Both the position numbers and the translations under genes were made by a program. A stretch of DNA of 64,000 bases from Candidatus Kapaibacterium sp. (GTDB lineage Bacteria > Bacteroidota > Ignavibacteria > Kapaibacteriales > UBA961). Under the pieces are notes generated by a model, which searched no databases, had not been told where the DNA came from, and saw only the letters and a list, made by a program, of their open reading frames with translations. Positions 1 through 64,000 of the stretch are shown here, in pieces; the first letter of the stretch is position 1; the number at the start of each line of letters is the position of its first letter. The stretch covers positions 274,599 through 338,598 of the forward strand of contig JAXLVN010000004.1 in NCBI GenBank assembly GCA_046328995.1. Reading direction: 5' to 3'.

Positions 1-3000
1 CGGATGGAGGTAGAGAAAGTCAATTTTTTCGATAAATGCTTCAGGATTTAGAACATTTTGCTTGACGTATTCCACCTGTTTTGCATCGTTGTTATTCTGA
101 GCTACGGTGGCGGGGAGCTTCCAGAGATCTTTCGAGTGTTGATTTTGAAACACAATATCTCCATTGCTGTCCACGACGAGAATACCGTCTTTGGAGGAGT
201 GCACGAGTGCTTCGAGGAAGGCAGACTTCGAGCGGAGCATCTCTTCGATACGCTTGCTGATGGTAATATCGTGAAAGCTCCAGACACGGCCGATAATCTC
301 ATCACCCAAGCGTTGGGGGATGGAGTAGCGTTCAAATACACGACCGTCGGTTAATTCAATTTCGTCATACGACGTAGCATCGGGTGTGCGGTAGAGATCA
401 TTAACTTTTGCGATAAATTCTTCTGGATTCTTGAGTTGGGTGGTCGCATAACTGAGGAGAACGCGGTCGTCACCCTGCGATGCAATATGCTCGGGGATAT
501 TCCAGAGGGAGAGAAATTTGGAATTGTAGCTGCTAATGCGGCCATCGAGTCCGACGACGAGAATGCCGTCGGCGGTGGATTCGAGAGCAGCCGTCAGGAG
601 GGAATACGAGTGTTTGAGATCATTTTCAATCTGCTTGCGCTTGGTGATATCAATGACATTATTGAGCACATATTTTTCGGACTCGAGTTCAATCACTTCG
701 GCAAAGTATATTCCATGGCCGGTGCTGCCATTGGCGGTGCGGAATTCGAACTCAAAATCGCGCACCCTGCCGGTGAGTGTGAGCTGATCGAGCGCCTGCA
801 GACGCTCGTCGGGGCTAACCCATAAGTCTAGTGAAATCACAGAAATACCGATCACATCTTCTCGCCTGTAGCCGAAGACATTTTCAAAAGCAGAATTGAC
901 ATCCAGGATTGTGCGATCCGGCTGTCTGGTAAGAATCGATGCATCGGGATTGGCGTGGAATGTTTTTTGGAAGAGAGCATGCATATTGGCCAGATTCTCG
1001 TCGGCTAATTTTTGTTCGGTAATGTCGGTAATAATCCCGATCGAACCAATAATAGCACCAGTATGGTCGTGCCGTGGTGCTCCACTGATTTCTGCCCACA
1101 TTACTTCGCCGGATTTTTTCCGTATCTGAATCTGATATTTATCCGATACATTATGGAGGCGAAGTGCATTTTTCTCGTCGATGATGTGCCGGTCTTCGGC
1201 ACTGAAGAAGAGTTCTTTGCCGACTTTCCCGACGAGCTCTTCAGCGGTATAGCCGAGCATCTCACAGAGTCGTTGATTGACAAACAGAATGACATCATCA
1301 TTATTGACATGCATCACTCCTTCGCTCATACTTTCGATGAGCGTGCGGAATCGTTCCTCGCTATCTCGTAGGGTTGCTATGAAGTTACGCCGTCTCCGCC
1401 AAATAATAATCATCAATGCCACAATACCGCCGAGGAGGATACCGATAGGCAGCAGCACGTATGGATTTCGGTGCAGAGGATAGGGGATGACGAAGGTGGT
1501 AGTATAGCCGGCTTCATCGACCGGCCGGAGAATTTCCTTGACCTGTACCTGCAGGCGGTGGGTCCCGGGCGAAATAGTCGTGGCGACGACCTGATGATTA
1601 CTGCTCCACGCAGAAAATTCACCATCGTCAATCCGATAGCGGGTCTCGAGGTTCTTACTGCTGTAAGCGGCAAAATAACTATACGGCTTCCATTTGAGAA
1701 TGACGGAATTATCTTCAATTGCCGGTGCTGCAAACACCACTCGTGGCGGGTGTCGGGTATCGGAAATTTTATTGATAATAATCACTCCGCCGCCCGAAGA
1801 ACCGATATACACCTTTTCTTTGGTCGGAGTCACAGGCCACAGCCGGGAATTACTGAGACCCGACTGCGCATCAAATGTCTCCCACCTGCCGTTGAAATAA
1901 CTGCTGAGCCCACCCTTGGTAGCGATCCACAGTTTGTTTTGAGCATCGACCTTAATATCCTGAACGGCATCGCTGACGAGTCCGTCGGACGTCGTCCGAT
2001 AGAGAATCGTATCGGCGGCCACAAAGCCGAGACCATTGTGCTGATCGCCGAACCACACACGATTCTGACTGTCAATAGCGATGGTATAAATCCGCTGAGC
2101 CCGTAACCCGCTTGCGGTCGTCCAATGCTTCCAGTGGCCGTCTTTCCATCTGCTGAGACCGGAATATGTGCCGAACCAATACGCACCGTCCCTACTTTCG
2201 GCAAAAGAATACACTCTGCCGCTCTGCAGCTCTTTGCTATGCTCCCACGGGGTGATGCGTCCGCTATCAAGGATGAATACGCCCGGACCCTTGGCAAGAT
2301 TATACTGTAATGTATCATAATTATCGAGACCGAGGAACCAAAGACGTTTCCTCCGGTCGGGAACGATTTTGTGGACCGTACGCGCCCCAAAGGCTTCTTT
2401 CTTACCATAGTGTTCCCACCGCGAGCCGTCATACCGATAGACGCCTTCGGTTCCCACACCGCTGCCGATCCACAGTCCACCTGAAACGTCTTCTGCCAGA
2501 GCGGTCACGCTCCCCAGGGGCACGCCGTTGATCATTTCGATGGAGGTGGTGCTGCCGTTTTTTGCATGAATTTCCACACCGAGCGCACGTGCTACCCATA
2601 CGGCACTGTCGCGGGTAATGAGTATTTCATTTATCGAATTCCGATCGTCGGTCTTCCCTGTGGACCATGATTCCCACCGACGGGACGATGCCTGATACAG
2701 ATAGAGTCCGCTTTCGGTACCTACCCACAGATCGCCGTTAGCGCGATATTTCAGGAAAAGCAGATCTTGCATCTGCCGTGGGGGATTGATATAGTATTGC
2801 CAGATACCCGATTGCCGCAGAAAGATACTCCCTGAGGCGCTGAGGACGAGCATGTCGCCATTGGGTGCTTCGACAATTTTTTGTGGGAATTTCCATTCTT
2901 TTGCATTATGAAAAACCGCCTGTCCGGTGGACTGCGACTCCCACACGCCACGGAGTTCGGAGGGAATTACCACCGAAGCCAGCCAGCCGCCACGTGTATC

Positions 3001-3738
3001 ACTGACGGCCTGATCGATATTCAGCGGGGACGTCGGCGAGGAGAGAGCGGGGGTCCACTGGCCGTTACTCAGACGATAGAGATGATGAGCGGAGCTGAGC
3101 CAGATTTCACCACTGGAGCTGCGGAACATCTGCTTAAAATGCAGAGCTGTCATCTCAGGAGGAAGCTTGTAGGGGGAGATAGTCGTCGTCCGCCCGTCGA
3201 ATTGAAAGAGCTTGGACTTCGACAGCAGCAGATGCTGCCCGTTCGGTAGAGTGGCTATCGCATCGATGGGTAGCCGGCGGCCGTCATGGTAGAGGTTTAT
3301 TTTTGTAAATCCATGAATATCACCGCGGTAGAGAGAGCTGTCTGTGTGAGCAAGGATCGAATTGCCTGCTGCATAGTCGAATTCTCGTATCCTGCTGTCC
3401 GGCAGTCCATCCGAGGGGCGAATGGCTGTCCAATAATACCCGTTGAACCAGGCGAGTCCCCGTTGGGTCGATGCCCATATCGTGCCGTCCGGTGTCTCTA
3501 GGATATCAAAAACCCGATGCGACGGGAGGCCGTCTTCGGTTGTAAACAGCGTCCATCGCCATTGATCATCAAAAATTTTGTGCTGAGCGGTGAGTCGATT
3601 GGTCGAGAAGCTACAGGCCAGAAATACCAGGAAGAAGAGGATGCAGGGCGAGAAACCTACAGTACACCGAGACAACGAGAAAGGGAGGACTCTAGTCGTA
3701 CAAAAGGAGCTATCGTGCTGAATCGATTCGAGTTCCAT
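1..3738 (-). CDS. Sensor protein with N-terminal signal/TM, two-component-regulator beta-propeller repeats, a Y_Y_Y-like region, a TM helix and C-terminal PAS domain(s). The C-terminal output region lies beyond the window start.
   Basis: My own reverse-strand translation starts at ATG 3738..3736 (MELESIQHDSSFCTTRVLPF...). It shows repeated WVGTE/LW..T propeller-like motifs, a TM helix (LLPIGILLGGIVALMIIIW) near 1400, then PAS-like sequence (EERFRTLIESMSEGV..., and ...SAFLEALVHSSKDGILVVDSNGDIVFQNQ near 130-300). The frame is open to position 1 with no stop, which is why the ORF track did not list it. Confidence 0.75.
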   Translation of the reverse strand, partial: MELESIQHDSSFCTTRVLPFSLSRCTVGFSPCILFFLVFLACSFSTNRLTAQHKIFDDQWRWTLFTTEDGLPSHRVFDILETPDGTIWASTQRGLAWFNGYYWTAIRPSDGLPDSRIREFDYAAGNSILAHTDSSLYRGDIHGFTKINLYHDGRRLPIDAIATLPNGQHLLLSKSKLFQFDGRTTTISPYKLPPEMTALHFKQMFRSSSGEIWLSSAHHLYRLSNGQWTPALSSPTSPLNIDQAVSDTRGGWLASVVIPSELRGVWESQSTGQAVFHNAKEWKFPQKIVEAPNGDMLVLSASGSIFLRQSGIWQYYINPPRQMQDLLFLKYRANGDLWVGTESGLYLYQASSRRWESWSTGKTDDRNSINEILITRDSAVWVARALGVEIHAKNGSTTSIEMINGVPLGSVTALAEDVSGGLWIGSGVGTEGVYRYDGSRWEHYGKKEAFGARTVHKIVPDRRKRLWFLGLDNYDTLQYNLAKGPGVFILDSGRITPWEHSKELQSGRVYSFAESRDGAYWFGTYSGLSRWKDGHWKHWTTASGLRAQRIYTIAIDSQNRVWFGDQHNGLGFVAADTILYRTTSDGLVSDAVQDIKVDAQNKLWIATKGGLSSYFNGRWETFDAQSGLSNSRLWPVTPTKEKVYIGSSGGGVIIINKISDTRHPPRVVFAAPAIEDNSVILKWKPYSYFAAYSSKNLETRYRIDDGEFSAWSSNHQVVATTISPGTHRLQVQVKEILRPVDEAGYTTTFVIPYPLHRNPYVLLPIGILLGGIVALMIIIWRRRRNFIATLRDSEERFRTLIESMSEGVMHVNNDDVILFVNQRLCEMLGYTAEELVGKVGKELFFSAEDRHIIDEKNALRLHNVSDKYQIQIRKKSGEVMWAEISGAPRHDHTGAIIGSIGIITDITEQKLADENLANMHALFQKTFHANPDASILTRQPDRTILDVNSAFENVFGYRREDVIGISVISLDLWVSPDERLQALDQLTLTGRVRDFEFEFRTANGSTGHGIYFAEVIELESEKYVLNNVIDITKRKQIENDLKHSYSLLTAALESTADGILVVGLDGRISSYNSKFLSLWNIPEHIASQGDDRVLLSYATTQLKNPEEFIAKVNDLYRTPDATSYDEIELTDGRVFERYSIPQRLGDEIIGRVWSFHDITISKRIEEMLRSKSAFLEALVHSSKDGILVVDSNGDIVFQNQHSKDLWKLPATVAQNNNDAKQVEYVKQNVLNPEAFIEKIDFLYLHP

Positions 3739-3976
3739 GTCTTGATTCTTCTCCCCTCTGCATGCCGGTCAGACCCCACACTATCCGGCTGCGTATGCTA
3801 CTGTAATTCAGGAAGCTTCTGTATTAACTATGTGTATCGGGGTATTCACCGTTACCTAGTGCAAACATAGCTAAATAACACAAAACCACAGAACGGTATT
3901 TTAGAATGGAGGAATTACTTTCCGTCAGAACGGTATAATTCCCGGAAGAATCTCCTCATACCTCATCGCCGGTATC

Positions 3977-5569
3977 CTATCGGCCGGCTACCATCATCGG
4001 TTGCGTTGCCGTGAAATTCCCTGCACGAAAACGGAAAAAATACGTGCCTTCCGGCAGGTACGACGCATCGACCCGGAGCGTATAATGTCCCGCATCCTGT
4101 GTCATCTGATTATCGAGCAGATCCTGTAGTACACGGCCACGCAGGTCTGTCAGACTCAGCGATACGGCCGAGGCAAACGGCACATCATAGCTGATACTCG
4201 TTATCGACGTCACGGGATTCGGGTAATTCTCATATAGCCGGAACCCGAGCGGTACGTCGGTGAGAGTATCGCGAGCGGAGGTCGTCGGAACATTAATAAC
4301 CGGCAATTGCTGGAATTCCTTGAGCATGACGGCTGACAGAGCTGGCTGCTGCGCACCGAACCATTGGGCAAGAACGGACGTGTACACCTGTCGGAAATCA
4401 TACTGCATCTTGAGGTTACCACGGTCAAGATTATTCATGTCGGGATTGATGCCGACAATTCCCGGACGAACATATTTGCCGAAAATGAACATCGGCGCGG
4501 CTGTTCCGTGATCGGTGCCTGCACTCGCATTCGAGGCGACTCTCCGACCAAATTCGGAAAAGGTCATTGCCAGTACTTTATCCTCAGCCCCAAGCTGCCG
4601 GATATCATCCAAAAACGCCGTAACAGCTTCCGAGAGCTTTTGAAGCAAGGTCGCATGATTACCCTTCGTCGTGTCACTCGCCGTTACCTGCGCCGAATGC
4701 GTGTCGAATCCACTTAAGGTCACCGAATAAATCCTCGTCTGTAATCCACCGCCAATGAGTCGGGCTACGATTTTTAATTGATCGGCCAGAGAATTACCGG
4801 TCGGATACGTGGCTTTGTTGCTTGCCTTCGATGCAGCATCTTTGATCTGCTTCGAATAAGCAAATGACTCAATCTGAATTTCCCGAATATACTTCAAGTC
4901 TTTGCCGAATTTCGTGTTCGGCGGGTCTTCAAACCCCGTCGTTCCCGTTCCGTTGACCAGTGTATAAAACGTATTCGGATCCTGCAATGCAATACCCATC
5001 GACTGTCCTGCGCCCTGCAGGGCAAGCGAAGACGAAGCGCCAATCTGAATTGCAAGCGGGTCGGGAGCAGAGGAATTCGGATAGCCGATAGGGTAATTGG
5101 GATAGACTTCACCGAGAAAGCGTCCTGCCCAGCCGGAGACGAGGTATTGATTGGAGTCGGAGCCGGACATGAAAATATCGGTCGAGCGGAAATGCGAGAA
5201 GTTGGAATTAGGATAGGTGACACCCTGAATGACCACTGCTTGTCCGTTGTCAAACAACGACTTAATGCCGGTCATTGCGGGATGGAGACCGGTCTTGTCG
5301 GTGAGCTTGAGCACCGATTGCTCGGCAATCATGATATTCGATCGGAGGGAGGAATAGGCAGAATATTGATCAAGGGAAATGACCGTATTGAGCCCGTCGT
5401 TTCCGCCGGTGAGCTGTATCAGCACGAGGATTCGATCGGTCGCTGCGAGTGTGGTCGCGAGGTCATTGCTCATCATATTCCGGCCATATGCTGTGCCGGG
5501 AAGGCCGCCGATGATAAACGGTGCCGCCAGCACGGGCGACAATTTCTGAATAAAGTCTCTGCGTTTCAT
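3977..5569 (-). CDS. DUF1501 family protein (sulfatase/alkaline-phosphatase-like fold) with a twin-arginine signal and a C-terminal T9SS (Por) sorting domain
   Basis: The N-terminus is MKRRDFIQKLSPVLAAPFIIGGLPGTAYG (RRxFIxK Tat motif). DUF1501 hallmarks are present (LIQLTGGNDGLNTVI, GFDTHSAQ, GTDHGTAAPMFIFG). The last ~80 aa are YPNPVTS...GTYFFRFRAG...MVAGR, typical of a T9SS CTD. Confidence 0.8.
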   Translation of the reverse strand: MKRRDFIQKLSPVLAAPFIIGGLPGTAYGRNMMSNDLATTLAATDRILVLIQLTGGNDGLNTVISLDQYSAYSSLRSNIMIAEQSVLKLTDKTGLHPAMTGIKSLFDNGQAVVIQGVTYPNSNFSHFRSTDIFMSGSDSNQYLVSGWAGRFLGEVYPNYPIGYPNSSAPDPLAIQIGASSSLALQGAGQSMGIALQDPNTFYTLVNGTGTTGFEDPPNTKFGKDLKYIREIQIESFAYSKQIKDAASKASNKATYPTGNSLADQLKIVARLIGGGLQTRIYSVTLSGFDTHSAQVTASDTTKGNHATLLQKLSEAVTAFLDDIRQLGAEDKVLAMTFSEFGRRVASNASAGTDHGTAAPMFIFGKYVRPGIVGINPDMNNLDRGNLKMQYDFRQVYTSVLAQWFGAQQPALSAVMLKEFQQLPVINVPTTSARDTLTDVPLGFRLYENYPNPVTSITSISYDVPFASAVSLSLTDLRGRVLQDLLDNQMTQDAGHYTLRVDASYLPEGTYFFRFRAGNFTATQPMMVAGR

Positions 5570-5636
5570 GATGAATTCCTTCTGTACAAGGATGATATAT
5601 AAGGGAATTAACTGTTGGGTGCTTTGCCGGAATCGT

Positions 5637-7247
5637 TTACATCATTTGAAATTCTGCCATGCGAAACATAAATTTCAGCAGGGCACTGAGCTTGCTTTTG
5701 ACGGCATTTACTTTTTGCGTGCTTGTCGGATTCTTGACGTACTCATTCCAGATGACGCCCCATTCGTAGTCCGGCACTCCGGGGAGCAGCGTATCGGTCA
5801 CAAGACTCGATACTTGCTTTTCGGTGAGCGGGAAGACAAAGAGATCGGCGGCAATATCCCTGATAAGTTGATAGGGGTCGGCAGGATTCGCGCTAACGGA
5901 TTTCACATACGAGAGCACATCGATGCCGGCTTTGGCACCGCTGACAGTGAATCCATTAACAAGTTGATCAGTAAAGCCGTTGCGATTCGGCAGTGTCGCA
6001 GAAGTGATCCATAATTCATAGAAATTCGGTGCCTGATAATAGGCCGCCCAGCCCGCTACGTTGGGATGCTCCATGAGCTCCATCTGCAAGCTTGCTGCAA
6101 TGCTGCGATACCGGTCATAAAAATTATAGGCTCCCAGCGAGTCCCACGGCATTCCGAGCGGGAAATGCTGCACGAGGCCGATGATAAAGTCGAGGGGGTT
6201 TTTAATCATCCCGCCGATGAGAAGCGGGTCATAAAAATGTGCGGAGGTAAAGAGTGCGTGAAGAACCGGCTCGACGGTGAAGTTGTTTGCTCGTAGAATT
6301 GCCGCAAGAGGTTGAATTACCAATGCTTCCGTCGCAGCATCTATTTCATAATGCACGAAATACCGATATAATTTCCGGCAAAAAAACAGGGCAGTTTCTT
6401 CCATGGAGAAGATCATTGCGATGAGATCCTGCACTTCGCTGTCACCGCCGGTCGTGCGCCCTTTTATGACGGCGTTATGAAAGCAGGACGAGAATTGCTT
6501 GTCCTTGCTGTCATGCCTATTTGCCGTGAATTTGCCGGTGGCCGAGAATTCATCGTCCGACCATCCGGTGAGGACGCGGGCTGCTGCCTGAACATCCTGC
6601 TCGGAGTAATGAGTATAATTTCCGGGGGCGATTTCGGGTCCTTTACCGATGGTGAAGAGTTCGAGTAATTCCCGCGCATAATTTTCATTCGGCTTTGTAT
6701 TGGTATTTGTACTTCCGTTGAGATAGCGGAGCATTGCGGGATCCTTGGTCACAGCCGTGACAAGCGAAGTAATATTTCCGAGGGCATTAGTGCGGAAGAG
6801 CACATTTTGCTTGTACATATAGCGGCTGTCATAGACGACTTCGGACTCGGAAACAAAATGATTGTGCCAAAAGACGGTCATTTTTTCGAGAATCGACGGA
6901 TTTGGCGTGGCGAGCCATTGCGTCCACCATGCTTTGATATAGCGGATATACATCGGGTCATTGGCACCGTCACGGGGGAATTCCAGCCAGGAAATTTCCG
7001 TACCGGGCACGGTGGGCTTGGGAATATTCGTTTTGGTATCCAAGAGTGTCGTCACGGCGGCATCCACCCCAAGTGCCGTAAATTCGGCAATTTTTGCTTT
7101 GGGGAATCCGAAGGTCAGCCGTCGGAGCAGGTGAGCTGCATGAAGCTCGGTAAATGGACCGCTGAATTTCGTGAGTTCGCCGGCTGCTGCCTGAGTCGTC
7201 TCGGCTTGACCGGAAAATTGAGCTTTCAAAAAGGAACGTCGATTCAT
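5637..7247 (-). CDS. DUF1800 family protein, the usual partner of DUF1501
   Basis: It carries the AAHLLRRLTFGF motif and an N-terminal MNRRSFLK. It is 536 aa and lies immediately upstream of, and co-directional with, the DUF1501 gene across a 67 nt gap. Confidence 0.8.
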   Translation of the reverse strand: MNRRSFLKAQFSGQAETTQAAAGELTKFSGPFTELHAAHLLRRLTFGFPKAKIAEFTALGVDAAVTTLLDTKTNIPKPTVPGTEISWLEFPRDGANDPMYIRYIKAWWTQWLATPNPSILEKMTVFWHNHFVSESEVVYDSRYMYKQNVLFRTNALGNITSLVTAVTKDPAMLRYLNGSTNTNTKPNENYARELLELFTIGKGPEIAPGNYTHYSEQDVQAAARVLTGWSDDEFSATGKFTANRHDSKDKQFSSCFHNAVIKGRTTGGDSEVQDLIAMIFSMEETALFFCRKLYRYFVHYEIDAATEALVIQPLAAILRANNFTVEPVLHALFTSAHFYDPLLIGGMIKNPLDFIIGLVQHFPLGMPWDSLGAYNFYDRYRSIAASLQMELMEHPNVAGWAAYYQAPNFYELWITSATLPNRNGFTDQLVNGFTVSGAKAGIDVLSYVKSVSANPADPYQLIRDIAADLFVFPLTEKQVSSLVTDTLLPGVPDYEWGVIWNEYVKNPTSTQKVNAVKSKLSALLKFMFRMAEFQMM

Positions 7248-7290
7248 AATGCTCTCCTTCTATGAGAGTTTGGGGTAGGGGGATTGTCAA

Positions 7291-7704
7291 TTACTCTTTC
7301 CACTCTTTCCATACATGAAAGCATTGATGGCATCGGTATTCTTCCCGGGGGAAGAATAAGGGGAATCCGGCAAGGAGCCAGGAAAATGCCATTGAACGCT
7401 TATCTTGGATGAATTCTATTCGGTTACTTCCGCATTCAGGACAGCATCCCCAGTCATCGGAGGAGGGGTCGAGGGCGAATTCCTGCGCCTGCACGAGGGC
7501 GATAATTTCCCTGGCTGCCTGCTCATTGTGATACTCGACCTCTACCCGGACACCGCCAAGGGCATTGGAGTAGAGCCAATTCATCCCAACAAGATTTTTA
7601 TTGGCAATAAAAGCCCGGATACCTTCACCCTCAAGGCGCGAACAGAGCAAATCCGCCTCAAAAACCGTACTGACAACGGCAACGGTAGCAAGCTTTGATT
7701 TCAT
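7291..7704 (-). CDS. DUF2007-like (putative signal-transducing, PII-like) domain protein with a C-terminal Cys-rich zinc-ribbon
   Basis: The N-terminal ~75 aa match the DUF2007 pattern (VAVVSTVFEADLLCSRLEGEGIRAF...VEVEYHNEQAAREII). The C-terminus is CCPECGSN...CHQCFHVW. It sits 43 nt upstream of the DUF1800 gene on the same strand. Confidence 0.45.
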   Translation of the reverse strand: MKSKLATVAVVSTVFEADLLCSRLEGEGIRAFIANKNLVGMNWLYSNALGGVRVEVEYHNEQAAREIIALVQAQEFALDPSSDDWGCCPECGSNRIEFIQDKRSMAFSWLLAGFPLFFPREEYRCHQCFHVWKEWKE

Positions 7705-7950
7705 ACTGTTTCCGAAAAGAGGAGCCGATGAGAGTTCTATAATTGCAACCGACCGTCACGCTCCGCGGATGGGAGAATCCTCTCTTCCGGAGGAGATTGC
7801 TGTCTCAATGCAGAACTCTATTCTTTGATTTTCAAAAATTTGGCTCAAAAATAGATATTTTCGGCGGAAAGGAAACAAAATATTCCGTGAGTAAGTCTAA
7901 GAGCCGCCACAAGGAGGTATTAGTGCATCACATACACACTCAGAACGACT

Positions 7951-9948
7951 ATGAATTCCATCTACGCAGCCCTCGTGTTTTTTGCCCTGCTCGCGCTACC
8001 GGTACACGCGCAGACTGCTGCTGACGTACGTACGTATTCGGTAACGCTGTCGTCATCGATTTCGGGAGGTGGGAATCCCCGCCTTACTCTTCACTGGCTC
8101 CCCGATACACAGGCAGAATCGTATACCGTCAGCCGAAAATTAGCTACTCAGAATTACTGGACTGATCTGGCCGAGCTCGACTATTCTCAGCAGGAATTCA
8201 CCGATTCGACACTGCAAAGAGGCTTGGAATACGAGTATCAGGTTGCCAAAATATCAAAAATTAACGGCAAGAATTTCACCGGGTATGGGTATATATCTTC
8301 CGGAATTGACGTTCCCCGCCCCGACACCCGCGGCAAAATTCTCCTGCTTATCGACTCTCTCACGAATGCCGCGCTGCCCGAAATCCTTGCCCGCTACGAG
8401 CAGGCGCTTATCGGTGACGGCTGGACGCCAATACGGAGAGTCGTGCCCCGCGCGGAAACCTTCGCCCGGGAAAAAGTGCGGCAGGTAAAGTCTATTATTC
8501 AAAAGGAATACGATGCCGATAAATCGCTTACGACGGTCTTTATGGTTGGCAGGGTAGCAGTACCCTATTCCGGTAATTTTGCTCCCGATAATCACCCGAA
8601 TCATCATGGCGCATGGACGGCAGACTGCTATTACGGCGATGTCTATCCCTCGTCGATCGATGCGCGGTGGTCGGATCTGTATGTCGTTGATACAATGGGC
8701 GAACGCGTGCAGAACTGGAATAAACGCCTCGACGGGAAATTCGACCAATCATCAATTATCAGCGATATCGATCTGGCTGTTGGTCGCGTCGATTTCTATG
8801 ATATGCCGGCAGCGTCTGAGACAGAGACCGAGCTCCTGGCCGACTACCTTGAGCGTAATATCCGCTATCGTACCAAAGAGCTAGCACCGGAATCGAAAGC
8901 ACTTGTGGATGATAATTTCGGCGTCTATGGAGGCGAGGCATTCGCGCAGGCAGGATGGAGTAATTTCGGCGGACTCGTTGGCAACGGCAATATTTCAAAT
9001 GGGAAATTACTCGCTTCCTCGACTCAAAAACCCTACCTCTGGGCCTATGGCTGTGGTCCGGGAGTCTATACAAGTATTGGTGGCGTAGGGAGTTCGGATG
9101 ACTTTCTCAAAACTCCCGTTCCTGCCGTATTCATGATGCTCTTCGGCAGTTATTTAGGTGACTGGGACTCGCAGAATAATGTCCTCCGCGCGGCGCTTGC
9201 CTCCAAGCCGGCGGCGCTCGCCACGATGTGGAGCGGACGTCCGATCTGGCGGGTGCATCCGCTCGGCATGGGCGCCACACTCGGCGAATGCGCGAAGCTG
9301 ACACAGAATAATGACGGGCTGATGTATGCAGGCAATACGTATGCGCGCGGCACACACATTACGCTTCTCGGCGACCCGACCCTCACGATGAATATCATCG
9401 CGCCACCCAAGAATCTCAAACGCACGCAACTCACAACCGGGATGGTTTCTCTCGATTGGACGCCGTCACCGGAGAGCGTGGGAGAGTATTATGTATATAG
9501 GAAAGTAGCACCGACAGGGTTTGAACGTGTAGCAGTAATTGCTTCTCCACTAACGCATTGGACGGATTCTCTGGCGCCGGTTGGATCCGAATATATGGTT
9601 CGCGCGCGCATGCTTGTGCAGTCACCAAGCGGTTCGTATAGTGCCTTTAGTCAAGGAGTATTTACGAGTGCTCCGCTAAGCGCAGATATGGAGGAGGCGC
9701 AGGAAGAAACGATCGACATCTCACCGAATCCTACGAATAATACTGTTCACATTCAACTATCTGCTCCTGCGACAATCGAGGTATATTCGGCATTCGGTCA
9801 GCGGATTGCATTCCTTGGCTCCGGCATGAGCAATGGTGAGTGGAACGGTAAGGATATCAGCGGTTTGCCGGTACCGTCGGGTGTGTATTTCCTGAGAATT
9901 AGTACCTCGAAGTCTATCTTCACACGTCAGCTTGTGGTGATGCGATGA
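7951..9948 (+). CDS. Secreted T9SS cargo protein with fibronectin-III-like domains near both ends and a central domain of unknown function
   Basis: It has a signal peptide (MNSIYAALVFFALLALPVHAQ) and a C-terminal T9SS CTD (ISPNPTNNTVHIQ...GVYFLRISTSKSIFTRQLVVMR). YTVSRK/YYVYRK Fn3-like stretches are present. Confidence 0.7.
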   Translation: MNSIYAALVFFALLALPVHAQTAADVRTYSVTLSSSISGGGNPRLTLHWLPDTQAESYTVSRKLATQNYWTDLAELDYSQQEFTDSTLQRGLEYEYQVAKISKINGKNFTGYGYISSGIDVPRPDTRGKILLLIDSLTNAALPEILARYEQALIGDGWTPIRRVVPRAETFAREKVRQVKSIIQKEYDADKSLTTVFMVGRVAVPYSGNFAPDNHPNHHGAWTADCYYGDVYPSSIDARWSDLYVVDTMGERVQNWNKRLDGKFDQSSIISDIDLAVGRVDFYDMPAASETETELLADYLERNIRYRTKELAPESKALVDDNFGVYGGEAFAQAGWSNFGGLVGNGNISNGKLLASSTQKPYLWAYGCGPGVYTSIGGVGSSDDFLKTPVPAVFMMLFGSYLGDWDSQNNVLRAALASKPAALATMWSGRPIWRVHPLGMGATLGECAKLTQNNDGLMYAGNTYARGTHITLLGDPTLTMNIIAPPKNLKRTQLTTGMVSLDWTPSPESVGEYYVYRKVAPTGFERVAVIASPLTHWTDSLAPVGSEYMVRARMLVQSPSGSYSAFSQGVFTSAPLSADMEEAQEETIDISPNPTNNTVHIQLSAPATIEVYSAFGQRIAFLGSGMSNGEWNGKDISGLPVPSGVYFLRISTSKSIFTRQLVVMR

Positions 9949-10114
9949 GCTGTTGAACAAACCATCCTGGATTTTCTACCTGACTTATAAGGTTTTCGCA
10001 AAACCTGCTATATCTGTTCTTTATCTATCCAAGTATTAGAATCTTACTGCTTGCTAGCCTCAATGACAAAATTACAAGTCATTGAAGCTAGTTACATCAG
10101 GAGTAGAGTAGTAT

Positions 10115-10969
10115 TTACTCTGAATTATTATTAGACCCTTTACTTCGTTTCTTGTCAGCTAAAAGTTGGCGAGCTGATGCTGGACTCACTACTTTCTTAC
10201 CAGTTTTAGCTTCAATCGCTTTACGTGTATTACCCGCAATCGTACCACCTTGGTTGGCTATGATTGTATTTTCTTTGAAAGTCTGAGGTTTCTTTTCCTT
10301 ACTGATTTCTGTCGTTGTTGCCTCGGCAAGCATAGTGAGCACGAGTTCTAAATTGGTCATGTTGTCCCGTAAATTTTCTCGCTTGAGATCTTTATACTGC
10401 TTGTATTGCCGAACATTGAACCCGCTCCATGCTTTTGTGATTTCGTCGGTAAGTAGCGCATATTCCTGTCCTTTTTGTACGCCTCGTTGTTCCCATTCAT
10501 CTGTTAGTTCTTTTCGAACTTCAATACTTTTGAGGCGTTGGTTTATCCATTCTTTGCTATAACCTTTTTTAAGATATGTCTCCATGAGACGGTCAAATCC
10601 GATTTCAGGATTTTCAATCTCATCAATTCTATCGCTTGCAATCGAAGCGAGCCAGACTTTAAAGGGTTCGGCTTTGGGTGATGGAATCGATTGAATTAAC
10701 CTGAAAAGCTGTTCGGTATCAGCGACATCTGTAAGACGCATTTTACCGTCTGCGGCTACCATTTTCAAAGCGTGACAGTTTGTCACGGTTTGATTGCCTT
10801 CTTCCTTGAGCCGTTGTTTTAATTTGCGCCAATATGCTTGCGGATCAATACTTTCTGAAAGTACTCCAACCATATCGACGATTGAAAAATACCATTTTTC
10901 TTCTTGTTCGCTCCAAAGTGAGCGTACTTGCTTTTGCTCAAAAAGCTTGATGCTGGTTTGTAGGGGCAT
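10115..10969 (-). CDS. DinD-like / Bro-N domain protein (DNA-damage-inducible protein D family)
   Basis: The N-terminus (KQVRSLWSEQEEKWYFSIVDMVGVLSESIDPQAYWRKLKQRLKEEG) aligns with E. coli DinD (EYWSARELSQVLEYSEF...RAKEACENSG). The gene is AT-rich relative to its neighbours and flanked by AT-rich intergenic DNA. Confidence 0.6.
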   Translation of the reverse strand: MPLQTSIKLFEQKQVRSLWSEQEEKWYFSIVDMVGVLSESIDPQAYWRKLKQRLKEEGNQTVTNCHALKMVAADGKMRLTDVADTEQLFRLIQSIPSPKAEPFKVWLASIASDRIDEIENPEIGFDRLMETYLKKGYSKEWINQRLKSIEVRKELTDEWEQRGVQKGQEYALLTDEITKAWSGFNVRQYKQYKDLKRENLRDNMTNLELVLTMLAEATTTEISKEKKPQTFKENTIIANQGGTIAGNTRKAIEAKTGKKVVSPASARQLLADKKRSKGSNNNSE

Positions 10970-11273
10970 GGCTGTACAGTTAAGAGTAAGAAAATAAGTG
11001 AAGTAAAGAGAAATGTGAATAGTTGATACCGTATCTTTTGAAGAACGAAACTACGAAAAAATGCACTGTAAGAAAAACGTATTTTCCGGTTGAACGGCAT
11101 GAGCAGCAATTCTTATCTTTAGAGTCTTCGGCAAAGAGTATATCGCAAGCGTTTGATTGAGAGCGGAACTCAGTGCTCTGAAATTTCCCACTACACCCGC
11201 CTATTCACCCAAAAAACGTATTTTCGCGGTGAAATACTATCGTTGTATGCGTCATTTTTAAGGATATTTACCT

Positions 11274-12281
11274 ATGGAAGAACAGAAAAAACCCGTTATT
11301 TTAAGTGGAATCACGCCTTCCGGTGTGCTGATGATTGGTCATTATATGGGGGCAATCCGCAATTGGGTGGCGCTGCAGCACGAGTATGAATGTTTTTTTA
11401 TGGTGGCGGATTTACATGCAATTACCGTACGTCAGACGCCGGCCGATCTGCGCCGCCGCACACTCGATATTGCCGCCGGATATATTGCCTGCGGAATTGA
11501 CCCCGACGTGTGTACGCTGTTCGTACAGTCGCATGTACCTGAGCATACTCAGCTTACATGGGTGCTCGGCAGCTTAACCGGTATGGGCGAGGCGAGCCGG
11601 ATGACGCAATACAAGGAAAAATCAAGCGAAAATTCGGAGAATAATAATGTCGCGCTCTTTACCTATCCTGTTCTTATGGCAGCCGATATCCTCATTTATC
11701 AGGCAGATTTAGTACCCGTTGGCGATGACCAAAAGCAGCATCTTGAGCTCACGCGGAATCTGGCTGAACGGTTTAATTTCCGGTATTCGCCGACTTTTAC
11801 CGTGCCCGAACCCTTTATCCCGCCGGCAGGAGCGCGGGTGATGAGCTTGCAGGAGCCGAATAAAAAAATGTCCAAGTCCGATAAAAATGAAAAAGCTACG
11901 CTCTTTATCTCCGACTCGGACGATGCAATCCGCATGAAAATCAAGCGCGCCGTCACTGACTCCGGCACCGATATTCGATTTGATGAAAAAAATCGTCCGG
12001 GTGTGGCGAATCTGATGACGCTCTATTCGGCCGCGACCGGCAAGTCGAATGCAGAAATTGAACGTGAATTCGAAGGTCTCGGCTATGCAGAATTCAAAGA
12101 GGCAGCGGCAGAGGCGATGGTAGGATTCATGCGCCCGATGCGCGAACGTTTCCTCGAGCTCCGAAGTGATACCACGATGCTCAACGCCCTGCTCGCCAAA
12201 GGAGCAGAGACCGCGCGCAACCGCGCACGACGCACGCTGAGAAAAGTGTATAAGAAGGTAGGTTTTGCTGAATTAGGGTGA
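11274..12281 (+). CDS. trpS: Tryptophan--tRNA ligase
   Basis: Class I HIGH motif (TPSGVLMIGHYMG) and KMSKS motif (KKMSKSDKN) are present. The length of 335 aa is typical. Confidence 0.95.
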   Translation: MEEQKKPVILSGITPSGVLMIGHYMGAIRNWVALQHEYECFFMVADLHAITVRQTPADLRRRTLDIAAGYIACGIDPDVCTLFVQSHVPEHTQLTWVLGSLTGMGEASRMTQYKEKSSENSENNNVALFTYPVLMAADILIYQADLVPVGDDQKQHLELTRNLAERFNFRYSPTFTVPEPFIPPAGARVMSLQEPNKKMSKSDKNEKATLFISDSDDAIRMKIKRAVTDSGTDIRFDEKNRPGVANLMTLYSAATGKSNAEIEREFEGLGYAEFKEAAAEAMVGFMRPMRERFLELRSDTTMLNALLAKGAETARNRARRTLRKVYKKVGFAELG

Positions 12282-12302
12282 TCTAACCGTCGATTATACA
12301 AA

Positions 12303-12366
12303 GATTTACGCAGAGAACGATGAGATTGTTCTCTGCGCCCTTTGCGCCTTTGCGTTAAAATACGCA
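12303..12366. repeat. Palindromic REP/attC-like repeat, copy C (reverse orientation)
   Basis: CTCTGCGCCCTTTGCGCCTTTGCGTTAAAA is the reverse complement of the TTTTAACGCAAAGGCGCAAAGGGCGCAGAG core seen at 46025 and 47468. It starts 22 nt after the trpS stop. Confidence 0.8.
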
Positions 12367-12409
12367 TCAAAAGGATGAGTTAAGTAGAGAATCTAACAAA
12401 AAAACGAAA

Positions 12410-12583
12410 ATGAAAAATAAGAAAGAATATGTGGATATCGAAGATATACGTCCTTCAGAACCTCTTACTCCAATAGAAAAACAAGCTATAAGCGACTTTA
12501 TTAAACAACGAAAACTAGAAATCTCGACAAAAGGAGTTTCGTCTGAGCAAAATAGAGAAAAGCGGCAAAAAGTACCGGCATAG
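12410..12583 (+). CDS. Hypothetical small protein (57 aa) in an AT-rich insert bracketed by repeat copies C and D
   Basis: I translated ATG 12410 to TAG 12583 as MKNKKEYVDIEDIRPSEPLTPIEKQAISDFIKQRKLEISTKGVSSEQNREKRQKVPA. It is below the ORF-track length cutoff. Confidence 0.3.
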   Translation: MKNKKEYVDIEDIRPSEPLTPIEKQAISDFIKQRKLEISTKGVSSEQNREKRQKVPA

Positions 12584-12637
12584 ATGGGTGTAATGGTTCT
12601 ATCATGTGCCGTGTGTTTTTAACTCTTAAAAATAAAG

Positions 12638-12705
12638 GGTTACGCAAAGTGCGCTGAGAATATCCTCTGCGTCCTCTGCGCCTTTGCGTTAAAATAAACG
12701 CAAAT
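12638..12705. repeat. Palindromic REP/attC-like repeat, copy D
   Basis: TTACGCAAAGTGCGCTGAGAATATCC...TCTGCGCCTTTGCGTTAAAA. It abuts the stop codon of the minus-strand gene 12707..14653. Confidence 0.8.
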
Positions 12706-12706
12706 A

Positions 12707-14653
12707 TTACCACCCCACATCCACCTGGAAAATAAACTTCTGTTCGGCATTTCCCTCAATCTCACTTGTGCCGCTCCCGAGCGACGTCACGCTGTTCTTG
12801 GCGGTGACGGTGTAATTGGCTGCAAGCGACAACTGCGGTATCGGCTTGTAATTCAACAAAATAAACGACCTTGTGCCATTGCCGTAGAGAGCAGGATTCC
12901 CCAGCACGCCGGGCACGGACGGTTCGAATGTCCACCGCGCCGACGCATAGCTGTCGGTCGAAAAATACGCAATGCGTGCGCCTATTTTCCAGCGTTCGCT
13001 CCGCCACCAAATCTCGGCAAAACTCACAACACCCACTTCCCGCGGCTGCACACGTTCAAAGTCACAATACACCGCTTCCACGCGAAAGCGGGTGCGGATT
13101 TCCGGCGTTGCCTCATGCTGCACTTCCGTTCGAAGTGAAGTGACTGTGCGCTGATAGACGCTTCGCATGCCATCCTCGCCCGTGAAGACGTCCGTTTTAT
13201 TTTCCGTGTGGAAGCGCATCACCGCAAGTGTGGGACGGGTGATTTTCCACCGGCATTCGGCTAAAATATCGGCGCCGCGCGTGGGGGAGTACATGCCGAA
13301 TCGCGGCGTAAGAGATTGATACACATCAGCATAACCCATGAGTTCAAGCCCGGGCACGCTGCGCCAGAAGAGTCCTGCATAGAACCCTGCTTCATTGCTC
13401 GGCGAGGGGAATTCTCCGAAATTATTCCCGAAGGGCGAACGGAATTCCGGGGAAAAGTAGCGCACGCCGAGGGCTGATTTTACGTTTTTACCGGTGAATT
13501 CCATGCTGAATTTCACGCCATTATTCCCAAGTGCGTCGCGGCTGAATTCGCCAAGAAGAAGAGAATTGACACCCGTATATGCCCCATAAAGCGAGGATAA
13601 GGTGCCCGACTGCCCGGAAAAGACACTCGTCGAACTGCTCACAATCGGCCTCTCGTAGCGCAGGGAAAGTGCAGAGGCGCCCAGCGTCCATGCGGAGGAA
13701 ATAGTCCATTCTGCAATGAATCCTATGGCTTGTTCGCCCAGCGCGTTTCGTTTTGCAATCTCGGAAGGCGTTCGGAATAAACCACTTATATCGAACGAAG
13801 TAGCAATATTTTGTGCGGAATCAATCGACGCAGACCTACGAATTGATGAATAAAATCCTGTGATTTCCAGCAAAGAATTTTCTGAGAGTGATATCTTGCC
13901 TTCCACAGCCGCCCCTCGAAAGAATCGATATTCAATCGACGAGCGATACGGACTACTGCCGCTGCCCTGCTGAATGATCGGCGCAATGACTTCACTCCCT
14001 TTTTTTGCACCAAATCCTTGAGAAATAATACTTCCGAGACCGCTTTCGGCGGTGAAGTCACCGAGTACGACGCGGAAGGCATTATCCTTATACTCGGCAA
14101 AACCGCTCATAAAGTCGGTAAGTGAGCGTTCGCCTTGAGCTTTGGAGGCGGTGACACCTGCCGAGAAATTACCAATCCCGCCGGTGAGACGCTGATAGAG
14201 TGCGAGTGGCGAACCAAGAAAGGCGCTGTCCTGAATGCCTTTGATTTCTTGAAATCGGTCGTATACGCGCGTGCGGTAGCCGAGCCATGCCGGCTGTGTA
14301 TCGTGTGGTTTTTGGAGAACGACACATTTCTCGAAGAGGGCGAACTGTGCCTCCGAGAGCCGCAGCGAGTCGGCGAGGGCACGTTTGGTAATCTGCGGAT
14401 ACTGTTTACGTAATCGGACTAAGCGTCGTGCGTTAGCAATGGAGAGGCCCGGCAGGAAGAGCAATGTCCGGGGCTGTGCTGTCGGCAGTACGATCGGATG
14501 CTCGGAATAATACTCGATCGTGTTGAGCAGCGGCGCATCGTCGCTGTCGCGGCTAACGACTTCGAGAGCGGATTCTTCGGGAGAAGTGGCAGATGTGTCC
14601 TGAGCGGCAGCGGGAGCAAGGCACAGTAAAAGCAAGGCGAGGAATTTCTTCAT
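12707..14653 (-). CDS. Outer-membrane beta-barrel protein with an N-terminal ComEA-like helix-hairpin-helix DNA-binding motif
   Basis: The signal peptide is MKKFLALLLLCLAPAAAQ. An HhH pair (LLFLPGLSIANARRLVRLRKQYPQITKRAL...LRLSEAQFALF) resembles ComEA. The remaining ~500 aa show an amphipathic beta-strand pattern. Confidence 0.55.
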   Translation of the reverse strand: MKKFLALLLLCLAPAAAQDTSATSPEESALEVVSRDSDDAPLLNTIEYYSEHPIVLPTAQPRTLLFLPGLSIANARRLVRLRKQYPQITKRALADSLRLSEAQFALFEKCVVLQKPHDTQPAWLGYRTRVYDRFQEIKGIQDSAFLGSPLALYQRLTGGIGNFSAGVTASKAQGERSLTDFMSGFAEYKDNAFRVVLGDFTAESGLGSIISQGFGAKKGSEVIAPIIQQGSGSSPYRSSIEYRFFRGAAVEGKISLSENSLLEITGFYSSIRRSASIDSAQNIATSFDISGLFRTPSEIAKRNALGEQAIGFIAEWTISSAWTLGASALSLRYERPIVSSSTSVFSGQSGTLSSLYGAYTGVNSLLLGEFSRDALGNNGVKFSMEFTGKNVKSALGVRYFSPEFRSPFGNNFGEFPSPSNEAGFYAGLFWRSVPGLELMGYADVYQSLTPRFGMYSPTRGADILAECRWKITRPTLAVMRFHTENKTDVFTGEDGMRSVYQRTVTSLRTEVQHEATPEIRTRFRVEAVYCDFERVQPREVGVVSFAEIWWRSERWKIGARIAYFSTDSYASARWTFEPSVPGVLGNPALYGNGTRSFILLNYKPIPQLSLAANYTVTAKNSVTSLGSGTSEIEGNAEQKFIFQVDVGW

Positions 14654-14720
14654 CGGTGTATGAAAAAGTGGTAGAAATGTGAAAAATGGCGTGCAAGACG
14701 GAAAAGAACGTGGTGCACAT

Positions 14721-14757
14721 AAAAAAGGTGAAATTTCCCATTACGGGAAATTTCACC
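14721..14757 (-). terminator. Rho-independent terminator for the lipoprotein gene 14830..15375
   Basis: A perfect 13 bp stem (GGTGAAATTTCCC / GGGAAATTTCACC) with a 5 nt loop is followed on the minus strand by TTTTTT. Confidence 0.7.
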
Positions 14758-14829
14758 TTCGATTGTCAAAGTACGTTTTTGAGGTGGTCGTTCAAAAACG
14801 ATGCGGATACTGTCTCTAAAGAACGATGA

Positions 14830-15375
14830 TTATTTCGTAAATCCTTCTTGAAGCATTTCTTCGACGGTTCTGCTCCCTGCTTCGGTATCCGGCTGGGTCG
14901 GCAAATTACCGTATAATTTTTCGTTCAATGCCTGCATGACATAGACAGTCGATTGGTTCTTAGTTACGAAAATACTCGGCAGACCGCGGAGAGAGAAGCG
15001 GCTCATCAGTGGGTGCTTGACTTGTGAGGAGCGCATTGAGTAGATGATAATCATCGAGTCCGGAACACCGGCTGACTGGAGTACTTTAATAGTCTGAGGG
15101 AAGGTCTTCTTGGTACCATTACATCCGCAGGAAGGATTCACAAAGAGATAAACCTGCTGATGATTGGCCTGATAAGCATCGGAAATTTCTTTTACTTTCG
15201 CCGCTGATGGCGTGTAGGTGTTTACTTCTGCATCGAACCATGCATAGCCGGTCGAGGTCCGGAGATCTGATACAGTCATAAGGGTAGCTTCCGGCTCCGG
15301 CTCAACGGGCGAGCAGGCTGAGAGACCGAGAGCGATGGAGCAGATAAGTGCGAGGAGGGAGCGGTAAAATTTCAT
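14830..15375 (-). CDS. Lipoprotein of unknown function, possibly with a thioredoxin-like fold
   Basis: The start is taken at the internal Met (MKFYRSLLALICSIALGLSAC, lipobox LSAC). A Cys-containing NPSCGCNG motif is present. Confidence 0.5.
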   Translation of the reverse strand: MKFYRSLLALICSIALGLSACSPVEPEPEATLMTVSDLRTSTGYAWFDAEVNTYTPSAAKVKEISDAYQANHQQVYLFVNPSCGCNGTKKTFPQTIKVLQSAGVPDSMIIIYSMRSSQVKHPLMSRFSLRGLPSIFVTKNQSTVYVMQALNEKLYGNLPTQPDTEAGSRTVEEMLQEGFTK

Positions 15376-15477
15376 TGTGTATCCTATCGAAGAATAAAAC
15401 AGCATTAATGTTCTGCGAAATTAGCGTTTTTTTGGTGATAATCAAATCACTTATTATCATGAAACGTTGAAATTTTA

Positions 15478-16350
15478 TTACCCGAAGACGCCGAGGATAA
15501 TTCCGGCCAACATTCCGAGAATAATGATACCAAAAATGCTGGTAGTCCACAGCAGCACCGAGTATTTTGATTCGAGGGCAGCGAGCTGCTTTTTGATACC
15601 GGTTTCATGATAACTGTGCGTACCATGATTGTCTTTTTCCGTCTCGCTGCGGGTGATGGCTTCGATGGAGTATTTGGCTTGTGTGACTTGATTTTCGATG
15701 TCGGCTTTTACTTTTTTGAGCTTTTCTTCCATATCGCGCTCGGTCTTGTCGATCATCGTCTCGACGATACGTGTGGTCTCATCGACGATATATTTGGTCT
15801 CGGTGACCTTGCTCTTGAAATTGTCGATTTCGTCGCTCAGCAATGAATGAGAGCGACGTTGCTGATCTTGTAAACCCCATAGGCGCTGGTCGAGCGATAC
15901 AAGCTGATTGGACATTTGGGATATACTCAATTCAACGCGTTTCTCGGACTTGGAGAATTCTTTGTCAACCTGCTTCTGAACAAGCGACTTGATACTGTCT
16001 ATGACAAACGATAGCTCGGCATTGCGTTCTTCGAATGACAGATACAGCTTTTCGAGAGAAGATTTTAACTCATGAATCGAATTGAGTTCATTGTAGAGCC
16101 CCTCGATAGATTCAGCTTTTTGCTGAATTTCGAGCAGCGCGGAGCTGACGGCGGCATTAAGGTGAACGATTGTATCATCGGCGCGGCGCTCACTGTCGCG
16201 GATGAGTGCCTGCAACTGGGAATTCTGCCGGGCAATTTCAAGCGATTCTTTCTGAAAATGCTCAAATGCACGATTGTATTCATGTGCCTGCTGACGAATC
16301 GTGCCGAATAGTCCGAGTATTTCAGGGCTTATTGATTTGGGATTCTCCAT
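15478..16350 (-). CDS. Coiled-coil protein with a C-terminal transmembrane anchor
   Basis: The sequence is heptad-rich throughout. The C-terminus is a hydrophobic helix (LLWTTSIFGIIILGMLAGIILGVFG). Confidence 0.45.
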   Translation of the reverse strand: MENPKSISPEILGLFGTIRQQAHEYNRAFEHFQKESLEIARQNSQLQALIRDSERRADDTIVHLNAAVSSALLEIQQKAESIEGLYNELNSIHELKSSLEKLYLSFEERNAELSFVIDSIKSLVQKQVDKEFSKSEKRVELSISQMSNQLVSLDQRLWGLQDQQRRSHSLLSDEIDNFKSKVTETKYIVDETTRIVETMIDKTERDMEEKLKKVKADIENQVTQAKYSIEAITRSETEKDNHGTHSYHETGIKKQLAALESKYSVLLWTTSIFGIIILGMLAGIILGVFG

Positions 16351-16637
16351 GGCTTGGTATATTCTAAGAAATAGCTCAAACTCTCACATAAATCTTGCAA
16401 CAATTCAGTCTCGAATTCGGGTACGACGCCCGGGGAATGCTCGATCAGCACACGCATCATCTCTTCACGGAATTTTACATCGTGTGTAAATGACGGAGAA
16501 AGATAGGTTTGGAGAAAATCATACAATGAATTTTCCTGCGCCAGCTCCTCGTAAAATGTCCGCGGAGCGAGCCCCTGTATCGCCGCTTTGGTGAGCGTCG
16601 AAAGCCGCTGTTCGTTCTCTTCCTCGTGTGACTTCAT
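16329..16637 (-). CDS. Hypothetical small protein (102 aa)
   Basis: Its ORF overlaps the downstream coiled-coil gene by 22 nt, suggesting co-transcription. Confidence 0.35.
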   Translation of the reverse strand: MKSHEEENEQRLSTLTKAAIQGLAPRTFYEELAQENSLYDFLQTYLSPSFTHDVKFREEMMRVLIEHSPGVVPEFETELLQDLCESLSYFLEYTKPWRIPNQ

Positions 16638-16788
16638 AGTTTCAATTATTCATTGATATCACCTGCCATTGAAGGCAGTCGCCTCAGTATCGGACTATTT
16701 ACAATAATACTTGATTTTTTCTATGGAGATATACTATATTTGAATTAATCCCCATGTTTCGAATCATTCATCGTCCTAACCTCTCCCT

Positions 16789-19032
16789 ATGGCTCATAAG
16801 GAAATCAAATCTTCATCGACACATCGCATCGGAGAAAACCCCGAGGCCGATCTTGCGCTCCTGCTCGCCGATTGCCGTGCAAATTTACCAAAACCCGATG
16901 AAAGTCTTATCAGTAAAGCGTTTCATTTTTGCGTAAAAGTGCATGAAAAAGACCGCCGCGCCTCGGGTGAGCCCTATTATGTGCACCTGCTCGAAGTAGC
17001 ACGGATTGTCGCCCGGGAAATTCCCTTGGATGACGTATCCGTCGCCGCTGCTCTGCTCCATGATATTGTCGAAGACCACGCAAATTATACTATTAAAGAC
17101 ATTCGTGCCGAATTCGGACAGACCATTGCAACGATTGTGGACGGCGTGACTAAAATCACCGATATCTCCAAAAGCAAGGAAATTAAACAAGCGGAAAGTT
17201 ATTTGAAACTCGTACTATCTCTCGTCAAAGATGTGCGGGTGATCCTCCTCAAAGTCGCCGACCGACTCCATAATATGCGCACGCTCGACCATCTGCTGCC
17301 ACATCAGCAGGCGCGCATTGCCCGGGAAACACTCGATATCTTTGCGCCGTTTGCCCATCGCTTCGGTTTGGGAAATATTAAGTGGGAATTGGAGGATCTG
17401 GCGTTTAAATTTCTCAATCGTGAACAGTACGACTCGATAAAAAAACAGCTCAATTCTACCCGGAAAGACCGCGAACTCTACATTCAGAAGTTTATCCATC
17501 CGATTTTACAGAAGTTACAATCCTACTCGCTCAAAGTCGAAATCAACGGCCGACCCAAACATATTCACTCGATTTATCATAAAATGATCGCCCGCGAGAA
17601 GTCGATTGAAGATATTTATGACCTCTTTGCGATTCGAATTATTCTCGATACGGAGGACAAAAACGAATGCTTTATTGTCTATGGGTTGGTCTCCGAGATT
17701 TATACGCCGGTGCCGGAACGATTCAAAGACTATATCTCTATTCCCAAGAAAAACGGGTATCAGAGTTTGCACACGACGGTCATCGGCGAGGACGGCAAGC
17801 GTGTCGAAGTACAAATCCGCACCAAAAACATGCACGAAATCGCCGAAAAAGGCGTGGCGGCACACTTTAAATACAAGGCCGAGTCGCTCAATGACGAAAG
17901 CGCAATTTTCGGGAATAAAGACCTCGAAGAATGGGCGAATAATATGCGCGACGTGCTCGAAAATTCCGGACAAGACGCCATCCCCGAATTACTCGAATCA
18001 TTCAAAATCACCTTATACCAAAACGAGATACATATTTTCACACCCAAAGGTGAATTGCGTAATCTCCCGCTCGGTTCGATGCCGCTCGACTTCGCCTTTG
18101 CCATTCACTCGCAGGTGGGGAATCACTGCATTGGTGCGAAAGTGAACGGGAAAATCGTGCCTCTGGATTACAAATTGGAAAATGGTGACTCGGTTGAAAT
18201 TCTGACCTCGAAAAATCAGAATCCGAATCGTGACTGGGAACGCCTCGTGATTACGCATAAGGCAAAAGCGCATATCCGCAAGTATCTCAATGAGGAAAAA
18301 CGCAAGAAACAGCTCGAAGGAAAGGAAATCTGGGAGAAGAAAGTCAGAAAAAATGACCTGCACATCAATGAAGACGGACTCGAAAAAGTGCTGCAGTCAT
18401 TAAAATTTGATAACAAAGGCGAATTTTACTACGCTCTTGGCATCGGAACCGCTAATATTGAAGGTGTTTTTGAATTAATTCGGGAAAAAATGAAACCCGG
18501 AGCGCCAATTAACGAAGTCGCCACGTCGGAAATTACGTTCGAGTCGATCTTATCGACCTCCCGCGGCAACACCACCGGCGTCTATGTGATTGGAAATGCT
18601 CAAAATACAGCGGCTTTGCTCTATAATTACGCCAAATGCTGCAATCCCGTGCCGGGTGATCAGATTGTGGGCGTGGTCACGACCGGCAGTGGAATTAAAG
18701 TGCATCGGAAAACGTGTAAGAACATCAAGGAATTACAGAATAAAATCCACTCCCGTCTCATGGAACTCGAATGGTCTGCGTCGTCGCAGGGTGATTTTAT
18801 CGCCGCAATCCGTATCACGGGAGATGACCGCGCCGGTATGCTCAATGAAATTACGAATGCTGTCGTGTCGTATAATAATACGAGCATCCGGAGTGTGAAT
18901 ATTCATGCGATGGAGTCGGTATTTGAGGGAATTGTGACGGTATTTGTCAAAAATACCGAACACCTGAGCAGAATTTTCGATAAATTAAAAAAAATAAAAG
19001 GTATCAAAAGCATCGAACGCTTCGAAGGATAA
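16789..19032 (+). CDS. Bifunctional (p)ppGpp synthetase/hydrolase, RelA/SpoT homolog
   Basis: An HD hydrolase domain (YYVHLLEVARIV...LLHDIVEDH), a RelA_SpoT synthetase region, and TGS and ACT-like C-terminal domains are present. The protein is 747 aa. Confidence 0.9.
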   Translation: MAHKEIKSSSTHRIGENPEADLALLLADCRANLPKPDESLISKAFHFCVKVHEKDRRASGEPYYVHLLEVARIVAREIPLDDVSVAAALLHDIVEDHANYTIKDIRAEFGQTIATIVDGVTKITDISKSKEIKQAESYLKLVLSLVKDVRVILLKVADRLHNMRTLDHLLPHQQARIARETLDIFAPFAHRFGLGNIKWELEDLAFKFLNREQYDSIKKQLNSTRKDRELYIQKFIHPILQKLQSYSLKVEINGRPKHIHSIYHKMIAREKSIEDIYDLFAIRIILDTEDKNECFIVYGLVSEIYTPVPERFKDYISIPKKNGYQSLHTTVIGEDGKRVEVQIRTKNMHEIAEKGVAAHFKYKAESLNDESAIFGNKDLEEWANNMRDVLENSGQDAIPELLESFKITLYQNEIHIFTPKGELRNLPLGSMPLDFAFAIHSQVGNHCIGAKVNGKIVPLDYKLENGDSVEILTSKNQNPNRDWERLVITHKAKAHIRKYLNEEKRKKQLEGKEIWEKKVRKNDLHINEDGLEKVLQSLKFDNKGEFYYALGIGTANIEGVFELIREKMKPGAPINEVATSEITFESILSTSRGNTTGVYVIGNAQNTAALLYNYAKCCNPVPGDQIVGVVTTGSGIKVHRKTCKNIKELQNKIHSRLMELEWSASSQGDFIAAIRITGDDRAGMLNEITNAVVSYNNTSIRSVNIHAMESVFEGIVTVFVKNTEHLSRIFDKLKKIKGIKSIERFEG

Positions 19033-19100
19033 AATAACGTATTATATTAATTAGATTATTACTTAGGAATACACTATACTCATCTTTACGGATTACATAT

Positions 19101-20336
19101 ATGGCAATTGACCACAACAATGTTGATTTATCGTCGCTGAAAATAAACAGACAAACCCCTACCGAGCCGAGCGGCTCGAAAACTAAGTATGTCGTCACCG
19201 GCGTCGTACTTCTGGCGCTCTTCGGCGCCTATTATTTCCTCAAAGACAGCAACTTTTCCTTTAAGGCAGAAGAAGTAGAAGTCGCAACCGCGATTATGAC
19301 ATCTCCGTCGCAGGCAAATGCCGTGCTCACATCAAGCGGCTATGTCGTCGCACAGCGCAAGGCATCGATCTCCTCGAAAGCGACCGGCAGATTGGAAAAT
19401 TTATACGTCATCGAAGGCGATGTCGTGAAAGCCGGCTCCATCATCGGACGCATCGAAAGCAGTGATGTCGCGGCAAACCTCCAGAATGCCACTGCCTCAC
19501 TCGAAGTATCGAAGGCAAATCTCCAAAATGCATCAGCCGAACTCGAAGATGCCAAGCTCAATCTTGAGCGTCAGCGCCGGCTGAGCCAAAGCGGCGCAAC
19601 TACCTCGTTCGACCTCACGAATTCCGAAGCAAGAGTCAAGCGCGCCGAAGCCGCCGTCGCATCCGCGCAGGCAAGTATCAAAGTGTCGGATGCCAATATC
19701 CGCGCAGCGCAAGTACAAGTAGAAAATACGGTTATCCGCGCACCATTTGACGGAACAGTGCTCAACAAAAACGCAAATGTCGGCGAAGTGATTACCTCAC
19801 TCGGCGGCGCAGTAGGTTCGCGCGGAGCCGTCGTGACAATCGCCGATATGACCTCACTCGAAGTAGAAGCTGACGTCTCCGAGTCGAATATCGAACGTAT
19901 CAAGCCCGCAATGCAATGCGAAATTACCCTCGATGCTTTCCCCGATAAACGCTACCGCGGAGAAGTAAGCAAGATCATCCCAACCGCCGACCGCGCCAAA
20001 GCGACCGTCCTCACCAAAATTAAATTCACTGATCGTGATGCACGCGTGCTACCCGAAATGAGCGCTAAAGTGATGTTCCTTAAGGATAATACAAGCACTG
20101 AAAGCGAATCTGCCCCGCCCAAACTAACCATCCCGGCCGCGTCTGTCGTCTCTAAAAATGGCAAGAAAGTGGTCTTCGTGATGAAAAATGATGTGGTGCA
20201 AGAGGTCCCTGTACAAGTCGGTGAAACATTAGGCGGAGCCCTCGAGATACTCAGCGGATTAACCGCCGGCGATAAAGTAATTCTCGTCCCATCAGATAAG
20301 CTCAAGTCCGGAACAGCAGTGACTCTTAAAAAATAA
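19101..20336 (+). CDS. HlyD/MacA-family periplasmic adaptor subunit of an efflux system
   Basis: An N-terminal TM segment is followed by biotinyl-lipoyl-like and coiled-coil segments. It lies immediately upstream of the ABC ATPase and FtsX permeases. Confidence 0.8.
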   Translation: MAIDHNNVDLSSLKINRQTPTEPSGSKTKYVVTGVVLLALFGAYYFLKDSNFSFKAEEVEVATAIMTSPSQANAVLTSSGYVVAQRKASISSKATGRLENLYVIEGDVVKAGSIIGRIESSDVAANLQNATASLEVSKANLQNASAELEDAKLNLERQRRLSQSGATTSFDLTNSEARVKRAEAAVASAQASIKVSDANIRAAQVQVENTVIRAPFDGTVLNKNANVGEVITSLGGAVGSRGAVVTIADMTSLEVEADVSESNIERIKPAMQCEITLDAFPDKRYRGEVSKIIPTADRAKATVLTKIKFTDRDARVLPEMSAKVMFLKDNTSTESESAPPKLTIPAASVVSKNGKKVVFVMKNDVVQEVPVQVGETLGGALEILSGLTAGDKVILVPSDKLKSGTAVTLKK

Positions 20337-20435
20337 ATTATCCGTACTGACATACAGTTGTCAAAAGCGAACCCTAATTTCGCGCTCATTCATTCCAAGG
20401 GAATTAACATACATATTTTTATTCATTATTATTAG

Positions 20436-21128
<693 letters not shown>

Positions 21129-21131
21129 TCC

Positions 21132-22292
21132 ATGAATACCACACGTATGGTTCTTAAAAACACCCTCCGCCACCCCTTGCGTAATATCCTTACCGTAATT
21201 GGGATAGCGATTGCAGTGTCGGCGTTTGGCCTGCTGCGAACGGTGCTTACCTCCTGGGATGCAGGTATCGAGGCCGGCTCGGTCGATCGGCTCGTTACCC
21301 GTGATGCGGTGTCGTTTATCTTTCCGCTGCCGCTGTCGTATGCTGAAAAGATTGAGCGAACCGATGGCATCGAAAAACTATGCTATATGAATTGGTTCGG
21401 CGGCGTGTATAAAGACAAGCAAAACTTCTTCCCGCGGATGGCTTGCCAACCGGAGAGAATCTTTGATGTGTATCCCGAATATATGGTCACCCCGCAGGAA
21501 CGCGAGGCATTTATCAAGGAGAGGAATGCTTGTGTCATTGGTGAGTCTATTGCCAAGCAATTCAATATCAAGCTGGGCGATATCATGACCGTTGATGGCG
21601 ATATTTACCCGGGAAAATGGGACTTCGTGGTGCGGGGAATTTATAAACGTCGGGACCAAAGCACCGACGGCACGCAGATGTTCTTTAGCTGGGTGTATAT
21701 GAATGAACGCCTCTTGCAGGAGTCACCATCCCGCGCGAATAAAATCGGGTGGGTGGTCGCAAAATTGAAGCCGAGAACAAATCCTGCCGCCGTTTCCAAG
21801 GCAATTGATAATCAATTTTTGAATTCGAGTGCGGAGACGAAGAGCGAAACAGAACGTGCCTTTAATCAAAGCTTTTTTGAGTCTTATAGTGCAATTTTTA
21901 CGGCAATTAGAATTATGTCGTTTCTCATTATCGGCATTATTCTCATGGTACTTGGCAATACGATGATTATGTCCACCCGTGAGCGCACCCGCGAATATGC
22001 GATGCTCAAGGCCCTCGGATTCCGGGGGAATCATCTCGTGGCGTTTATCGCTGGCGAGTCGGTGGTGATTGCATTCATCGGGGCGATTATCGGCGTCGGA
22101 CTGCTCTATGTGATGGTTCTCGGCGCGAGTGCTGTGGTACCGAAACAGTTCTTCCCCGTATTCTTTATCGCACCGAGCACGTATTTCATATCATTCGGTT
22201 CTGCCTTACTGCTTGGCGTGCTTGCTTCGATTCTACCGGTGATGCATAATACAAAAATACAGATCGTCGAAGGTCTGCGCTTTAATGGGTAA
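21132..22292 (+). CDS. ABC transporter permease, FtsX/MacB-like
   Basis: It has an N-terminal TM, a large periplasmic domain and a C-terminal FtsX-like 3-TM bundle. It begins 4 nt after the ATPase gene. Confidence 0.8.
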   Translation: MNTTRMVLKNTLRHPLRNILTVIGIAIAVSAFGLLRTVLTSWDAGIEAGSVDRLVTRDAVSFIFPLPLSYAEKIERTDGIEKLCYMNWFGGVYKDKQNFFPRMACQPERIFDVYPEYMVTPQEREAFIKERNACVIGESIAKQFNIKLGDIMTVDGDIYPGKWDFVVRGIYKRRDQSTDGTQMFFSWVYMNERLLQESPSRANKIGWVVAKLKPRTNPAAVSKAIDNQFLNSSAETKSETERAFNQSFFESYSAIFTAIRIMSFLIIGIILMVLGNTMIMSTRERTREYAMLKALGFRGNHLVAFIAGESVVIAFIGAIIGVGLLYVMVLGASAVVPKQFFPVFFIAPSTYFISFGSALLLGVLASILPVMHNTKIQIVEGLRFNG

Positions 22293-22319
22293 TTATCTTC
22301 CATTTACTTTACGATTAGT

Positions 22320-23486
22320 ATGAACATTCCATTCTATTATATTCTCAAAAATTTCTTCGCACGGAAATTAACGGCGTCGATTACAATTGTCGGCGTCGCG
22401 CTCGTGGTATTCGTCTTTGCCGCCGTGCTCATGATGGCGTATGGCGTTGAAAAAGCCCTCATAGCAACAGGTTCGGACGAGAATGCCATTATCACCCGCA
22501 AGGGCTCGAATAACGAAATATCAAGTATAATCGACCTGCCAACAGCCAATGAACTCTCGACATTAAAAGGAATTGCAAAGGATGCTCAGGGCAAGCCCAT
22601 CGTATCCTACGAAGTGGCTACGGTGATAAATTTAGACAAAAAGTCCGGCGGGATGAGTAATGTTTCCGTGCGCGGTGTGAGCCCGCAAGTCTTTACGCTG
22701 CGACCAAATGTGAAGATTGTACAAGGTGTGTGGTTCAAAAACGGCGCGCGGGAAATCGTCGTTGGTAAGCAGGCAAATGAACGCTTTACCGGTGCAGGTC
22801 TTGGCGATAAAGTTAAATTCGGCGGTGACTTCTGGACAATTGTCGGCGTGATGGATGCCGGTGGCAGCGCCTTCGACTCCGAAATGTGGGGCGATGTGGA
22901 GCAATTACGCGGCGCCTACAAACGCGAGGCGTATTCGAGCATGACGTTTAGATTTGAAAGTAAAGACGAGCTTGAAGTAATGAAAAGTAAGATGACAAGC
23001 GACCCGCGGCTCAATCAGATGGAAGTGGAAGTCGAGCGTAGCTTCTTCGAAAAGCAGGCAGCGGCGCTTTCTACCTTCCTTCGCATACTGGGCTTGGTGA
23101 TTACCATCATTTTCAGTGTAGGCGCGATGATCGGTGCGATGATTACGATGTACACATCGGTGGCGAACCGTACGGTCGAGATCGGTACATTGCGTGCATT
23201 GGGCTTTCATAAGTGGTCGGTACTGTTTGCCTTTTTATTTGAATCCCTTATGCTCTCATTTGTCGGCGGACTTATTGGATTAGTCCTTGCGTCCGGGCTA
23301 ACGTTCTTCTCGATTTCTACGATGAATTTCAGTTCGTTCTCGGAGCTTGCTTTCTCCTTTGCCCTTTCGCCGATGATCGTCGTCTTGTCCCTCGGATTTG
23401 CCGTGCTGATGGGGTTCGTCGGCGGAGTATTACCGTCGTTGCGCGCCTCAGGTATGAAAATTGTCGATTCGTTACGTGGAGCGTAA
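22320..23486 (+). CDS. ABC transporter permease, FtsX/MacB-like (second copy)
   Basis: It is paralogous in architecture to 21132..22292. Confidence 0.8.
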   Translation: MNIPFYYILKNFFARKLTASITIVGVALVVFVFAAVLMMAYGVEKALIATGSDENAIITRKGSNNEISSIIDLPTANELSTLKGIAKDAQGKPIVSYEVATVINLDKKSGGMSNVSVRGVSPQVFTLRPNVKIVQGVWFKNGAREIVVGKQANERFTGAGLGDKVKFGGDFWTIVGVMDAGGSAFDSEMWGDVEQLRGAYKREAYSSMTFRFESKDELEVMKSKMTSDPRLNQMEVEVERSFFEKQAAALSTFLRILGLVITIIFSVGAMIGAMITMYTSVANRTVEIGTLRALGFHKWSVLFAFLFESLMLSFVGGLIGLVLASGLTFFSISTMNFSSFSELAFSFALSPMIVVLSLGFAVLMGFVGGVLPSLRASGMKIVDSLRGA

Positions 23487-23506
23487 CTGATTATTTTTGA
23501 AAGTAA

Positions 23507-24811
23507 TTACTGCACGAAAATTGTCTGCTCTTTAGACTCCATTTCAAAAATCGGCACCTTCTCGACGAGTCCCGGATGACCGAGCATACGCAAAAGATAT
23601 GGCGGCAAAGCGCGAAAACGCAGGCGGATGCTCACTTGAATCACGGCTCCTTTGCGTTGTGGTATCGGAATTTGAAATCGATTCATGCGTGATTCAAAGG
23701 GCGGAATCGTTCGATTCTCCACAAAATCAGCTTCCCAGAAAAAAGGCGTTTCGTTGCCATGACGAAGCGCCTTTCCGTTATAGAGCGCCAGGGATTTGTC
23801 CTCACTGATGCGTCCGCTGCGTACTTCATCACTGTGATAGTCCATCAAATCGCCATTTTTATCCAGCAGACCGGAGGCAAAAAGCGTGTCGCCTCTCTCA
23901 TCTTTTGCGATGACTTCGAGCCACATCTGACGTTCGAAAATCGCGCCGGAGGGAATGTTGTGTCCGGTAAGAATGTTTTGGATAACGGCTTGGAGAGATA
24001 GCGTGCCGTCCTGCATGCGAACCGTCTGCGGCGCAATGATGTCCATTTGTACTGAATACGTTAGCATGGAAGCGATTTCATTGATGGTTTCTTCTCGTCC
24101 GGGGAATTCTGTCAGTGGCACATCGACACCGACCATCGTGTGATGATGGACGCGCTCACGGACCGGACCGCCGGTAGCGGCTTTCCCGGTGTAAAATTTC
24201 ATGTGACAGGTTTGGCAGGAGATGAGCCGGCCGGGGAAGGTGCTGTTTTTCCACTCGGTAAAGGTACGTTCGATCGGGAAATTATTCGGCGTATTGAAGT
24301 CATGACACGGACGGCAAACTTCGGAATTATCATCAAATTGTGCCGCATATTCCGAACGGTGATAAGCGTTTGGCAGAGGGTCAGGGATCGGACCGAGGCG
24401 TGTCGAGTCAAGGATGAATTTGAGGGAATTACTCGTTGTCGATTGATTAGGCGCAAGGCGATGACACACGTCGCAGCTGATACCATGGGCAGACATTCCG
24501 GAGAGTTTGTTCCGCTCACCCGAGTGCGCGATATTGTCAATTAACACAGATGTGGGAGAGTGGCATTCGACGCAGAACTGTCCGAGGCGTCCGGCGGAAC
24601 GTAACTGTCCAACGCTATCGAGTGCGAAGAGAACCGGATCTTTCATCGCATAGGCATGCATCGACGCCTCCCATTCACGGAAATGATCCGGATGGCAGGA
24701 GCGGCATTCTTCGGGCGCTGCAAATGCCCGGCGGAAGAGTTCGAGAGAATCTTTCCGTGAGGCGGGCGGGAGCGTAACGGTCTCGACAGTGTCGTTGCAA
24801 CTGCTTGCCAT
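23507..24811 (-). CDS. Multiheme c-type cytochrome (five CXXCH motifs) with an uncertain start
   Basis: The five motifs are CRSCH, CVECH, CDVCH, CRPCH and CQTCH. The first in-frame ATG (MASSCND, 24811) gives no signal peptide. The ORF-track entry 23507..25285 runs upstream into the SUMF1 gene and includes a signal-like hydrophobic stretch that has no ATG/GTG/TTG start within reach. Confidence 0.6.
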   Translation of the reverse strand: MASSCNDTVETVTLPPASRKDSLELFRRAFAAPEECRSCHPDHFREWEASMHAYAMKDPVLFALDSVGQLRSAGRLGQFCVECHSPTSVLIDNIAHSGERNKLSGMSAHGISCDVCHRLAPNQSTTSNSLKFILDSTRLGPIPDPLPNAYHRSEYAAQFDDNSEVCRPCHDFNTPNNFPIERTFTEWKNSTFPGRLISCQTCHMKFYTGKAATGGPVRERVHHHTMVGVDVPLTEFPGREETINEIASMLTYSVQMDIIAPQTVRMQDGTLSLQAVIQNILTGHNIPSGAIFERQMWLEVIAKDERGDTLFASGLLDKNGDLMDYHSDEVRSGRISEDKSLALYNGKALRHGNETPFFWEADFVENRTIPPFESRMNRFQIPIPQRKGAVIQVSIRLRFRALPPYLLRMLGHPGLVEKVPIFEMESKEQTIFVQ

Positions 24812-24839
24812 AAAAGCAAGTAAGCACGCAAGTAAACCC

Positions 24840-25976
24840 TTACGGCAGAGTGCGTACCACCCGAAAGCCCGTCGTGTTGCTGGGATGTTCTGGATATTGA
24901 ATACCACGATTAGATACCCGTAAATTAAAAAGTGAACTCGAAAATGCACCGCCACGCAGCAGGCGTTCAGCGCCCGAGGCAGGACCAAGCGGGTCTGTTG
25001 CCGGTGAGGTACGATAATAACTGTCGAGATAATAGTCCCAGCACCATTCGCTGACATTTCCGATGACATCATAGAGTCCGAAGGCGTTGGGTGTTTTTTG
25101 TCCTGCCGTGTGCGTCTCTTCGTTGGCATTGGCGCAGTACCATGCGAGAGGGGCGAGCACAGGATCGGCGGGTGTGCAGCCGTTATTCGACTGAAGATAA
25201 TCGCCGCCATAGCTGTCGGTGGTCGTGCCGCCGCGGGCTGCATATTCCCACTCGGCTTCGGTGGGCAGGCGGTAACCGCTTGCATTGAAATTACAGACGA
25301 CAGAGTCGTCTATCCATGAATAGCATGGGGTTAGCCCGGCGCGCACGGAAAGCCGATTGCAAAAGTCAAGAGCATCATTCCACGAAATATTCTCGACCGG
25401 CAGCGAATCACCCCGGAACCAACTCGGATTGTACCCCATTAGCATGCGCCATTCACGCTGCAGTACTTCCATTCTTCCAACGGCAATCCGCCGGGAGAGC
25501 GTGATTTGGTGCACGGGCTGTTCGTAAAAATTCTTGTCCGAACCCATCATATATTTCCCGGCGGGGAGCTCGGTCATAGCGATAACCGGATACGCAGAGC
25601 GGATATTAATATGAATAATCGACGTAGCAGCGAGGCGTCCATCGTTGGCATCATAGAGATTCACCCGCAGGAAATACCATCCATCATCAGGAAAACTGAT
25701 ACTAATCTGACGAACGGATGACCGGGGAGCAATGATCGAATCATCGAGCAGCCATTCATAGTGTGGCTGCGAGGGTGGATTGGTGGTAAATGTTGAATAA
25801 ATATAGGGTTGCCCCGGCACACCTTCCAGCGCTGATGCCGTCGCCAGTATCGAGAGCGTACTCTGCGGCAGCCGGACGGTCACCGTTTCCTGCGCGCAGC
25901 TTCCGAGCAATACGCCAAGAGCAGCGTACAGCAGAAGGATAATGGTCGTATGTAGGAACGTCAAGCGACGAAGCAT
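24840..25976 (-). CDS. SUMF1/FGE-sulfatase-domain (formylglycine-generating-enzyme family) protein with signal peptide
   Basis: A C-terminal FGE-sulfatase domain is present (RLPTEAEWEYAARGG...GLYDVIGNVSEWCWD...LRGGAF...RGIQYPEHPSNTTGFRVVR). The N-terminal signal is MLRRLTFLHTTIILLLYAALGVLLGSCAQ. Confidence 0.75.
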   Translation of the reverse strand: MLRRLTFLHTTIILLLYAALGVLLGSCAQETVTVRLPQSTLSILATASALEGVPGQPYIYSTFTTNPPSQPHYEWLLDDSIIAPRSSVRQISISFPDDGWYFLRVNLYDANDGRLAATSIIHINIRSAYPVIAMTELPAGKYMMGSDKNFYEQPVHQITLSRRIAVGRMEVLQREWRMLMGYNPSWFRGDSLPVENISWNDALDFCNRLSVRAGLTPCYSWIDDSVVCNFNASGYRLPTEAEWEYAARGGTTTDSYGGDYLQSNNGCTPADPVLAPLAWYCANANEETHTAGQKTPNAFGLYDVIGNVSEWCWDYYLDSYYRTSPATDPLGPASGAERLLRGGAFSSSLFNLRVSNRGIQYPEHPSNTTGFRVVRTLP

Positions 25977-26163
25977 GGAATTCTCACCGGGAATTGATAT
26001 TGACCGGCAAATTAATCAATTTGGTGAATTATTAGGGTAAAAAAAATACGGGTGGATAAAGGAGTCCAAAGTGAGCTTGCAGAGAACATTATTCTGAGCG
26101 AATTTTCGAGGTAACATTAGATCGAAAATATTGTAAATGGTTTGATTTCAACAAGCTACTGCA

Positions 26164-26751
26164 TCAATACCACAACTGCCACTGCACCTTCGCGCTCAGC
26201 GACGTAAGTGATACCTGTCGCTCGGGGATAGCATAATAGCGGAGGTCGCCGCCGATACTGATTGACCGTGAAAGCGGATACGCATAGCCGCCGCCGAGCA
26301 TCCATCCTATTTCCCATTGGGTGCTTGCGGTGAAGTCGGCGTCATTGAGTGTGGCATTGACGCGGTAATTGTACACGCCGACGCCGGAGGTGAGCTCGAT
26401 GCCGTATTTTTCCATGCTGAATATGAGGAGGGCGGGGATGGCGTCGAGTTCGAGCGTGGTGCCCGGTGGCAGCGTCGCATCCTGCTTAACGATGAGATTC
26501 GACACCCGCAGGAGTCCGGTCTCGACACCCATGCCGAGCAAATGATCGGGACGCCAGATAAGCCGTAGCGTCCGCAGAAAGCCGAGCTGGGAATAGTCGG
26601 CTTTATCGACGTCAATCGAACGTTCGATATGGGACTGCGAGAGCCCGAGATTGGCCTGCACGATGAGGCGGTAATCACCACGGAGAGAGTCTTCCTGCGC
26701 GCTTGCAAGGCAGGGTATCAGAAGGAGAAGAGCGAGTATCAGTACTTTCAT
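26164..26751 (-). CDS. Small outer-membrane beta-barrel protein
   Basis: It has a signal peptide, alternating hydrophobic strands and a C-terminal aromatic residue (..QWQLWY). It overlaps the upstream GDPD gene by 4 nt. Confidence 0.6.
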   Translation of the reverse strand: MKVLILALLLLIPCLASAQEDSLRGDYRLIVQANLGLSQSHIERSIDVDKADYSQLGFLRTLRLIWRPDHLLGMGVETGLLRVSNLIVKQDATLPPGTTLELDAIPALLIFSMEKYGIELTSGVGVYNYRVNATLNDADFTASTQWEIGWMLGGGYAYPLSRSISIGGDLRYYAIPERQVSLTSLSAKVQWQLWY

Positions 26752-28040
26752 CGGCGGATATAATAATTATAGGCAACGACAGTAGGGTAATTTGTCAGGA
26801 TTCCATCATACTCGCCTTCATTTAAAAATTGGACGATAAATTCCGGCTGATCCAGCGTCCAGACAAATGCCCGTCGGTTCTCGGCATGCAGCCGGCTTAC
26901 CTCACTCTGCAGCGTGCCGAGTGTCCAGCGCGGAGCAAAGACTTTGGAATTCGCCTCCTGCGTCTGACGTACACTTAATTCGCAGATCGACGGCACACTT
27001 GCATGCTCCGGATGTGCGACAAATGCCTGATAAATCTCATCGGACGCCAGGCCGAAAAAAATCTCCAGACTGTCACGCTTGCCGGCAGCTTGAAGCAGCT
27101 GCGCCCGCTCAATGTATTTTTTTTGCATCGGAATAATCATTTCTACCTCGGCGGCTTCTTTGATATCGAGCCATACTGCCGTGAGCGAGGTCGAGTCCAC
27201 CACCGTTCGGAGGACGTCGTCAAGGGTCGGGATACGCTCGCCATTTTTAAGGCGACAAAGTTCCTGAAGCTGCCCGTACGTGTAATTCCCAATCGCTCCT
27301 ACCATATACTCACCATTGATGAGCCGTGTATTGAGATTTTCGTCATGATAGAGCACCGGAACGCCGTCACGGGTGAGCCGCACGTCGATTTCAACTCCAT
27401 TGGCACCAAGCTTGCCGGCGAATTTGATGAGTTCGGTCGAGTTCTCCGAAAATGGCAAACGGTCGCTATTACGCCCGCCTCCGCGGTGCGCGATGATCCA
27501 GAATTTCCCGTTAGTTTTTTCTTTTATACGCTCGTAGAGCGGTCGTACATACTGCAATACAAGAGGTTCACTCGGCAAAGCATCACTTCCGCCCACTGCG
27601 CCGCGGATAGTGAGGGTAGCAGGGCGGGTAGAACGTAGAATTTCCCGGGCTCCATCATTTTTATGTATTTCCAATGTGGAGAGTCCTGTCTGCGGTGATT
27701 GGGCATTGCGCCAGTAGCCGGCATAGAGAATCGAGGAATCTTTCATGCCGCTGCGGCATACCATGTACGTCGAATTTTTCTGACAAAAAATCGACAGTGA
27801 CTCGCGGTCATGCTTGAGAATGACCGTGTCGCCGAAGCGCGCATTCCCCTGTGATACAACATAGACACCTTCGAGTAATCTCCTCGCCTGATTGGGTATC
27901 GTACTCGTGCCTTGGAGCGTCGGCGCCAGAAGTTCGGTGTCGGGCACGATGATGCGGAGTTCACTGTTGCACGATGCTACCAAGCAGCATACCGCGACAA
28001 TACATGCATTCATACAGAGAATAATGCCGTTGATATTCAT
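26748..28040 (-). CDS. Lipoprotein with a C-terminal glycerophosphodiester phosphodiesterase (GDPD) domain
   Basis: A lipobox (LVASCNS) is present. The GDPD motif is WIIAHRGGG...ENSTELIKFAGKLGANGVEIDVRLTRDGVPVLYHD. The N-terminal region is ~190 aa. Confidence 0.7.
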   Translation of the reverse strand: MNINGIILCMNACIVAVCCLVASCNSELRIIVPDTELLAPTLQGTSTIPNQARRLLEGVYVVSQGNARFGDTVILKHDRESLSIFCQKNSTYMVCRSGMKDSSILYAGYWRNAQSPQTGLSTLEIHKNDGAREILRSTRPATLTIRGAVGGSDALPSEPLVLQYVRPLYERIKEKTNGKFWIIAHRGGGRNSDRLPFSENSTELIKFAGKLGANGVEIDVRLTRDGVPVLYHDENLNTRLINGEYMVGAIGNYTYGQLQELCRLKNGERIPTLDDVLRTVVDSTSLTAVWLDIKEAAEVEMIIPMQKKYIERAQLLQAAGKRDSLEIFFGLASDEIYQAFVAHPEHASVPSICELSVRQTQEANSKVFAPRWTLGTLQSEVSRLHAENRRAFVWTLDQPEFIVQFLNEGEYDGILTNYPTVVAYNYYIRR

Positions 28041-28744
28041 AAGATCACTCCAATTGAAAATTCGGGATAAATCAGGCGGTCATTGAACGTTGAAAATGCG
28101 AGCCAGGATTGGTAAGCGTTGCTGAGGTTGTTGATTTTAAGACCAAGAAGAATATGGGTTTTGCGGAAGAAGGGCTGTTCGGTATAGACCCCAATCGACC
28201 CTCCTGCGAAGGTGTTTTTTTCGCTCAGTACTTCAATATCGCCCACCCGTGTGCTGCGTGCGGTGATATAAAGTACTTCACCGCGAACGGTGATGAACAC
28301 TTCATCAAACGCGAAGCCGAGGGAGACATGCGGGGTATTGAGCCAGCCGATAGCTGACACATCGAAGCTATTGTCCATAGTGGCAAAGCCGTACCAGAGA
28401 GTGCTGTAGTCACCGACGGAGAGCGCAAGGCGTCCGTAGCTGATATTCCACGATGCGCCAATGGAGGCAAGATTGGTGATGTAATTACTCCCGAGGCGTC
28501 CGGTAAGCGCAAAATTCAGCGGTAAATTATACCGGAAATTCCCGTCGAGCATAGGGATTTGCCGGATTTCTTCTTCGGCTATCGGGCGTGGGACGAAGGT
28601 CGTCGTCGCGCCGATGCAGCCGGAGAAGGTATAGGCATCTGCTTCGCGGGGGAAGAGAACGTAAGCGCCTGTAGAGTCAGCTTGCTGAGCTAATGCGAGG
28701 GAGGGGAGGAGGAGGCACAGAACACCAAGGAGCAGAGTTTTCAT
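28037..28744 (-). CDS. Outer-membrane beta-barrel protein
   Basis: It has a signal peptide (MKTLLLGVLCLLLPSLALAQ) and a beta-strand pattern. Its stop overlaps the GDPD start by 4 nt. Confidence 0.55.
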   Translation of the reverse strand: MKTLLLGVLCLLLPSLALAQQADSTGAYVLFPREADAYTFSGCIGATTTFVPRPIAEEEIRQIPMLDGNFRYNLPLNFALTGRLGSNYITNLASIGASWNISYGRLALSVGDYSTLWYGFATMDNSFDVSAIGWLNTPHVSLGFAFDEVFITVRGEVLYITARSTRVGDIEVLSEKNTFAGGSIGVYTEQPFFRKTHILLGLKINNLSNAYQSWLAFSTFNDRLIYPEFSIGVIL

Positions 28745-29004
28745 GTAGTTCCTGAGTATAAATAAAAGTCATGTCGCCTATTGAGTACAGAGCCCGGGAA
28801 GAGGTTTATTCGGAAAATCGTCGTCGCCACCGATAAACGTACACCCGGAAATTTGGCGCAAAATTAACCTTTTCACGGGCACTCAATCGGCATTTTTGCA
28901 AAAAATAACCTCTTTATTCCTGAATTATATCGGCTTTTTCCATGGCGTTTCGTATTTTTGCTGTCGCAATTACTCAAATCCCGAATTCAAATCGAAATGC
29001 ATTT

Positions 29005-29478
29005 ATGGAAATTATCTTTACTGCTGACGAACTTGCCGAAGTTGCACGCCTGAAAGCCCAATACCCAGAGCCCAAAGCCGCTATTATGCCTGTCCTGTGG
29101 ATGGCGCAGAAGAAATTCGGCTGGCTCTCCGAAGACGTTATGAAATACGTTGGTGAAGTGATGAATCTTCCTCAGTCGCATGTCTTGGGTGTAGCGACGT
29201 TCTACACAATGTATTTCAAAAAACCGATGGGGAAATATCATGTGCAGGTATGTACCAATGTATCATGTATGTTACGCGGTGGAGAAGCGCTCTACGACCA
29301 TGTATCGCACACCTATGGTATCAAGCACAATGAGACCACACCCGACGGACGTATTTCTCTCGAAGAGGTAGAATGTATGGGCGCATGTGGCGGCGCTCCG
29401 ATGATTGCGATTAACGAAACATTCCACGAAAATGTAACTGCGTCTCAAGTCGATGCGTTACTCTCGTCACTCCACTGA
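29005..29478 (+). CDS. NuoE-family thioredoxin-like [2Fe-2S] ferredoxin (NADH dehydrogenase 24 kDa-subunit-like), standalone
   Basis: The start is taken at MEIIFTADE. The Cys motifs are C-x4-C (CTNVSC) and C-x3-C (CMGACGGAP). No other nuo genes are nearby. Confidence 0.65.
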   Translation: MEIIFTADELAEVARLKAQYPEPKAAIMPVLWMAQKKFGWLSEDVMKYVGEVMNLPQSHVLGVATFYTMYFKKPMGKYHVQVCTNVSCMLRGGEALYDHVSHTYGIKHNETTPDGRISLEEVECMGACGGAPMIAINETFHENVTASQVDALLSSLH

Positions 29479-29488
29479 TTAACTACTT

Positions 29489-30349
29489 TTGATTCTTACT
29501 ATTATGCGCCCTCTCCGATCATTCTCTCAGCGGTTTCTGCTCGTCGCCACGATGGCGTTCTTGCTGAATTCTGCCAGTAATGGACTCGTAGGGTCATACC
29601 TTGCTCTCTATCCACAGCTTGTATTGCAGCACTTCCAGTTGTGGCGCCTTGTGACCTTCCCGCTCGCTTCGCCAAGTATTGCCGGGATGATCCTGCTGTC
29701 GCTGTCAATGTTCTTATTTGCCGAAGAGTTAGAGCAAATCTACCGCAAACGCCTGCCACTCTTCATGCTCGGGCTCACCGGTTTTCTTGGTGTAGGCTAT
29801 ACGCTCCTCTTTCAGCATTCAATGCTCCCGCTGATAGGTGCAGAGCATCTTTCATTCTTCGTGCTTACACTGTTTTTATGGTCATTTCCGCGACGCGCGG
29901 TCGAAATTTTCGGCGCTCATATCCGCGGTGATGTCATTATTCTCATTTCGTCCTTTAGCTTTTTTACGTTCTCGCTTGTCGATGTCCTGCTCAATAAAGC
30001 ACCGTTTTTCGGGCTTGTTCTCCAAAGCGGACTCGGGATATTCTGCGGATTACTGACGGTGTTTATGTACCTGCAGGCAGCGGCGAACCGCAGACGCAAA
30101 GCACGAGAAGCGGAATTCCCGATGATACCTCTCGATGCACCGTTTGAGCCGGTGGAGGAAACCGACTATTTACCGCAGCAAAAACGCTATCCGGCAGCAA
30201 TTCCACAACATTATCAGGCGCATAGAGCGGAAATCAGCGATGAAGAACATGCCAATCAATTACTCGATAAAATTTTCTCACAAGGATCAGAGTCGCTCAC
30301 CCCTGCCGAACGTGATTTCTTGGAAAAATATTCCCAAACATTGAAATAA
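29489..30349 (+). CDS. Polytopic membrane protein of unknown function with an acidic or hydrophilic C-terminal tail
   Basis: It has 5-6 predicted TM helices and begins 11 nt after the NuoE-like gene. Confidence 0.45.
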   Translation: MILTIMRPLRSFSQRFLLVATMAFLLNSASNGLVGSYLALYPQLVLQHFQLWRLVTFPLASPSIAGMILLSLSMFLFAEELEQIYRKRLPLFMLGLTGFLGVGYTLLFQHSMLPLIGAEHLSFFVLTLFLWSFPRRAVEIFGAHIRGDVIILISSFSFFTFSLVDVLLNKAPFFGLVLQSGLGIFCGLLTVFMYLQAAANRRRKAREAEFPMIPLDAPFEPVEETDYLPQQKRYPAAIPQHYQAHRAEISDEEHANQLLDKIFSQGSESLTPAERDFLEKYSQTLK

Positions 30350-30464
30350 TTCCTTTATAGAGAGTGAACTTATGCCAATAGCGGCGTGCTTGTAACAAGC
30401 ATGCCGCTATTTTTTTTTGTGGAAATGAATCAGCGGTTGTGCTCTTTGTGTCATTGCCTGTACG

Positions 30465-31022
30465 ATGGAACAATCAATCTCTACATATTCAGACGCAGCC
30501 CTCTACGCCATGATGCGCGATGAGGCGACCAAGCAAGTGAGTTTTGCCGAACTCTACGCGCGCCATTCGACGAGGATTTTCCTCTATTGTCGCCGCGCTC
30601 TCGGTGATAATCACGCGGCTGATGATTTGTTCCAGGAAATATTTATCTCATTCTTGAAAAGCAGTGCCGGCAATCAGGACGTGGAAAATGTCGCCGCATA
30701 CCTCGTGCGCATCGCTCGGAATGCAGTACTGAATTCGAAGCGTACGCCACAACCGGCGATGATCTCGCTCGAAGACTTTCATCTGCCGATGAGTGATAAT
30801 CGCTATGAATCACAGGAAATTACCGAACTCATCGCATCGGCTCTCGATACATTACCCGACGATCAGCGCGAGTGCTTTGCATTGCAATTATACAGCGGAC
30901 TCACGTACGCAGAAATTGCAGAAGTCATGAATCTCCCGCTGACAACAGTGCGCAATCGCGTCGTGCGGGCAAAGCGGAGAACCAGGGAAATTCTCGCGCC
31001 CTATTTTGAAGAATATTTGTGA
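30465..31022 (+). CDS. RNA polymerase ECF-type sigma-70 factor
   Basis: A region-2 motif (DDLFQEIFISFLK) and a region-4 HTH (YAEIAEVMNLPLTTVRNRVVRAKRR) are present. The protein is 185 aa. Confidence 0.85.
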   Translation: MEQSISTYSDAALYAMMRDEATKQVSFAELYARHSTRIFLYCRRALGDNHAADDLFQEIFISFLKSSAGNQDVENVAAYLVRIARNAVLNSKRTPQPAMISLEDFHLPMSDNRYESQEITELIASALDTLPDDQRECFALQLYSGLTYAEIAEVMNLPLTTVRNRVVRAKRRTREILAPYFEEYL

Positions 31023-31093
31023 TGGTTAAATTGGCAATCGTAGTAATATCGTTATGAATATAATAGTAACGTATGTTTGGAGAGAAACATGCT

Positions 31094-31201
31094 GTCATTC
31101 TGAACCCTTCGTAGGGTGAAGAATCGAAACATGCTGTAAAATTATTCCTTTAGGACATCATCAAGTTTCGATTCTTCGGTCGAAGACTTCCTCAGAATGA
31201 C
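31094..31201. mobile_element. Miniature inverted-repeat (MITE-like) element, short copy
   Basis: Terminal inverted repeats of ~37 bp run from 31094 (GTCATTCTGAACCCTTCGTAGGGTGAAGAATCGAAAC) and end at 31201 (reverse complement GTCATTCTGAGGAAGTCTTCGACCGAAGAATCGAAAC). They enclose ~34 bp and are the same TIR family as 35577..35856. Confidence 0.7.
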
Positions 31202-31252
31202 ATCCTTATAAATCTATTTTCGTGTAATTTATCAATAGTTGAATGAATTAAA

Positions 31253-32410
31253 ATGGACTACTCAGAACTCATCTACTTATACATCGACGGCGAGGCAAGT
31301 GAGGCGGAGCGAACGCTGCTCTTCTCGGCGCTAGCGACCGACGCTGCACTTCAGGCGGAATTTAACGACGCCTTCAGGATGAATTCTGCCGTTCAGAAAG
31401 AAATCGAAACGACCGTTCCCCCACCCGAACTCACGAGCCAAGTGTTTGAAAAAGCAGGATTTGTAACGCCGGACGAACCATCCCGTAAAAAAGCAGGTTG
31501 GCTTGCCTTGCTGCTGCTGCTCATGAATTCCCGGGGAATTCCACTCCTCACGGCAGTCGGCGGCGCGCTGATTATGTACGGAGTGATGCGGTGGAATTCA
31601 GGCGCAGAACCAAGCGCGACAATTGCTGCAAATGACGCTTCACCGCAATCAATTTCAGCTCCACACAAGTTTCGTGATACGACATCTGCTACACCTTCAA
31701 TTCCCAATGAATCGATCGCGAGCCAACGAATAATTCCAACGAGCAGCAGTAGAATCATTCCTTCCGAACGTACACACATACCTTCCGAACATCTTAATAG
31801 TCAAGAAAATACGAAGAAGATTGTGCCGGATCTTATACCGGTTCGGCATACAATGAGCGCGTTGCATTCGTATCGCTCATCACCATTCGGTCGGGATGAT
31901 TGGCGCCGCCTGACAGCGCCGCAGAATACACTTTCGTTGCCTGCTGATGATTTCGCCGATCTTGTGATGCAGGTCAGCGGTCACAGCGGTTTGCAAGATC
32001 GTGGTGATGCATCACCTGCAATGCTCAATAATATGAGTATCAGCATTGCCTCGCACCTTTCGCCGAATCATCTTCTTGGCGGACAACTTGGGCAGGAGTC
32101 GTTCCCGATTTTCAGTTCAGACGGAACGTTTGAGAGGAATGTGAATGTGATGTGGATTGGCGCCTTATATCGCTACGAAATGGATGGTATCCAAGCACTT
32201 GGCGGTATTCAACCGTTTGCTCAGGTCGTGGCGGCCGGCACACGGTCGGGTCCGCTCGGCAAGGGCACACTCGGCGTGATGTGGCAACCCGAGAGTCGTA
32301 TTATTCTCTCCTTCGGACTCGAAGCCACGGCGCTTGTCTATCAATTCCAAAGCGCATCCTACGGCACGCAAAAGCTGGGCATGAATTATGGCATTTCTGT
32401 CAAATTTTAA
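31253..32410 (+). CDS. Anti-sigma factor for the upstream ECF sigma, with a large extracytoplasmic domain
   Basis: There is an N-terminal anti-sigma domain (MDYSELIYLYIDGEASEAERTLLFSAL), a TM segment (WLALLLLLM) and a Ser/Pro-rich region. Confidence 0.65.
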   Translation: MDYSELIYLYIDGEASEAERTLLFSALATDAALQAEFNDAFRMNSAVQKEIETTVPPPELTSQVFEKAGFVTPDEPSRKKAGWLALLLLLMNSRGIPLLTAVGGALIMYGVMRWNSGAEPSATIAANDASPQSISAPHKFRDTTSATPSIPNESIASQRIIPTSSSRIIPSERTHIPSEHLNSQENTKKIVPDLIPVRHTMSALHSYRSSPFGRDDWRRLTAPQNTLSLPADDFADLVMQVSGHSGLQDRGDASPAMLNNMSISIASHLSPNHLLGGQLGQESFPIFSSDGTFERNVNVMWIGALYRYEMDGIQALGGIQPFAQVVAAGTRSGPLGKGTLGVMWQPESRIILSFGLEATALVYQFQSASYGTQKLGMNYGISVKF

Positions 32411-32430
32411 ATTTTCAAGGGGATTTTCCA

Positions 32431-33009
32431 ATGAGTAAAGCATTTATCATCATGCTGTTATGCGGAGTATCTACGCTCACGGCGCAGGAGGAACAGGCAA
32501 CTTCTCCTTTTCATCATCAGATTGGTGTGGCAGGTTCGTTGATTTCCGGTATGGGAATCAGCTATCAGTATATATTTTCAGATGATTACCGGGTGAAGTG
32601 TACGGGGTTGTATTATACTGGAACAGATAATAATTCAAATTCAGATGATAGGACAGATACGGAGACGCAAGCGGGGCTGGAAGTGCAGAAGAGTCTTTTA
32701 AAGGGAAAAAGTACCCGTGTTTTTGCTTTTGTGGGAGTGGGAATATTGTCATCGACTACACTCAGCAATATCGATATTGACACTCGTGCGAGCAATACTC
32801 AGAACTATTATCACAGTGGCGCCGGTGTTGGAATTGAACTAGTAGTAGCCGGGCGCATAGCTTTTAATATTGAAGTAGGGGCGTTGTATTCTTTAAGAGT
32901 TACGCGAGGAGAATCCGTTGCTCCAAAATATAGTATATACGATTCACATTACTACCGTGAAGCGGGTTTCGGCATCGGCGGTGGCCTTGGTATCGGCTAT
33001 CAATTCTAA
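32431..33009 (+). CDS. Small outer-membrane beta-barrel protein, tandem paralogue 1
   Basis: The start is at MSKAFIIMLLCGVSTLTAQ. It has the conserved FHHQIGVAGS..SG.GISYQ motif and a C-terminal GIGYQF. Confidence 0.65.
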   Translation: MSKAFIIMLLCGVSTLTAQEEQATSPFHHQIGVAGSLISGMGISYQYIFSDDYRVKCTGLYYTGTDNNSNSDDRTDTETQAGLEVQKSLLKGKSTRVFAFVGVGILSSTTLSNIDIDTRASNTQNYYHSGAGVGIELVVAGRIAFNIEVGALYSLRVTRGESVAPKYSIYDSHYYREAGFGIGGGLGIGYQF

Positions 33010-33040
33010 ATATTTCTTCGTACTTTATCAAAGGATATGT

Positions 33041-33616
33041 ATGCTAAAAACTATCATTATCTTCTTGCTGTGTGGTATAGTAACGCTCACGGCGCAGGAG
33101 CAGGCCACGCAGGAATTTCATCATCAGATTGGTGTTGCGGGCTCGAGTATGTCGGGCTATGGTATCAGCTACCAGGCGATTTTTTCGGATAATTATCGGG
33201 TGAAGCTTACGGGCTTTTGTATGAGTGCATCGGCAAGTACGACGTATGATTCGGACGACTTCTATCTTTCGGCCGGGATTGAGGGACAGAAAACTCTCTA
33301 CAAGACTGAAGCCACACGGCTTTATGGACTGCTGGGTGTGGGATTCTACAAGCAGGGCAGTTATGATTATCCTCCAAATTATGGGTTTAGCAGTTATAGT
33401 CACACGGAAAATACGTATTCGGGAGGGGCAGGATTTGGGGTAGAGCTCATTGCTGCCGGGAGGATTTCCTTTAATTTCGACGTAGGACTTGCGTATTCAT
33501 TCAGCGAGCGGAAGTATTATACAAATGATGGCACTCCGTCACCGATAACGCCAATATTTCGGAGTGAGGTGGGTGTGGGTATTGCCGGTGGCATTGGATT
33601 CGGCTATCGATTTTAA
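33041..33616 (+). CDS. Small outer-membrane beta-barrel protein, tandem paralogue 2
   Basis: The start is at MLKTIIIFLLCGIVTLTAQ. It shares the FHHQIGVAGSSMSGYGISYQ motif and ends GFGYRF. Confidence 0.65.
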   Translation: MLKTIIIFLLCGIVTLTAQEQATQEFHHQIGVAGSSMSGYGISYQAIFSDNYRVKLTGFCMSASASTTYDSDDFYLSAGIEGQKTLYKTEATRLYGLLGVGFYKQGSYDYPPNYGFSSYSHTENTYSGGAGFGVELIAAGRISFNFDVGLAYSFSERKYYTNDGTPSPITPIFRSEVGVGIAGGIGFGYRF

Positions 33617-33649
33617 TTTCTTGGTTCACAACTATAGTATCACATTCTA

Positions 33650-34225
33650 TTGTATAGCGTTATGAAAACTACACTCTCATTGCTTCTTGCCTGTTTGTTT
33701 ACCTTCGGAATGCTTTCTGCCGCGCCGGTTGACTCTACGACGATTATGCATCATTCGATCGGGATATCGGGTTCGTCTATCACGGGTTTTGGCGTGGCGT
33801 ATCGCTACAATTTTGATAATCAATGGTATGCCAAAACCGTTGGCGCGCTTTATTATACCGAAGACAGCGACAGTCGAAGCGATTTTTACAGTTTTATAGG
33901 ACTTGAACTACAGCGGAATTTCATCCAAACCCCGAGCACGCGGCTTTATGGTTTTGCGGGGACGAGCTATTGGTACAACATGTCGGAGTCCTCCTACACT
34001 TCTGCCGGGGTAACTACTGTGTACACGTCAAAAGAGCATACGATGAATATCGGTGCGGGGGTAGGATTTGAGCTGTCAATTTGGGAGCATTTCGGAGTGA
34101 ATTTCGACTTTGGATTTCAATATGCCGGCATACAGCATCCAAGCACCACGACGACTGAGAGTAGTTTGAGGTCATCTTCGCGTTCCGGCATGGGCGGTGG
34201 AATCGGCTTCGGGTATCAATTCTAA
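33650..34225 (+). CDS. Small outer-membrane beta-barrel protein, tandem paralogue 3
   Basis: It has a signal peptide, the MHHSIGISGSSITGFGVAYRY motif and ends GFGYQF. Confidence 0.6.
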   Translation: MYSVMKTTLSLLLACLFTFGMLSAAPVDSTTIMHHSIGISGSSITGFGVAYRYNFDNQWYAKTVGALYYTEDSDSRSDFYSFIGLELQRNFIQTPSTRLYGFAGTSYWYNMSESSYTSAGVTTVYTSKEHTMNIGAGVGFELSIWEHFGVNFDFGFQYAGIQHPSTTTTESSLRSSSRSGMGGGIGFGYQF

Positions 34226-34334
34226 GCATTTCCCCGCCACGCAAATACATTGCCCAAAAAGCCGCTTGTACCCCCAAAGAGCGGCTTTTTTCGTAAATTG
34301 CACCCCATTATACCCACTTATCAAGGAAAAACTC

Positions 34335-34544
34335 ATGGCTAAAAATCCTATTGCGGCTAAAGTTCAGAAGGCAACTATGATCCTCGGCGTCGCTAATTTA
34401 CTGGCGGCATTCGCATTTCTCTTCGGCTATTTTATGTCGAAAGAATGGCTCTTCCTCGTCGCCTCCGGCGCAATGTTCGTCGCATTCGGCGGCATTATCG
34501 TGCTGGCAATCAAGATGAAAAAGAAACTCGCTGACCTCGAATAA
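34335..34544 (+). CDS. Small two-TM membrane protein (69 aa)
   Basis: I took the start at MAKNPIAAKVQK, with two hydrophobic helices. It lies 35 nt upstream of the DUF4349-like gene. Confidence 0.4.
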   Translation: MAKNPIAAKVQKATMILGVANLLAAFAFLFGYFMSKEWLFLVASGAMFVAFGGIIVLAIKMKKKLADLE

Positions 34545-34578
34545 TGATGTTCGTTTTCGCCTACTATTTCTCCTGCTT

Positions 34579-35550
34579 ATGAAATCTTTACTGCTTTATC
34601 GTATAGCCGCACTAGCGCTTGTCGTGGTTGTATTGTCTGGGTGTTGGAATAAATCGGGGAATTCAGAAACAGTGCCACAGACGAAGATGAAACTTGAAAA
34701 TCTACCCCCCGCTGAGCAACAGAGGAGTGGTTTGACAGATAATTTTCTGAATTCTCAAATTGCAAACAGTAGTACAGGTAATGGAACAGCACTTGATGTC
34801 GCTGCGAGCACTTCTACTGAACATAACACCGGCTCGAACTCTGCTGCAACACCAACGAAAAAAGAATCGAAAATCATCAAAAATGCGACTATCCGCATTC
34901 GAGTGAAGGACTTTCAGGCGGCAGGTTCGCAGATTGAGGAGATTATCAAGCGACAGGGCGGGTATTTTAGTTCGCAAACCGAGTCTCACACGAGCGATTC
35001 CCGCGAAAATCACGCAGTGATTCGTGTGGGGAATGAAAAATTCGATGCACTGGTCAAAGAACTCGTAAGCATCGCCGAACGTGTTGATTCTAAAAATACT
35101 TCCATCGATGATGTTACCGGTCAATTCGTCGATATTCAGGCGCGGTTGAAGGTAAAAAAAGAAACCGAGAGTAGGTTCTATGAAATCCTCAAGCAAGCCC
35201 GCACCGTCAGCGATATCCTCGAAGTGCAGGGGAAAATCAATGAAATCCGCGAAGAAATCGATGCAGCCGAGGGGAGATTACAAGTACTGAGCGATCAGGT
35301 GACGTTCAGCACCGTGAATCTTGAATACTACGAACGCTTAACGCAAGCTACCACGGCATCAGAAGATAGCTTCGGCGAGAATCTCGCTCGGGGATTCTCT
35401 AATGGTTGGCATGGATTGCTCTCGCTTATCGTATTTGCCGTCACGGTATGGCCATTTTGGATTATTTGCGCGGTATTTCTCTTTATCATTATCAAAAGCG
35501 CTAAACGTATGCGCCGGCAGACGAAAGGTGATACGACTACGAAGTCTTGA
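34579..35550 (+). CDS. DUF4349-like lipoprotein with a coiled-coil and a C-terminal TM anchor
   Basis: There is a lipobox (VVVLSGCW), a Ser/Thr-rich linker, a coiled-coil (RLKVKKETESRFYEILKQAR...AEGRLQVLSDQ) and a C-terminal TM (LLSLIVFAVTVWPFWIICAVFLFIII). Confidence 0.5.
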   Translation: MKSLLLYRIAALALVVVVLSGCWNKSGNSETVPQTKMKLENLPPAEQQRSGLTDNFLNSQIANSSTGNGTALDVAASTSTEHNTGSNSAATPTKKESKIIKNATIRIRVKDFQAAGSQIEEIIKRQGGYFSSQTESHTSDSRENHAVIRVGNEKFDALVKELVSIAERVDSKNTSIDDVTGQFVDIQARLKVKKETESRFYEILKQARTVSDILEVQGKINEIREEIDAAEGRLQVLSDQVTFSTVNLEYYERLTQATTASEDSFGENLARGFSNGWHGLLSLIVFAVTVWPFWIICAVFLFIIIKSAKRMRRQTKGDTTTKS

Positions 35551-35576
35551 GGAATATGCTACTTCCAAAAAAGTCT

Positions 35577-35856
35577 GTCATTCTGAGTGAGTCTTCGAGC
35601 GAAGAATCGACAAGAGCACTACGAACGTTGATGACGATTCTCGGATTTATTGGATTATAATCTGTTGAATAAGAACTCAGTTACAAGTAATCTTGAAGTA
35701 TGCCGATATGAAGTTAGATGCAAATATATACCAACAAAATAAACACATTCATCCTGAAACTGATTTGGTCGAAGTATCATAATGTGCTTCAATGTCATAA
35801 GATGTGACACCATTAGCAAGTGTCGATTCTTCAGTCGAAGACTCCTTCAGAATGAC
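35577..35856. mobile_element. MITE-like element, long copy (~37 bp TIRs flanking ~205 bp of AT-rich non-coding core)
   Basis: The left TIR begins at 35577 (GTCATTCTGAGTGAGTCTTCGAGCGAAGAATCGACAAG). The right TIR ends at 35856 (reverse complement GTCATTCTGAAGGAGTCTTCGACTGAAGAATCGACAC). There is no ORF inside. Confidence 0.7.
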
Positions 35857-35915
35857 ATACTGTTAACTCTATGTCCATAATTGATTTCCCTCAATGTACC
35901 TCAAAATAACTACAC

Positions 35916-37100
35916 ATGAATACTACCCTTATCTCCCGTGAACATGATGCAATTTTTCAGACCTACAGGCGGCTGCCGGTAGCAATTGACCATGCCGCAG
36001 GATGCAGAGTCTATGACACCGAAGGCAATGTTTATCTCGATTTTTTAGGTGGAATTGCCGTCAACGCGCTCGGTCATAGTCATCCGCGGATCATCGAAGC
36101 CGTCGAAAAACAGCTTCGCAAGTATATGCATGTGTCGAATTATTTCTATCAGGAGCCGCAGATTCAGCTTGCTGAAAAATTAAAAGAAATCACCGGATTT
36201 GATCGGGTGTATTTCAGTAATTCCGGTTCGGAATCCTTCGAAGGCGCCGTAAAACTCGCCCGTAAATGGGGTAATGCACGCGGAAAAACAGAGATTATAG
36301 GGTTCAGCGGCGGCTTCCACGGACGCACCTACGCTCCGCTCTCCGTCATGGATAAACCGTTGTATAAAAACGGGATGGAACCATTTCTTCCTAATAATCG
36401 TGTGCTGAAGTTTAATGATTGCGAACAATTACGCGCACATGTCAATGAAGCAACCTGTGCAATTGCAGTAGAATATTTGCAAGGCGAAGGCGGCGTGACA
36501 TTCGCGACGCAGGAATTCGCCGCAACGATTGAAGAATTGCGGCAGCAGTACGGCTTCCTCCTCATCGCCGATGAAGTGCAGGCAGGCGGCGGTCGCACGG
36601 GACATTTCTACGGATTTCAGCATCGGAATGCAACGCCCGATATCGTAACGATGGCAAAGGCAATCGGCGGCGGACTCCCGCTGGGCGCGATACTCGCGCG
36701 TGAACATGTCGCAGACGAGTGGAAACCCGGAATGCATGGCACGACATACGGCGGCAACGCGCTTGCCTGCGCGGCAGGACTCGTCGTTCTTGAGGAGCTT
36801 GGTCACGGAATTACCGAGAATGTATGGACGGTTGGCGCATATCTTACCGAAAAGCTACAGGAAGTTCAGCGAGAATTTCCGGAGAAAATCACCGAACTCC
36901 GCGGTTGTGGCATGATGCAGGGCGTCGTGTTAAATGGTGAATCTCAGCCAATCGTAAATGCATTACTTACCCGAAAAGTAATCGCTAATGCCACATCCGT
37001 CAATGTCGTGCGGCTCTTGCCTCCGCTGACGATTACCACAAGCGATGTCGATGAGTTTATCGGGCATTTCAGGGCGGTGATTGCGGAAGCCAAATTGTAA
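35916..37100 (+). CDS. argD: Class-III PLP-dependent aminotransferase, acetylornithine/succinylornithine aminotransferase-like
   Basis: Class III aminotransferase motifs are present (DFLGGIAVNALGHSHP, FIADEVQAGGGRTG, TMAKAIGGGLP). The protein is 394 aa. Confidence 0.7.
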   Translation: MNTTLISREHDAIFQTYRRLPVAIDHAAGCRVYDTEGNVYLDFLGGIAVNALGHSHPRIIEAVEKQLRKYMHVSNYFYQEPQIQLAEKLKEITGFDRVYFSNSGSESFEGAVKLARKWGNARGKTEIIGFSGGFHGRTYAPLSVMDKPLYKNGMEPFLPNNRVLKFNDCEQLRAHVNEATCAIAVEYLQGEGGVTFATQEFAATIEELRQQYGFLLIADEVQAGGGRTGHFYGFQHRNATPDIVTMAKAIGGGLPLGAILAREHVADEWKPGMHGTTYGGNALACAAGLVVLEELGHGITENVWTVGAYLTEKLQEVQREFPEKITELRGCGMMQGVVLNGESQPIVNALLTRKVIANATSVNVVRLLPPLTITTSDVDEFIGHFRAVIAEAKL

Positions 37101-37117
37101 CATAAAAGGGAAATTCA

Positions 37118-37498
37118 ATGGGACTCATCCGCACAACAATTACACTTGCTAATCCTGCAAAGCTGGACTTACAACCAATTGATGTTACTGCACTTGTCGA
37201 TACCGGTGCACTGCATTTGTGTATCCCTGAGCATGTCGCTCTTCAATTGAACCTCAAAGAAATCGAACAACGAGAGGTCGTCTTGGCTGACGGGAAGCGT
37301 CAGCGTGTGCCGTATTGCGGTCCGATAGAAGTTCGCTTTAAAAATCGTCGGTGTTTTGTCGGTGCTTTAGTACTCGGCGATGAATGCCTGCTCGGAGCAA
37401 TCCCGATGGAGGATATGGATGTCGTACTTTCACCATCAAGACTGCATATTGATGTCAATCCTCAAAGTCCGAATATTGCAGTGTCGTCAGCGAAGTGA
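37118..37498 (+). CDS. Retropepsin-like (clan AA) aspartic protease family protein
   Basis: A single DTG motif (ALVDTGALHLCIP) is present in a 126 aa protein. It begins 18 nt after the aminotransferase gene. Confidence 0.6.
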   Translation: MGLIRTTITLANPAKLDLQPIDVTALVDTGALHLCIPEHVALQLNLKEIEQREVVLADGKRQRVPYCGPIEVRFKNRRCFVGALVLGDECLLGAIPMEDMDVVLSPSRLHIDVNPQSPNIAVSSAK

Positions 37499-37571
37499 GA
37501 GTGAACACTATTGAACAACAAAAGCCGCTTCCATGTGAAGCGGCTTTTGTGGTTGTTACGAATAGAGAAGA

Positions 37572-38264
37572 TTATTTTCCGGGGAGCCCGAGCGAACCGA
37601 AATACACGCCCAAGCTGAGCGATACGAACGACTTGGAGGGTTCGTTGCTTGACTCGCGTCCGATAAAATTCACAAGATTATACTTTCCTTCAACATTGAT
37701 GGTGACGAGCTTGAGATCGAGATCGACGCCGGCACCGAAGCCCACGCCGACGCGATTATACGTCGGACTCTGCGCGATCGGCACGGGCGTGCCTTGTACG
37801 GTAGCGTCGATAGTGCTGGAGATGTAATTATAGGTTAATTCACCGGTTGCGTAAATTCCAATTGATTTACGAACGAGGTAGTAATTCATACCGGCGGCAA
37901 TAGGAACAATATTTTGTACGGTAGTCAATTCACCGACAACGGAGTCTAATTGTGTACCCGTCGCGACGGCCACGCGGATTTTCGACTGTGGAAAGCGGGA
38001 CCAGGAAATACCGCCACTGAAGACAATTTCCTCGCTGAGACCAAAGCGCAGGCGTACGCCGCCATGATAGCCGAGCGCTGCAGCATCACGCTGCATGCGT
38101 CCGGAAAAGTCCGGCGCGGTGATAAAATCACTATTATACACATTGTTAATTTGGTCACTTGGGGTAGAGAGTCCGAGGTAAAGGCCGAAGGAAGACTGAG
38201 CATGCGAGGAGGAGCTAATCAGCAGTAAGCCAAAGCAAAGAAGAAGGATATGTAATTTATGCAT
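37572..38264 (-). CDS. Outer-membrane beta-barrel (porin-like) protein
   Basis: It has a signal peptide (MHKLHILLLCFGLLLISSSSHAQ), Gly/aromatic-rich alternating strands and a C-terminal ..LPGK. Confidence 0.55.
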   Translation of the reverse strand: MHKLHILLLCFGLLLISSSSHAQSSFGLYLGLSTPSDQINNVYNSDFITAPDFSGRMQRDAAALGYHGGVRLRFGLSEEIVFSGGISWSRFPQSKIRVAVATGTQLDSVVGELTTVQNIVPIAAGMNYYLVRKSIGIYATGELTYNYISSTIDATVQGTPVPIAQSPTYNRVGVGFGAGVDLDLKLVTINVEGKYNLVNFIGRESSNEPSKSFVSLSLGVYFGSLGLPGK

Positions 38265-38392
38265 AGAATACGGGTGGAATTTGATACAAAAAACGTTGCG
38301 CTCTTACGACGCAATCGGCGAAAGGATGCAACGAATCACTATGTGGTTTATTATTTCAGACAAAGAGTAGAAAAATACGTCGGGAGGTTTTG

Positions 38393-39502
38393 TTACCGAA
38401 AGACTTGCCCCTTCCACACGACTTCTTTTTTGAGTAAAGAAAGCGGAATGACGAGCTCGAGGAGAATAATAAATCCGACGGCCAGGAATCCCCACCCAAG
38501 CTGACGCTTCCGTTTGAGAATGGCAAGCGAAGGAGAGATCACGGCAAAATCACCAAACACCCGAATAGCAAATATCAGCGGCAGCAGCAGCCAATCGCCA
38601 TCGAGGAAAGCTGCCAGAATGCAAATCCACAGGGAGGCCGAGAAAGCAACAAAAATCACTGCTCGCCAGCCGAGATCGACCCCGCCGCGAAGCCATCGGT
38701 GATGCTGACGGATATATTCGCCGAGTGTCTGACACGGTAGCGTCGTGACGACGGCTGTATTGCTGCACACATAGCGTACTTCCCATCCACGGGCGAAAAT
38801 TGCCTGCAAGAGTGCCAGATCTTCCGTCACCGAAAAACGGATATTCGCATAGCCACCGACACTGTCGAATGCCTCGCGTCGCACCGCCAGATTATTTCCA
38901 AAACATCCGAGCGGTTGATTGAGTCCTACGCCCGCGCTTGCCATCGTGTGATTCATAATCCATTCAATTGCCTGCATTTGCTCGAAAAAAGTCTTGGCTT
39001 TGATGAGGGTAAATGAGGGAACAAGCCCCACGCGCGGATTGTCGAATTGCCGTGCCATCGTAGCAATCCAGTCGGGGACGACCGTACAATCGGCGTCCGT
39101 CATGAGGAGAATTTCGCCCCGCGCGGCTTCAATACCGGCTTGTAATGCGCCGGGCTTGCCACGTAAATTTGCCGTCGTGCGCGCTTCATCGAGGGTAATA
39201 ACACGGAGGAGCGGCAGCTTTTGGGCGAGTCGGCGGAGAATGTCGGCAGTGCCGTCAGAAGAGCGGTCGTCAATGACGATGATCTCAAAATTGTCGGGCG
39301 GGAAATTACTTAAAACTAAGGATTGAATACAGGTTTCGATGTTGGACTCTTCGTTCCTCGCCGGCACGATGACCGATACAAAAGGAAGCGGTGCCGGTGA
39401 ATTGGGGATAATCTTGCGCCGCTCGCGTGCCGCGCCGAACACAAACGTAAAAATACGAAGTCCGTATAAGATGGCCGCAAGCGTGTATAAAAAGGGGATC
39501 AT
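38393..39502 (-). CDS. Family 2 glycosyltransferase
   Basis: GT2 motifs are present (VSVIVPARNEE, IIVIDDRSSDGT) together with a DxD and multiple TM helices at both ends. Confidence 0.8.
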   Translation of the reverse strand: MIPFLYTLAAILYGLRIFTFVFGAARERRKIIPNSPAPLPFVSVIVPARNEESNIETCIQSLVLSNFPPDNFEIIVIDDRSSDGTADILRRLAQKLPLLRVITLDEARTTANLRGKPGALQAGIEAARGEILLMTDADCTVVPDWIATMARQFDNPRVGLVPSFTLIKAKTFFEQMQAIEWIMNHTMASAGVGLNQPLGCFGNNLAVRREAFDSVGGYANIRFSVTEDLALLQAIFARGWEVRYVCSNTAVVTTLPCQTLGEYIRQHHRWLRGGVDLGWRAVIFVAFSASLWICILAAFLDGDWLLLPLIFAIRVFGDFAVISPSLAILKRKRQLGWGFLAVGFIILLELVIPLSLLKKEVVWKGQVFR

Positions 39503-39658
39503 TCAGAGCAATTGCAAAAAAGAGAGCAGAATTAACAACTAAAATACAGCGCGCGCCGGAAATTCACTGCACGAAATTTTAAATAACCGACAAGAAAGTT
39601 ATCATACGAGAGCAACATTTCAACCGAGATTGCGTCATAGCCGCCCGATTGCATCCGA

Positions 39659-39696
39659 AAACAACCTTACTTTTTGCGGTAAGGTTGTTTTTTTTA
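39659..39696 (+). promoter_or_regulatory. Terminator-like hairpin with a T-tract in the 5' leader of the MATE gene (possible attenuator)
   Basis: The sequence is AAACAACCTTAC-TTTTTGCG-GTAAGGTTGTTTTTTTT. It lies 30 nt upstream of the MATE start, with no upstream same-strand gene to terminate. Confidence 0.4.
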
Positions 39697-39725
39697 TTAT
39701 TCAAGCCGAAATATTCTAAGACGTT

Positions 39726-41123
39726 ATGGAAGAGTCAGCGCCAGCCGAACAAACACAAGCCCCCAAACAATTCAAGCGAGGAAAGGTCGATCTGCTCAAT
39801 GGTCCGATCGACTCCACGCTCCGCACCTTCGCCATTCCGCTTGCTTTTAGCTTCCTGGTCAATATGCTGTACTCGTGGATCGACACGTATTTTGTCAGTC
39901 GGCTGGGTTCGTCCGCTATCGCAGCTATCGGCGTGAGCGAACAGCTGGGGTTCTTCATCTTCAACTTCGGCAGCGGCTTCGCAATTGGCACCGGTATTAT
40001 CGTCGCCCGTCGCATGGGAGAAGGCGACCGAAAAGGCGCGAATTATACCGCCACACAAGCTGTGCTGTCGATGCTGATATTCTCGGTATCGCTTGCCGTC
40101 GGACTCTATTTTGGACTTGATTCTGTGCTGAAAGCGATGAATTTAGAACCCGAAGTCGCGCGATTAGCCCGCTTATACCTGTCAGCCCTGCTTTTTGGTG
40201 TTCCGGGGAATTTCCTCACCTTTCAAATTAACTCCATCGTACGCTCATCGGGCAATTCCGTCTTTCCGATGATGATATTATTAATGACGACGGTGATTAA
40301 TGCTATTCTTGCGCCGATTCTCATCTTTGGCGTAGGACCAATTCCAGCCTTAGGCATGACAGGCGCAGGACTTGCAACGGCAGGCGCACAGCTTATTGGC
40401 GGGATTATTTCCGTCAGCATGCTCATTTCCGGCAAAACCGGTATCCGCTTGATGATGGATAAGTTATCGCTAGACCTCGCGCTGATTTGGAGAATTGCCA
40501 AGCAGGGAATACCGGCATCGCTGCAGATGTTCTCGGTGAGTATCTCGCGGATTATGCTCTTTAAGTTTGCAAGTACGTTCGGTACAAGCGTTGTAGCTGC
40601 CTATACGCTGGGTTTAAAGGTTGATTTATTTGTCTTTATGACTGTCTTTGCCGTTGGAATTGCAATGGAAACGGCGACCGGACAGAACTTAGGCGCCGGC
40701 AATATCAAACGCGTATTTTTATTCCACCGTTCGGCAATGAAGCAGGTATCGATGGTGATTGCGGTCCTGGCGACAGGGGTCTTTCTCTTCGGCGATCATT
40801 TTGCAGGAATCTTTACAAAGGACGCGGCGATTATCAAAGAGACGACGCGCTACTTGCACACTGCTGTCTTTGGCTATATCTTCTTTGGCGTAGGGCTTGT
40901 AACGACGCGGGTTATCAGCGGTGCGGGTGCATCCTTCCGCAGTATGATTATCGTGGGTGGTTCGCTCATATTTTTGCAAGTGCCGCTTGCGTATTCATTG
41001 TCGCATTTCACGGGATTAGGTCCGCAGGGTATATGGTTCGGCGTGGTCGGCGGATATATCTTATTCACCGGCATAGCATTTATCGAACTCACACGGAAGA
41101 AGTGGCTCAATGCGCGAGTGTAG
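39726..41123 (+). CDS. MATE family efflux transporter
   Basis: It has 12 predicted TM helices and a typical MATE N-terminus (GPIDSTLRTFAIPLAFSFLVNMLYSWIDTYFVSRLGSSAIAAIGV). Confidence 0.85.
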   Translation: MEESAPAEQTQAPKQFKRGKVDLLNGPIDSTLRTFAIPLAFSFLVNMLYSWIDTYFVSRLGSSAIAAIGVSEQLGFFIFNFGSGFAIGTGIIVARRMGEGDRKGANYTATQAVLSMLIFSVSLAVGLYFGLDSVLKAMNLEPEVARLARLYLSALLFGVPGNFLTFQINSIVRSSGNSVFPMMILLMTTVINAILAPILIFGVGPIPALGMTGAGLATAGAQLIGGIISVSMLISGKTGIRLMMDKLSLDLALIWRIAKQGIPASLQMFSVSISRIMLFKFASTFGTSVVAAYTLGLKVDLFVFMTVFAVGIAMETATGQNLGAGNIKRVFLFHRSAMKQVSMVIAVLATGVFLFGDHFAGIFTKDAAIIKETTRYLHTAVFGYIFFGVGLVTTRVISGAGASFRSMIIVGGSLIFLQVPLAYSLSHFTGLGPQGIWFGVVGGYILFTGIAFIELTRKKWLNARV

Positions 41124-41147
41124 CGCTGAGATGAAGAGTGCAGCATG

Positions 41148-41182
41148 TAGCCCATGATGAATATCGTGGGCTATTTTTTTTG
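41148..41182 (+). terminator. Rho-independent terminator for the MATE gene
   Basis: The stem TAGCCCATGAT / ATCGTGGGCTA has one mismatch, with a GAAT loop, followed by TTTTTTTT. It lies 25 nt after the stop. Confidence 0.7.
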
Positions 41183-41331
41183 TTCATTTGTCGGGGTAGT
41201 AATTATGTACGATGTTTTGTAATGTATAATTCAAGTCACCGAAATTCCACAGCATATAATTCCCATCAGATACCGTATTTTTGCCGCATATAATTGGTGA
41301 ATAATCATAGTGATAGGATACGAGGCAGGCA

Positions 41332-41622
41332 ATGCACACACTCTTACGGCAATCACTCTTTTGGGATTCTAATCTTGAGTCGCTAGACCTCCAAAAGCAT
41401 AAGCGGAAAATTATCGTTCGCGTGCTTGAGCGCGGAACGCTTCAGGATTGGCAGGCAATTAAAGAGCTCTATGGCAAGGATACTATACGCGATGAAGTAC
41501 TGCAAGCCCGTTCGCTCGATAAATACGTGCTCGCGTTTTGTTCGGCATATTTTGATGTACCCAAGGAGGACTTTCGATGCTATACACTGATTCAGTACCA
41601 AAAGAAGCACTGGAATTATTAA
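41332..41622 (+). CDS. Hypothetical protein, putative cognate antitoxin or regulator of the AbiEii-like module
   Basis: It is 96 aa and directly upstream of, and possibly overlapping, the nucleotidyltransferase gene. It has no recognisable motif beyond a possible helical HTH-like stretch. Confidence 0.35.
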   Translation: MHTLLRQSLFWDSNLESLDLQKHKRKIIVRVLERGTLQDWQAIKELYGKDTIRDEVLQARSLDKYVLAFCSAYFDVPKEDFRCYTLIQYQKKHWNY

Positions 41623-42200
41623 TTCGTCTTATGAAACTTGATGCATTGCAACCATTTGCACTCGCTGGTGGAACTGCTCTCGCTTTGCGTTTCGGGCATC
41701 GAGTGTCGTATGATATTGATTTATTCACGTCTGTGGGATTTGATGCGCAAGCACTTGCTGAGAGCATTCAGCGGAGCGAACCTATTAGTCAATTCCGTGT
41801 TCAACCCAATACTATCAATGCACAGGTAGCAGGTGTAAAGCTGGATTGCCTCGCACATCGGTACAATCAACTTGGGGCAATCGAAGTAATTGATGGTATT
41901 CGCCTCTATTCTCTTCCGGATTGTGTAGCAATGAAGCTATCAGCAGTTGGAGGTCGTGGCGCGCGGAAAGATTTCTATGATATTGCTGCTCTTATGCAGG
42001 TAATGACACTACCCGAAATGGTTGAATGCTTTGAAAAGAAATACCCCAATGCCGATAGCTTACATACTATTCTAGCCCTAACGTATTTTGATGATGCTAA
42101 TCTTGAAGAAGAGGTTACACTTAGCGCCACATCACCTGCTCAACTACAATCATGGCACGCAGTCCAATCGTTACTTGTACGTGAAGTGAAGAAACTATGA
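41577..42200 (+). CDS. AbiEii/AbiGii-family nucleotidyltransferase toxin (DUF1814)
   Basis: Nucleotidyltransferase motifs are present (FALAGGTALALRFGHRVSYDIDLF). An alternative start at 41631 would avoid the overlap with the upstream ORF. Confidence 0.65.
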   Translation: MLYTDSVPKEALELLIRLMKLDALQPFALAGGTALALRFGHRVSYDIDLFTSVGFDAQALAESIQRSEPISQFRVQPNTINAQVAGVKLDCLAHRYNQLGAIEVIDGIRLYSLPDCVAMKLSAVGGRGARKDFYDIAALMQVMTLPEMVECFEKKYPNADSLHTILALTYFDDANLEEEVTLSATSPAQLQSWHAVQSLLVREVKKL

Positions 42201-42550
42201 TGTTTCTGCCTTGTCCATAGTTTCCAACTGACAGTCAACATTTACAGCTCCGACCGTACTTTATACATGTTCTATTGCTTTTTCACCGTGCAGACGTATG
42301 ATAAGCAAGTAGTTACGGATGGTTGAAAACAACTGAGCGGGCTGAACCTCTTTCCGGTATTGGTACGAATAGGACTCTCTCAAACCCTAGCACAACAGAG
42401 GCGCATGCACTTCACTCCTACAGACTGCATTCAATTTCCTGAAAATTGAGAGAGAACCAACTTTTTCTGCTCTCCACCTCACCGAAGTTCATTATTTTGC
42501 AGTGAACTCATGAATGATTTTCCGCGAACCCATTATTCAACAGGTAACCA

Positions 42551-45500
42551 ATGAAATTTTCTACTCTTTGCGTGCTTTTAGCGTGCTTTCTCTCTCTGCG
42601 TGCTGCCGGCCAATCGCTTTCCGTCTTTGGTATTGATGAGAGTCAATTCCCTACGGTCAAAGCGAAGATCTATGCCTTTCAAAAGGATGGAAGTCCTGTG
42701 CCGAATCTCACACCTGCCAAGGTCATTGTGACGGAAAACGGCATATCGCGAACTGTAACGTCCGTGACTTGTCCTGCGCCAAACGTCAAGCAGATATCCC
42801 TCACACTGAGCATCGATGTATCGGGTTCGATGGCAGCCACCGCCGACCCTTTTTCCGAACAGCCCATGCTCCTTGCCAAGGAATATGCACGGTCACTAGT
42901 GGATGCAATGGCCTCGCCGCCGTCGCAGATTACCCTGCAGATGGCTGATCGTAAGGGATATATTCTCCATGACCTTTCAACAGATAAGTCCAAAATTCTT
43001 CAGACTATTGCCGGGCTGTCACCGGCCGGGGGGAATGACTATCTCGATCAATTACTCCATCCGCAGACCGGTGCGCTTGTGCTTGCGCGCGGAGGAGAGT
43101 TCAAGCGCCATGTTCTTGTCGTGACCGATGGACAGTGGGGACGTCTTTCACCGGCCGACTCGGCGCAGTGTGTGGCCTTGTGCAAGGCAGATAGTATCAC
43201 GTTCCATGTGGTGCTTTTAGGTGGCAATCAAGCCGATGAACGTGGTATTATGACCACGTTGCAAGGCATTGCATCCGCAACCGGCGGCGTGGTAGTGACG
43301 AGCATTCGCACGTCCGCCGATGCACGGAAATTTGCACTTGAATTACACCAAAAGATACAGGGCGGTGAGCCATGTGAAATTACCTGGATGTCCGACTCTT
43401 CCTGCACGCGTGAACGCCGGGTAGCCGTGTCGATTCCGGTTACTGCCGTGCTGGCAGAGGCGATGTATCTTGCGCCGGATAATTCCTTTATCGATCTTGC
43501 GTTGAGCACCTCTTCTCTGGCGTTCGGGGCGCTTCCTCCCAAGACTACGGCGCAGCAGACAGTGACCATTACAGCGAGAAATTACCCGGTCATTGTCAGG
43601 AAAATTACCTCTTCTGACCTGCGCTTCTCGGTGATTACCTACGGAGGCACGGCGCCGCCATTTGTGCTGCAACCGGGTAATTCCCGCATTCTCACCGTGC
43701 AATTTGCCCCAACCGATTCGGGGTATTCTTTCTCTGAAATACAGATTGCTCATAATGCCTGCCTGCCGACGACGGTGCAGGTCTCGGGCGGCTTTCCGTT
43801 TAAGAGGGCAAGTGTACCGTCACTCCGACTTATCACGCCGAATGGCGGTGAACGCTATGGTGTAGGCGAGAGACCGTCGGTTGAGTGGGCAGGAGTCTTG
43901 CCGGAAGACACGATGAGAATTGAAGTGAGCACCAATAATGGCGACAGCTGGACCACCCTCGCAGAGCGTGCGACCGGACTGACGCGCACATGGCAGGTGC
44001 CCTATAGAGTGAGCGACAGCTGCCGCATGAGAATTACCCAACTCCGCCCGACGAACTCCGTTGCGACCACGGTGGTCTTCCCCAAAAGCAGGATGCCGCA
44101 GTGGAATTCAACGGGTAATCAACTCATGACCGTGGCGCTGACCGATAACTCCTCCAAAGTCTGGTATTCGGAGTCCGGTCTGCCAATTACATCCTATCGC
44201 GGACCCGGCAGCAGACTCACGCGTATCGGGTGGAATACAGCCAAGCGCTTGATTGCGATGGAATATGACGGTAATTCAATTTCAATTTTTAATGATTCAA
44301 CGGGTCAGAAAGTAATTACAAATTATGGACTCTTTGAATTGTGGAATCCCGCCGGCGATAGAATCCTCACCCGCGACGGATATATCTTGGATGAGAATGC
44401 CTTCTTAATCCGCCGCCTCGAAGACCCGTTTGAAGACTATGGCGCCGACTCGTTCCGCGTGTTCACAATGCATAAATGGAGTCCGACACGCGAAAATGTC
44501 ATCGCCGTGCAAAAAGGTGTAGCCGGCGGCGGTGATTCGCTTCGAATGTGGGATGTGTCGAAGGAAACATCCCAACCCGCCAAACTCATCAAGTCGGTAG
44601 CGGCACATAATGGAACGATTTACGCGTGTGAATGGAGTCCGTCCGGAAATCGTATCGCCTCAATCGGCGGTGATTCAACGGGTGTGGTCTATAATTTTAT
44701 CCTCAATGCTCCCATACGCTTAGTCGGTCATACAGCAGAAGTACGTTCGCTTGCCTGGAGCGCAGGTGACCGCTATGTGGCAACGGGCAGTGAAGATAAC
44801 ACGGCTAAGGTTTGGCATACGGGAACAGGGGAAATCAAGCGAACGCTTGATCATGGCGGCGCAGTGAGCGCGGTGGCGTTTAGCTTGGATGGTCGCTTGC
44901 TCGCAACGGGTGGAAAGGATTATATCATTAAGATATGGGAGGTAGAGACCGGTGGGCTGCTGCGTACGTTGCGTGGTCATACGAATGCTATCCTGACGCT
45001 TGGGTTTAGTCCCGAAGGGCGGCGCCTTATCAGCACGAGCAGCGACAGCACGGTGCGTATTTGGGATATTGATTCGACAGAAATTCAGCAGGTAATTTCT
45101 GAGAATGTCTGGAAAATCGAGCAGCCGCAGCTTCAAACAAATGAAATAGACTTTCAGCAGGTGCAGTTCGGCAGTGCGAAGGATTCGGTCGTCAAAAACT
45201 TCGTTAAGAACACCGGCACTCGACCTGTTCTCATCGACAGTATCCGCATTCAGGGCGGCAATGCAGAAGACTTCTCGGCGACGAATGGTTTTTCGGGGTT
45301 CATGCTGCAGTCCGGCGAGAGCCGCACGGTTGAGGTACAGTTCAAGCCCACAAAAGTCGGCAAGCGGACTTCCGTTGCGGAGGTGTATGTCGGTGGATTT
45401 AGTTTCCCGATACTGCTCAGCGGCGAGGCAGTATTAACGGCTGAGGTGTTGTCGGCGGATATCGACTTCCGCAAAGTAGCTCTTGGCTCGGCAAGAGATA

Positions 45501-46015
45501 CGACCGTGAATGCAATTATTAAAAATTCTAATACCTTACCTCTAACGGTGAGTTTCGCTCTCGCGCTCGACACGGCGCAGTTCAAAGTGCTCACGGGTGG
45601 CGGTATTGTGACGCTCGCGCCGGGTGAGTCCCGCACGATTTCGCTCAGATTCGCACCGACCTCGATTGGCAAGACGAGCGCGCAGCTTGTGTGCTCATAC
45701 AATGGCGCAGGGTCACCGGCGAAAATCGCACTCCTCGGCGAAGGCATTGATAAAGTAGGCGTTGAGGAAGAGGTGAAGCAGGGCGAGCGCGCCACGATTC
45801 ACCCGAATCCCGCGACAAACGCGCTGGAAATCATCCGCACAGGTGAGTTCACGGTAGAAATCACCGACCTCCTCGGTCGCGCGCTCCCGCTTGCGGTGAA
45901 GCACTTTACAAATAGCGCGCATATTCCGGTCGAGGAAGTTCCGGAAGGTGTGTATTTCGTGAGAATTCACGCGCATGGGGATGTGCAGATGATACCGGTG
46001 GTGGTGCGGCATTAG
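42551..46015 (+). CDS. Large secreted multidomain protein: vWA domain, Ig/ASH-like beta-sandwich domains, a WD40 repeat block and a C-terminal T9SS sorting domain
   Basis: It has a signal peptide, a vWA MIDAS (LSIDVSGSMAA), WD40 repeats (GHTAEVRSLAWS...ATGSEDNTAKVWH; LATGGKDYIIKIWE; ISTSSDSTVRIWD) and a CTD (IHPNPATNALEI...GVYFVRIHAHGDVQMIPVVVRH). Confidence 0.75.
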   Translation: MKFSTLCVLLACFLSLRAAGQSLSVFGIDESQFPTVKAKIYAFQKDGSPVPNLTPAKVIVTENGISRTVTSVTCPAPNVKQISLTLSIDVSGSMAATADPFSEQPMLLAKEYARSLVDAMASPPSQITLQMADRKGYILHDLSTDKSKILQTIAGLSPAGGNDYLDQLLHPQTGALVLARGGEFKRHVLVVTDGQWGRLSPADSAQCVALCKADSITFHVVLLGGNQADERGIMTTLQGIASATGGVVVTSIRTSADARKFALELHQKIQGGEPCEITWMSDSSCTRERRVAVSIPVTAVLAEAMYLAPDNSFIDLALSTSSLAFGALPPKTTAQQTVTITARNYPVIVRKITSSDLRFSVITYGGTAPPFVLQPGNSRILTVQFAPTDSGYSFSEIQIAHNACLPTTVQVSGGFPFKRASVPSLRLITPNGGERYGVGERPSVEWAGVLPEDTMRIEVSTNNGDSWTTLAERATGLTRTWQVPYRVSDSCRMRITQLRPTNSVATTVVFPKSRMPQWNSTGNQLMTVALTDNSSKVWYSESGLPITSYRGPGSRLTRIGWNTAKRLIAMEYDGNSISIFNDSTGQKVITNYGLFELWNPAGDRILTRDGYILDENAFLIRRLEDPFEDYGADSFRVFTMHKWSPTRENVIAVQKGVAGGGDSLRMWDVSKETSQPAKLIKSVAAHNGTIYACEWSPSGNRIASIGGDSTGVVYNFILNAPIRLVGHTAEVRSLAWSAGDRYVATGSEDNTAKVWHTGTGEIKRTLDHGGAVSAVAFSLDGRLLATGGKDYIIKIWEVETGGLLRTLRGHTNAILTLGFSPEGRRLISTSSDSTVRIWDIDSTEIQQVISENVWKIEQPQLQTNEIDFQQVQFGSAKDSVVKNFVKNTGTRPVLIDSIRIQGGNAEDFSATNGFSGFMLQSGESRTVEVQFKPTKVGKRTSVAEVYVGGFSFPILLSGEAVLTAEVLSADIDFRKVALGSARDTTVNAIIKNSNTLPLTVSFALALDTAQFKVLTGGGIVTLAPGESRTISLRFAPTSIGKTSAQLVCSYNGAGSPAKIALLGEGIDKVGVEEEVKQGERATIHPNPATNALEIIRTGEFTVEITDLLGRALPLAVKHFTNSAHIPVEEVPEGVYFVRIHAHGDVQMIPVVVRH

Positions 46016-46024
46016 GTCTGGAAA

Positions 46025-46108
46025 GATTTTTAACGCAAAGCCGCAAAGGGCGCAGAGAATATCCTTTGCGCACTTTGCGTAACCCTTTGCGAGTTTTGCG
46101 GTTAAATT
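46025..46108. repeat. Palindromic REP/attC-like repeat, copy A (forward)
   Basis: TTTTTAACGCAAAGCCGCAAAGGGCGCAGAGAATATCCTTTGCGCACTTTGCGTAACCCTTTGCGAGTTTTGCGGTTAAAT. It starts 10 nt after the stop of the vWA-WD40 gene. Confidence 0.85.
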
Positions 46109-46191
46109 TGGGTTGGGTTGTGTTGGGGGATGATTCTATTCTTGTACCAACCGCGATAATGAGAACACACGTTTAAAAACCAAGCTGAACT

Positions 46192-46827
46192 ATGAAATTC
46201 AAGCCTCTTACATACATATTGATGGGAGTATTCTCGATTATACAATTTGCCGGTTGCTCTCATAGATTAACTAAGGATAAGAACCTTCTGCATACTTTAC
46301 AGACATATAGTAGTTCCAATGATTTTACTAATTTGAATAACAAAATCAGTAGTGATTTGAAAGAGGATACAACTCATTATTTTCTTATTTCAATCTCACG
46401 ATACGAATCCACATGCTATCCCCCTCCTTGGCTAAATAGGTTTACAACTCAGTATCTTTTTGTTTATATTGAAGAGCCAGTTATATACCCTGATGGCGAA
46501 CATCATTATGATTTTTATTGGAAAGTCTATAAGTTTACAAATTATTCTGACAAAAAGTATTTAGGAAAAGTGAGTGGAGGAGCTTACAATTTAATAGTGA
46601 ACAAACTGTACGATATACTCAACAATAGACCTGAAGCAAATATCAGGGACAAACTTGGATATGGTTTAGAATTTTCAACATGGATCAATTACAACGGGAG
46701 AAAGATTACAAATAATATAATTAACGGTGGAGACATGGAGAATACGTATGTCAATTTATTTACTGTAGTTAAATCAGCAGTTTATGAATTAGAACTTGAG
46801 CAGTACTATCAAGGGCTTGAGAAGTAA
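46192..46827 (+). CDS. Hypothetical lipoprotein encoded in a low-GC islet
   Basis: The signal peptide with lipobox is MKFKPLTYILMGVFSIIQFAGCS. The gene is AT-rich and Asn/Tyr/Lys-rich, and sits between repeat copies A and B. Confidence 0.5.
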   Translation: MKFKPLTYILMGVFSIIQFAGCSHRLTKDKNLLHTLQTYSSSNDFTNLNNKISSDLKEDTTHYFLISISRYESTCYPPPWLNRFTTQYLFVYIEEPVIYPDGEHHYDFYWKVYKFTNYSDKKYLGKVSGGAYNLIVNKLYDILNNRPEANIRDKLGYGLEFSTWINYNGRKITNNIINGGDMENTYVNLFTVVKSAVYELELEQYYQGLEK

Positions 46828-47467
46828 ACTCTTCAATACTACACCACAATGTGATGATTTTCGATGCTATATTCCCAATACATCCATGAATCCGATTGAA
46901 AAGACATTTGTCAAGATCGTACTTGCACTGTGCTCGATTCATGTACTTTGGTTTTTGGTGTACGGCATGTTTATCGTTACGTGTTTGCTTGTCAATGGGC
47001 ATTTGCCGACATCGGATGTTTTTGAACCATTATGGTTGCGGGAGTTTTTGCATAGTATCACCGGGAGTATTTACATTGAAGTTGTTTAGTATTTTCAACG
47101 GAGAGCGAAACATTGCTTTACCTCCATAGTTGAGGGCGGCTAAGACGCCTGTTTTTCATTTGGAAATACAGCATACCGGTCATAGTCAGCATGTTTTCTA
47201 CCCCAAAAATCGGCTCTAAAAATAATCCTAAACAACTTCATCGTTATAATGCTCTGTTTTTTCAATTTCTTTATTAGCATCACAGCACTTTTGGGTATGA
47301 TAGTCAAAACGAAGAACAAGCGGATTCTGATAGGCACGGTTTTGTTTGTCTTGGTAAATGTGGGGTTCATTTATTTTGTTACTTCGGACCCGGGGTCAGT
47401 GCTTTGGTGCGGTGAATAATCAATATGGTAGCATTCAACGTGAAATTTACATATTGATGGTACAAAA

Positions 47468-47550
47468 AGATTTTTAACGCAAAGGCGCAAAGGGCGCAGA
47501 GAATCACTTTGCGAACTTTGCGTAAACCATAGCGAAATTTGCGGTTAATT
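47468..47550. repeat. Palindromic REP/attC-like repeat, copy B (forward, direct with respect to copy A)
   Basis: It is ~88% identical to copy A over ~80 bp. It ends with TTTGCGGTTAATT and lies 48 nt upstream of pfk. Confidence 0.85.
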
Positions 47551-47597
47551 AAATTATATTTCATAAAAAAACTACTTATTATTACAGGAAAATCTCT

Positions 47598-48698
47598 ATG
47601 GCAATTAGAAAAATAGCTTTGAATACCGGTGGCGGTGATGCTCCGGGGTTGAACGCCGTGATACGCTCGGCAGTGCATTCTGCGTTGCATCGCGGGTGGG
47701 AATGTGTGGGTATTCGTGATGGATACAATGGCATCCTGCAGCCCGACGAATACCCGCACAATGGGCTTATACCATTGACTCATCAGTCGGTGCGCGGGAT
47801 AACGCATTTGGGTGGCACGATACTCGGCACTACGAATCGTGGTAATCCTCTCCATTATCCGGTGCGGCAGGCGGACGGCTCGTATATTGAAATCAATCGT
47901 GTCGATGAATTGCTCGGACGGTTCCGCGAAGAGGGAATTGACGCGCTCGTTGCGATCGGTGGAGATGGTTCGCTCAAAATCGCTAATGCCTTTGTCGAGA
48001 AAGGGTTCCCGGTGGTCGGCGTGCCGAAAACGATTGACAATGATATCTTTGGTACTGAGGTTACGTTCGGTTTTGACAGCGCCGTCAGCTTTGCAACCGA
48101 GTGTATCGACCGCCTGCATTCGACCGCTGAGGCGCATCATCGGGTGATGGTGGTGGAGGTGATGGGACGGTATGCAGGGTGGATAGCTCTTCATGCAGGA
48201 GTAGCAGGCACGGCTGATGCGATTCTCATTCCGGAAATACCGTATTCGATTGATAAAATTGCGGCGAAGGTGCAGGAGCGAGACGCGCGCGGACGCCATT
48301 TCTCGATTATCGTGGTGGCAGAAGGCGCCAAACCGGTCGATGGTGAAACGTCGATTATCGGGAAGTCGATTGGTCAAGCCGAACGTCTCGGAGGTGCCGG
48401 CGAACGTGTGGTGAAGCAGATTGAAGCCCTCACCGGAAAAGAGTCACGGCTGGTCGTGCTCGGGCATTTATTGCGCGGCGGTGCTCCGACGACATTTGAC
48501 CGGTTGCTTTCGCTCAGGTTTGGCGCTGCTGCGGTACGTTCTCTTGCCGACGGTATGTCCGGCGTAATGGTCGGTCTCGAATCATCGCACATTCATTGTG
48601 TTCCGTTCAGTGAAGTAGCCGGCAAGATGCGTGGCGTGCCTACGACTTCGGATATTATCCTCACGGCGAAGGATTTGGGGATTACGTTTGGGGATTAG
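47598..48698 (+). CDS. pfk: 6-phosphofructokinase, PfkA family (ATP- or PPi-dependent cannot be distinguished by eye)
   Basis: Motifs GGGDAPGLNAV, GGDGS and PKTIDNDI are present, along with MGR. The protein is 366 aa. Confidence 0.9.
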   Translation: MAIRKIALNTGGGDAPGLNAVIRSAVHSALHRGWECVGIRDGYNGILQPDEYPHNGLIPLTHQSVRGITHLGGTILGTTNRGNPLHYPVRQADGSYIEINRVDELLGRFREEGIDALVAIGGDGSLKIANAFVEKGFPVVGVPKTIDNDIFGTEVTFGFDSAVSFATECIDRLHSTAEAHHRVMVVEVMGRYAGWIALHAGVAGTADAILIPEIPYSIDKIAAKVQERDARGRHFSIIVVAEGAKPVDGETSIIGKSIGQAERLGGAGERVVKQIEALTGKESRLVVLGHLLRGGAPTTFDRLLSLRFGAAAVRSLADGMSGVMVGLESSHIHCVPFSEVAGKMRGVPTTSDIILTAKDLGITFGD

Positions 48699-48732
48699 GG
48701 GCCATGCTACGTACGATTATAGGTGAAAATGG

Positions 48733-48830
48733 TAAACCTCAGTAGGAGAGCAGAAACCTTAGGTGTTTATTAAACCTCAGTAGGAGAGCAGAAAACCTTA
48801 GGTATTCATTAAACCTCAGTAGCGCAAGGA
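48733..48830. repeat. Tandem repeat, ~38-39 bp unit in 2.5 copies
   Basis: TAAACCTCAGTAGGAGAGCAGAAA(A)CCTTAGGT + 6 nt variable occurs at 48733 and 48771. A partial third unit follows at 48810. Confidence 0.8.
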
Positions 48831-48992
48831 CATTCGCCGAAATGATAAAACCTTATTACCTTATTCCAAAACATAGTTAGGCATCCCCTCACCTCCATGC
48901 GGCTAAAGCAGGCTACTCAAGATGGGGAGTCAAGAGCAAGTCCCGCTTCAGCCGGAGGATAGTGTAGGTGTTGAAGGTACAGAGTATAGACA

Positions 48993-49030
48993 AAGAACCC
49001 GTGATGGTGCAGCGTTCATCACGGGTTCTT
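48993..49030. terminator. Strong hairpin serving as a (bidirectional) intrinsic terminator between the convergent pfk and propeller genes
   Basis: A perfect 14 bp stem (AAGAACCCGTGATG / CATCACGGGTTCTT) with a 10 nt loop is followed by TTTTGTT on the plus strand. It lies 4 nt from the stop of minus-strand gene 49034..50461. Confidence 0.65.
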
Positions 49031-49033
49031 TTG

Positions 49034-50461
49034 TTACCGTGCTACGGTGAGCAGCGAAACAGAGTTGTCGCCGCCATTGGAAACACGGAGGAGATATACT
49101 CCTTCGGCCAGGTGACCGGTGGTGATATCGACAGTGCCACGCCCTGTGGTCCAGTCAATGTGCGCGGCAGCAGTTACATCGAGCACTTCGGTGCCAAGCA
49201 TGGAGTATAAGCCCACATGAAACGATGACTGAAACTGCGGATCGGTAAATATGCCAACCGTTGCATGCTTCGAAACAGGATTCGGCACCACCGAAAATAT
49301 CCATGTGTGTGCGAGTGCGTCATCAAGCTTTGGCTGTCCTTCGACGCCATTAGCTTCTCCTGTATAGACGACGACGCCTTCACCGCGTGTGCCTACCCAT
49401 ACTTGCCCCTTCTTATCGACGGTGAGTCCGTACTCGAGGAAATTACCTACGCCTTGATCGGCGTAACGTCCGGGAGGTAATTGCACCTTCAGCCATTTCT
49501 TGGTTTGTTTATTATACTTAGCTAAATAGTCAGGATGCATTGTTACCCATAAATTACCTTGATTATCTTCGGCTGCCGACGTGACGAAAATACTTCGCTG
49601 CGCATCATCAGGACGTATGCTTGGTATTTCTTTGCGGTCGAGCACTGTCCATTCGGAGTTGTCGGGGTTAAAATTGAGGATGTAGTCAGGCTGAGCATTC
49701 ATCCATATTTTACCATCACGAGCTATGTGAATTTTCCCTGCACTGGTAAATGTAATGACTTGATTGTCAATTCTGAGTGTGTCAAATAATGTGCGATTGC
49801 CTGTGATGGGGTCGAAGCGCACAATGCCACCGTAGGCCAAATACCAGATAATACCATGTTTGTCGATTTCCATCGACGCTGAACCTACCTCACCGGCAAT
49901 TCCATAGATCGGGAACTCCTTCGCATCCTTCAAGATAGGGTATTGTGTCCACTTCCCGTCATAAAACCTTGAAAGTGACATAGCATTGGACATACCTGAA
50001 AGCCAGAGTCCACCGCTGCTATCCATGGCAAGACTATTGACAGAATAGTAATTGGGGTCGTTACCCGAAGTAGCGGATGGATCATATGCCCAAGCCTTAC
50101 CATTATAGTACTTTGTCATTTTACGAAGCTTTGTATCGTAATATTTGAGACCGTAGGTGGTAGCTACCCATAAGTTGTCATGCAAATCTTTGACCAAATT
50201 TACCACTTCACCTACATAACTTTGTGGGTTGTCTGCATCGACGAAAAAAGATTCCCATAGATCTTTATTGATGCTAAACAGACCTTGTTGAAACCCACAA
50301 ACAACTTCACCATTGCTGAGTATTACGATGGCTTTAGCGTATGATTTGGTTTTCATTGAATCGCTGATAGTGGCATTCCTATCGTATTGAATCCACTGAG
50401 CATTACATATATTTGCAATTGTTATAAATGTGAGAAGAAGAAGAATCAAAGAAGTTTTCAT
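49034..50461 (-). CDS. Secreted beta-propeller protein (two-component-regulator-propeller-like repeats) with a T9SS C-terminal sorting domain
   Basis: There is a signal peptide and repeated NLWVATTYGL / GGLWLSG / GNLWVT / GQVWVGT motifs. The CTD is VVPNPVSKHATVGIF...GVYLLRVSNGGDNSVSLLTVAR. Confidence 0.7.
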   Translation of the reverse strand: MKTSLILLLLTFITIANICNAQWIQYDRNATISDSMKTKSYAKAIVILSNGEVVCGFQQGLFSINKDLWESFFVDADNPQSYVGEVVNLVKDLHDNLWVATTYGLKYYDTKLRKMTKYYNGKAWAYDPSATSGNDPNYYSVNSLAMDSSGGLWLSGMSNAMSLSRFYDGKWTQYPILKDAKEFPIYGIAGEVGSASMEIDKHGIIWYLAYGGIVRFDPITGNRTLFDTLRIDNQVITFTSAGKIHIARDGKIWMNAQPDYILNFNPDNSEWTVLDRKEIPSIRPDDAQRSIFVTSAAEDNQGNLWVTMHPDYLAKYNKQTKKWLKVQLPPGRYADQGVGNFLEYGLTVDKKGQVWVGTRGEGVVVYTGEANGVEGQPKLDDALAHTWIFSVVPNPVSKHATVGIFTDPQFQSSFHVGLYSMLGTEVLDVTAAAHIDWTTGRGTVDITTGHLAEGVYLLRVSNGGDNSVSLLTVAR

Positions 50462-50588
50462 AATCAGTAATAATAATATAAAGGATAATGAAATAAAGCG
50501 GGCAGAAGTGGTAAGTAACTTATTAGGTTAGTGTCACTGCCCGCTTACGTCGATTGAACTACTTAGCTTTGCCACTATATTCAAACTA

Positions 50589-51245
50589 CTATTGACATAT
50601 ACGGAGACAAGGGATAGGATTACCGGCTGCATCATGGGTAGTAGCAGGGCATGTGGCTCCATTGTTGACAATGCTGACTAATGTTTCGTTAAGTTGCTTA
50701 ACACCATTGACATATTCATAGCACACCCGCCATTGTTCTTCACAACGGCCGATGTTACCATTGCCGCAAGGAGTGCGAACCCAAGTTGCAGTGGTTGGAT
50801 CAAAAAATTCCTCAGAATAGCAACTTGCATGGAGGATACGATAGATGGTTTTACTCATAGCAGGACATGGTGGAATAGGAGTATTTACAGCAGCCCCCAT
50901 TCCTCCATCTGTAGATGTCCAAGGGTGTAAATTGACGATAAGATGCCGGGAAGCAATGCGAATAAGGTCATTCATATCGTATGAGCCGGTGCATCCATGC
51001 CCCCGTGAAATGGCACCTATATAGATTTCTACTTCTCCACCATTAAAAGGAGTCGTTCTCCAGCACCATTGAAAAGTGATGAAGCAGCCGCTACCGAGGG
51101 GAGATTCGATAGTTGTTGAGTATGAGCCTATAAAAGGAATATTCGGATAATCATTGGGGGCAGGGGTGGGGCATTGTGCGTTAGCAGATTGAAGACAAGT
51201 GAGTGACAGTAGTAGGGCCACGGCGATGAGTGTGAAAGTTCTCAT
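50589..51245 (-). CDS. Cys-rich secreted protein of unknown function
   Basis: The start is taken at MRTFTLIAVALLLSLTCLQSANAQ. The ~195 aa mature part contains about 14 Cys. Confidence 0.45.
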   Translation of the reverse strand: MRTFTLIAVALLLSLTCLQSANAQCPTPAPNDYPNIPFIGSYSTTIESPLGSGCFITFQWCWRTTPFNGGEVEIYIGAISRGHGCTGSYDMNDLIRIASRHLIVNLHPWTSTDGGMGAAVNTPIPPCPAMSKTIYRILHASCYSEEFFDPTTATWVRTPCGNGNIGRCEEQWRVCYEYVNGVKQLNETLVSIVNNGATCPATTHDAAGNPIPCLRICQ

Positions 51246-51726
51246 GAAGAATTCCAGTCGTAAATGTGTAACAATAAGAAGATTGAAGTAAAGGTTGTTC
51301 CGGGGCAAGTGTGAAAAATAATAGTGATACTTGCCCCGGCAAATTGGTCACGGAGAAATGGCGATCTCCGTATGGTTCTTTTTCTCGACTGCTATGGTTG
51401 GTTTATCCTCAGGCCATCATCCGTGCAGCGAGAAAAATACCGCCGGCTGCCATGAGCTGTAAAAAGGATTCTTTGACATCACCTGTGAAAATGTGATACA
51501 ACCTAAATTATGGTGGTGAGGAAAAAAAATAATGGTGAAAAGTAGTAACCGCTACTATAGTGTGAAGGTGAAAATGATGCTTCACACAATGCAAAGTGTC
51601 TGATACTGTAGAAAAGGTTGCAGTGGAGGTGAAATATTTTTTTATTGGGGAGAAATTGCTTGTTAAGAGGGCAGAGAAGTATAGGTTTGTAAAGGTGTTA
51701 CAGGGTATTGCTTGTTTCTGGAAATT

Positions 51727-54700
51727 TCATCTCCATACGCTCAATAGCTTGCCGTCGGTGGCGGTGTTTCCGCGTAATTGTACACAGTACGAACCGCATA
51801 CCCAGTCGCTTGTTACCACCGTAAACTGGTATCGACCAGAATCAATATACCCGTCGATGAGCGTTTGAATACTCCTGCCAAGAACATCATAGACTACGCA
51901 GGAATACTCACCAGCGACAGGAATATCTATACTAATCACAGCATGATCATCGACAGGATTGGGTGCAATAGCAAGGATCGTAGGCACGCCTGCTGTACTG
52001 CCTCCGAGACGCTGACCGCCCCATGATGTGGATGTTGTTATCTGGCAAATACTGCCCAATGCTTTTATGGTAGAAGGGATAGAAAATAGGTTGAAATGAG
52101 GAGGTGTCTGCACGATATACTCCAAAACAGCACATGCTGAACCGCTATCGGTCGATGATACGAATCGTGGAGATAAGTCAAACGAACGAAACGAGAACAA
52201 ATTCCCGTTCTTTTGATATTTTGTATTATAGTTCGGCGGGATGTTGATAAGTGGTAGGTTGTTGAGTCGAATCGAAGTATCCATTATCCGCACGAGTGAT
52301 GACAGTGAATCGGTAACCAACACGCCCGTAACCGGTTCGGTGCTCGAATTGCATACAACAGTTCGTACTGAAAAATAATCGGCAGAGTCTGTTTCCCGGA
52401 CTTTGGTGATGGCTTTGTGAACACTCATCGCCGGAACAGATGGAGTGACGCTCACGGATGTTTTTCCAAGACGTTCTGCTTGCTCTATAGGCACAGCATC
52501 GGGAAGTATCTGCACTTTTTGCGCACGGTTCAAGAAGCGTGTATCGCCCTTCACGCGTGTGCGGAGAACGGTTGTGAAGCATCCATTGCTATCGGCTTTT
52601 GTATCATTGAGATGAGTAATAATCAGTCCATTCTCATTGTGAAAATCTCCGTCAATGAGCTCCAAGCCATCAGGCAAATTAGCGTGAAGTGTGAGAGGGC
52701 GAATGTATTCAGCAGCATCCCAGCATACAGTAATCACAAACGGTACTTCTTCGCCTAAACATGGGAAATAGGTCACAGGCAGTACATCGAGCCCATAACC
52801 GGCAGGACGCAGCCGTACATCATCCATAAAGATATAGTTATCATACTCTTGGTTCGTATCCGAAAGGTTGAGCTTGTTGGCGTAAAGGATGAGTTGGGTA
52901 AAGTCCTTGGTTCTAAAGCGAAAGGGCTTGCTGCGTAATTTGTGCCATAGTGAATGGGTGAAGGTGGTATCTAAAACCATCATACCTCCAAAATCTGGAG
53001 GACTATCTATAATACCTTTATACTCGGGATAACGTGCACAGACATTATAATCAACAATATTTACTGATAATCTTGCAGCATTAATATCGTATTTATTAAA
53101 TGTTGGTGTATAAGCATGGAGTTCTAATACATATTCGCCTATAGTATCCATGTTTTTGGGGTAAAAAGATTGAATAAGTCCTTCATTGATGAAGTGTTTA
53201 ATGGAAGTGTCCGGAGGAAAATTTGTTACCATTTTATTCATAACTCCAACCATGACCTCGTTTGCAGGATCATTATCCCATGTTTCTGGCTTTATCGGAG
53301 CAATTCTGATTAGTTGAATAGTATCTGATGGGAACAAACCATTTGTCCTTAAATTTATCCTCCCGCTCCCTTTTCGAACATAAATATCAGGAGTAAAAGG
53401 CATGTTTTCCCATGCTGTAAGCGGTGATAACGATGAGCAGTGATTTGATACACTAAAATCTTCAAACGCTCCTCCGCCTGCTGCCAGTTCAAAGCCACTA
53501 TTGCAGAGACCGAGATACTCCTTTGGCGGGCAATTACTATAGCGAACCAACTGTACCCGTATCACAAAATAGGCAGTATTGCTCTCTGCGCCGGTGATTG
53601 TGTTCACTCCTATGTATCGGATGATTGCAATTCCCGCAAATTCTGGTCCGCGCTCGAAAATATACTCCTTACCATAGAGTGTTTTGAGTGAGTCGGATGC
53701 AACCGCTACCCTGCCAACAGCATCACCGCCAATAACTTCCATACACCGTACCTCGGAAACACCGACATCATTCTGTAGTAAATCTTCGGAATTAAACATC
53801 CTGCTTTTTGTCTCGTCGAATCGGACGATTAATTCATCGTTACCGGCAGCGGTGAGTTCAGAGGTTGATGGATACGTCGCAAATCGTCCACCGCCATTGT
53901 TAGGATTGCCATAGCTACCTGTGATGGAGTATCCAAGGTCAGCTACCATCTGTACATCAGAAACAGTCGGAGCACGGCGAGCGATAGAATGCTGAATGGA
54001 ATATGACATCACACTTGTTGCACCGCAATCGGTATCAATATGGCAGATACTTGTACCGAAAGAAAACCCACGAGGAGTGTAGAGCGGCAATTGAGTCGCA
54101 AATTTCCCCTTAAATACCAATGATGGCGAGTTATTACTGCAAGGAATTTGGAACGTTGCGGGTGGAATTGCACTATTATAATGGAGTGCATAGCATTGAT
54201 TGGTACGCTCAATGAGCGAGCGCCCGTCGGCAGTATGAACGAAGGTATCGAATCGTGTATAGTAGCCGCCACCGCGCAAACTTGAGCCGTCGGATTGAAT
54301 GAAAGTGGCTACGCCGAGGGCATGAAGGCATTCATGCAGCAGAACAGTATAGAGGTCAATTCCCGAAAAGGTGGTGGCATTATAATCAAGATTAAACGTA
54401 TTGGCTGTGTTGATTTCAATGATACCGTGATAGGCAGGCCTTTGAGGGAGATATTTGAACGCATCGACGCCGGAGTTGAGCGTCGTCCACACAGCGCCGT
54501 CGAGGATACCGTTTTGTCCGGCAGGGTCGTCGGCATAGATAGCAGTGGCTTGGGCTGCAGTGCCATCACGGCGATATGCGCAGAGTGCGAGAATATCAAC
54601 TGTATCGTTTATGAGGTGAGGTCTTTTGATAAGTGTTGAAATATCAGTGAGTACTGCAAGGAGTACATTCCGGCGGGCTTCGCCGAGTTGTGGATGGAAG

Positions 54701-54963
54701 TATCCCCCGGCGGGATCATTAGTTTCACCGCTGAAGGTCACACGAAAATGTCCTGCCATCGCAGTGATTTCATTGGCAAGAATTTGTGGCGCTTTTTTAG
54801 AATATGATGTTTCATGCCGAACAAATGCTTGCGGTGGAAGCGGCTCACCTTTCGAGGTAAAATACGCAATAGGTGGATGAGTAACTACAGTAGTCGGCTG
54901 ACCAAACGCAAGAGTATGAATAAGGAGAATCGTGCCGAGAATGAGTAAGGCGCGGTATATCAT
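51727..54963 (-). CDS. Secreted zinc metalloprotease (HExxH) with multiple beta-sandwich domains and a T9SS C-terminal sorting domain
   Basis: The start is taken at MIYRALLILGTILLIHTLAFGQ. The zinc motif is TVLLHECLHALGV. The CTD is IAPNPVDDHAVISIDIP...YQFTVV...KLLSVWR. Its start overlaps the upstream AraC-like gene in an ATGA arrangement. Confidence 0.7.
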   Translation of the reverse strand: MIYRALLILGTILLIHTLAFGQPTTVVTHPPIAYFTSKGEPLPPQAFVRHETSYSKKAPQILANEITAMAGHFRVTFSGETNDPAGGYFHPQLGEARRNVLLAVLTDISTLIKRPHLINDTVDILALCAYRRDGTAAQATAIYADDPAGQNGILDGAVWTTLNSGVDAFKYLPQRPAYHGIIEINTANTFNLDYNATTFSGIDLYTVLLHECLHALGVATFIQSDGSSLRGGGYYTRFDTFVHTADGRSLIERTNQCYALHYNSAIPPATFQIPCSNNSPSLVFKGKFATQLPLYTPRGFSFGTSICHIDTDCGATSVMSYSIQHSIARRAPTVSDVQMVADLGYSITGSYGNPNNGGGRFATYPSTSELTAAGNDELIVRFDETKSRMFNSEDLLQNDVGVSEVRCMEVIGGDAVGRVAVASDSLKTLYGKEYIFERGPEFAGIAIIRYIGVNTITGAESNTAYFVIRVQLVRYSNCPPKEYLGLCNSGFELAAGGGAFEDFSVSNHCSSLSPLTAWENMPFTPDIYVRKGSGRINLRTNGLFPSDTIQLIRIAPIKPETWDNDPANEVMVGVMNKMVTNFPPDTSIKHFINEGLIQSFYPKNMDTIGEYVLELHAYTPTFNKYDINAARLSVNIVDYNVCARYPEYKGIIDSPPDFGGMMVLDTTFTHSLWHKLRSKPFRFRTKDFTQLILYANKLNLSDTNQEYDNYIFMDDVRLRPAGYGLDVLPVTYFPCLGEEVPFVITVCWDAAEYIRPLTLHANLPDGLELIDGDFHNENGLIITHLNDTKADSNGCFTTVLRTRVKGDTRFLNRAQKVQILPDAVPIEQAERLGKTSVSVTPSVPAMSVHKAITKVRETDSADYFSVRTVVCNSSTEPVTGVLVTDSLSSLVRIMDTSIRLNNLPLINIPPNYNTKYQKNGNLFSFRSFDLSPRFVSSTDSGSACAVLEYIVQTPPHFNLFSIPSTIKALGSICQITTSTSWGGQRLGGSTAGVPTILAIAPNPVDDHAVISIDIPVAGEYSCVVYDVLGRSIQTLIDGYIDSGRYQFTVVTSDWVCGSYCVQLRGNTATDGKLLSVWR

Positions 54964-55406
54964 AGAGTGTTTTGAATTAGAACTAATGGACTTGAATAAA
55001 ATGTTTTGGTATGCGCGTAGCCCACAGATTTGCTCACTTCGACTAATGGTTTTCCTGATTGGAGCAGCGGACAGGCAGCGTGCATGCGAAGACATTTGAG
55101 GTACTCGCTCGGCGTTTTTCCGGTTAGACGCACGGTCTGCTCGTAGAGCCATCGGCGGCTTACGTGTATTTCTTCGGCGAGTGTGTTGATGTCGGCGCTT
55201 GGGTTGTTGTACTTCTGCTCGAAAAGCGTGAACAGAGTACGGTGTATTGTGTCACATAAATTACCTGTACCCTGCCCTGCATTTTGTAGTTGAGAGAACG
55301 AATCCAACGTATTCGACTCGTTATACGATAGTAGAGAATGTATCATCAATTCTGAAAAATGTGAATAATTTTGTGTGAAATATTCCCCGAATACTGTCCT
55401 ACCCAT
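54960..55406 (-). CDS. AraC-family HTH DNA-binding protein, standalone (148 aa)
   Basis: The HTH_AraC region is DINTLAEEIHVSRRWLYEQTVRLTGKTPSEYLKCLRMHAACPLLQSGKPLVEVSKSVGY. It is 53 nt downstream of the hybrid histidine kinase and its stop overlaps the protease start. Confidence 0.7.
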   Translation of the reverse strand: MGRTVFGEYFTQNYSHFSELMIHSLLSYNESNTLDSFSQLQNAGQGTGNLCDTIHRTLFTLFEQKYNNPSADINTLAEEIHVSRRWLYEQTVRLTGKTPSEYLKCLRMHAACPLLQSGKPLVEVSKSVGYAHTKTFYSSPLVLIQNTL

Positions 55407-55459
55407 ATGGCATAAGAAACATGGTGTGTGTCGTGTATTATTTTAATCTCTTTCCCCAC

Positions 55460-58018
55460 CTACACCCTCCGCAGCATCTCCCCAATAATACTTAATAACT
55501 TCTCGGAAGTATAGGGCTTATGGAGAAAAACAACCCTGTCCTGCGTGACGATATCGCTGTCCTGCTTTAAGCCGCTGACGGCGATGATTTTTACCTGCGG
55601 ATTCATCTTTTGTATCGCACGGATGGTCGCCGTGCCGTCCATATAGGGCATCATCATATCGGTGACGACGAGGGCGATCGAGTCGCCGTAATGAGCATAG
55701 GTGGCGAGTGCTTCGGTGCCGTCAACCGCGGTGAGAACCTTGTACCCATGCGCTTCTAAGGTTACTTTCGTTATTTCGCGTATGCTTTCCTCATCTTCGA
55801 CTATTAATATACACTCACCTTTGCTGTGGGGAAGTGCCACGCTCACATCGAGTTCGGCCTGCCGACTGCCGTCATCGCTCACCGGCAGGTACAGCTTGAA
55901 CGTCGTGCCCTTGCCAAGCTCGCTATAGACATTGATAAATCCCTTGTGACTCTTGATAATCGTGAGCACGGTGGAGAGTCCGAGACCGGTTCCTTTGTTG
56001 ATTTCTTTCGTCGTGAAAAACGGTTCGAATATCCGCTCGAGAACCACCGGCGGGATTCCCATGCCTTGGTCGGTGACGGTGATCACGATATAGGTGCCGA
56101 GTTTTGCATCGAGGTGCATGCGCACGTACTGTTCGTCGAGTTCGATCGTTTCCGCTTCGATTTCAATTTTTCCGCCATTCGGCATTGCATCGCGCGCATT
56201 GACACAGAGATTCATCAGCACCTGATGTATTTGCGTCGAATCGGCGGAAATCGTCGGTAAATTCGTGGTGTATTTTGTATGGAAGGTAATCGACTTCGGG
56301 AATGTCTGCGTGATGATTTTTCCTATTTCTTCAATTAAATGACGTACTTGGACGATGGTAAATTCCCCTTCGACACCGCGAGCAAAGGAGAGAACCTGCC
56401 GGATAAGTGCCGACCCGCGCTTGGTCGATGTCTCAAGCATCTGCAGCATCTTTTGGCTTTGAGCATCGGTAAGCTTGGTACTCAAATAGCTCACCGACAG
56501 TAAAATCGGCGATAGCACATTATTGAGGTCATGGGCAATTCCGCTGGCAAGCGTACCGATACTTTCCATGCGTTGCGCGCGAAGGAATTGCTTCTCGAGT
56601 TGTTTTTTCTCCGTACTGTCTCGTGATACGACAATTACCCTGATAACGGCGCCCTCTTCATCTCTGATGACACTGCCCTGTGACTCGATAAAGCGTATGC
56701 TGCCGTCGGGAAGAACAAAACGGTACTCCGCCCGCTGTCCGATTCCCGTGCGCACCGTGTCGTGAAAGAGTGCGCGGATGCGGTCGCGGTCTTCGGGATG
56801 AATTTCCTGAAATGAATCGGTGCCGTAGAGTGATTCCGGGTTGCCGAGGAGGGAGCGATAGGAGGGACTATTATACATGCGTTTGCCTTCGAGGTCGAGC
56901 ACTGCGATCATATCGGCTATGTTTTCTGAGATCATACGGAATTGCTCATGACTCTCCCGTATCGCTTCATCGGCGACCTTGCGGGCGGTGATATCCTGGA
57001 ATGCACCCATAAGCCGAATGCATTTTCCATCCCGAAATTCACCTTTGCCGAGCGAACGTACCCAAATTTGCTTGCCGTTTGCAGTAATAAACGGCACTTC
57101 AATGTCCCATGGCCTGCCTTCTTCCATGCCGAGTTTCACGGCTTCGGTGATTAATGGCCGCGCTGAAGGTGCATAAAAATGAATCGCTTCCTCGATAGTG
57201 GGTATTTGTCCCTGCGGCAGACCGTAGATGGTGAAGGTCTGTTCGGTCCAGAACATATCCATCGTCTCGACATCGATTTCCCAACCGCCGATATTGGCTA
57301 ATTTCCCAATTTCCGTGAGCATTGATTCACTCTTCCGCAACTGTTCTTCTGCTTTTTTACGTTCCGAAATATCGACCGACAGGATAAACACGCCCTCGGG
57401 TACCGGCAGAAACTTCAGGTCAAAGCATCCTTTGCGTCCGTCGGGGAAGTGAAACTCATGTTCGATGATCTGAGGGATGCGTTCCTGCATACAGAGCCAA
57501 AGTTTTTCAAACATTTCCGTCGATTCAATCCCCGGATACATCTCCATCATTGTATGGCCGATTAGATCTTCCTTCTGCCGGCGGGCATGATGTGATGCCG
57601 TGTCATTGAGGTAGATATAGGTCCAGTCGTATCCGACAATCTGACATCCTTCCAGCATCTCATCGAGTCCACGCAGATGTATCGATTCACTTGCTTGATT
57701 GGACGAAATGCTCTGTCGTAATACACCAACTTCTTGTTCTAATTGATGAATAACGGACAAAAGGGAAGTGCTCTCCTCGCTCTGCCTGCTGCTTGCCTCG
57801 CCCGCGCGCTCGTGCGTGATAGCCAGTAAGCGCTTTCGGCAGAGCCAAAGTGCACCTACCAGCAACATGTTCACGGCAAGGGAGAGTATGGGGAAGAACG
57901 TGCCCGCATCGGAAGAAACCACGGTCAACCGATGGTAGGTGTCCCAGATGGCATAGCACAGCACTCCCGATACTATCCAAGAACGAAGGTGTAGTTTTGT
58001 GCGGAATGAGGGTTTCAT
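55460..58018 (-). CDS. Hybrid sensor histidine kinase/response regulator with cytoplasmic PAS domains
   Basis: There are two N-terminal TM helices with no periplasmic loop and several PAS-like blocks. HisKA (LASGIAHDLNNVLSPI), HATPase (GTGLGLSTV) and a C-terminal receiver (ILIVEDEESIREI...VVTDMMMPYMDG) are all present. Confidence 0.85.
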   Translation of the reverse strand: MKPSFRTKLHLRSWIVSGVLCYAIWDTYHRLTVVSSDAGTFFPILSLAVNMLLVGALWLCRKRLLAITHERAGEASSRQSEESTSLLSVIHQLEQEVGVLRQSISSNQASESIHLRGLDEMLEGCQIVGYDWTYIYLNDTASHHARRQKEDLIGHTMMEMYPGIESTEMFEKLWLCMQERIPQIIEHEFHFPDGRKGCFDLKFLPVPEGVFILSVDISERKKAEEQLRKSESMLTEIGKLANIGGWEIDVETMDMFWTEQTFTIYGLPQGQIPTIEEAIHFYAPSARPLITEAVKLGMEEGRPWDIEVPFITANGKQIWVRSLGKGEFRDGKCIRLMGAFQDITARKVADEAIRESHEQFRMISENIADMIAVLDLEGKRMYNSPSYRSLLGNPESLYGTDSFQEIHPEDRDRIRALFHDTVRTGIGQRAEYRFVLPDGSIRFIESQGSVIRDEEGAVIRVIVVSRDSTEKKQLEKQFLRAQRMESIGTLASGIAHDLNNVLSPILLSVSYLSTKLTDAQSQKMLQMLETSTKRGSALIRQVLSFARGVEGEFTIVQVRHLIEEIGKIITQTFPKSITFHTKYTTNLPTISADSTQIHQVLMNLCVNARDAMPNGGKIEIEAETIELDEQYVRMHLDAKLGTYIVITVTDQGMGIPPVVLERIFEPFFTTKEINKGTGLGLSTVLTIIKSHKGFINVYSELGKGTTFKLYLPVSDDGSRQAELDVSVALPHSKGECILIVEDEESIREITKVTLEAHGYKVLTAVDGTEALATYAHYGDSIALVVTDMMMPYMDGTATIRAIQKMNPQVKIIAVSGLKQDSDIVTQDRVVFLHKPYTSEKLLSIIGEMLRRV

Positions 58019-58420
58019 GGTATTGATGGGAATAGAGTATAGAAATTAGGTACGGTTTTCTCGTAATTGTGGATATTATCAGCAATCCGGAAGGTATAAA
58101 TGGTCTCTTGTCAGGTCGGGCACATCGATTCGGTCTCTCTACCTATAGATGAAGTACCGAGCAGTTCTTTTGTCATGGATAGAGAGTAGAATACCGGAAA
58201 GCAAAAACCGGACAGAAGTTCTGTTCGGTAGAATTGATGCAGCCAATCGACACGTATGGCTACCGAACCACGGTAGCCGGAAATGATGGTCGCATGACAG
58301 GGCTATACTGCGTACGTGCCGGTATTTATCTGATTGTTATGCTGTTGAGCAAGCTCAGAGATGCCTCCTGCTTGTGCCGCCGATGCCTTCGCGCTGATTT
58401 TTGTCACCACTAAAAGCCGC

Positions 58421-58452
58421 GCGCAATGTGGTAAGCGCGCGGCTTCATCATC
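58421..58452 (-). terminator. GC-rich hairpin, candidate terminator for small gene 58518..58715
   Basis: A perfect 11 bp stem (AAGCCGCGCGC / GCGCGCGGCTT) is followed on the minus strand by TTTTAG. Confidence 0.45.
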
Positions 58453-58517
58453 ATGGGAAGGGGGACATTCTCTTCTGCCGTCGAGGGCAGCTATGGTGAG
58501 CTCGATGAACATGTTGG

Positions 58518-58715
58518 TCAGTTCGTGAGCTCATGAGCAAAAATCGCCGCTACTTCATCGGCGAGGATGAAGTCAACGAGCTTGCTTTTTTGCTCTTTGC
58601 CGATAAATTCATAAATCATACGCTTGGTCTTGGCTTGCTCTTTGAGCTGTACTTCATCGGCTACAATCCGGAAATTTCTGCCGCTGATGGTGTGGATGTT
58701 GAAGGTCGTTTGCAT
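58518..58715 (-). CDS. Hypothetical small protein (65 aa)
   Basis: The ORF has a downstream hairpin. An overlapping plus-strand ORF (58533..58760) is a less likely alternative. Confidence 0.3.
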   Translation of the reverse strand: MQTTFNIHTISGRNFRIVADEVQLKEQAKTKRMIYEFIGKEQKSKLVDFILADEVAAIFAHELTN

Positions 58716-58797
58716 AGTTGTTCTCCTGATAAATTGATAAATAGTAAAAAATGGAAATGAATAATGTGAATGTATAAATAGTACTACGTGCTGTATG

Positions 58798-59007
58798 TTA
58801 TTGGACTACAGTTCGGTCTTTTATGTCAATCAGCGATGCCTGCTCTCCATAGGTCGATTGCACTTGCTGATTAAGTACTTGATCCTGCTGAACGGTAGAA
58901 ATTGCACTTTGCTGTTCGGCAAGAAGTGCATTGATTTGAGCGATGTCATACGAGGTGCCCGACGAGATTGAACCTAAATAGATGAGGATTGAAAGTAAGA
59001 AATTCAT
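58798..59007 (-). CDS. Small secreted peptide (69 aa precursor, ~48 aa mature, Gln/Ser-rich)
   Basis: The start is taken at MNFLLSILIYLGSISSG (signal peptide). The mature part is DIAQINALLAEQQSAISTVQQDQVLNQQVQSTYGEQ... Confidence 0.35.
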   Translation of the reverse strand: MNFLLSILIYLGSISSGTSYDIAQINALLAEQQSAISTVQQDQVLNQQVQSTYGEQASLIDIKDRTVVQ

Positions 59008-59110
59008 GATAATTACCCTAGAATAAATTGTACATTTGCTGTAGCAAAATCGCTGCGTTAATTTCAAGTGCAATTTATAGGGGCGGGCTCGCCATTCCAT
59101 GACAAAGTAG

Positions 59111-59329
59111 GGTCGTTTTGTTACATCGATTTTTTGCCTATTTTTGGGGTAAAATAAGGGGTGCGAAAAGTGACTTTCTAGGTTTTATGCGGTCTACAGG
59201 GGATTTGCAATTTGTTGAAAATCGCGAAAAAGGGGTCGTTTTGTTACATTTTGTAAAATTGTCGTTTCCAATCTTTTTTGCCGGAATTCCGGTATTTCGG
59301 GTGGAAACTATAGAAAAGTGGGTCGTTTC
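59111..59329 (+). promoter_or_regulatory. Three direct repeats of GGGTCGTTT(TGTTACAT) in the upstream region of gene 59330..60853
   Basis: GGGTCGTTTTGTTACATCGATTTTTTG occurs at 59111, GGGGTCGTTTTGTTACATTTTG at 59232, and GTGGGTCGTTTCATG at 59318 overlapping the start codon. Confidence 0.45.
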
Positions 59330-60853
59330 ATGCTTATCGATCAGCTCAAAGCACTCGTACAGATAGTACAGAGAACCGGGAGCGAATTACCTGAGGACTT
59401 CTCAGTGCCGCCCGGCAAAAAAGAGTCGCTTGTTCTGCAATTTTACCGTTTGCTGCTCAGCGATGATACTCCCGAGGATGAAAGTGAGCTAGCAGCAATA
59501 CTCCTCGGTGATAAAAACAGCAATAGTCACTACCGAGTTCTCAAAAACCGCATTAAAAAGCAGCTCACGGCGGCGGTCCTGAATCTGAGCGTGAATACAG
59601 AATCATTTTCCGATGTGTTTAGAGCATGGTATGGCGGTAGCCGCGAACTCATTGTAGCAGAAGTGCTTACCAAGCTCGGAAAGCATACAGCCGGGATTGA
59701 AATTATCCAGGAAATTTACAAGCAAGCGACGTATTATCATCTTACTGACCTGCAAATCCGCGCCCTTGACCACCTGCGCTCGCATTACGCACTCACCGGC
59801 GAGAAAAAAAAATATCACGATACGAAAGCACTGCTCAGTAGCGCTCTTGCAGTACGTCAGGCAGAAATCGATGCGGTCAGTCATTACGAAGATGTGACGA
59901 TTCTCTACGCCAACAAACACTCCGAGCGTCCCGAAAACTTACCCTTTGCCCGCGAAAAATTACGTCTGATACGTATATTATTTGATCAGTATGACAGCTA
60001 CAAAATCAAAGATCGCTATTGGGCGCTCGCCTCGCTTATCGGGCAAATTGATCTTAATTACGACACGGTCATGGAGTCAACGGAGGAAGCAATTAGCTAT
60101 CTGAAGGAGCATCCTCACCTCGTAGGTAAGAATTTGCTCGGAATCTATATGTCCGAAAAAATACTCATCTGTTTCTCCCACCGCAAGTACGACGAAGCGC
60201 GCGCCGCAATTGAAGAGTGTAAGCCGGTAACTACTCCCAATACCGGTACATGGCTCAGTCTTAAAATGACGGAAACGCTTCTCAATCTTCACACTTGCCG
60301 CGAGCGTGAGGCATGGGAAATTGTGCGTCAGGTCAAAAGCGCCCTCAAAGAATCTTCGGGCGGAATGGAGCGCTACGGCATTGAATGGAAAATTCTCGAA
60401 GGGTATTGTTACTACGCCTGCATGACCGCTACGCCGCCGCCAAGTGAGGACGACATGCCGTTCTTACCCGACCCCGTCCGTGTCTTCGCCGGCGGTTTCC
60501 TCGAATTCTTCGATGATAAAGAAGGCGCGAATCTCTCGATGCTGCTCTGCCATATTCTATTAATATCGCTCTCGCCGGACTCCAAAACAGACTTCTCGAA
60601 TAAAATTGCCCTCCTCGATCGGTATCGCCTGCGGAATTTAAAGAATCGACAATCGCAGCGCGGCGCATACTTTATCGAACTCCTGAGAGCAATGGTACGC
60701 GCCGATTACAACCGTGCCACGACCATTCGCCTCGCCAAGCCCATTCTCGAAAAAATGCAGGCAATCACTATCTGCGAGAATTATGAAATACTTCCGTTTG
60801 AAAAGACATGGCACGCGCTCGTGGAGCGGATGACGGTGAAGGTAAAAGGATAA
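59330..60853 (+). CDS. Hypothetical all-alpha protein (about 507 aa)
   Basis: It is helix-rich with no recognisable catalytic motif. The start could be ATG 59330 or GTG 59318. Confidence 0.5.
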   Translation: MLIDQLKALVQIVQRTGSELPEDFSVPPGKKESLVLQFYRLLLSDDTPEDESELAAILLGDKNSNSHYRVLKNRIKKQLTAAVLNLSVNTESFSDVFRAWYGGSRELIVAEVLTKLGKHTAGIEIIQEIYKQATYYHLTDLQIRALDHLRSHYALTGEKKKYHDTKALLSSALAVRQAEIDAVSHYEDVTILYANKHSERPENLPFAREKLRLIRILFDQYDSYKIKDRYWALASLIGQIDLNYDTVMESTEEAISYLKEHPHLVGKNLLGIYMSEKILICFSHRKYDEARAAIEECKPVTTPNTGTWLSLKMTETLLNLHTCREREAWEIVRQVKSALKESSGGMERYGIEWKILEGYCYYACMTATPPPSEDDMPFLPDPVRVFAGGFLEFFDDKEGANLSMLLCHILLISLSPDSKTDFSNKIALLDRYRLRNLKNRQSQRGAYFIELLRAMVRADYNRATTIRLAKPILEKMQAITICENYEILPFEKTWHALVERMTVKVKG

Positions 60854-60865
60854 CATCGCCATCTC

Positions 60866-60905
60866 CGCGACCTTTGCGAAACCTTTGCGTGCTTTGCGGT
60901 TAATC
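60866..60905. repeat. Palindromic REP/attC-like repeat, partial copy E (right half)
   Basis: CGCGACCTTTGCGAAACCTTTGCGTGCTTTGCGGTTAAT lies 13 nt after the stop of gene 59330..60853. Confidence 0.7.
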
Positions 60906-61025
60906 AGCGCTATGCGCAAAAATCCATCCCGAAAATCCAGAACACCGCACACCCCGATTATTTTTCGTAATTTCGCGCTGCAATTCTTCTAATTTCCTTG
61001 AATCATCATTCGTGTGCGATGCGCT

Positions 61026-61625
61026 ATGTCTATTCTGCCTATATATTTATATAATCATCCCGTTTTAAAAAAGAAAACCGAACCCATTCGTGAAATGACG
61101 GGCGAGCTCCGCACGTTCATCGATAGTATGTTTCAGACGATGCATCAGGCCGACGGTATCGGACTCGCCGCCAATCAGGTCGGCGCGTCGATTTCGCTGA
61201 CCGTGATTGATGTCTCGCAGGCAGGCGATGAGGACGAGGATGATATCATCATGCCTGCGCCGCTTGCGCTCATTAATCCCGTGATTCAGTATTATTCGGA
61301 TGAGGAAATCGACTTTGAGGAGGGTTGCCTCTCGCTGCCGCATTTTAGAGATAAAGTCATGCGTCCGGATGCAGTGCAAGTGAAGTATTTTGATATAGAT
61401 ATGAAGGAACACACGATCGAGGCCGATGGAATTTTCGCGCGTGTGCTGCAGCATGAAATTGACCATTTAAACGGCATTTACTTCTTCGAGCGCCTTTCTT
61501 CGCTCCGGCGCACACTCTCACAAAAAAAGCTCAAGCGGATCGTGCGGGGGGATATTTCGCCGCGCTATTCGATCATTGATGCCGACGGTAAACTAATCGA
61601 TTATATTCCTGAGGACGATGAATGA
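61026..61625 (+). CDS. def: Peptide deformylase
   Basis: Motifs GIGLAANQVG, EGCLS and HEIDHLNG are present. The start is taken at MSILPIYLYNHPVL. Confidence 0.9.
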   Translation: MSILPIYLYNHPVLKKKTEPIREMTGELRTFIDSMFQTMHQADGIGLAANQVGASISLTVIDVSQAGDEDEDDIIMPAPLALINPVIQYYSDEEIDFEEGCLSLPHFRDKVMRPDAVQVKYFDIDMKEHTIEADGIFARVLQHEIDHLNGIYFFERLSSLRRTLSQKKLKRIVRGDISPRYSIIDADGKLIDYIPEDDE

Positions 61626-62608
61626 AAGCTCTCATCACCGGCGCAACCGGTTTTATCGGAAGTCATGTAGCGGATTTATTACTTGCCCGTGGCTACGATG
61701 TACGCGCAATTGCCCGGAAAACGAGCAATCTCCGCTGGCTCTCGGGTAAAAATATCGAAATAATCGACGGTAGTATCAGCAATCCCGCCTCGCTCCAAAA
61801 AGCAATGGAAGATGTGGAAATTGTCTTTCATGTCGCCGGCCTCACCGCAGCCCGCAATGCCGAAGAATTCATGCGCGGCAATCGCGACGGCACGCGAAAC
61901 ATGCTCGAAGCCGCCTATAAATACGCGCCGAATATCCAGCGTTTTCTCCATGTGAGTTCGCTTGCAGCCGTGCGTCCTGCGACTTCGCTCGATGCGCCGG
62001 TCGATGAGACCACCCCATCGGCGCCAATCACAAGCTATGGCATTTCCAAAAAAGCAGCCGAGGATGAAGTCAATAATTTTGCCGGGAAATTGCCGATTAC
62101 GATCGTGCGCCCGCCTGCTGTGTATGGTCCGCGCGAGTCGGCGATTCTAGATTTTTTCAAAACGGTGAAGAGTGGATTCGTGCCGCATATAGGGTTCGAT
62201 GAAAAGCACGTCAGCTTGGTCAACGGACTCGACCTCTCGCGGGGAATTATCGAAGCAGCCGAGTCGCCGAATACGATTGGCGAGACGTATTTTATTTCCA
62301 GTGATGAATTTTATACGTGGGAGCAAATTGGCAATGTCACGGCGAAAGCATTCGGCAAAAGCCGGGTGTTTCCGCTGCGATTACCGCATTTTCTCGTGTT
62401 TGGGGTGGCTGGAATGTCCGAATTTTTTGGTCGATTTGCAAAAAATCCACCGGTGTTGAATTTTGAAAAAGGACGTGATATCACGCAGCGCTACTGGATA
62501 TGTTCGATCGAAAAAGCCAAGCGTGACTTCGGCTATCGCCAGCAAATATCCATCGAAGACGGCATCCGCGAAACCGTCGAATGGTACAAAGAACACAAGT
62601 GGTTATGA
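61622..62608 (+). CDS. NAD-dependent epimerase/dehydratase family protein (SDR)
   Basis: An N-terminal Rossmann motif (ITGATGFIGSHV) is present in a 328 aa protein. It has an ATGA start/stop overlap with def. Confidence 0.8.
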   Translation: MKALITGATGFIGSHVADLLLARGYDVRAIARKTSNLRWLSGKNIEIIDGSISNPASLQKAMEDVEIVFHVAGLTAARNAEEFMRGNRDGTRNMLEAAYKYAPNIQRFLHVSSLAAVRPATSLDAPVDETTPSAPITSYGISKKAAEDEVNNFAGKLPITIVRPPAVYGPRESAILDFFKTVKSGFVPHIGFDEKHVSLVNGLDLSRGIIEAAESPNTIGETYFISSDEFYTWEQIGNVTAKAFGKSRVFPLRLPHFLVFGVAGMSEFFGRFAKNPPVLNFEKGRDITQRYWICSIEKAKRDFGYRQQISIEDGIRETVEWYKEHKWL

Positions 62609-63135
62609 AAAAAGTTATCGTCATGTTCTGTCTCGTTATCGCCGCCTGCCACCAGGAAAGTAATATTCCGCAGCAAAAGCAAGCGCTCGAAAATATGGTG
62701 CAGATCCCCACGCACACGAGTTGGAATTTCTCGATGGTATTCATGGACTCCTCCCGCACCAAGACCAAGCTGTCGGCAAAGCTCGCCCGCGTCTATGAGC
62801 AGCGCCAGGAAACCCTCCTCGACACCAATGTCGTCGTCGAATTTATGAATGAAAATTCCAAGCGCGTCGCCATGCTCACCGCAGACAGCGCAAGAGTCGA
62901 TGACAAAACGCGGAATATGTTCGCCTACGGCAAAGTCAAAGTCGTCTCCGACAGCACGCACACCACGATGACCACCACGCTCCTGATGTGGAACAACCAA
63001 ACCCAAAAGCTCTACACCACCGAAAAAGTGCACATCGTCTCCCCGAGTGAGATCATCGACGGCACCGGCATGGAATCCGACCAATATTTGAAGAATTATA
63101 AGATATTCAAGGTGAGCGGGATAAAGAATCCGTGA
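62605..63135 (+). CDS. LptC-like lipoprotein (LPS export system protein C family)
   Basis: The start is taken at MKKVIVMFCLVIAACHQ (lipobox). The beta-jellyroll-like sequence ends ..KNYKIFKVSG. It has an ATGA overlap with the epimerase gene. Confidence 0.5.
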   Translation: MKKVIVMFCLVIAACHQESNIPQQKQALENMVQIPTHTSWNFSMVFMDSSRTKTKLSAKLARVYEQRQETLLDTNVVVEFMNENSKRVAMLTADSARVDDKTRNMFAYGKVKVVSDSTHTTMTTTLLMWNNQTQKLYTTEKVHIVSPSEIIDGTGMESDQYLKNYKIFKVSGIKNP

Positions 63136-63145
63136 GGATTTTTTT

Positions 63146-63235
63146 AGTCTGTAAGTCTGTAAGTCTGTAAGTCTGTAAGTCTGTAAGTCTGTAAGTCGGT
63201 AAGTGGTAAGTGGTAAGTCAGTAAGTGGTAAGTAG
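63146..63235. repeat. Simple-sequence repeats: (GTCTGTAA)n about 7 units, then (GGTAAGT)-like units
   Basis: I read them directly at 63146-63200 and 63197-63235 in the convergent intergenic region. Confidence 0.85.
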
Positions 63236-63295
63236 GGGAGTCATGAGTTGCTCCCCAAAAGTCATTTTACTTTTCAGTCCCTTTAGTCCCTTTAG

Positions 63296-63335
63296 GCCCC
63301 TCAGCCCTCAGCCCTCAGCCCTCAGCCCTCAGCCG
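63296..63335. repeat. Simple-sequence repeat (CAGCCCT)x5
   Basis: CCTCAGCCCTCAGCCCTCAGCCCTCAGCCCTCAGCC lies immediately 3' of the stop of the minus-strand CBS/CorC gene. Confidence 0.85.
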
Positions 63336-63347
63336 CCGACCTGGCGG

Positions 63348-64000
63348 CTATTCCTCATCCTCTTCCACCTCTTCCTCAGCAAGCTTCAGCTTGACGGACT
63401 CGACGCTGCGCTTCGAGCGCTGAGTGATGGTACAATCATAGCCATCGGCGCGGATTACTTCGTTGAGTTCGGGGATTCTCCCTGCCGCGTGATTGATCCA
63501 ACCACCTATTGTTTCATACTCTTCAGCTTCGGGGAGGGGGCGGGGGAGATGTTCGTTGACGTCGGCAATCGGCGCGCTCGAGCGTATATACCATTCATCG
63601 CCGCGCTGCTCGACAATCGAGACTTCATCATCGTATTCGTCCTGAATTTCACCGACTAATTCTTCCATAATATCTTCGAGCGATACGATACCGGCTGTGC
63701 CGCCGAATTCATCAAGAGCTACGGCGAGATGGGCGCGGCGCTTTTGCATTTCGCGGAGGAGGTGGCTGATTTTGTCGGTTTCCTGTACAAAAAATGCAGG
63801 ACGGAGCACATCCTGAAGGATGATGAGGTCGGGGTGATTCATCATCGTCAGTAAGTCTTTCGCATAGACGACGCCAACGATATGGTCGATTGTCTGGCGA
63901 TAGACCGGCATGCGGGAATAGCCTTCTTCCATGACTTTTTCAATAATTGCATTGCCGCGCATGGAGATTTCAAGCCCGATGATTTTGCGGCGCGGCACCA
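63348..64000 (-). CDS. CBS-domain plus CorC_HlyC-domain protein (HlyC/CorC/TlyC family), with the N-terminal part beyond the window end
   Basis: A CBS pair (RMPVYRQTIDHIVGVVYAKDLL; LRPAFFVQETDKISHLLREMQKRRAHLAVALDEFGGTAGIVSLEDIMEELVGEI) and a transporter-associated C-terminal domain with an acidic tail are present. Confidence 0.75.
   Translation of the reverse strand, partial: VPRRKIIGLEISMRGNAIIEKVMEEGYSRMPVYRQTIDHIVGVVYAKDLLTMMNHPDLIILQDVLRPAFFVQETDKISHLLREMQKRRAHLAVALDEFGGTAGIVSLEDIMEELVGEIQDEYDDEVSIVEQRGDEWYIRSSAPIADVNEHLPRPLPEAEEYETIGGWINHAAGRIPELNEVIRADGYDCTITQRSKRSVESVKLKLAEEEVEEDEE

Follow-up and report, generated by a model that had tools for sequence, protein, structure and literature searches.

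Putative SRM-class hairpins paired within a short, TWA-duplicating element of Candidatus Kapaibacterium, one copy of which lies next to an ECF sigma factor gene

In the 64-kb window of Candidatus Kapaibacterium sp. DNA analysed here, a repeat of ~37 bp occurs four times, at 31094-31130 (+), 31165-31201 (-), 35577-35614 (+) and 35822-35856 (-), exactly where the first-pass annotation had located it. The repeats had been read there as the terminal inverted repeats (TIRs) of a MITE-like transposon family, one copy of which splits an ECF sigma/anti-sigma gene pair. The locus raises the question of what these repeats are, what kind of unit carries them and how a pair of them came to stand between the two genes. 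The answer that we consider quite probable is that they are SRM-class hairpins, paired convergently inside a ~178-bp element that duplicates a TWA target, and that copy 1 of this element was inserted into the spacer downstream of the sigma gene (Table 1). The element is an addition to known kinds and not a new system.

Table 1. Features of the two element copies, the solo hairpin and the neighbouring genes (window positions)
Feature	Position	Strand	Evidence or description
ECF sigma factor gene, upstream of copy 1	30465-31022	+	Pfam Sigma70_r2, Sigma70_r4_2, Sigma70_ECF
Left target-site duplication TAA, copy 1	31044-31046	.	same triplet TAA on both flanks
Element copy 1, ~178 bp, MITE-like	31047-31224	+	nhmmer 31044-31228, E 4.8e-49; 83% identical to consensus
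Hairpin unit A, copy 1 (putative SRM class)	31093-31130	+	T-GTC tag, ATTCT-GA-ACCCT(TCGT)AGGGT-GA-AGAAT, C, tail GAAAC
Hairpin unit B, copy 1 (putative SRM class)	31165-31202	-	TGTC-ATTCT-GA-GG-AA-G(TCTT)C-GA-CC-GA-AGAAT-C
Right target-site duplication TAA, copy 1	31225-31227	.	triplet comparison
Putative anti-sigma gene, downstream of copy 1	31253-32410	+	conserved position only; no Pfam family
Solo hairpin unit of B type; decayed right arm (~10 bp) at its left	35576-35614	+	nhmmer 35567-35616 minus strand, model positions 118-167 only, E 3e-12
Element copy 2, complete but decayed, 66% to consensus	35701-35879	+	nhmmer 35700-35878, E 3.9e-27; consensus alignment
Degenerate hairpin unit A, copy 2 (TTCATCCTGA...GAAGTATC)	35748-35778	+	fuzzy match, consensus alignment; hairpin formation lost
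Intact hairpin unit B, copy 2	35820-35857	-	pattern match, fold

Judged from its sequence, each of the supposed 37-bp TIRs is a self-folding hairpin, composed of a TGTC tag, an AT-started palindrome with tandem G·A mismatches and a C. TGTC stands immediately 5' of the palindrome in all four units, in agreement with the HGTC tag of the SRM/NTS repeats, and the ATTCT...AGAAT palindrome is directly followed by C in each of them. The pattern ATTCTGA-N14-GAAGAAT is fitted exactly by 4/4 units, against a chance expectation of 0.01 in dinucleotide shuffles, none of which reached four. Exact matches to GTCATTCTGA in the 64 kb are these four units only, and on the GTCATTCTGA strand all of them adopt the same fold.

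The nested hairpin ATTCT-GA-(inner stem)-GA-AGAAT showed a covariation of 0.282, compared with 0.105 in shuffles (0/500 as high) and 0.05-0.09 in slid controls, and 5/5 variable pairs had changed on both sides. Unit A of copy 1 has a minimum free energy of -15.1 kcal/mol (z -3.0), and its inner stem covaries across copies. B units carry a second tandem G·A/A·G step, which is kept in 9/9 distinct units while the flanking pairs covary (GC/AT, GC/CG/TA). The internal TCTTCG/CGAAGA hairpin proposed earlier is not the conserved fold (covariation 0.006, zero double changes).

The same hairpin motif was found at more than 240 loci in many phyla; position -1 was a T in 114 of 152 matches across phyla. 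Its flanks are fixed, and the inner hairpin varies freely (e.g., GCGNAGC, ACGAAGT, GGCCGCAGGCC and TCCGCCTGAGGCGGA). Were the element a classic MITE, the ~37-bp repeats would be TIRs bound by a DDE transposase. A "TIR" shared by many phyla, with freely covarying inner hairpins, fits a structural motif of single-stranded DNA and not the footprint of a transposase on duplex DNA.

What the motif surrounds in other genomes suggests its class. At three loci (L005, L036, L190) a pair of convergent units encloses a GIY-YIG ORF of 93-109 aa, and at others (L191/L042, L193-195) convergent variant hairpins do so; at two more (L197, L198) hairpin units flank a GIY-YIG gene on both sides. The stop codon of the GIY-YIG ORF is often inside the reverse unit, and many GIY-YIG homologs terminate in DSSLRSE, which is the translated reverse unit. 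The repeats add spurious C-terminal tails to predicted proteins. The motif-flanked proteins are 44-46% identical to the product of the gonococcal ssnA locus (Neisseria SsnA), a locus that has CGTCATTCCCGC... NTS repeats on either side. Because the motif brackets genes this similar to SsnA in other phyla, we assign the four repeats, by sequence comparison, to the SRM/NTS class, also described as CGTC-tagged REPs.

The small single-domain GIY-YIG nucleases of the Ssn family (cd10448-type) bind and cut repeats of the SRM class exclusively in single-stranded DNA (Chenal et al., Nat Commun 2025, PMC11893778). In Neisseria, cutting requires the GTC that precedes the palindrome, and the C that follows it directly matters most for binding; cleavage does not depend on loop identity, and the loop position tolerates added extensions (PMC11893778).

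The Kapaibacterium units share with SRM/NTS the H-GTC tag, the AT-started palindrome, the C after it and a loop free to vary; SRM/NTS repeats likewise occur in hundreds of intergenic copies and flank single-domain GIY-YIG genes of ~94-105 aa (PMC11893778). The NTS form is CGTC-ATTCCCGCGMAVGCGGGAAT-CYRG, whereas the present units read TGTC-ATTCTGA...GAAGAAT-C, with a longer palindrome (28 nt) and one or two conserved tandem G·A steps. A further difference is that a larger element, bounded by ends and a target duplication of its own, surrounds them in this genome. A search of the 64-kb window and of 299 kb of related contigs revealed no ssn gene. The published SRM pattern, HGTCWYN(0-2)YYVSBRHN(0-5)WNVSBRGN(0-2)RNCYNB, matched its NTS positive control but 0/4 of our units, and it missed three consensus forms of related units as well, including two from the GTCATTCTGA...GAAGAATC / GC-shifted class. 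Since this pattern is a search aid and not a definition, its failure weakens the class assignment without excluding it. It passes over a large SRM variant class of many phyla, in which tandem G·A steps accompany an inner hairpin that is free to vary, so that counts of Ssn target motifs in genomes are probably underestimates. The range of sequences usable by Ssn enzymes may be wider than tested.

CGTC-tagged REPs, which include Neisseria dRS3 and Rickettsia RPE-4/RPE-6, resemble our units in that the tag frequently reads TGTC, A-T occupies the first two positions of the stem and head-to-head dimers predominate; Chlorobi and Bacteroidetes are among their host phyla, and no dedicated transposase is known for them (Di Nocera et al., BMC Genomics 2013, PMC3733652). 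In each of their four families, a stem of 8-9 bp and a loop of 4-5 nt are combined with a CCA tail (PMC3733652). The units described here have G·A mismatches in stems of at least 12 positions, and their tail is CGAAAC/CGACA, replaced by CTC in other phyla.

The larger element is ~178 bp long and non-coding, and consists of a left arm, hairpin A, a 44-bp spacer, reversed hairpin B and a right arm, the A-type and B-type hairpins converging in its core. An nhmmer profile built from 30 related copies recovered, besides the two copies in the window, at least 52 full-length ones in 299 kb of related metagenome contigs, a biased count since those copies were gathered with the hairpin pattern and several related species are possibly pooled. 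Mean pairwise identity between copies is 75%, and 38 of 51 doublets measure exactly 108 bp, the same as the doublet of the window. Conservation among copies reaches ~47 bp past one hairpin and 23 bp past the other.

The element termini are imperfect, TAC(A/C)GATATGAAT ... ATCTATTTTGGTA (TAC…GTA); compared by eye, the outer end TACAGATATGAAT agrees with the reverse complement TACCAAAATAGAT at 8 of 13 positions. The long, good inverted repeats of the element, i.e., the hairpin units, are subterminal, lying 23-47 bp inside the true ends, and the earlier reading of them as transposon termini does not hold. An inspection of outer ends for a target-site duplication had been suggested, and one was found at the ends of the longer element: 3 bp, TWA, with an identical triplet on both sides in 15 of 23 copies against 8 expected. 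The flanking triplets were TTA/TTA in 6 cases, TAA/TAA in 9 and mixed in 2 (one locus counted twice), and the two flanks co-varied between TTA and TAA (Fisher test, ~0.001). The ~178-bp element is short, non-coding and multi-copy, with target duplication and presence/absence polymorphism, as in a MITE, and in this respect the mobile-looking family of the first-pass annotation is supported.

The classic MITE explanation, with the 37-bp repeats as ends and mobile units of 108 bp and 280 bp, accounts for the inverted pairs at their places and for a multi-copy family with insertion polymorphism. It is nevertheless very unlikely: conservation and target duplication lie outside the repeats, no direct repeat abuts the ends of 66 doublets from other phyla, and the 280-bp unit, the supposed long copy enclosing 205 bp, splits into two separate profile matches, a solo hairpin and an independent full copy. 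The latter (copy 2) lies between a DUF4349 gene and a class-III aminotransferase gene, and inspection of its flanks gave no recognisable target duplication. The solo hairpin, also present in the orthologous contig L129, is the remnant of a third, truncated copy in opposite orientation.

A search for an autonomous parent, likewise suggested, gave no transposase among 20 window ORFs tested. In the loci examined, a small search space, the termini were met only in the 178-bp copies, and no longer element had the same ends; the plasmid and phage collections gave no match. A 3-bp TWA duplication is typical of Tourist-like MITEs and of IS5 and PIF-Harbinger-type elements. The Kapaibacterium element resembles Tourist-like MITEs in being small, non-coding and intergenic, with AT-rich imperfect termini, a TTA/TAA duplication, tens of copies and insertion polymorphism, and differs in its two internal structured SRM hairpins and in the lack of an autonomous partner in the loci examined. 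We know of no nameable IS5-family end that its termini resemble. We suppose that the element would be moved in trans by a transposase whose cuts are staggered by 3 bp, analogy pointing to a DDE enzyme similar to those of IS5 / PIF-Harbinger, and that an Ssn nuclease encoded elsewhere in the genome would recognise the hairpins in single-stranded DNA.

A different mover can be imagined. In a REPIN-like process, a RAYT-type Y1 enzyme or an Ssn GIY-YIG protein would excise and insert the doublet itself in single-stranded form, the outer arms being passengers or a preferred target. Adjacent units are indeed biased towards the convergent arrangement ('+-' 68 vs 13, 11 and 7 for the others), ssn genes lie exactly between convergent units in the fashion of an insertion sequence, a resemblance also remarked by Chenal et al. 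(PMC11893778), and the whole element folds strongly as single-stranded DNA (-30.4 kcal/mol, z -5.7). Moreover, Ssn cleavage is confined to the forward strand and falls a few nucleotides 5' of the motif (PMC11893778), which would put both cuts just outside a convergent pair. The unit copied in the Kapaibacterium lineage, however, extends over both outer arms (47 bp and 23 bp) and is bounded by a 3-bp duplication, and the expected Ssn cut sites (~3 nt 5' of TGTC) are away from its ends. To our knowledge, such a duplication is not produced by known single-stranded DNA (HUH) transposition. The neighbours of 120 loci contained no recurrent transposase-like family, with no family in more than 7 loci and the two largest unrelated to transposition, and transposition activity has been reported for no Ssn.

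REPINs do resemble the element in having two inverted hairpin repeats with a short spacer, foldable as one long hairpin, and in being intergenic and multi-copy (Bertels and Rainey 2011, PMC3116915). Here, in contrast, the tag is GTC and not GTAG, no RAYT was seen, the motif-flanked gene is GIY-YIG, and additional arms and a 3-bp duplication belong to the unit that is copied. Taken together, we judge the REPIN-like process quite unlikely. A bolder proposal, also unlikely if slightly less so, is that convergent SRM pairs are the ends of an unrecognised class of mobile DNA driven by Ssn. SRM-ssn-SRM would then be the autonomous form, gene-less doublets the miniature one, and the 178-bp element an Ssn-dependent derivative without a DDE transposase.

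We know of no earlier sequence-level sign of SRM pairs spreading within an element that has a target duplication and filled and empty alleles. The probable SRM-pair element of Kapaibacterium bears in this way on how SRM repeats multiply.

The alleles come from comparison of the sigma/anti-sigma junction in related strains, as had been proposed. Copy 1 is present at this site in the window and in one related contig (L121), and absent from the orthologous site in eight others (L319, L324, L325, L327, L329 and L187-L189). Copy 1 is an insertion into a ~49-bp spacer between the sigma gene and its downstream partner: four read-through contigs with a 99%-identical sigma lack it, and so do remoter relatives, in which the sigma/partner spacer measures 24-35 bp. 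The view of the gap as an insertion stands. The description of the downstream gene as an anti-sigma gene stands in part: its position directly downstream of the orthologous sigma gene is conserved in L187, L188, L189 and L329, but it has no Pfam match. With the insertion, a spacer normally of 24-35 bp becomes one of 230 bp that includes a strongly folding segment, which could affect the expression ratio of the two genes. The insert would mainly lengthen and structure the intergenic transcript without terminating it.

The remaining explanation is that the repeats are conserved regulatory palindromes, i.e., RNA terminators, stabilisers or promoter modules held by selection and not mobile. The copies are all intergenic and near gene ends, the RNA form of the element has a strong predicted fold (-54.2 kcal/mol, z -5.5), and there is one outward sigma-70-like match (ATGACA-18-CATAAT, 35852-35881). 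Against this, copies show no bias in their orientation towards the flanking genes (the A side faces the end of a gene in 23 cases and a start in 16, the B side in 20 and 18), a search for terminator-like sites found none, and promoter matches are no commoner than in shuffles. Rfam gave nothing at gathering score in the window and 12 loci, the sole match of E<10 near the region being unrelated and sub-threshold. Neisseria SsnA does not interact with RNA (PMC11893778). As the element is also missing from the orthologous site in close relatives, we regard a purely regulatory origin as extremely improbable.

The repeats break assemblies (L121, L186, L320-L328). One related-strain contig, L186, begins exactly after the right TAA of copy 1.

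All four repeats listed in the first-pass annotation proved to be real: ATTCTGA-N14-GAAGAAT matches each of them exactly, compared with a mean of 0.01 matches per dinucleotide-shuffled window. The exact string GTCATTCTGA occurs at four sites only in the 64 kb, and these are the same repeats. A fifth unit suggested by a fuzzy match falls within a gene and lacks the inner hairpin; it was set aside as a chance hit.

On the GTCATTCTGA strand the four units share a common fold. Its base is formed by (T)GTC pairing with GAC(A), where a C bulges out, and by ATTCT pairing with AGAAT; above this come a tandem G·A/A·G step, the inner stem and a loop of 4 nt. There are two types of unit, A and B, and the B-type units carry a second G·A/A·G step. 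Among 29 distinct units of the Kapaibacterium lineage, each of the five inner-stem pairs shows changes in both partners (A-T/G-C; C-G/G-C/T-A; T-A/G-C). Covariation of the inner hairpin scores 0.282, against 0.105 after shuffling (0 of 500 as high) and 0.05-0.09 with the partners slid. The internal hairpin proposed earlier, TCTTCG/CGAAGA, scores 0.006 with zero double changes.

Rfam gave no relevant match, either when the window and 12 loci were scanned at gathering thresholds or in E-value mode on 31000-36000, and literature searches with unit sequence strings returned only chance primer or vector matches. Hammerhead, k-turn and CRISPR repeat, compared by eye with remembered consensus sequences, were rejected: the positions G8/A14 and the bulge that would be needed are missing, the CUGA...GAA and GUC/GAAAC likenesses are superficial, and the tail GAAAC is peculiar to the lineage.

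Screening metagenomes with the B-unit pattern yielded 63 contigs; samples in which copies occur include activated sludge, among them the sources of Ga0075156, Ga0154020 and ERZ27257534. The convergent pair of units (doublet) is exactly 108 bp long in 38 of 51 cases on metagenome contigs, the same length as in the window, and it is asymmetric, in every case combining an A unit (loop ACCCTTCTTAGGGT) with a B unit (RGGAGTCTTCGACY). Conservation runs beyond the doublet, with TACAGATATGAATTTAATAGTAACGTATTTATAA…CGCT on the A side and ATACTTTTTAATCTATTTTGGTA on the B side. The element has the termini TAC(A/C)GATATGAAT...ATCTATTTTGGTA, and either end is flanked on the outside by a TTA or TAA triplet. 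A profile built from 30 copies recovered 52 full-length copies in 299 kb; pairwise identity among copies averages 75%.

The first-pass annotation had proposed inspecting the outer ends for a target-site duplication, and one is present: 15 of 23 copies have the same TWA triplet left and right, where 8 would be expected (TAA/TAA 9, TTA/TTA 6, mixed 2, the mixed case being one locus seen twice; Fisher ~0.001). The repeat family is genuine and its carrier MITE-like, as had been suggested, but the hairpins are not its termini, since they lie 23-47 bp inside the true ends. The carrier is an ordinary-looking MITE. What had been read as a single long copy is a solo hairpin beside an independent, decayed copy.

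The copy between the ECF sigma gene and the downstream gene, which we call putative anti-sigma from its conserved position only, is an insertion, as originally proposed. Orthologous spacers lack the element and measure 24-35 bp, both in relatives with 75-77% identical sigma and in further relatives found via the ~50%-identical downstream protein. The window spacer minus the element is ~49 bp. The insertion site reads AATCGTAG-TAA-element-TAA-TTTATCAATAG in the window and AATCGAAG-TAA-GATAC-TAA-TTTATCAATAG in four read-through contigs with 99%-identical sigma (L319, L324, L325 and L327), against which the element profile gave no match at E≤10. A simple empty site would hold a single TAA; TAA-GATAC-TAA may reflect a footprint of excision, a short duplication or simply divergence.

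The same four contigs carry a different palindromic insert ~20 bp further upstream of the element site, and its pair AGGGGCGAATTGCATTCGCCC ... GGGCGAATGCAATTCGCCCCT is absent from the 64-kb window. Contig L185, considered as an empty site, was rejected as a second haplotype with a different insert. Contigs L121, L186 and L320-L328 stop at or within these repeats, the kind of break that multi-copy DNA tends to cause. The putative anti-sigma gene is followed by tandem paralogous genes of ~191 aa, each with a glycine-rich GFGYQF-like tail and one with a weak OMP beta-barrel match.

Positions of the features in the window and in other loci
Sequence	Position	Feature
Window	31094-31130, 31165-31201, 35577-35614, 35822-35856	Four hairpin units
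Window	26687-26727	Rejected fifth unit
Window	31094-31201	Doublet of copy 1
Window	31044-31228	Full copy 1 (30-copy profile, E 5e-49); 83% identical to consensus
Window	35700-35878	Full copy 2 (same profile, E 4e-27); 66% identical to consensus
Window	35748-35778	Unit A of copy 2, folding ability lost
Window	35567-35616	Solo fragment with B unit only (same profile)
Window	30465..31022	ECF sigma gene
Window	31253..32410	Putative anti-sigma gene
Window	31023-31252	Spacer between the two genes
Window	31036-31046, 31225-31238	Flanks of the insertion
L319	~1960-1990	TAA-GATAC-TAA
L319	1814-1995	Different insert (~115 bp), same spacer
Window	32431-34225	~191-aa paralogs, three copies
L187; L188 (relatives)	7195-10282; 4222-9121	~191-aa paralogs, five to eight tandem copies
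L005 (Saccharibacteria)		93-aa GIY-YIG gene; forward unit ends 6 nt before ATG, reverse unit begins 5 nt past stop
L005	7040-7066	11-mer TACAGATATGA
L190 (Nitrospirota), L036 (Gracilibacteria)		GIY-YIG stop codon within reverse unit (…TCAGAATGA)
L036	5740-6700	Four forward hairpin units
L197 (Planktothrix plasmid)		GIY-YIG gene with whole doublets either side
L191/L042, L193-195, L198		GIY-YIG gene flanked by variant hairpins
L191; L042	1479-1848; 2560-3000	GIY-YIG gene in short AtuA / AtuA_ferredoxin gap; hairpins TCCTGAATTTATTTCAGGATC upstream, GATGCTGAAACAAGTTCAGCAT downstream
Window	41577-42200	AbiEii-type nucleotidyltransferase toxin (type IV toxin-antitoxin)
Window	10115-10969	Bro-N domain protein

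In a scan of one genome per species, GTCATTCTGA-N5-24-GAAGAATC was found at at least 120 loci; hosts among the matches listed are Chloroflexota, Acidobacteriota, Nitrospirota, Patescibacteria, Bacteroidota, Ignavibacteria, Firmicutes, delta-proteobacteria, Helicobacter and others. At least 120 loci also lie on contigs classed as viral in IMG/VR (L199-L318), which may be genuine phage, prophage-flanking or misclassified sequence. Throughout the 152 matches listed the flanks are fixed and enclose a perfect hairpin of freely varying sequence, most commonly GCGNAGC and further ACGAAGT, GTGAAAC, GGCCGCAGGCC, TCCGCCTGAGGCGGA and AGCGATCCGATGAGGATCGCT; the base before the unit is T in 75%, and the unit is usually followed by T and then C. 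Neighbouring units among the matches listed are mostly convergent ('+-' 68, '-+' 13, '++' 11, '--' 7).

All-against-all BLAST of the ORFs at the 120 genome loci listed (90-aa cut-off) revealed only ABC and response-regulator families as shared neighbours. One small ORF cluster near the motif is GIY-YIG by Pfam and was caught only because three of its ORFs passed the cut-off. At least 7,999 homologs were recovered by profile search, most of them on contigs <2 kb. At several loci the hairpin repeat provides the stop codon of the gene, and the C-terminal tails DSSLRSE, DPSLRPG, GDAETSSA and MLKQVQHK of predicted GIY-YIG proteins (P0029, P0092, P0104, P0113, P0119, P0108 and P0122 among them) are translated flanking hairpin repeats.

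The Nitrospirota protein matches the gonococcal chromosome with 44% identity (E 1e-17) at a locus with CGTCATTCCCGC…GGGAATC repeats on both sides; between the L005 protein and the gonococcal product, identity is 46% (E 1e-25). When the GIY-YIG profile or proteins were searched against PDB and NCBIfam, nothing came up beyond UPF0213 structures and a group I intron endonuclease model that stayed below threshold. No GIY-YIG or ssn-like ORF was found on the 120 viral-contig loci listed, and no ssn gene was seen in ~360 kb of Kapaibacterium lineage DNA.

Three of the four units beside the GIY-YIG gene of L036 fall within a repeated segment with a spacing of ~190-210 bp (…CCGTACTCCCAGTACACCACTCTCT…), a larger, composite repeat unlike the Kapaibacterium element. 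The 11-mer of L005, 18 nt upstream of the forward hairpin preceding the GIY-YIG gene, agrees base for base with the left terminus of the Kapaibacterium element; L005 gives no match to the full element profile.

Neisseria SsnA, a GIY-YIG protein of 94 aa with a single domain (cd10448), binds the NTS hairpin (CGTCATTCCCGCGMAVGCGGGAATCYRG) in ssDNA only and on the forward strand only, and cuts a few nucleotides upstream of it (Chenal et al. 2025, PMC11893778). Cutting depends most on the three bases preceding the palindrome and binding on the C following it. Related motifs (SRMs) lie near 71% of ssnA homologs, on both sides in 42%, and the authors liken NTS-ssnA-NTS to an insertion sequence. The neisserial system acts to restrict transformation with DNA that carries NTS; its roles elsewhere are unknown (PMC11893778). 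SRM-type repeats had been described earlier as CGTC-tagged REPs, with a frequent TGTC tag, A-T at the first stem positions, mostly head-to-head dimers, 'no dedicated transposase' and hosts that include Chlorobi and Bacteroidetes (Di Nocera et al. 2013, PMC3733652).

Like SRM/NTS and CGTC-tagged REPs, the window units consist of TGTC, AT…AT and then C. However, none of them matches the published degenerate SRM pattern, whereas the NTS control does, and three consensus forms of related hairpin units fail to match it as well. Because of the shared grammar and the association with GIY-YIG genes, we file the window units as a putative SRM variant, for which cleavage by Ssn is likewise putative. The class into which the hairpins fall (SRM/CGTC-REP, with Ssn nuclease) has been described before. 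New are an SRM variant, present in many phyla and missed by the published pattern, and a lineage where SRM pairs multiply within an element bearing a target duplication.

Enzymes of the IS5 and PIF-Harbinger types make 3-bp TWA duplications. The position of the 3-bp TWA duplication, at ends 23-47 bp outward from the hairpins, suggests integration by staggered cuts, for which the transposase would be supplied in trans. No transposase of an autonomous parent, which the first-pass annotation had suggested seeking, was found among 20 window ORFs tested. The element termini had no extra occurrence beyond the known copies in the loci searched, and the consensus had no match in plasmid and phage collections. 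Since the expected Ssn cut sites do not coincide with the element ends and no target duplication abutting doublet ends was found in other phyla, the outer transposon appears to form one layer and the hairpin pair another. Ssn might also contribute to spread, a reading with which the convergent bias of unit pairs and the IS-like placement of ssn genes are compatible.

A regulatory function of the element, as promoter or terminator, is not supported: its copies have no orientation bias, no terminator-like site was found in it, and promoter-like matches stay at shuffle level. Its strong folding (z -5.7 as ssDNA, z -5.5 as RNA) makes an effect on the sigma/putative anti-sigma transcript possible. 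Elsewhere in the window, the AbiEii-type toxin and the Bro-N protein hint at mobile or defence-related DNA.

Follow-up and report, generated by a model that had tools for sequence, protein, structure and literature searches.

The DNA analysed here, a stretch of 64 kb referred to as the window, belongs to a Kapabacteria/Ignavibacteria-like bacterium. Between a gene for a vWA-WD40 protein and the gene of an ATP-dependent 6-phosphofructokinase (pfk) it carries an AT-rich segment with a lipoprotein gene (lipo211) and a small membrane-protein gene (c132), and this segment is bracketed by two copies of a hairpin repeat, R. The two flanking genes are the anchors of an array whose content varies among related strains (Table 1). 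By eye, the C-terminal residues of the vWA-WD40 protein (VYFVRIHAHGDVQMIPVVVRH) resemble a T9SS C-terminal sorting tail.

Table 1. Features of the window, and order of genes and repeats between the vWA-WD40 gene (WD40) and pfk in the window and in related loci (designated L plus a number; dots join genes drawn without R between them, and the double colon marks an insertion).
Feature	Position	Strand	Remarks
Left anchor, vWA-WD40 gene (1154 aa)	42551..46015	+	beside the array in L129, L166, L211, L212 and L213
R, copy A	46022-46110	+	imperfect palindrome; starts 7 nt 3' of the WD40 stop codon
Leader of lipo211	46111..46191	+	travels with R and lipo211
lipo211 (211-aa lipoprotein)	46192..46827	+	lipobox FAGC; GC 0.32; no Pfam or NCBIfam match
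c132, 5' part (small membrane-protein gene)	46886..47076	+	no R between it and lipo211
MITE of 162 bp plus 3-nt target duplication (CAT)	47077..47241		unrelated to R; interrupts c132
c132, 3' part	47242..47419	+	includes the ORF listed as 47249..47419
R, copy B	47466-47552	+	right arm partly decayed; 46 nt 5' of pfk
Right anchor, pfk	47598..48698	+	ATP-dependent 6-phosphofructokinase
R, copy C	12278-12368	-	intact left arm, degenerate right arm; at the trpS 3' end
R, copy D	12615-12712	-	with copy C flanks an AT-rich stretch of ~250 bp holding a 57-aa ORF (12410..12583, +)
R, half copy	60843-60907	+	right arm only; just past the stop of a 511-aa ORF
Window array			WD40 - R - lipo211.c132::MITE - R - pfk
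L097 array			R - lipo218 - R - lipo171 - R - lipo211 - pfk
L166/L211 array			WD40 - R - lipo171.c113 - r - pfk
L197 array			c132 - R - c160 - r - pfk
L148+L093 array			R - c75.c132 - R - pfk
L129 array			WD40 - R - c162.c102.c132
L213/L214 array			WD40 - R - lipo171 (frameshifted) - R - c160 - r - pfk
L212 array			WD40 - R relic - 285-aa secreted ORF - r relic - pfk

The segment (46111-47465) has a GC content of 0.362, compared with a mean of 0.486 (sd 0.033) for windows of the same size (z = -3.7), and no non-overlapping window of that size reaches so low a value; the initial annotation was right in calling it markedly AT-rich, as it is the lowest-GC 1.35 kb of the window. The lipo211 gene itself shows a GC of 0.324 (z = -5.4 against 37 genes of the window) and a GC3 of 0.311 (z = -2.9). 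Its synonymous-codon likelihood deviates by z = 1.2 only, so that the deviation lies mainly in base and amino-acid composition. The signal peptide and lipobox of lipo211 read MKFKPLTYILMGVFSIIQFAG/C, and residues G21 and C22 of the lipobox are invariant in an alignment of five family sequences (members 33-95% identical to lipo211), for which reason the gene, already annotated as coding for a lipoprotein, is considered a real one. Pfam searches with all the cassette proteins and an NCBIfam search with lipo211 returned no family, and a remote-homology (fold) search with the lipoprotein gave nothing significant.

What had been read as one or two short hydrophobic ORFs downstream of lipo211 proved to be a single gene for a membrane protein of 122 residues, split by a MITE. 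The ORFs 46796..47089 (+) and 47249..47419 are the two halves of c132, separated by an insertion of 165 nt (47077-47241), whose deletion in silico gives a 122-aa ORF colinear with the intact c132 of L197, where the empty site is present. The terminal inverted repeats of this MITE are GAAGTTGTTTAG and CTAAACAACTTC, and a minus-strand ORF listed at 47140..47370 lies across the insertion and is spurious. Logan contigs end at position 47106, inside the MITE.

Copies A and B of R, the palindromic repeats in the same orientation first noted around the segment, were recovered as such; they are 88-89% identical over ~85 nt and their starts are 1444 bp apart. Copy A is made of CGCARAG and CTYTGCG heptads between TTAAC...GTTAA ends, with a one-sided bulge of 12 nt and a single G bulge. 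The predicted fold of both copies is a long hairpin (copy A: -37.3 kcal/mol, z = -4.5; copy B: -28.0 kcal/mol, z = -3.9), with a near-continuous stem of ~26 bp that carries these two bulges and has no clear central spacer. A 34-nt pattern of the left arm matches the window three times versus 0.00 expected from 100 shuffles. R is represented in the window by five copies at three loci; it is not private to the pfk locus, the others being copies C and D and the half copy with the right arm. Rfam, searched with gathering and E-value thresholds over the window, the array and eight related loci, gave no match to R. Compensatory base changes were found in 0 of 20 pairs among 13 copies of the lineage, and both arms are altered together only in the divergent R' of L092 (AACCGCAAATTCGCAAATT ... 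AATTTGCGAATTTGCGGTT); by this covariation check the left arm is conserved as sequence and not as structure. A Bacteroidetes-type promoter at the 3' end of R (TAAATTTG) was considered by eye and dropped, because the upstream TTTG lies 13 or 25 nt away instead of 19-21 nt.

In nine related metagenome or MAG loci the gap between the vWA-WD40 gene and pfk contains different AT-rich gene sets. The cassette genes seen are lipo211, lipo218, lipo171, c113, c160, c162, c132 and c75, with c102 in L129; their ORFs have a GC of 0.27-0.38 versus ~0.50 in the genome, none of them has a Pfam match, and they are usually separated by R, in gene orientation. R is missing at the junctions lipo211/c132, c75/c132 and c162/c102. 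In some relatives a second leader module of ~84 nt, X, lies beside R, and R and X recur between genes; an apparent similarity between X and the WD40 gene's 3' end was rejected, being weak in DNA and absent in protein. The array occupies the same site in all nine relatives, and no cassette copy was found outside it. A PFK search of genome contigs gave, among the matches listed, only distant PFKs (<=70% identity) and no orthologous locus, and word-indexed homologue searches returned near-identical relatives only. The segment behaves, as the initial annotation had supposed, as an exchangeable module, since all these relatives carry different AT-rich genes, mostly separated by R, between the same anchors. 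The empty site with a single repeat that was anticipated in relatives occurs in none of the nine, each having some cassette, and the idea of a recent acquisition is not supported: between the window and L097, lipo211 has 97.2% identity and the adjacent pfk 96.0%, and the hotspot with decayed repeat relics is already present in a species only 78-86% identical. Judged from these sequence comparisons, the gap is an old hypervariable hotspot with a strain-variable array.

With regard to function, lipo211 has a homologue, P0002 (35% identity; E = 2e-22), whose gene overlaps the stop codon of an ORF of 344 aa by 4 nt; that ORF contains an Rhs core and an HELGH motif. Its match to the RHS-associated core domain (TIGR03696) has E = 4e-6 and 27.1 bits, under the cut-off of 32.5. 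The locus, located in JAFDZU010000024.1, has a further pair of Rhs-core modules, with scores of 48.9 and 43.8 bits, and behind each of them comes a small ORF for a secreted protein or a lipoprotein; the Rhs-CT toxin domain has almost no relatives in a word-indexed homologue search. Because of this overlap of P0002 with an Rhs-core/HExxH module, lipo211 is read as a probable orphan immunity protein, the toxin being of the HExxH kind, Rhs-delivered and active in the periplasm, an assignment that draws on a single cognate context (L207, which equals L208); the immunity-type role suggested for the lipoprotein is in this way plausible. The other members of the family (L209, L210 and the arrays) are orphans, no toxin gene was found in the 64-kb window, and lipo211 is the only one of ~9 cassette families with an informative homologue. 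The Rhs-CT HExxH module (L207 4970..6004) and P0002 constitute a concrete candidate toxin/immunity pair, with lipo211 as a possible cross-protector.

Homology between the window and L097 begins at the start of R, spans the leader and stops at the lipo211 stop codon, and block homologies among other strains likewise start at R again and again. The c160 gene with its leader shows 0 mismatches over ~800 aligned nt between L213 and L197 (the ORF being 99.8% identical over 483 nt), whereas pfk of the same two loci is 96.8% identical (16 mismatches in 500). This tract starts inside R, with three mismatches in the left ~50 nt and none in the following ~800 nt, and the genes upstream of R differ (c132 in L197, lipo171 in L213), which places the crossover in R or just 3' of it and not in the anchor. 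The alignments clearly point to a recent movement of the c160 cassette between lineages, with its left crossover inside R. Besides, the type of R follows the downstream ORF (c160, lipo211, lipo171) in differing contexts: in L197 the R following c132 matches the one that precedes c160 in L213, and not the one behind c132 in the window or L148. These observations bear on the alternative in which R takes no part in the turnover, either as a hairpin with a regulatory or structural function (mRNA stabiliser, terminator or promoter carrier) or as a neutral selfish repeat building up in AT-rich spacers, and exchange proceeds only via crossovers in the WD40 and pfk anchors. The repeat lies directly after stop codons (7 nt after that of WD40, and after those of ORFs of 648 and 511 aa), several junctions lack it, its left arm shows the sequence-only conservation described above, and most of the shared cassettes differ between strains as much as the flanks do (lipo211 97.2% and lipo171 95.5-97.7% versus 95-96.8% for pfk), all of which would suit such a bystander; the c160 tract and the block homologies do not, nor does the lack of a U-tract terminator on R or a sigma-70 promoter scan without excess (8 sites versus 6.6 in shuffles), and this alternative is considered rather unlikely.

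R itself extends well beyond this locus. The 26-mer of its left arm was found in 109 JGI metagenome contigs with GC of 0.35-0.72, where it makes up the inverted ends of elements of 80-300 bp, or compact hairpins; in many contigs it occurs as an inverted pair around a core of ~60-250 nt, and 72 of the 108 scored loci gave a single detectable unit. The heptad-arm element of R is AACGCAAAGSCGCARAGGRCGCAGAG. Neighbour clustering at the 109 loci revealed no recurrent protein family, transposases and integrases included, within 2.5 kb of the motif, and a scan of IMG/VR gave one match only, which indicates that the repeat is not phage-borne. Like MITEs, R is short and non-coding, has terminal inverted repeats and multiple dispersed copies, and is present or absent at otherwise identical sites: r is missing in L097, where both its flanks are kept as in L197 and L166, and at the lipo171-c113 junction of L166 the sequence preceding R is joined directly to that following it. 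R units are gained and lost independently of genes. No clean target-site duplication was seen at the L097/L197 site, and there is no RAYT (Y1 transposase) gene among the ORFs scanned in the window. R is best read as the local subfamily of a REPIN/MITE-like element that is very widespread and has arms of tandem CGCARAG heptads. The high-scoring full-length copies recovered from relatives all lie in this one array, which would also fit a locus-specific role of the subfamily. Genomes that differ widely share the conserved heptad arm, no paper describing the repeat sequence was found, and the element is worth a survey of its own.

The succession of ORF and repeat had suggested an integron-type layout, and the arrays do contain two to four copies of R on one strand, 0.75-1.45 kb apart, as imperfect palindromes of ~85 nt that are 85-93% identical. 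Their AAC...GTT triplet ends are close to the attC consensus (TTTTAAC agrees with RYYYAAC in 6/7 positions and GTTAAAT with GTTRRRY in 7/7), they have one-sided bulges, the ORFs between them are co-oriented ORFans of strain-dependent content, and Chlorobi and Ignavibacteriae are among the taxa with reported integrons and CALINs (PMC9024848). R might on these grounds be an attC-type site, folded in single-stranded DNA and recombined by an IntI encoded elsewhere, as in an integron-like CALIN. Nevertheless, Pfam revealed no integrase, recombinase or transposase in the scanned set, the ~47 larger ORFs beyond the ORF-poor first 3.9 kb of the window, and precomputed Pfam families gave no recombinase, of tyrosine type or other, within 10 kb in L081, L212 and L213. 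An attC site would have its boundary at G/TT and travel with the upstream ORF; R moves together with the gene downstream of it, in contradiction to attC behaviour, and the exchange tract starts inside R and not at GTT. If the opposite strand were considered, the c160 tract should cover the whole of R, but its left ~50 nt contain the three mismatches. Furthermore, the tandem heptads of R make an almost continuous stem with no recognisable unpaired central spacer, R is a dispersed cross-taxon family lost or gained alone and lacking at three gene junctions, and its 26-nt arm is common to contigs of widely different GC, whereas attC sites conserve little outside the triplets (PMC4889954). An integron-type mechanism is therefore not supported and the CALIN is regarded as improbable; a site-specific action by some recombinase encoded elsewhere is possible. 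A slightly more doubtful variant would have bacteria of the FCB group capture genes on an integron-like platform, with R and its leader as the site of recombination and with the recombinase elsewhere or none at all. Such a platform would depart from integrons in that the site lies 5' of each gene; its fixed chromosomal dock would store orphan immunity genes, and the heptad arm, shared by contigs of GC 0.35-0.72, would mark a pan-bacterial family of sites and not just a selfish repeat. Finally, a composite MITE transposon, whose inverted outer ends would be two copies of R and whose R-gene-R unit would be moved by a transposase active in trans, is very improbable: each R has both inverted-repeat arms, the same arms bound non-coding elements in other taxa and Delihas reportedly described in 2011 passenger units bounded by MITEs, but the array keeps to one site in nine relatives with no cassette copy found elsewhere, no target duplication surrounds the unit and no transposase family recurs near the motif.

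The reading preferred here is that the window carries one allele of a hypervariable, probably immunity-type array at a fixed hotspot between WD40 and pfk, which would be shuffled by homologous recombination through REPIN/MITE-like repeats; a probability of roughly 0.55 is assigned to it, homologous recombination being inferred from one identity tract and mosaic junctions. The array holds AT-rich ORFans, mostly for secreted or membrane proteins, as genes or gene pairs set apart by R. According to this proposal, R, the shared leaders and the conserved anchors would provide portable homology. Ordinary homologous recombination on transformed or imported DNA could then swap, delete and stack cassettes. 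R would be a selfish or structural repeat instead of a dedicated recombinase site, and the array a store of immunity or surface genes.

Several known systems share part of these properties. The rAID-1 clusters of Bacteroidales are arrays of small genes with skewed G+C and intergenic repeats 'reminiscent of integrons', in which orphan immunity genes against contact-dependent toxins are preceded by a conserved XerD-family tyrosine recombinase at the head, and AID clusters have been described on mobile elements (Ross et al. 2019, bioRxiv 10.1101/471110). The pfk-side array also has small genes of skewed G+C with repetitive intergenic sequence: it is AT-rich, repeat-separated and strain-variable, and at least one gene is homologous to a toxin-adjacent immunity candidate. 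Unlike rAID-1, it has no recombinase in the scanned ORFs, is located in every relative between a pair of core genes and comprises no more than 1-4 cassettes, and its repeat is one of a genome-wide, cross-taxon family. With sedentary chromosomal integrons and CALINs (Cury et al. 2016, PMC4889954; IntegronFinder 2.0, PMC9024848) it shares same-strand AAC/GTT palindromes at cassette-length spacing, co-oriented ORFans, high repeat identity within the array and strain turnover; it differs from them in that no IntI was found, R travels with the downstream gene and has a long, almost perfect stem of tandem heptads, and the repeat is dispersed outside arrays, shared across taxa and inserted or deleted on its own. 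As in REPIN/REP and MITE families, the hairpins are short, non-coding, intergenic, present in many copies and polymorphic in presence, but R could be linked neither to a RAYT or transposase partner nor to a target duplication; unlike species-specific REPs, its 26-mer of CGCARAG heptads is conserved across contigs of GC 0.35-0.72. In the 'minimal mobile elements' of Neisseria, genes are swapped between conserved flanks by homologous recombination, and here too different genes occupy one site between conserved genes. Arrays of orphan toxin-CT/immunity genes are found downstream of rhs, cdi or T6SS effector genes, for instance in V. cholerae. The present array resembles them in its stacked immunity-type genes and strain-variable content, and P0002 sits in an rhs orphan array (L207), but the window array has no toxin fragments or toxin-core remnants and does not lie beside a toxin or secretion locus. 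If the preferred reading is true, foreign-looking genes, probably for toxin immunity, are stored and constantly reshuffled at a single chromosomal dock in an uncultivated Kapabacteria/Ignavibacteria lineage, and short hairpin repeats together with ordinary homologous recombination would suffice for a cassette array, with no need of the dedicated recombinase found in integrons and in the rAID-1 clusters of Bacteroidales.

The gap that separates the vWA-WD40 gene from pfk is an old hotspot, and the AT-rich segment is one of its states. Nine alleles of this gap were recovered from related strains and species, and their content differs, so the "cassette" proposed in the initial annotation is right as an exchangeable module, though not as a recent insertion. 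The pfk genes of the relatives are 84.6-96.8% identical to that of the window, and the last 600 nt of the WD40 gene are 88.6-93.6% identical. An empty site with a single repeat was found in none of these alleles. The window copy of lipo211 (the 211-aa lipoprotein gene) shares 97.2% identity with that of L097 beside 96.0% for the adjacent pfk, which argues against recent acquisition. Exact-protein look-ups placed a 100%-identical window locus in several metagenomes. The 90% PFK cluster includes proteins labelled Ignavibacteria bacterium and Candidatus Kapaibacterium sp., in keeping with a Kapabacteria/Ignavibacteria-like member of the FCB group. In every array the orientation of the repeat R (an imperfect palindromic hairpin of ~85 nt) is that of the genes.

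Alleles of the gap (r, pfk-proximal R; lipo and c, cassette genes)
Source	Order
Window	WD40 / R / lipo211 · c132::MITE / R / pfk
L097	R / lipo218 / R / lipo171 / R / lipo211 / pfk (pfk without preceding R)
L166 / L211	WD40 / R / lipo171 · c113 / r / pfk
L197	c132 / R / c160 / r / pfk
L148 + L093	R / c75 · c132 / R / pfk
L129	WD40 / R / c162 · c102 · c132 ...
L213 / L214	WD40 / R / lipo171 (frameshifted) / R / c160 / r / pfk
L212 (GCA_016720145.1; ~78-86% identical)	WD40 / R relic / 285-aa secreted ORF / r relic / pfk
L092 (pfk 99.97% identical)	different upstream sequence / divergent palindrome R' / pfk

The marked AT-richness is borne out: the DNA between copies A and B of R has a GC content of 0.362, against 0.486 ± 0.033 for windows of the same size (z = -3.7), and is the lowest in the 64 kb. 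The lipo211 gene lies at 0.324 (z = -5.4 against 37 genes) with a GC3 of 0.311 (z = -2.9), whereas its synonymous codons hardly stand out (likelihood z = 1.2), so the departure is largely one of base and amino-acid composition. The one or two short hydrophobic ORFs described at first are instead the halves of a single small membrane-protein gene, c132, cut by a MITE with terminal inverted repeats of 12-13 nt (GAAGTTGTTTAG / CTAAACAACTTC). This gene is intact in L148 and in L197, where the MITE-free site is found; removing the insertion in silico gives a 122-aa ORF colinear with L197. The minus-strand ORF 47140..47370 is spurious and spans the insertion. The MITE is unrelated to R and is probably multi-copy, since six Logan contigs end at 47106/47107, 30 nt inside it.

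The two repeat copies bracketing the segment are real and lie on the same strand, but R is not a private mark of the cassette, because further copies occur at two other loci of the window (five copies at three loci in the 64 kb, counting a half copy). The minus-strand copies flank an AT-rich stretch of ~250 bp with a 57-aa ORF. A 34-nt pattern of the left arm has three matches in the window, where shuffled sequence predicts 0.00. The left arm consists of three CGCARAG heptads (AACGCAAAG-SCGCAAAG-GGCGCAGAG) and the right arm of four CTYTGCG units, giving a long stem interrupted by a 12-nt one-sided bulge and, next to the terminal TTAAC/GTTAA pairing, by one bulged G. Folding energies of copies A and B are -37.3 and -28.0 kcal/mol (z = -4.5 and -3.9).

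The repeat family that includes R is very widespread. The left-arm 26-mer AACGCAAAGSCGCARAGGRCGCAGAG was found in 109 JGI metagenome contigs with GC contents of 0.35-0.72, in many of them either paired in inverted orientation about a variable core of ~60-250 nt or in the form of a compact hairpin of 80-95 nt, with a varying number of heptads. The elements with inverted ends are non-coding and measure 80-300 bp, and a single detectable unit was present at 72 of the 108 loci scored. No protein family recurs beside the 26-mer among the 109 loci, IMG/VR gave one match, Rfam gave none for R, and no mention of the repeat was found in the searchable literature. This heptad-arm family, kept across very different genomes, is the most unusual by-product of the analysis.

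Features of the window and of related loci
Feature	Location	Strand	Remarks
R copy A	46022-46110	+	88-89% identical to copy B
R copy B	47466-47552	+	start 1444 bp from copy A start
R copy	12278-12368	-	nhmmer
R copy	12615-12712	-	nhmmer
R half copy	60843-60907		right arm
lipo211	46192..46827		lipoprotein gene
c132, two halves	46886..47076 and 47242..47419		small membrane protein
Insertion in c132	47077-47241		165 nt: 162-bp MITE + 3-nt duplication (CAT)
Example R-arm elements	L201:1796-2320, L119:2359-2570, L171:10532-10625		
Leader module X	L148rc:301-384, L197rc:658-738, L166rc:4836-4920, L129:3016-3098		outside window
IS110-family transposase	L212:11457-12753		DEDD_Tnp_IS110 + Transposase_20; directly after pfk; absent from window
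Second palindromic family	31085-31217, 35568-35612, 35811-35872		TGTCATTCTGA...GAAGAATCGA
Tandem units	32437-34232		three of ~607-610 bp; families D2, D3, D7
ORF-poor start	1-3900		longest ORF <=216 aa, either strand; no Rfam match
Module upstream of WD40 gene	41332-42200; L212:1794-4712		variable
L092 divergence	from 50639; L092:3181-4340		99.97% identical through pfk
Bro-N domain gene	10115-10969		GC 0.41
Direct repeats	48754-48822		two of 30 nt (AAACCTTAGGTRTTYATTAAACCTCAGTAG), 39 nt apart, just 3' of pfk

Exchange among the alleles appears to involve R: the homology blocks common to different alleles start at R and continue via the leader into the gene. The c160 unit has zero mismatches over ~800 aligned nt between L213 and L197, whose pfk genes have 16 differences in 500 positions and whose genes 5' of R are different (frameshifted lipo171 and c132, respectively). 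The identical tract starts inside R, whose left ~50 nt hold three mismatches, and stops ~45 nt short of r, as would be expected of a homologous crossover within R. R is also gained or lost by itself: in L097 the sequences on either side of the pfk-proximal repeat remain but the repeat is missing, and in L166 the pre-R and post-R sequences are joined directly between lipo171 and c113. A leader module of ~84 nt (X, CATAC..GCATCTGCACGATGATGCAGAGGATGCTGTGTAG..) precedes several cassette genes in related arrays and stands, truncated, before some R copies.

That R is an integron or CALIN site is improbable. An attC site is expected to travel with the gene upstream of it, whereas the type of R goes with the gene that follows it: the R found 3' of c132 in L197 is the one before c160 in L213, and differs from that after c132 in the window and L148. 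If the opposite strand is read, the exchanged tract should hold a whole R, of which the c160 tract includes only a part. The ends of R (TTTTAAC and GTTAAAT, against RYYYAAC and GTTRRRY) and its one-sided bulges do resemble such sites, copies lie a cassette length apart on one strand, four of the four high-scoring full-length copies from relatives in the JGI scan (L129, L148, L166 and L197) belong to this array, and integrons and CALINs have been reported in Chlorobi and Ignavibacteriae (PMC9024848). Nevertheless, R comes and goes alone, several gene junctions lack it in any array, and no integrase or transposase was detected in the ~47 larger ORFs scanned from 3.9 kb onwards in the window nor within 10 kb in L212 and L213, except the IS110 of L212. 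The layout is integron-like, but the lack of a detected integrase, the R-gene linkage and the tract end speak against a site of this type.

As for the products, the lipoprotein gene is genuine: the lipobox Gly-Cys is invariant in an alignment of lipo211 with four relatives 33-95% identical to it. An exhaustive HMMER search gave three distant relatives (35% identity, E = 1e-20 to 2e-22) from lower-GC Bacteroidota/Ignavibacteria MAGs; the predicted structure, of moderate confidence (pLDDT 70, one of five models), has no significant PDB neighbour. In polymorphic toxin systems, orphan Rhs-CT/immunity pairs have as their standard arrangement an Rhs-core module followed by a small gene. The relative in L207 (GCA_018266765.1), P0002, has a 4-nt overlap with the stop of a 344-aa ORF, which starts with an RHS repeat-associated core (TIGR03696, E = 4e-6; its 27.1 bits fall short of the 32.5 cut-off) and bears a HELGH metallopeptidase-type motif; two further Rhs-core modules of this locus (48.9 and 43.8 bits) are each followed by a small secreted/lipoprotein ORF. 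The other two relatives are orphans, one in an island that also carries a WD40 lipoprotein and an AAA_15 ATPase (L209), the other behind a sugar kinase gene (L210). The one cognate context, that of L207, suggests that lipo211 encodes an immunity-type lipoprotein of the orphan kind, with a probability of roughly 0.55-0.6. Among the products of the other cassettes are lipoproteins, small multi-pass membrane proteins and one cytoplasmic protein of 113 aa; GC contents run from 0.27 to 0.38 across all cassette ORFs, none of which has a Pfam match.

Elsewhere in the window, one inverted pair of the second palindromic family flanks a low-GC stretch at 35.6-35.8 kb, the tandem units look like a run of three small paralogous genes, and the first 3.9 kb may be a decayed gene or non-coding DNA. 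The Bro-N gene, between trpS and the gene of a T9SS-tailed protein, is probably another foreign insertion. The module upstream of the WD40 gene (DUF6922 and AbiEii in the window and L213; an NTP_transf_2/Polbeta protein and DUF2281 in L212) looks like a second variable spot adjoining the array. Past 50639, L092 has a 311-aa ORF and the window a 218-aa Cys-rich secreted protein.

We class the locus as a recombinase-less, repeat-delimited array of accessory (probably immunity) genes docked at a fixed site in the chromosome; comparison of the alleles gives a clean picture, from which testable predictions follow. The closest described system is rAID-1 of Bacteroidales, with skewed GC, intergenic repeats "reminiscent of integrons", orphan immunity genes and a XerD-like recombinase at its head, AID clusters in general being described as located on mobile elements (bioRxiv 10.1101/471110); the window array has neither such a recombinase nor such a location. 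Integron CALINs have the layout in common with it but not the behaviour, and rhs orphan arrays are marked by toxin fragments, which the array lacks. REPIN/MITE repeats agree with the behaviour of R, for which neither a mobilising enzyme nor a target duplication was found. Variable immunity/ORFan arrays and hairpin repeats are both already familiar.
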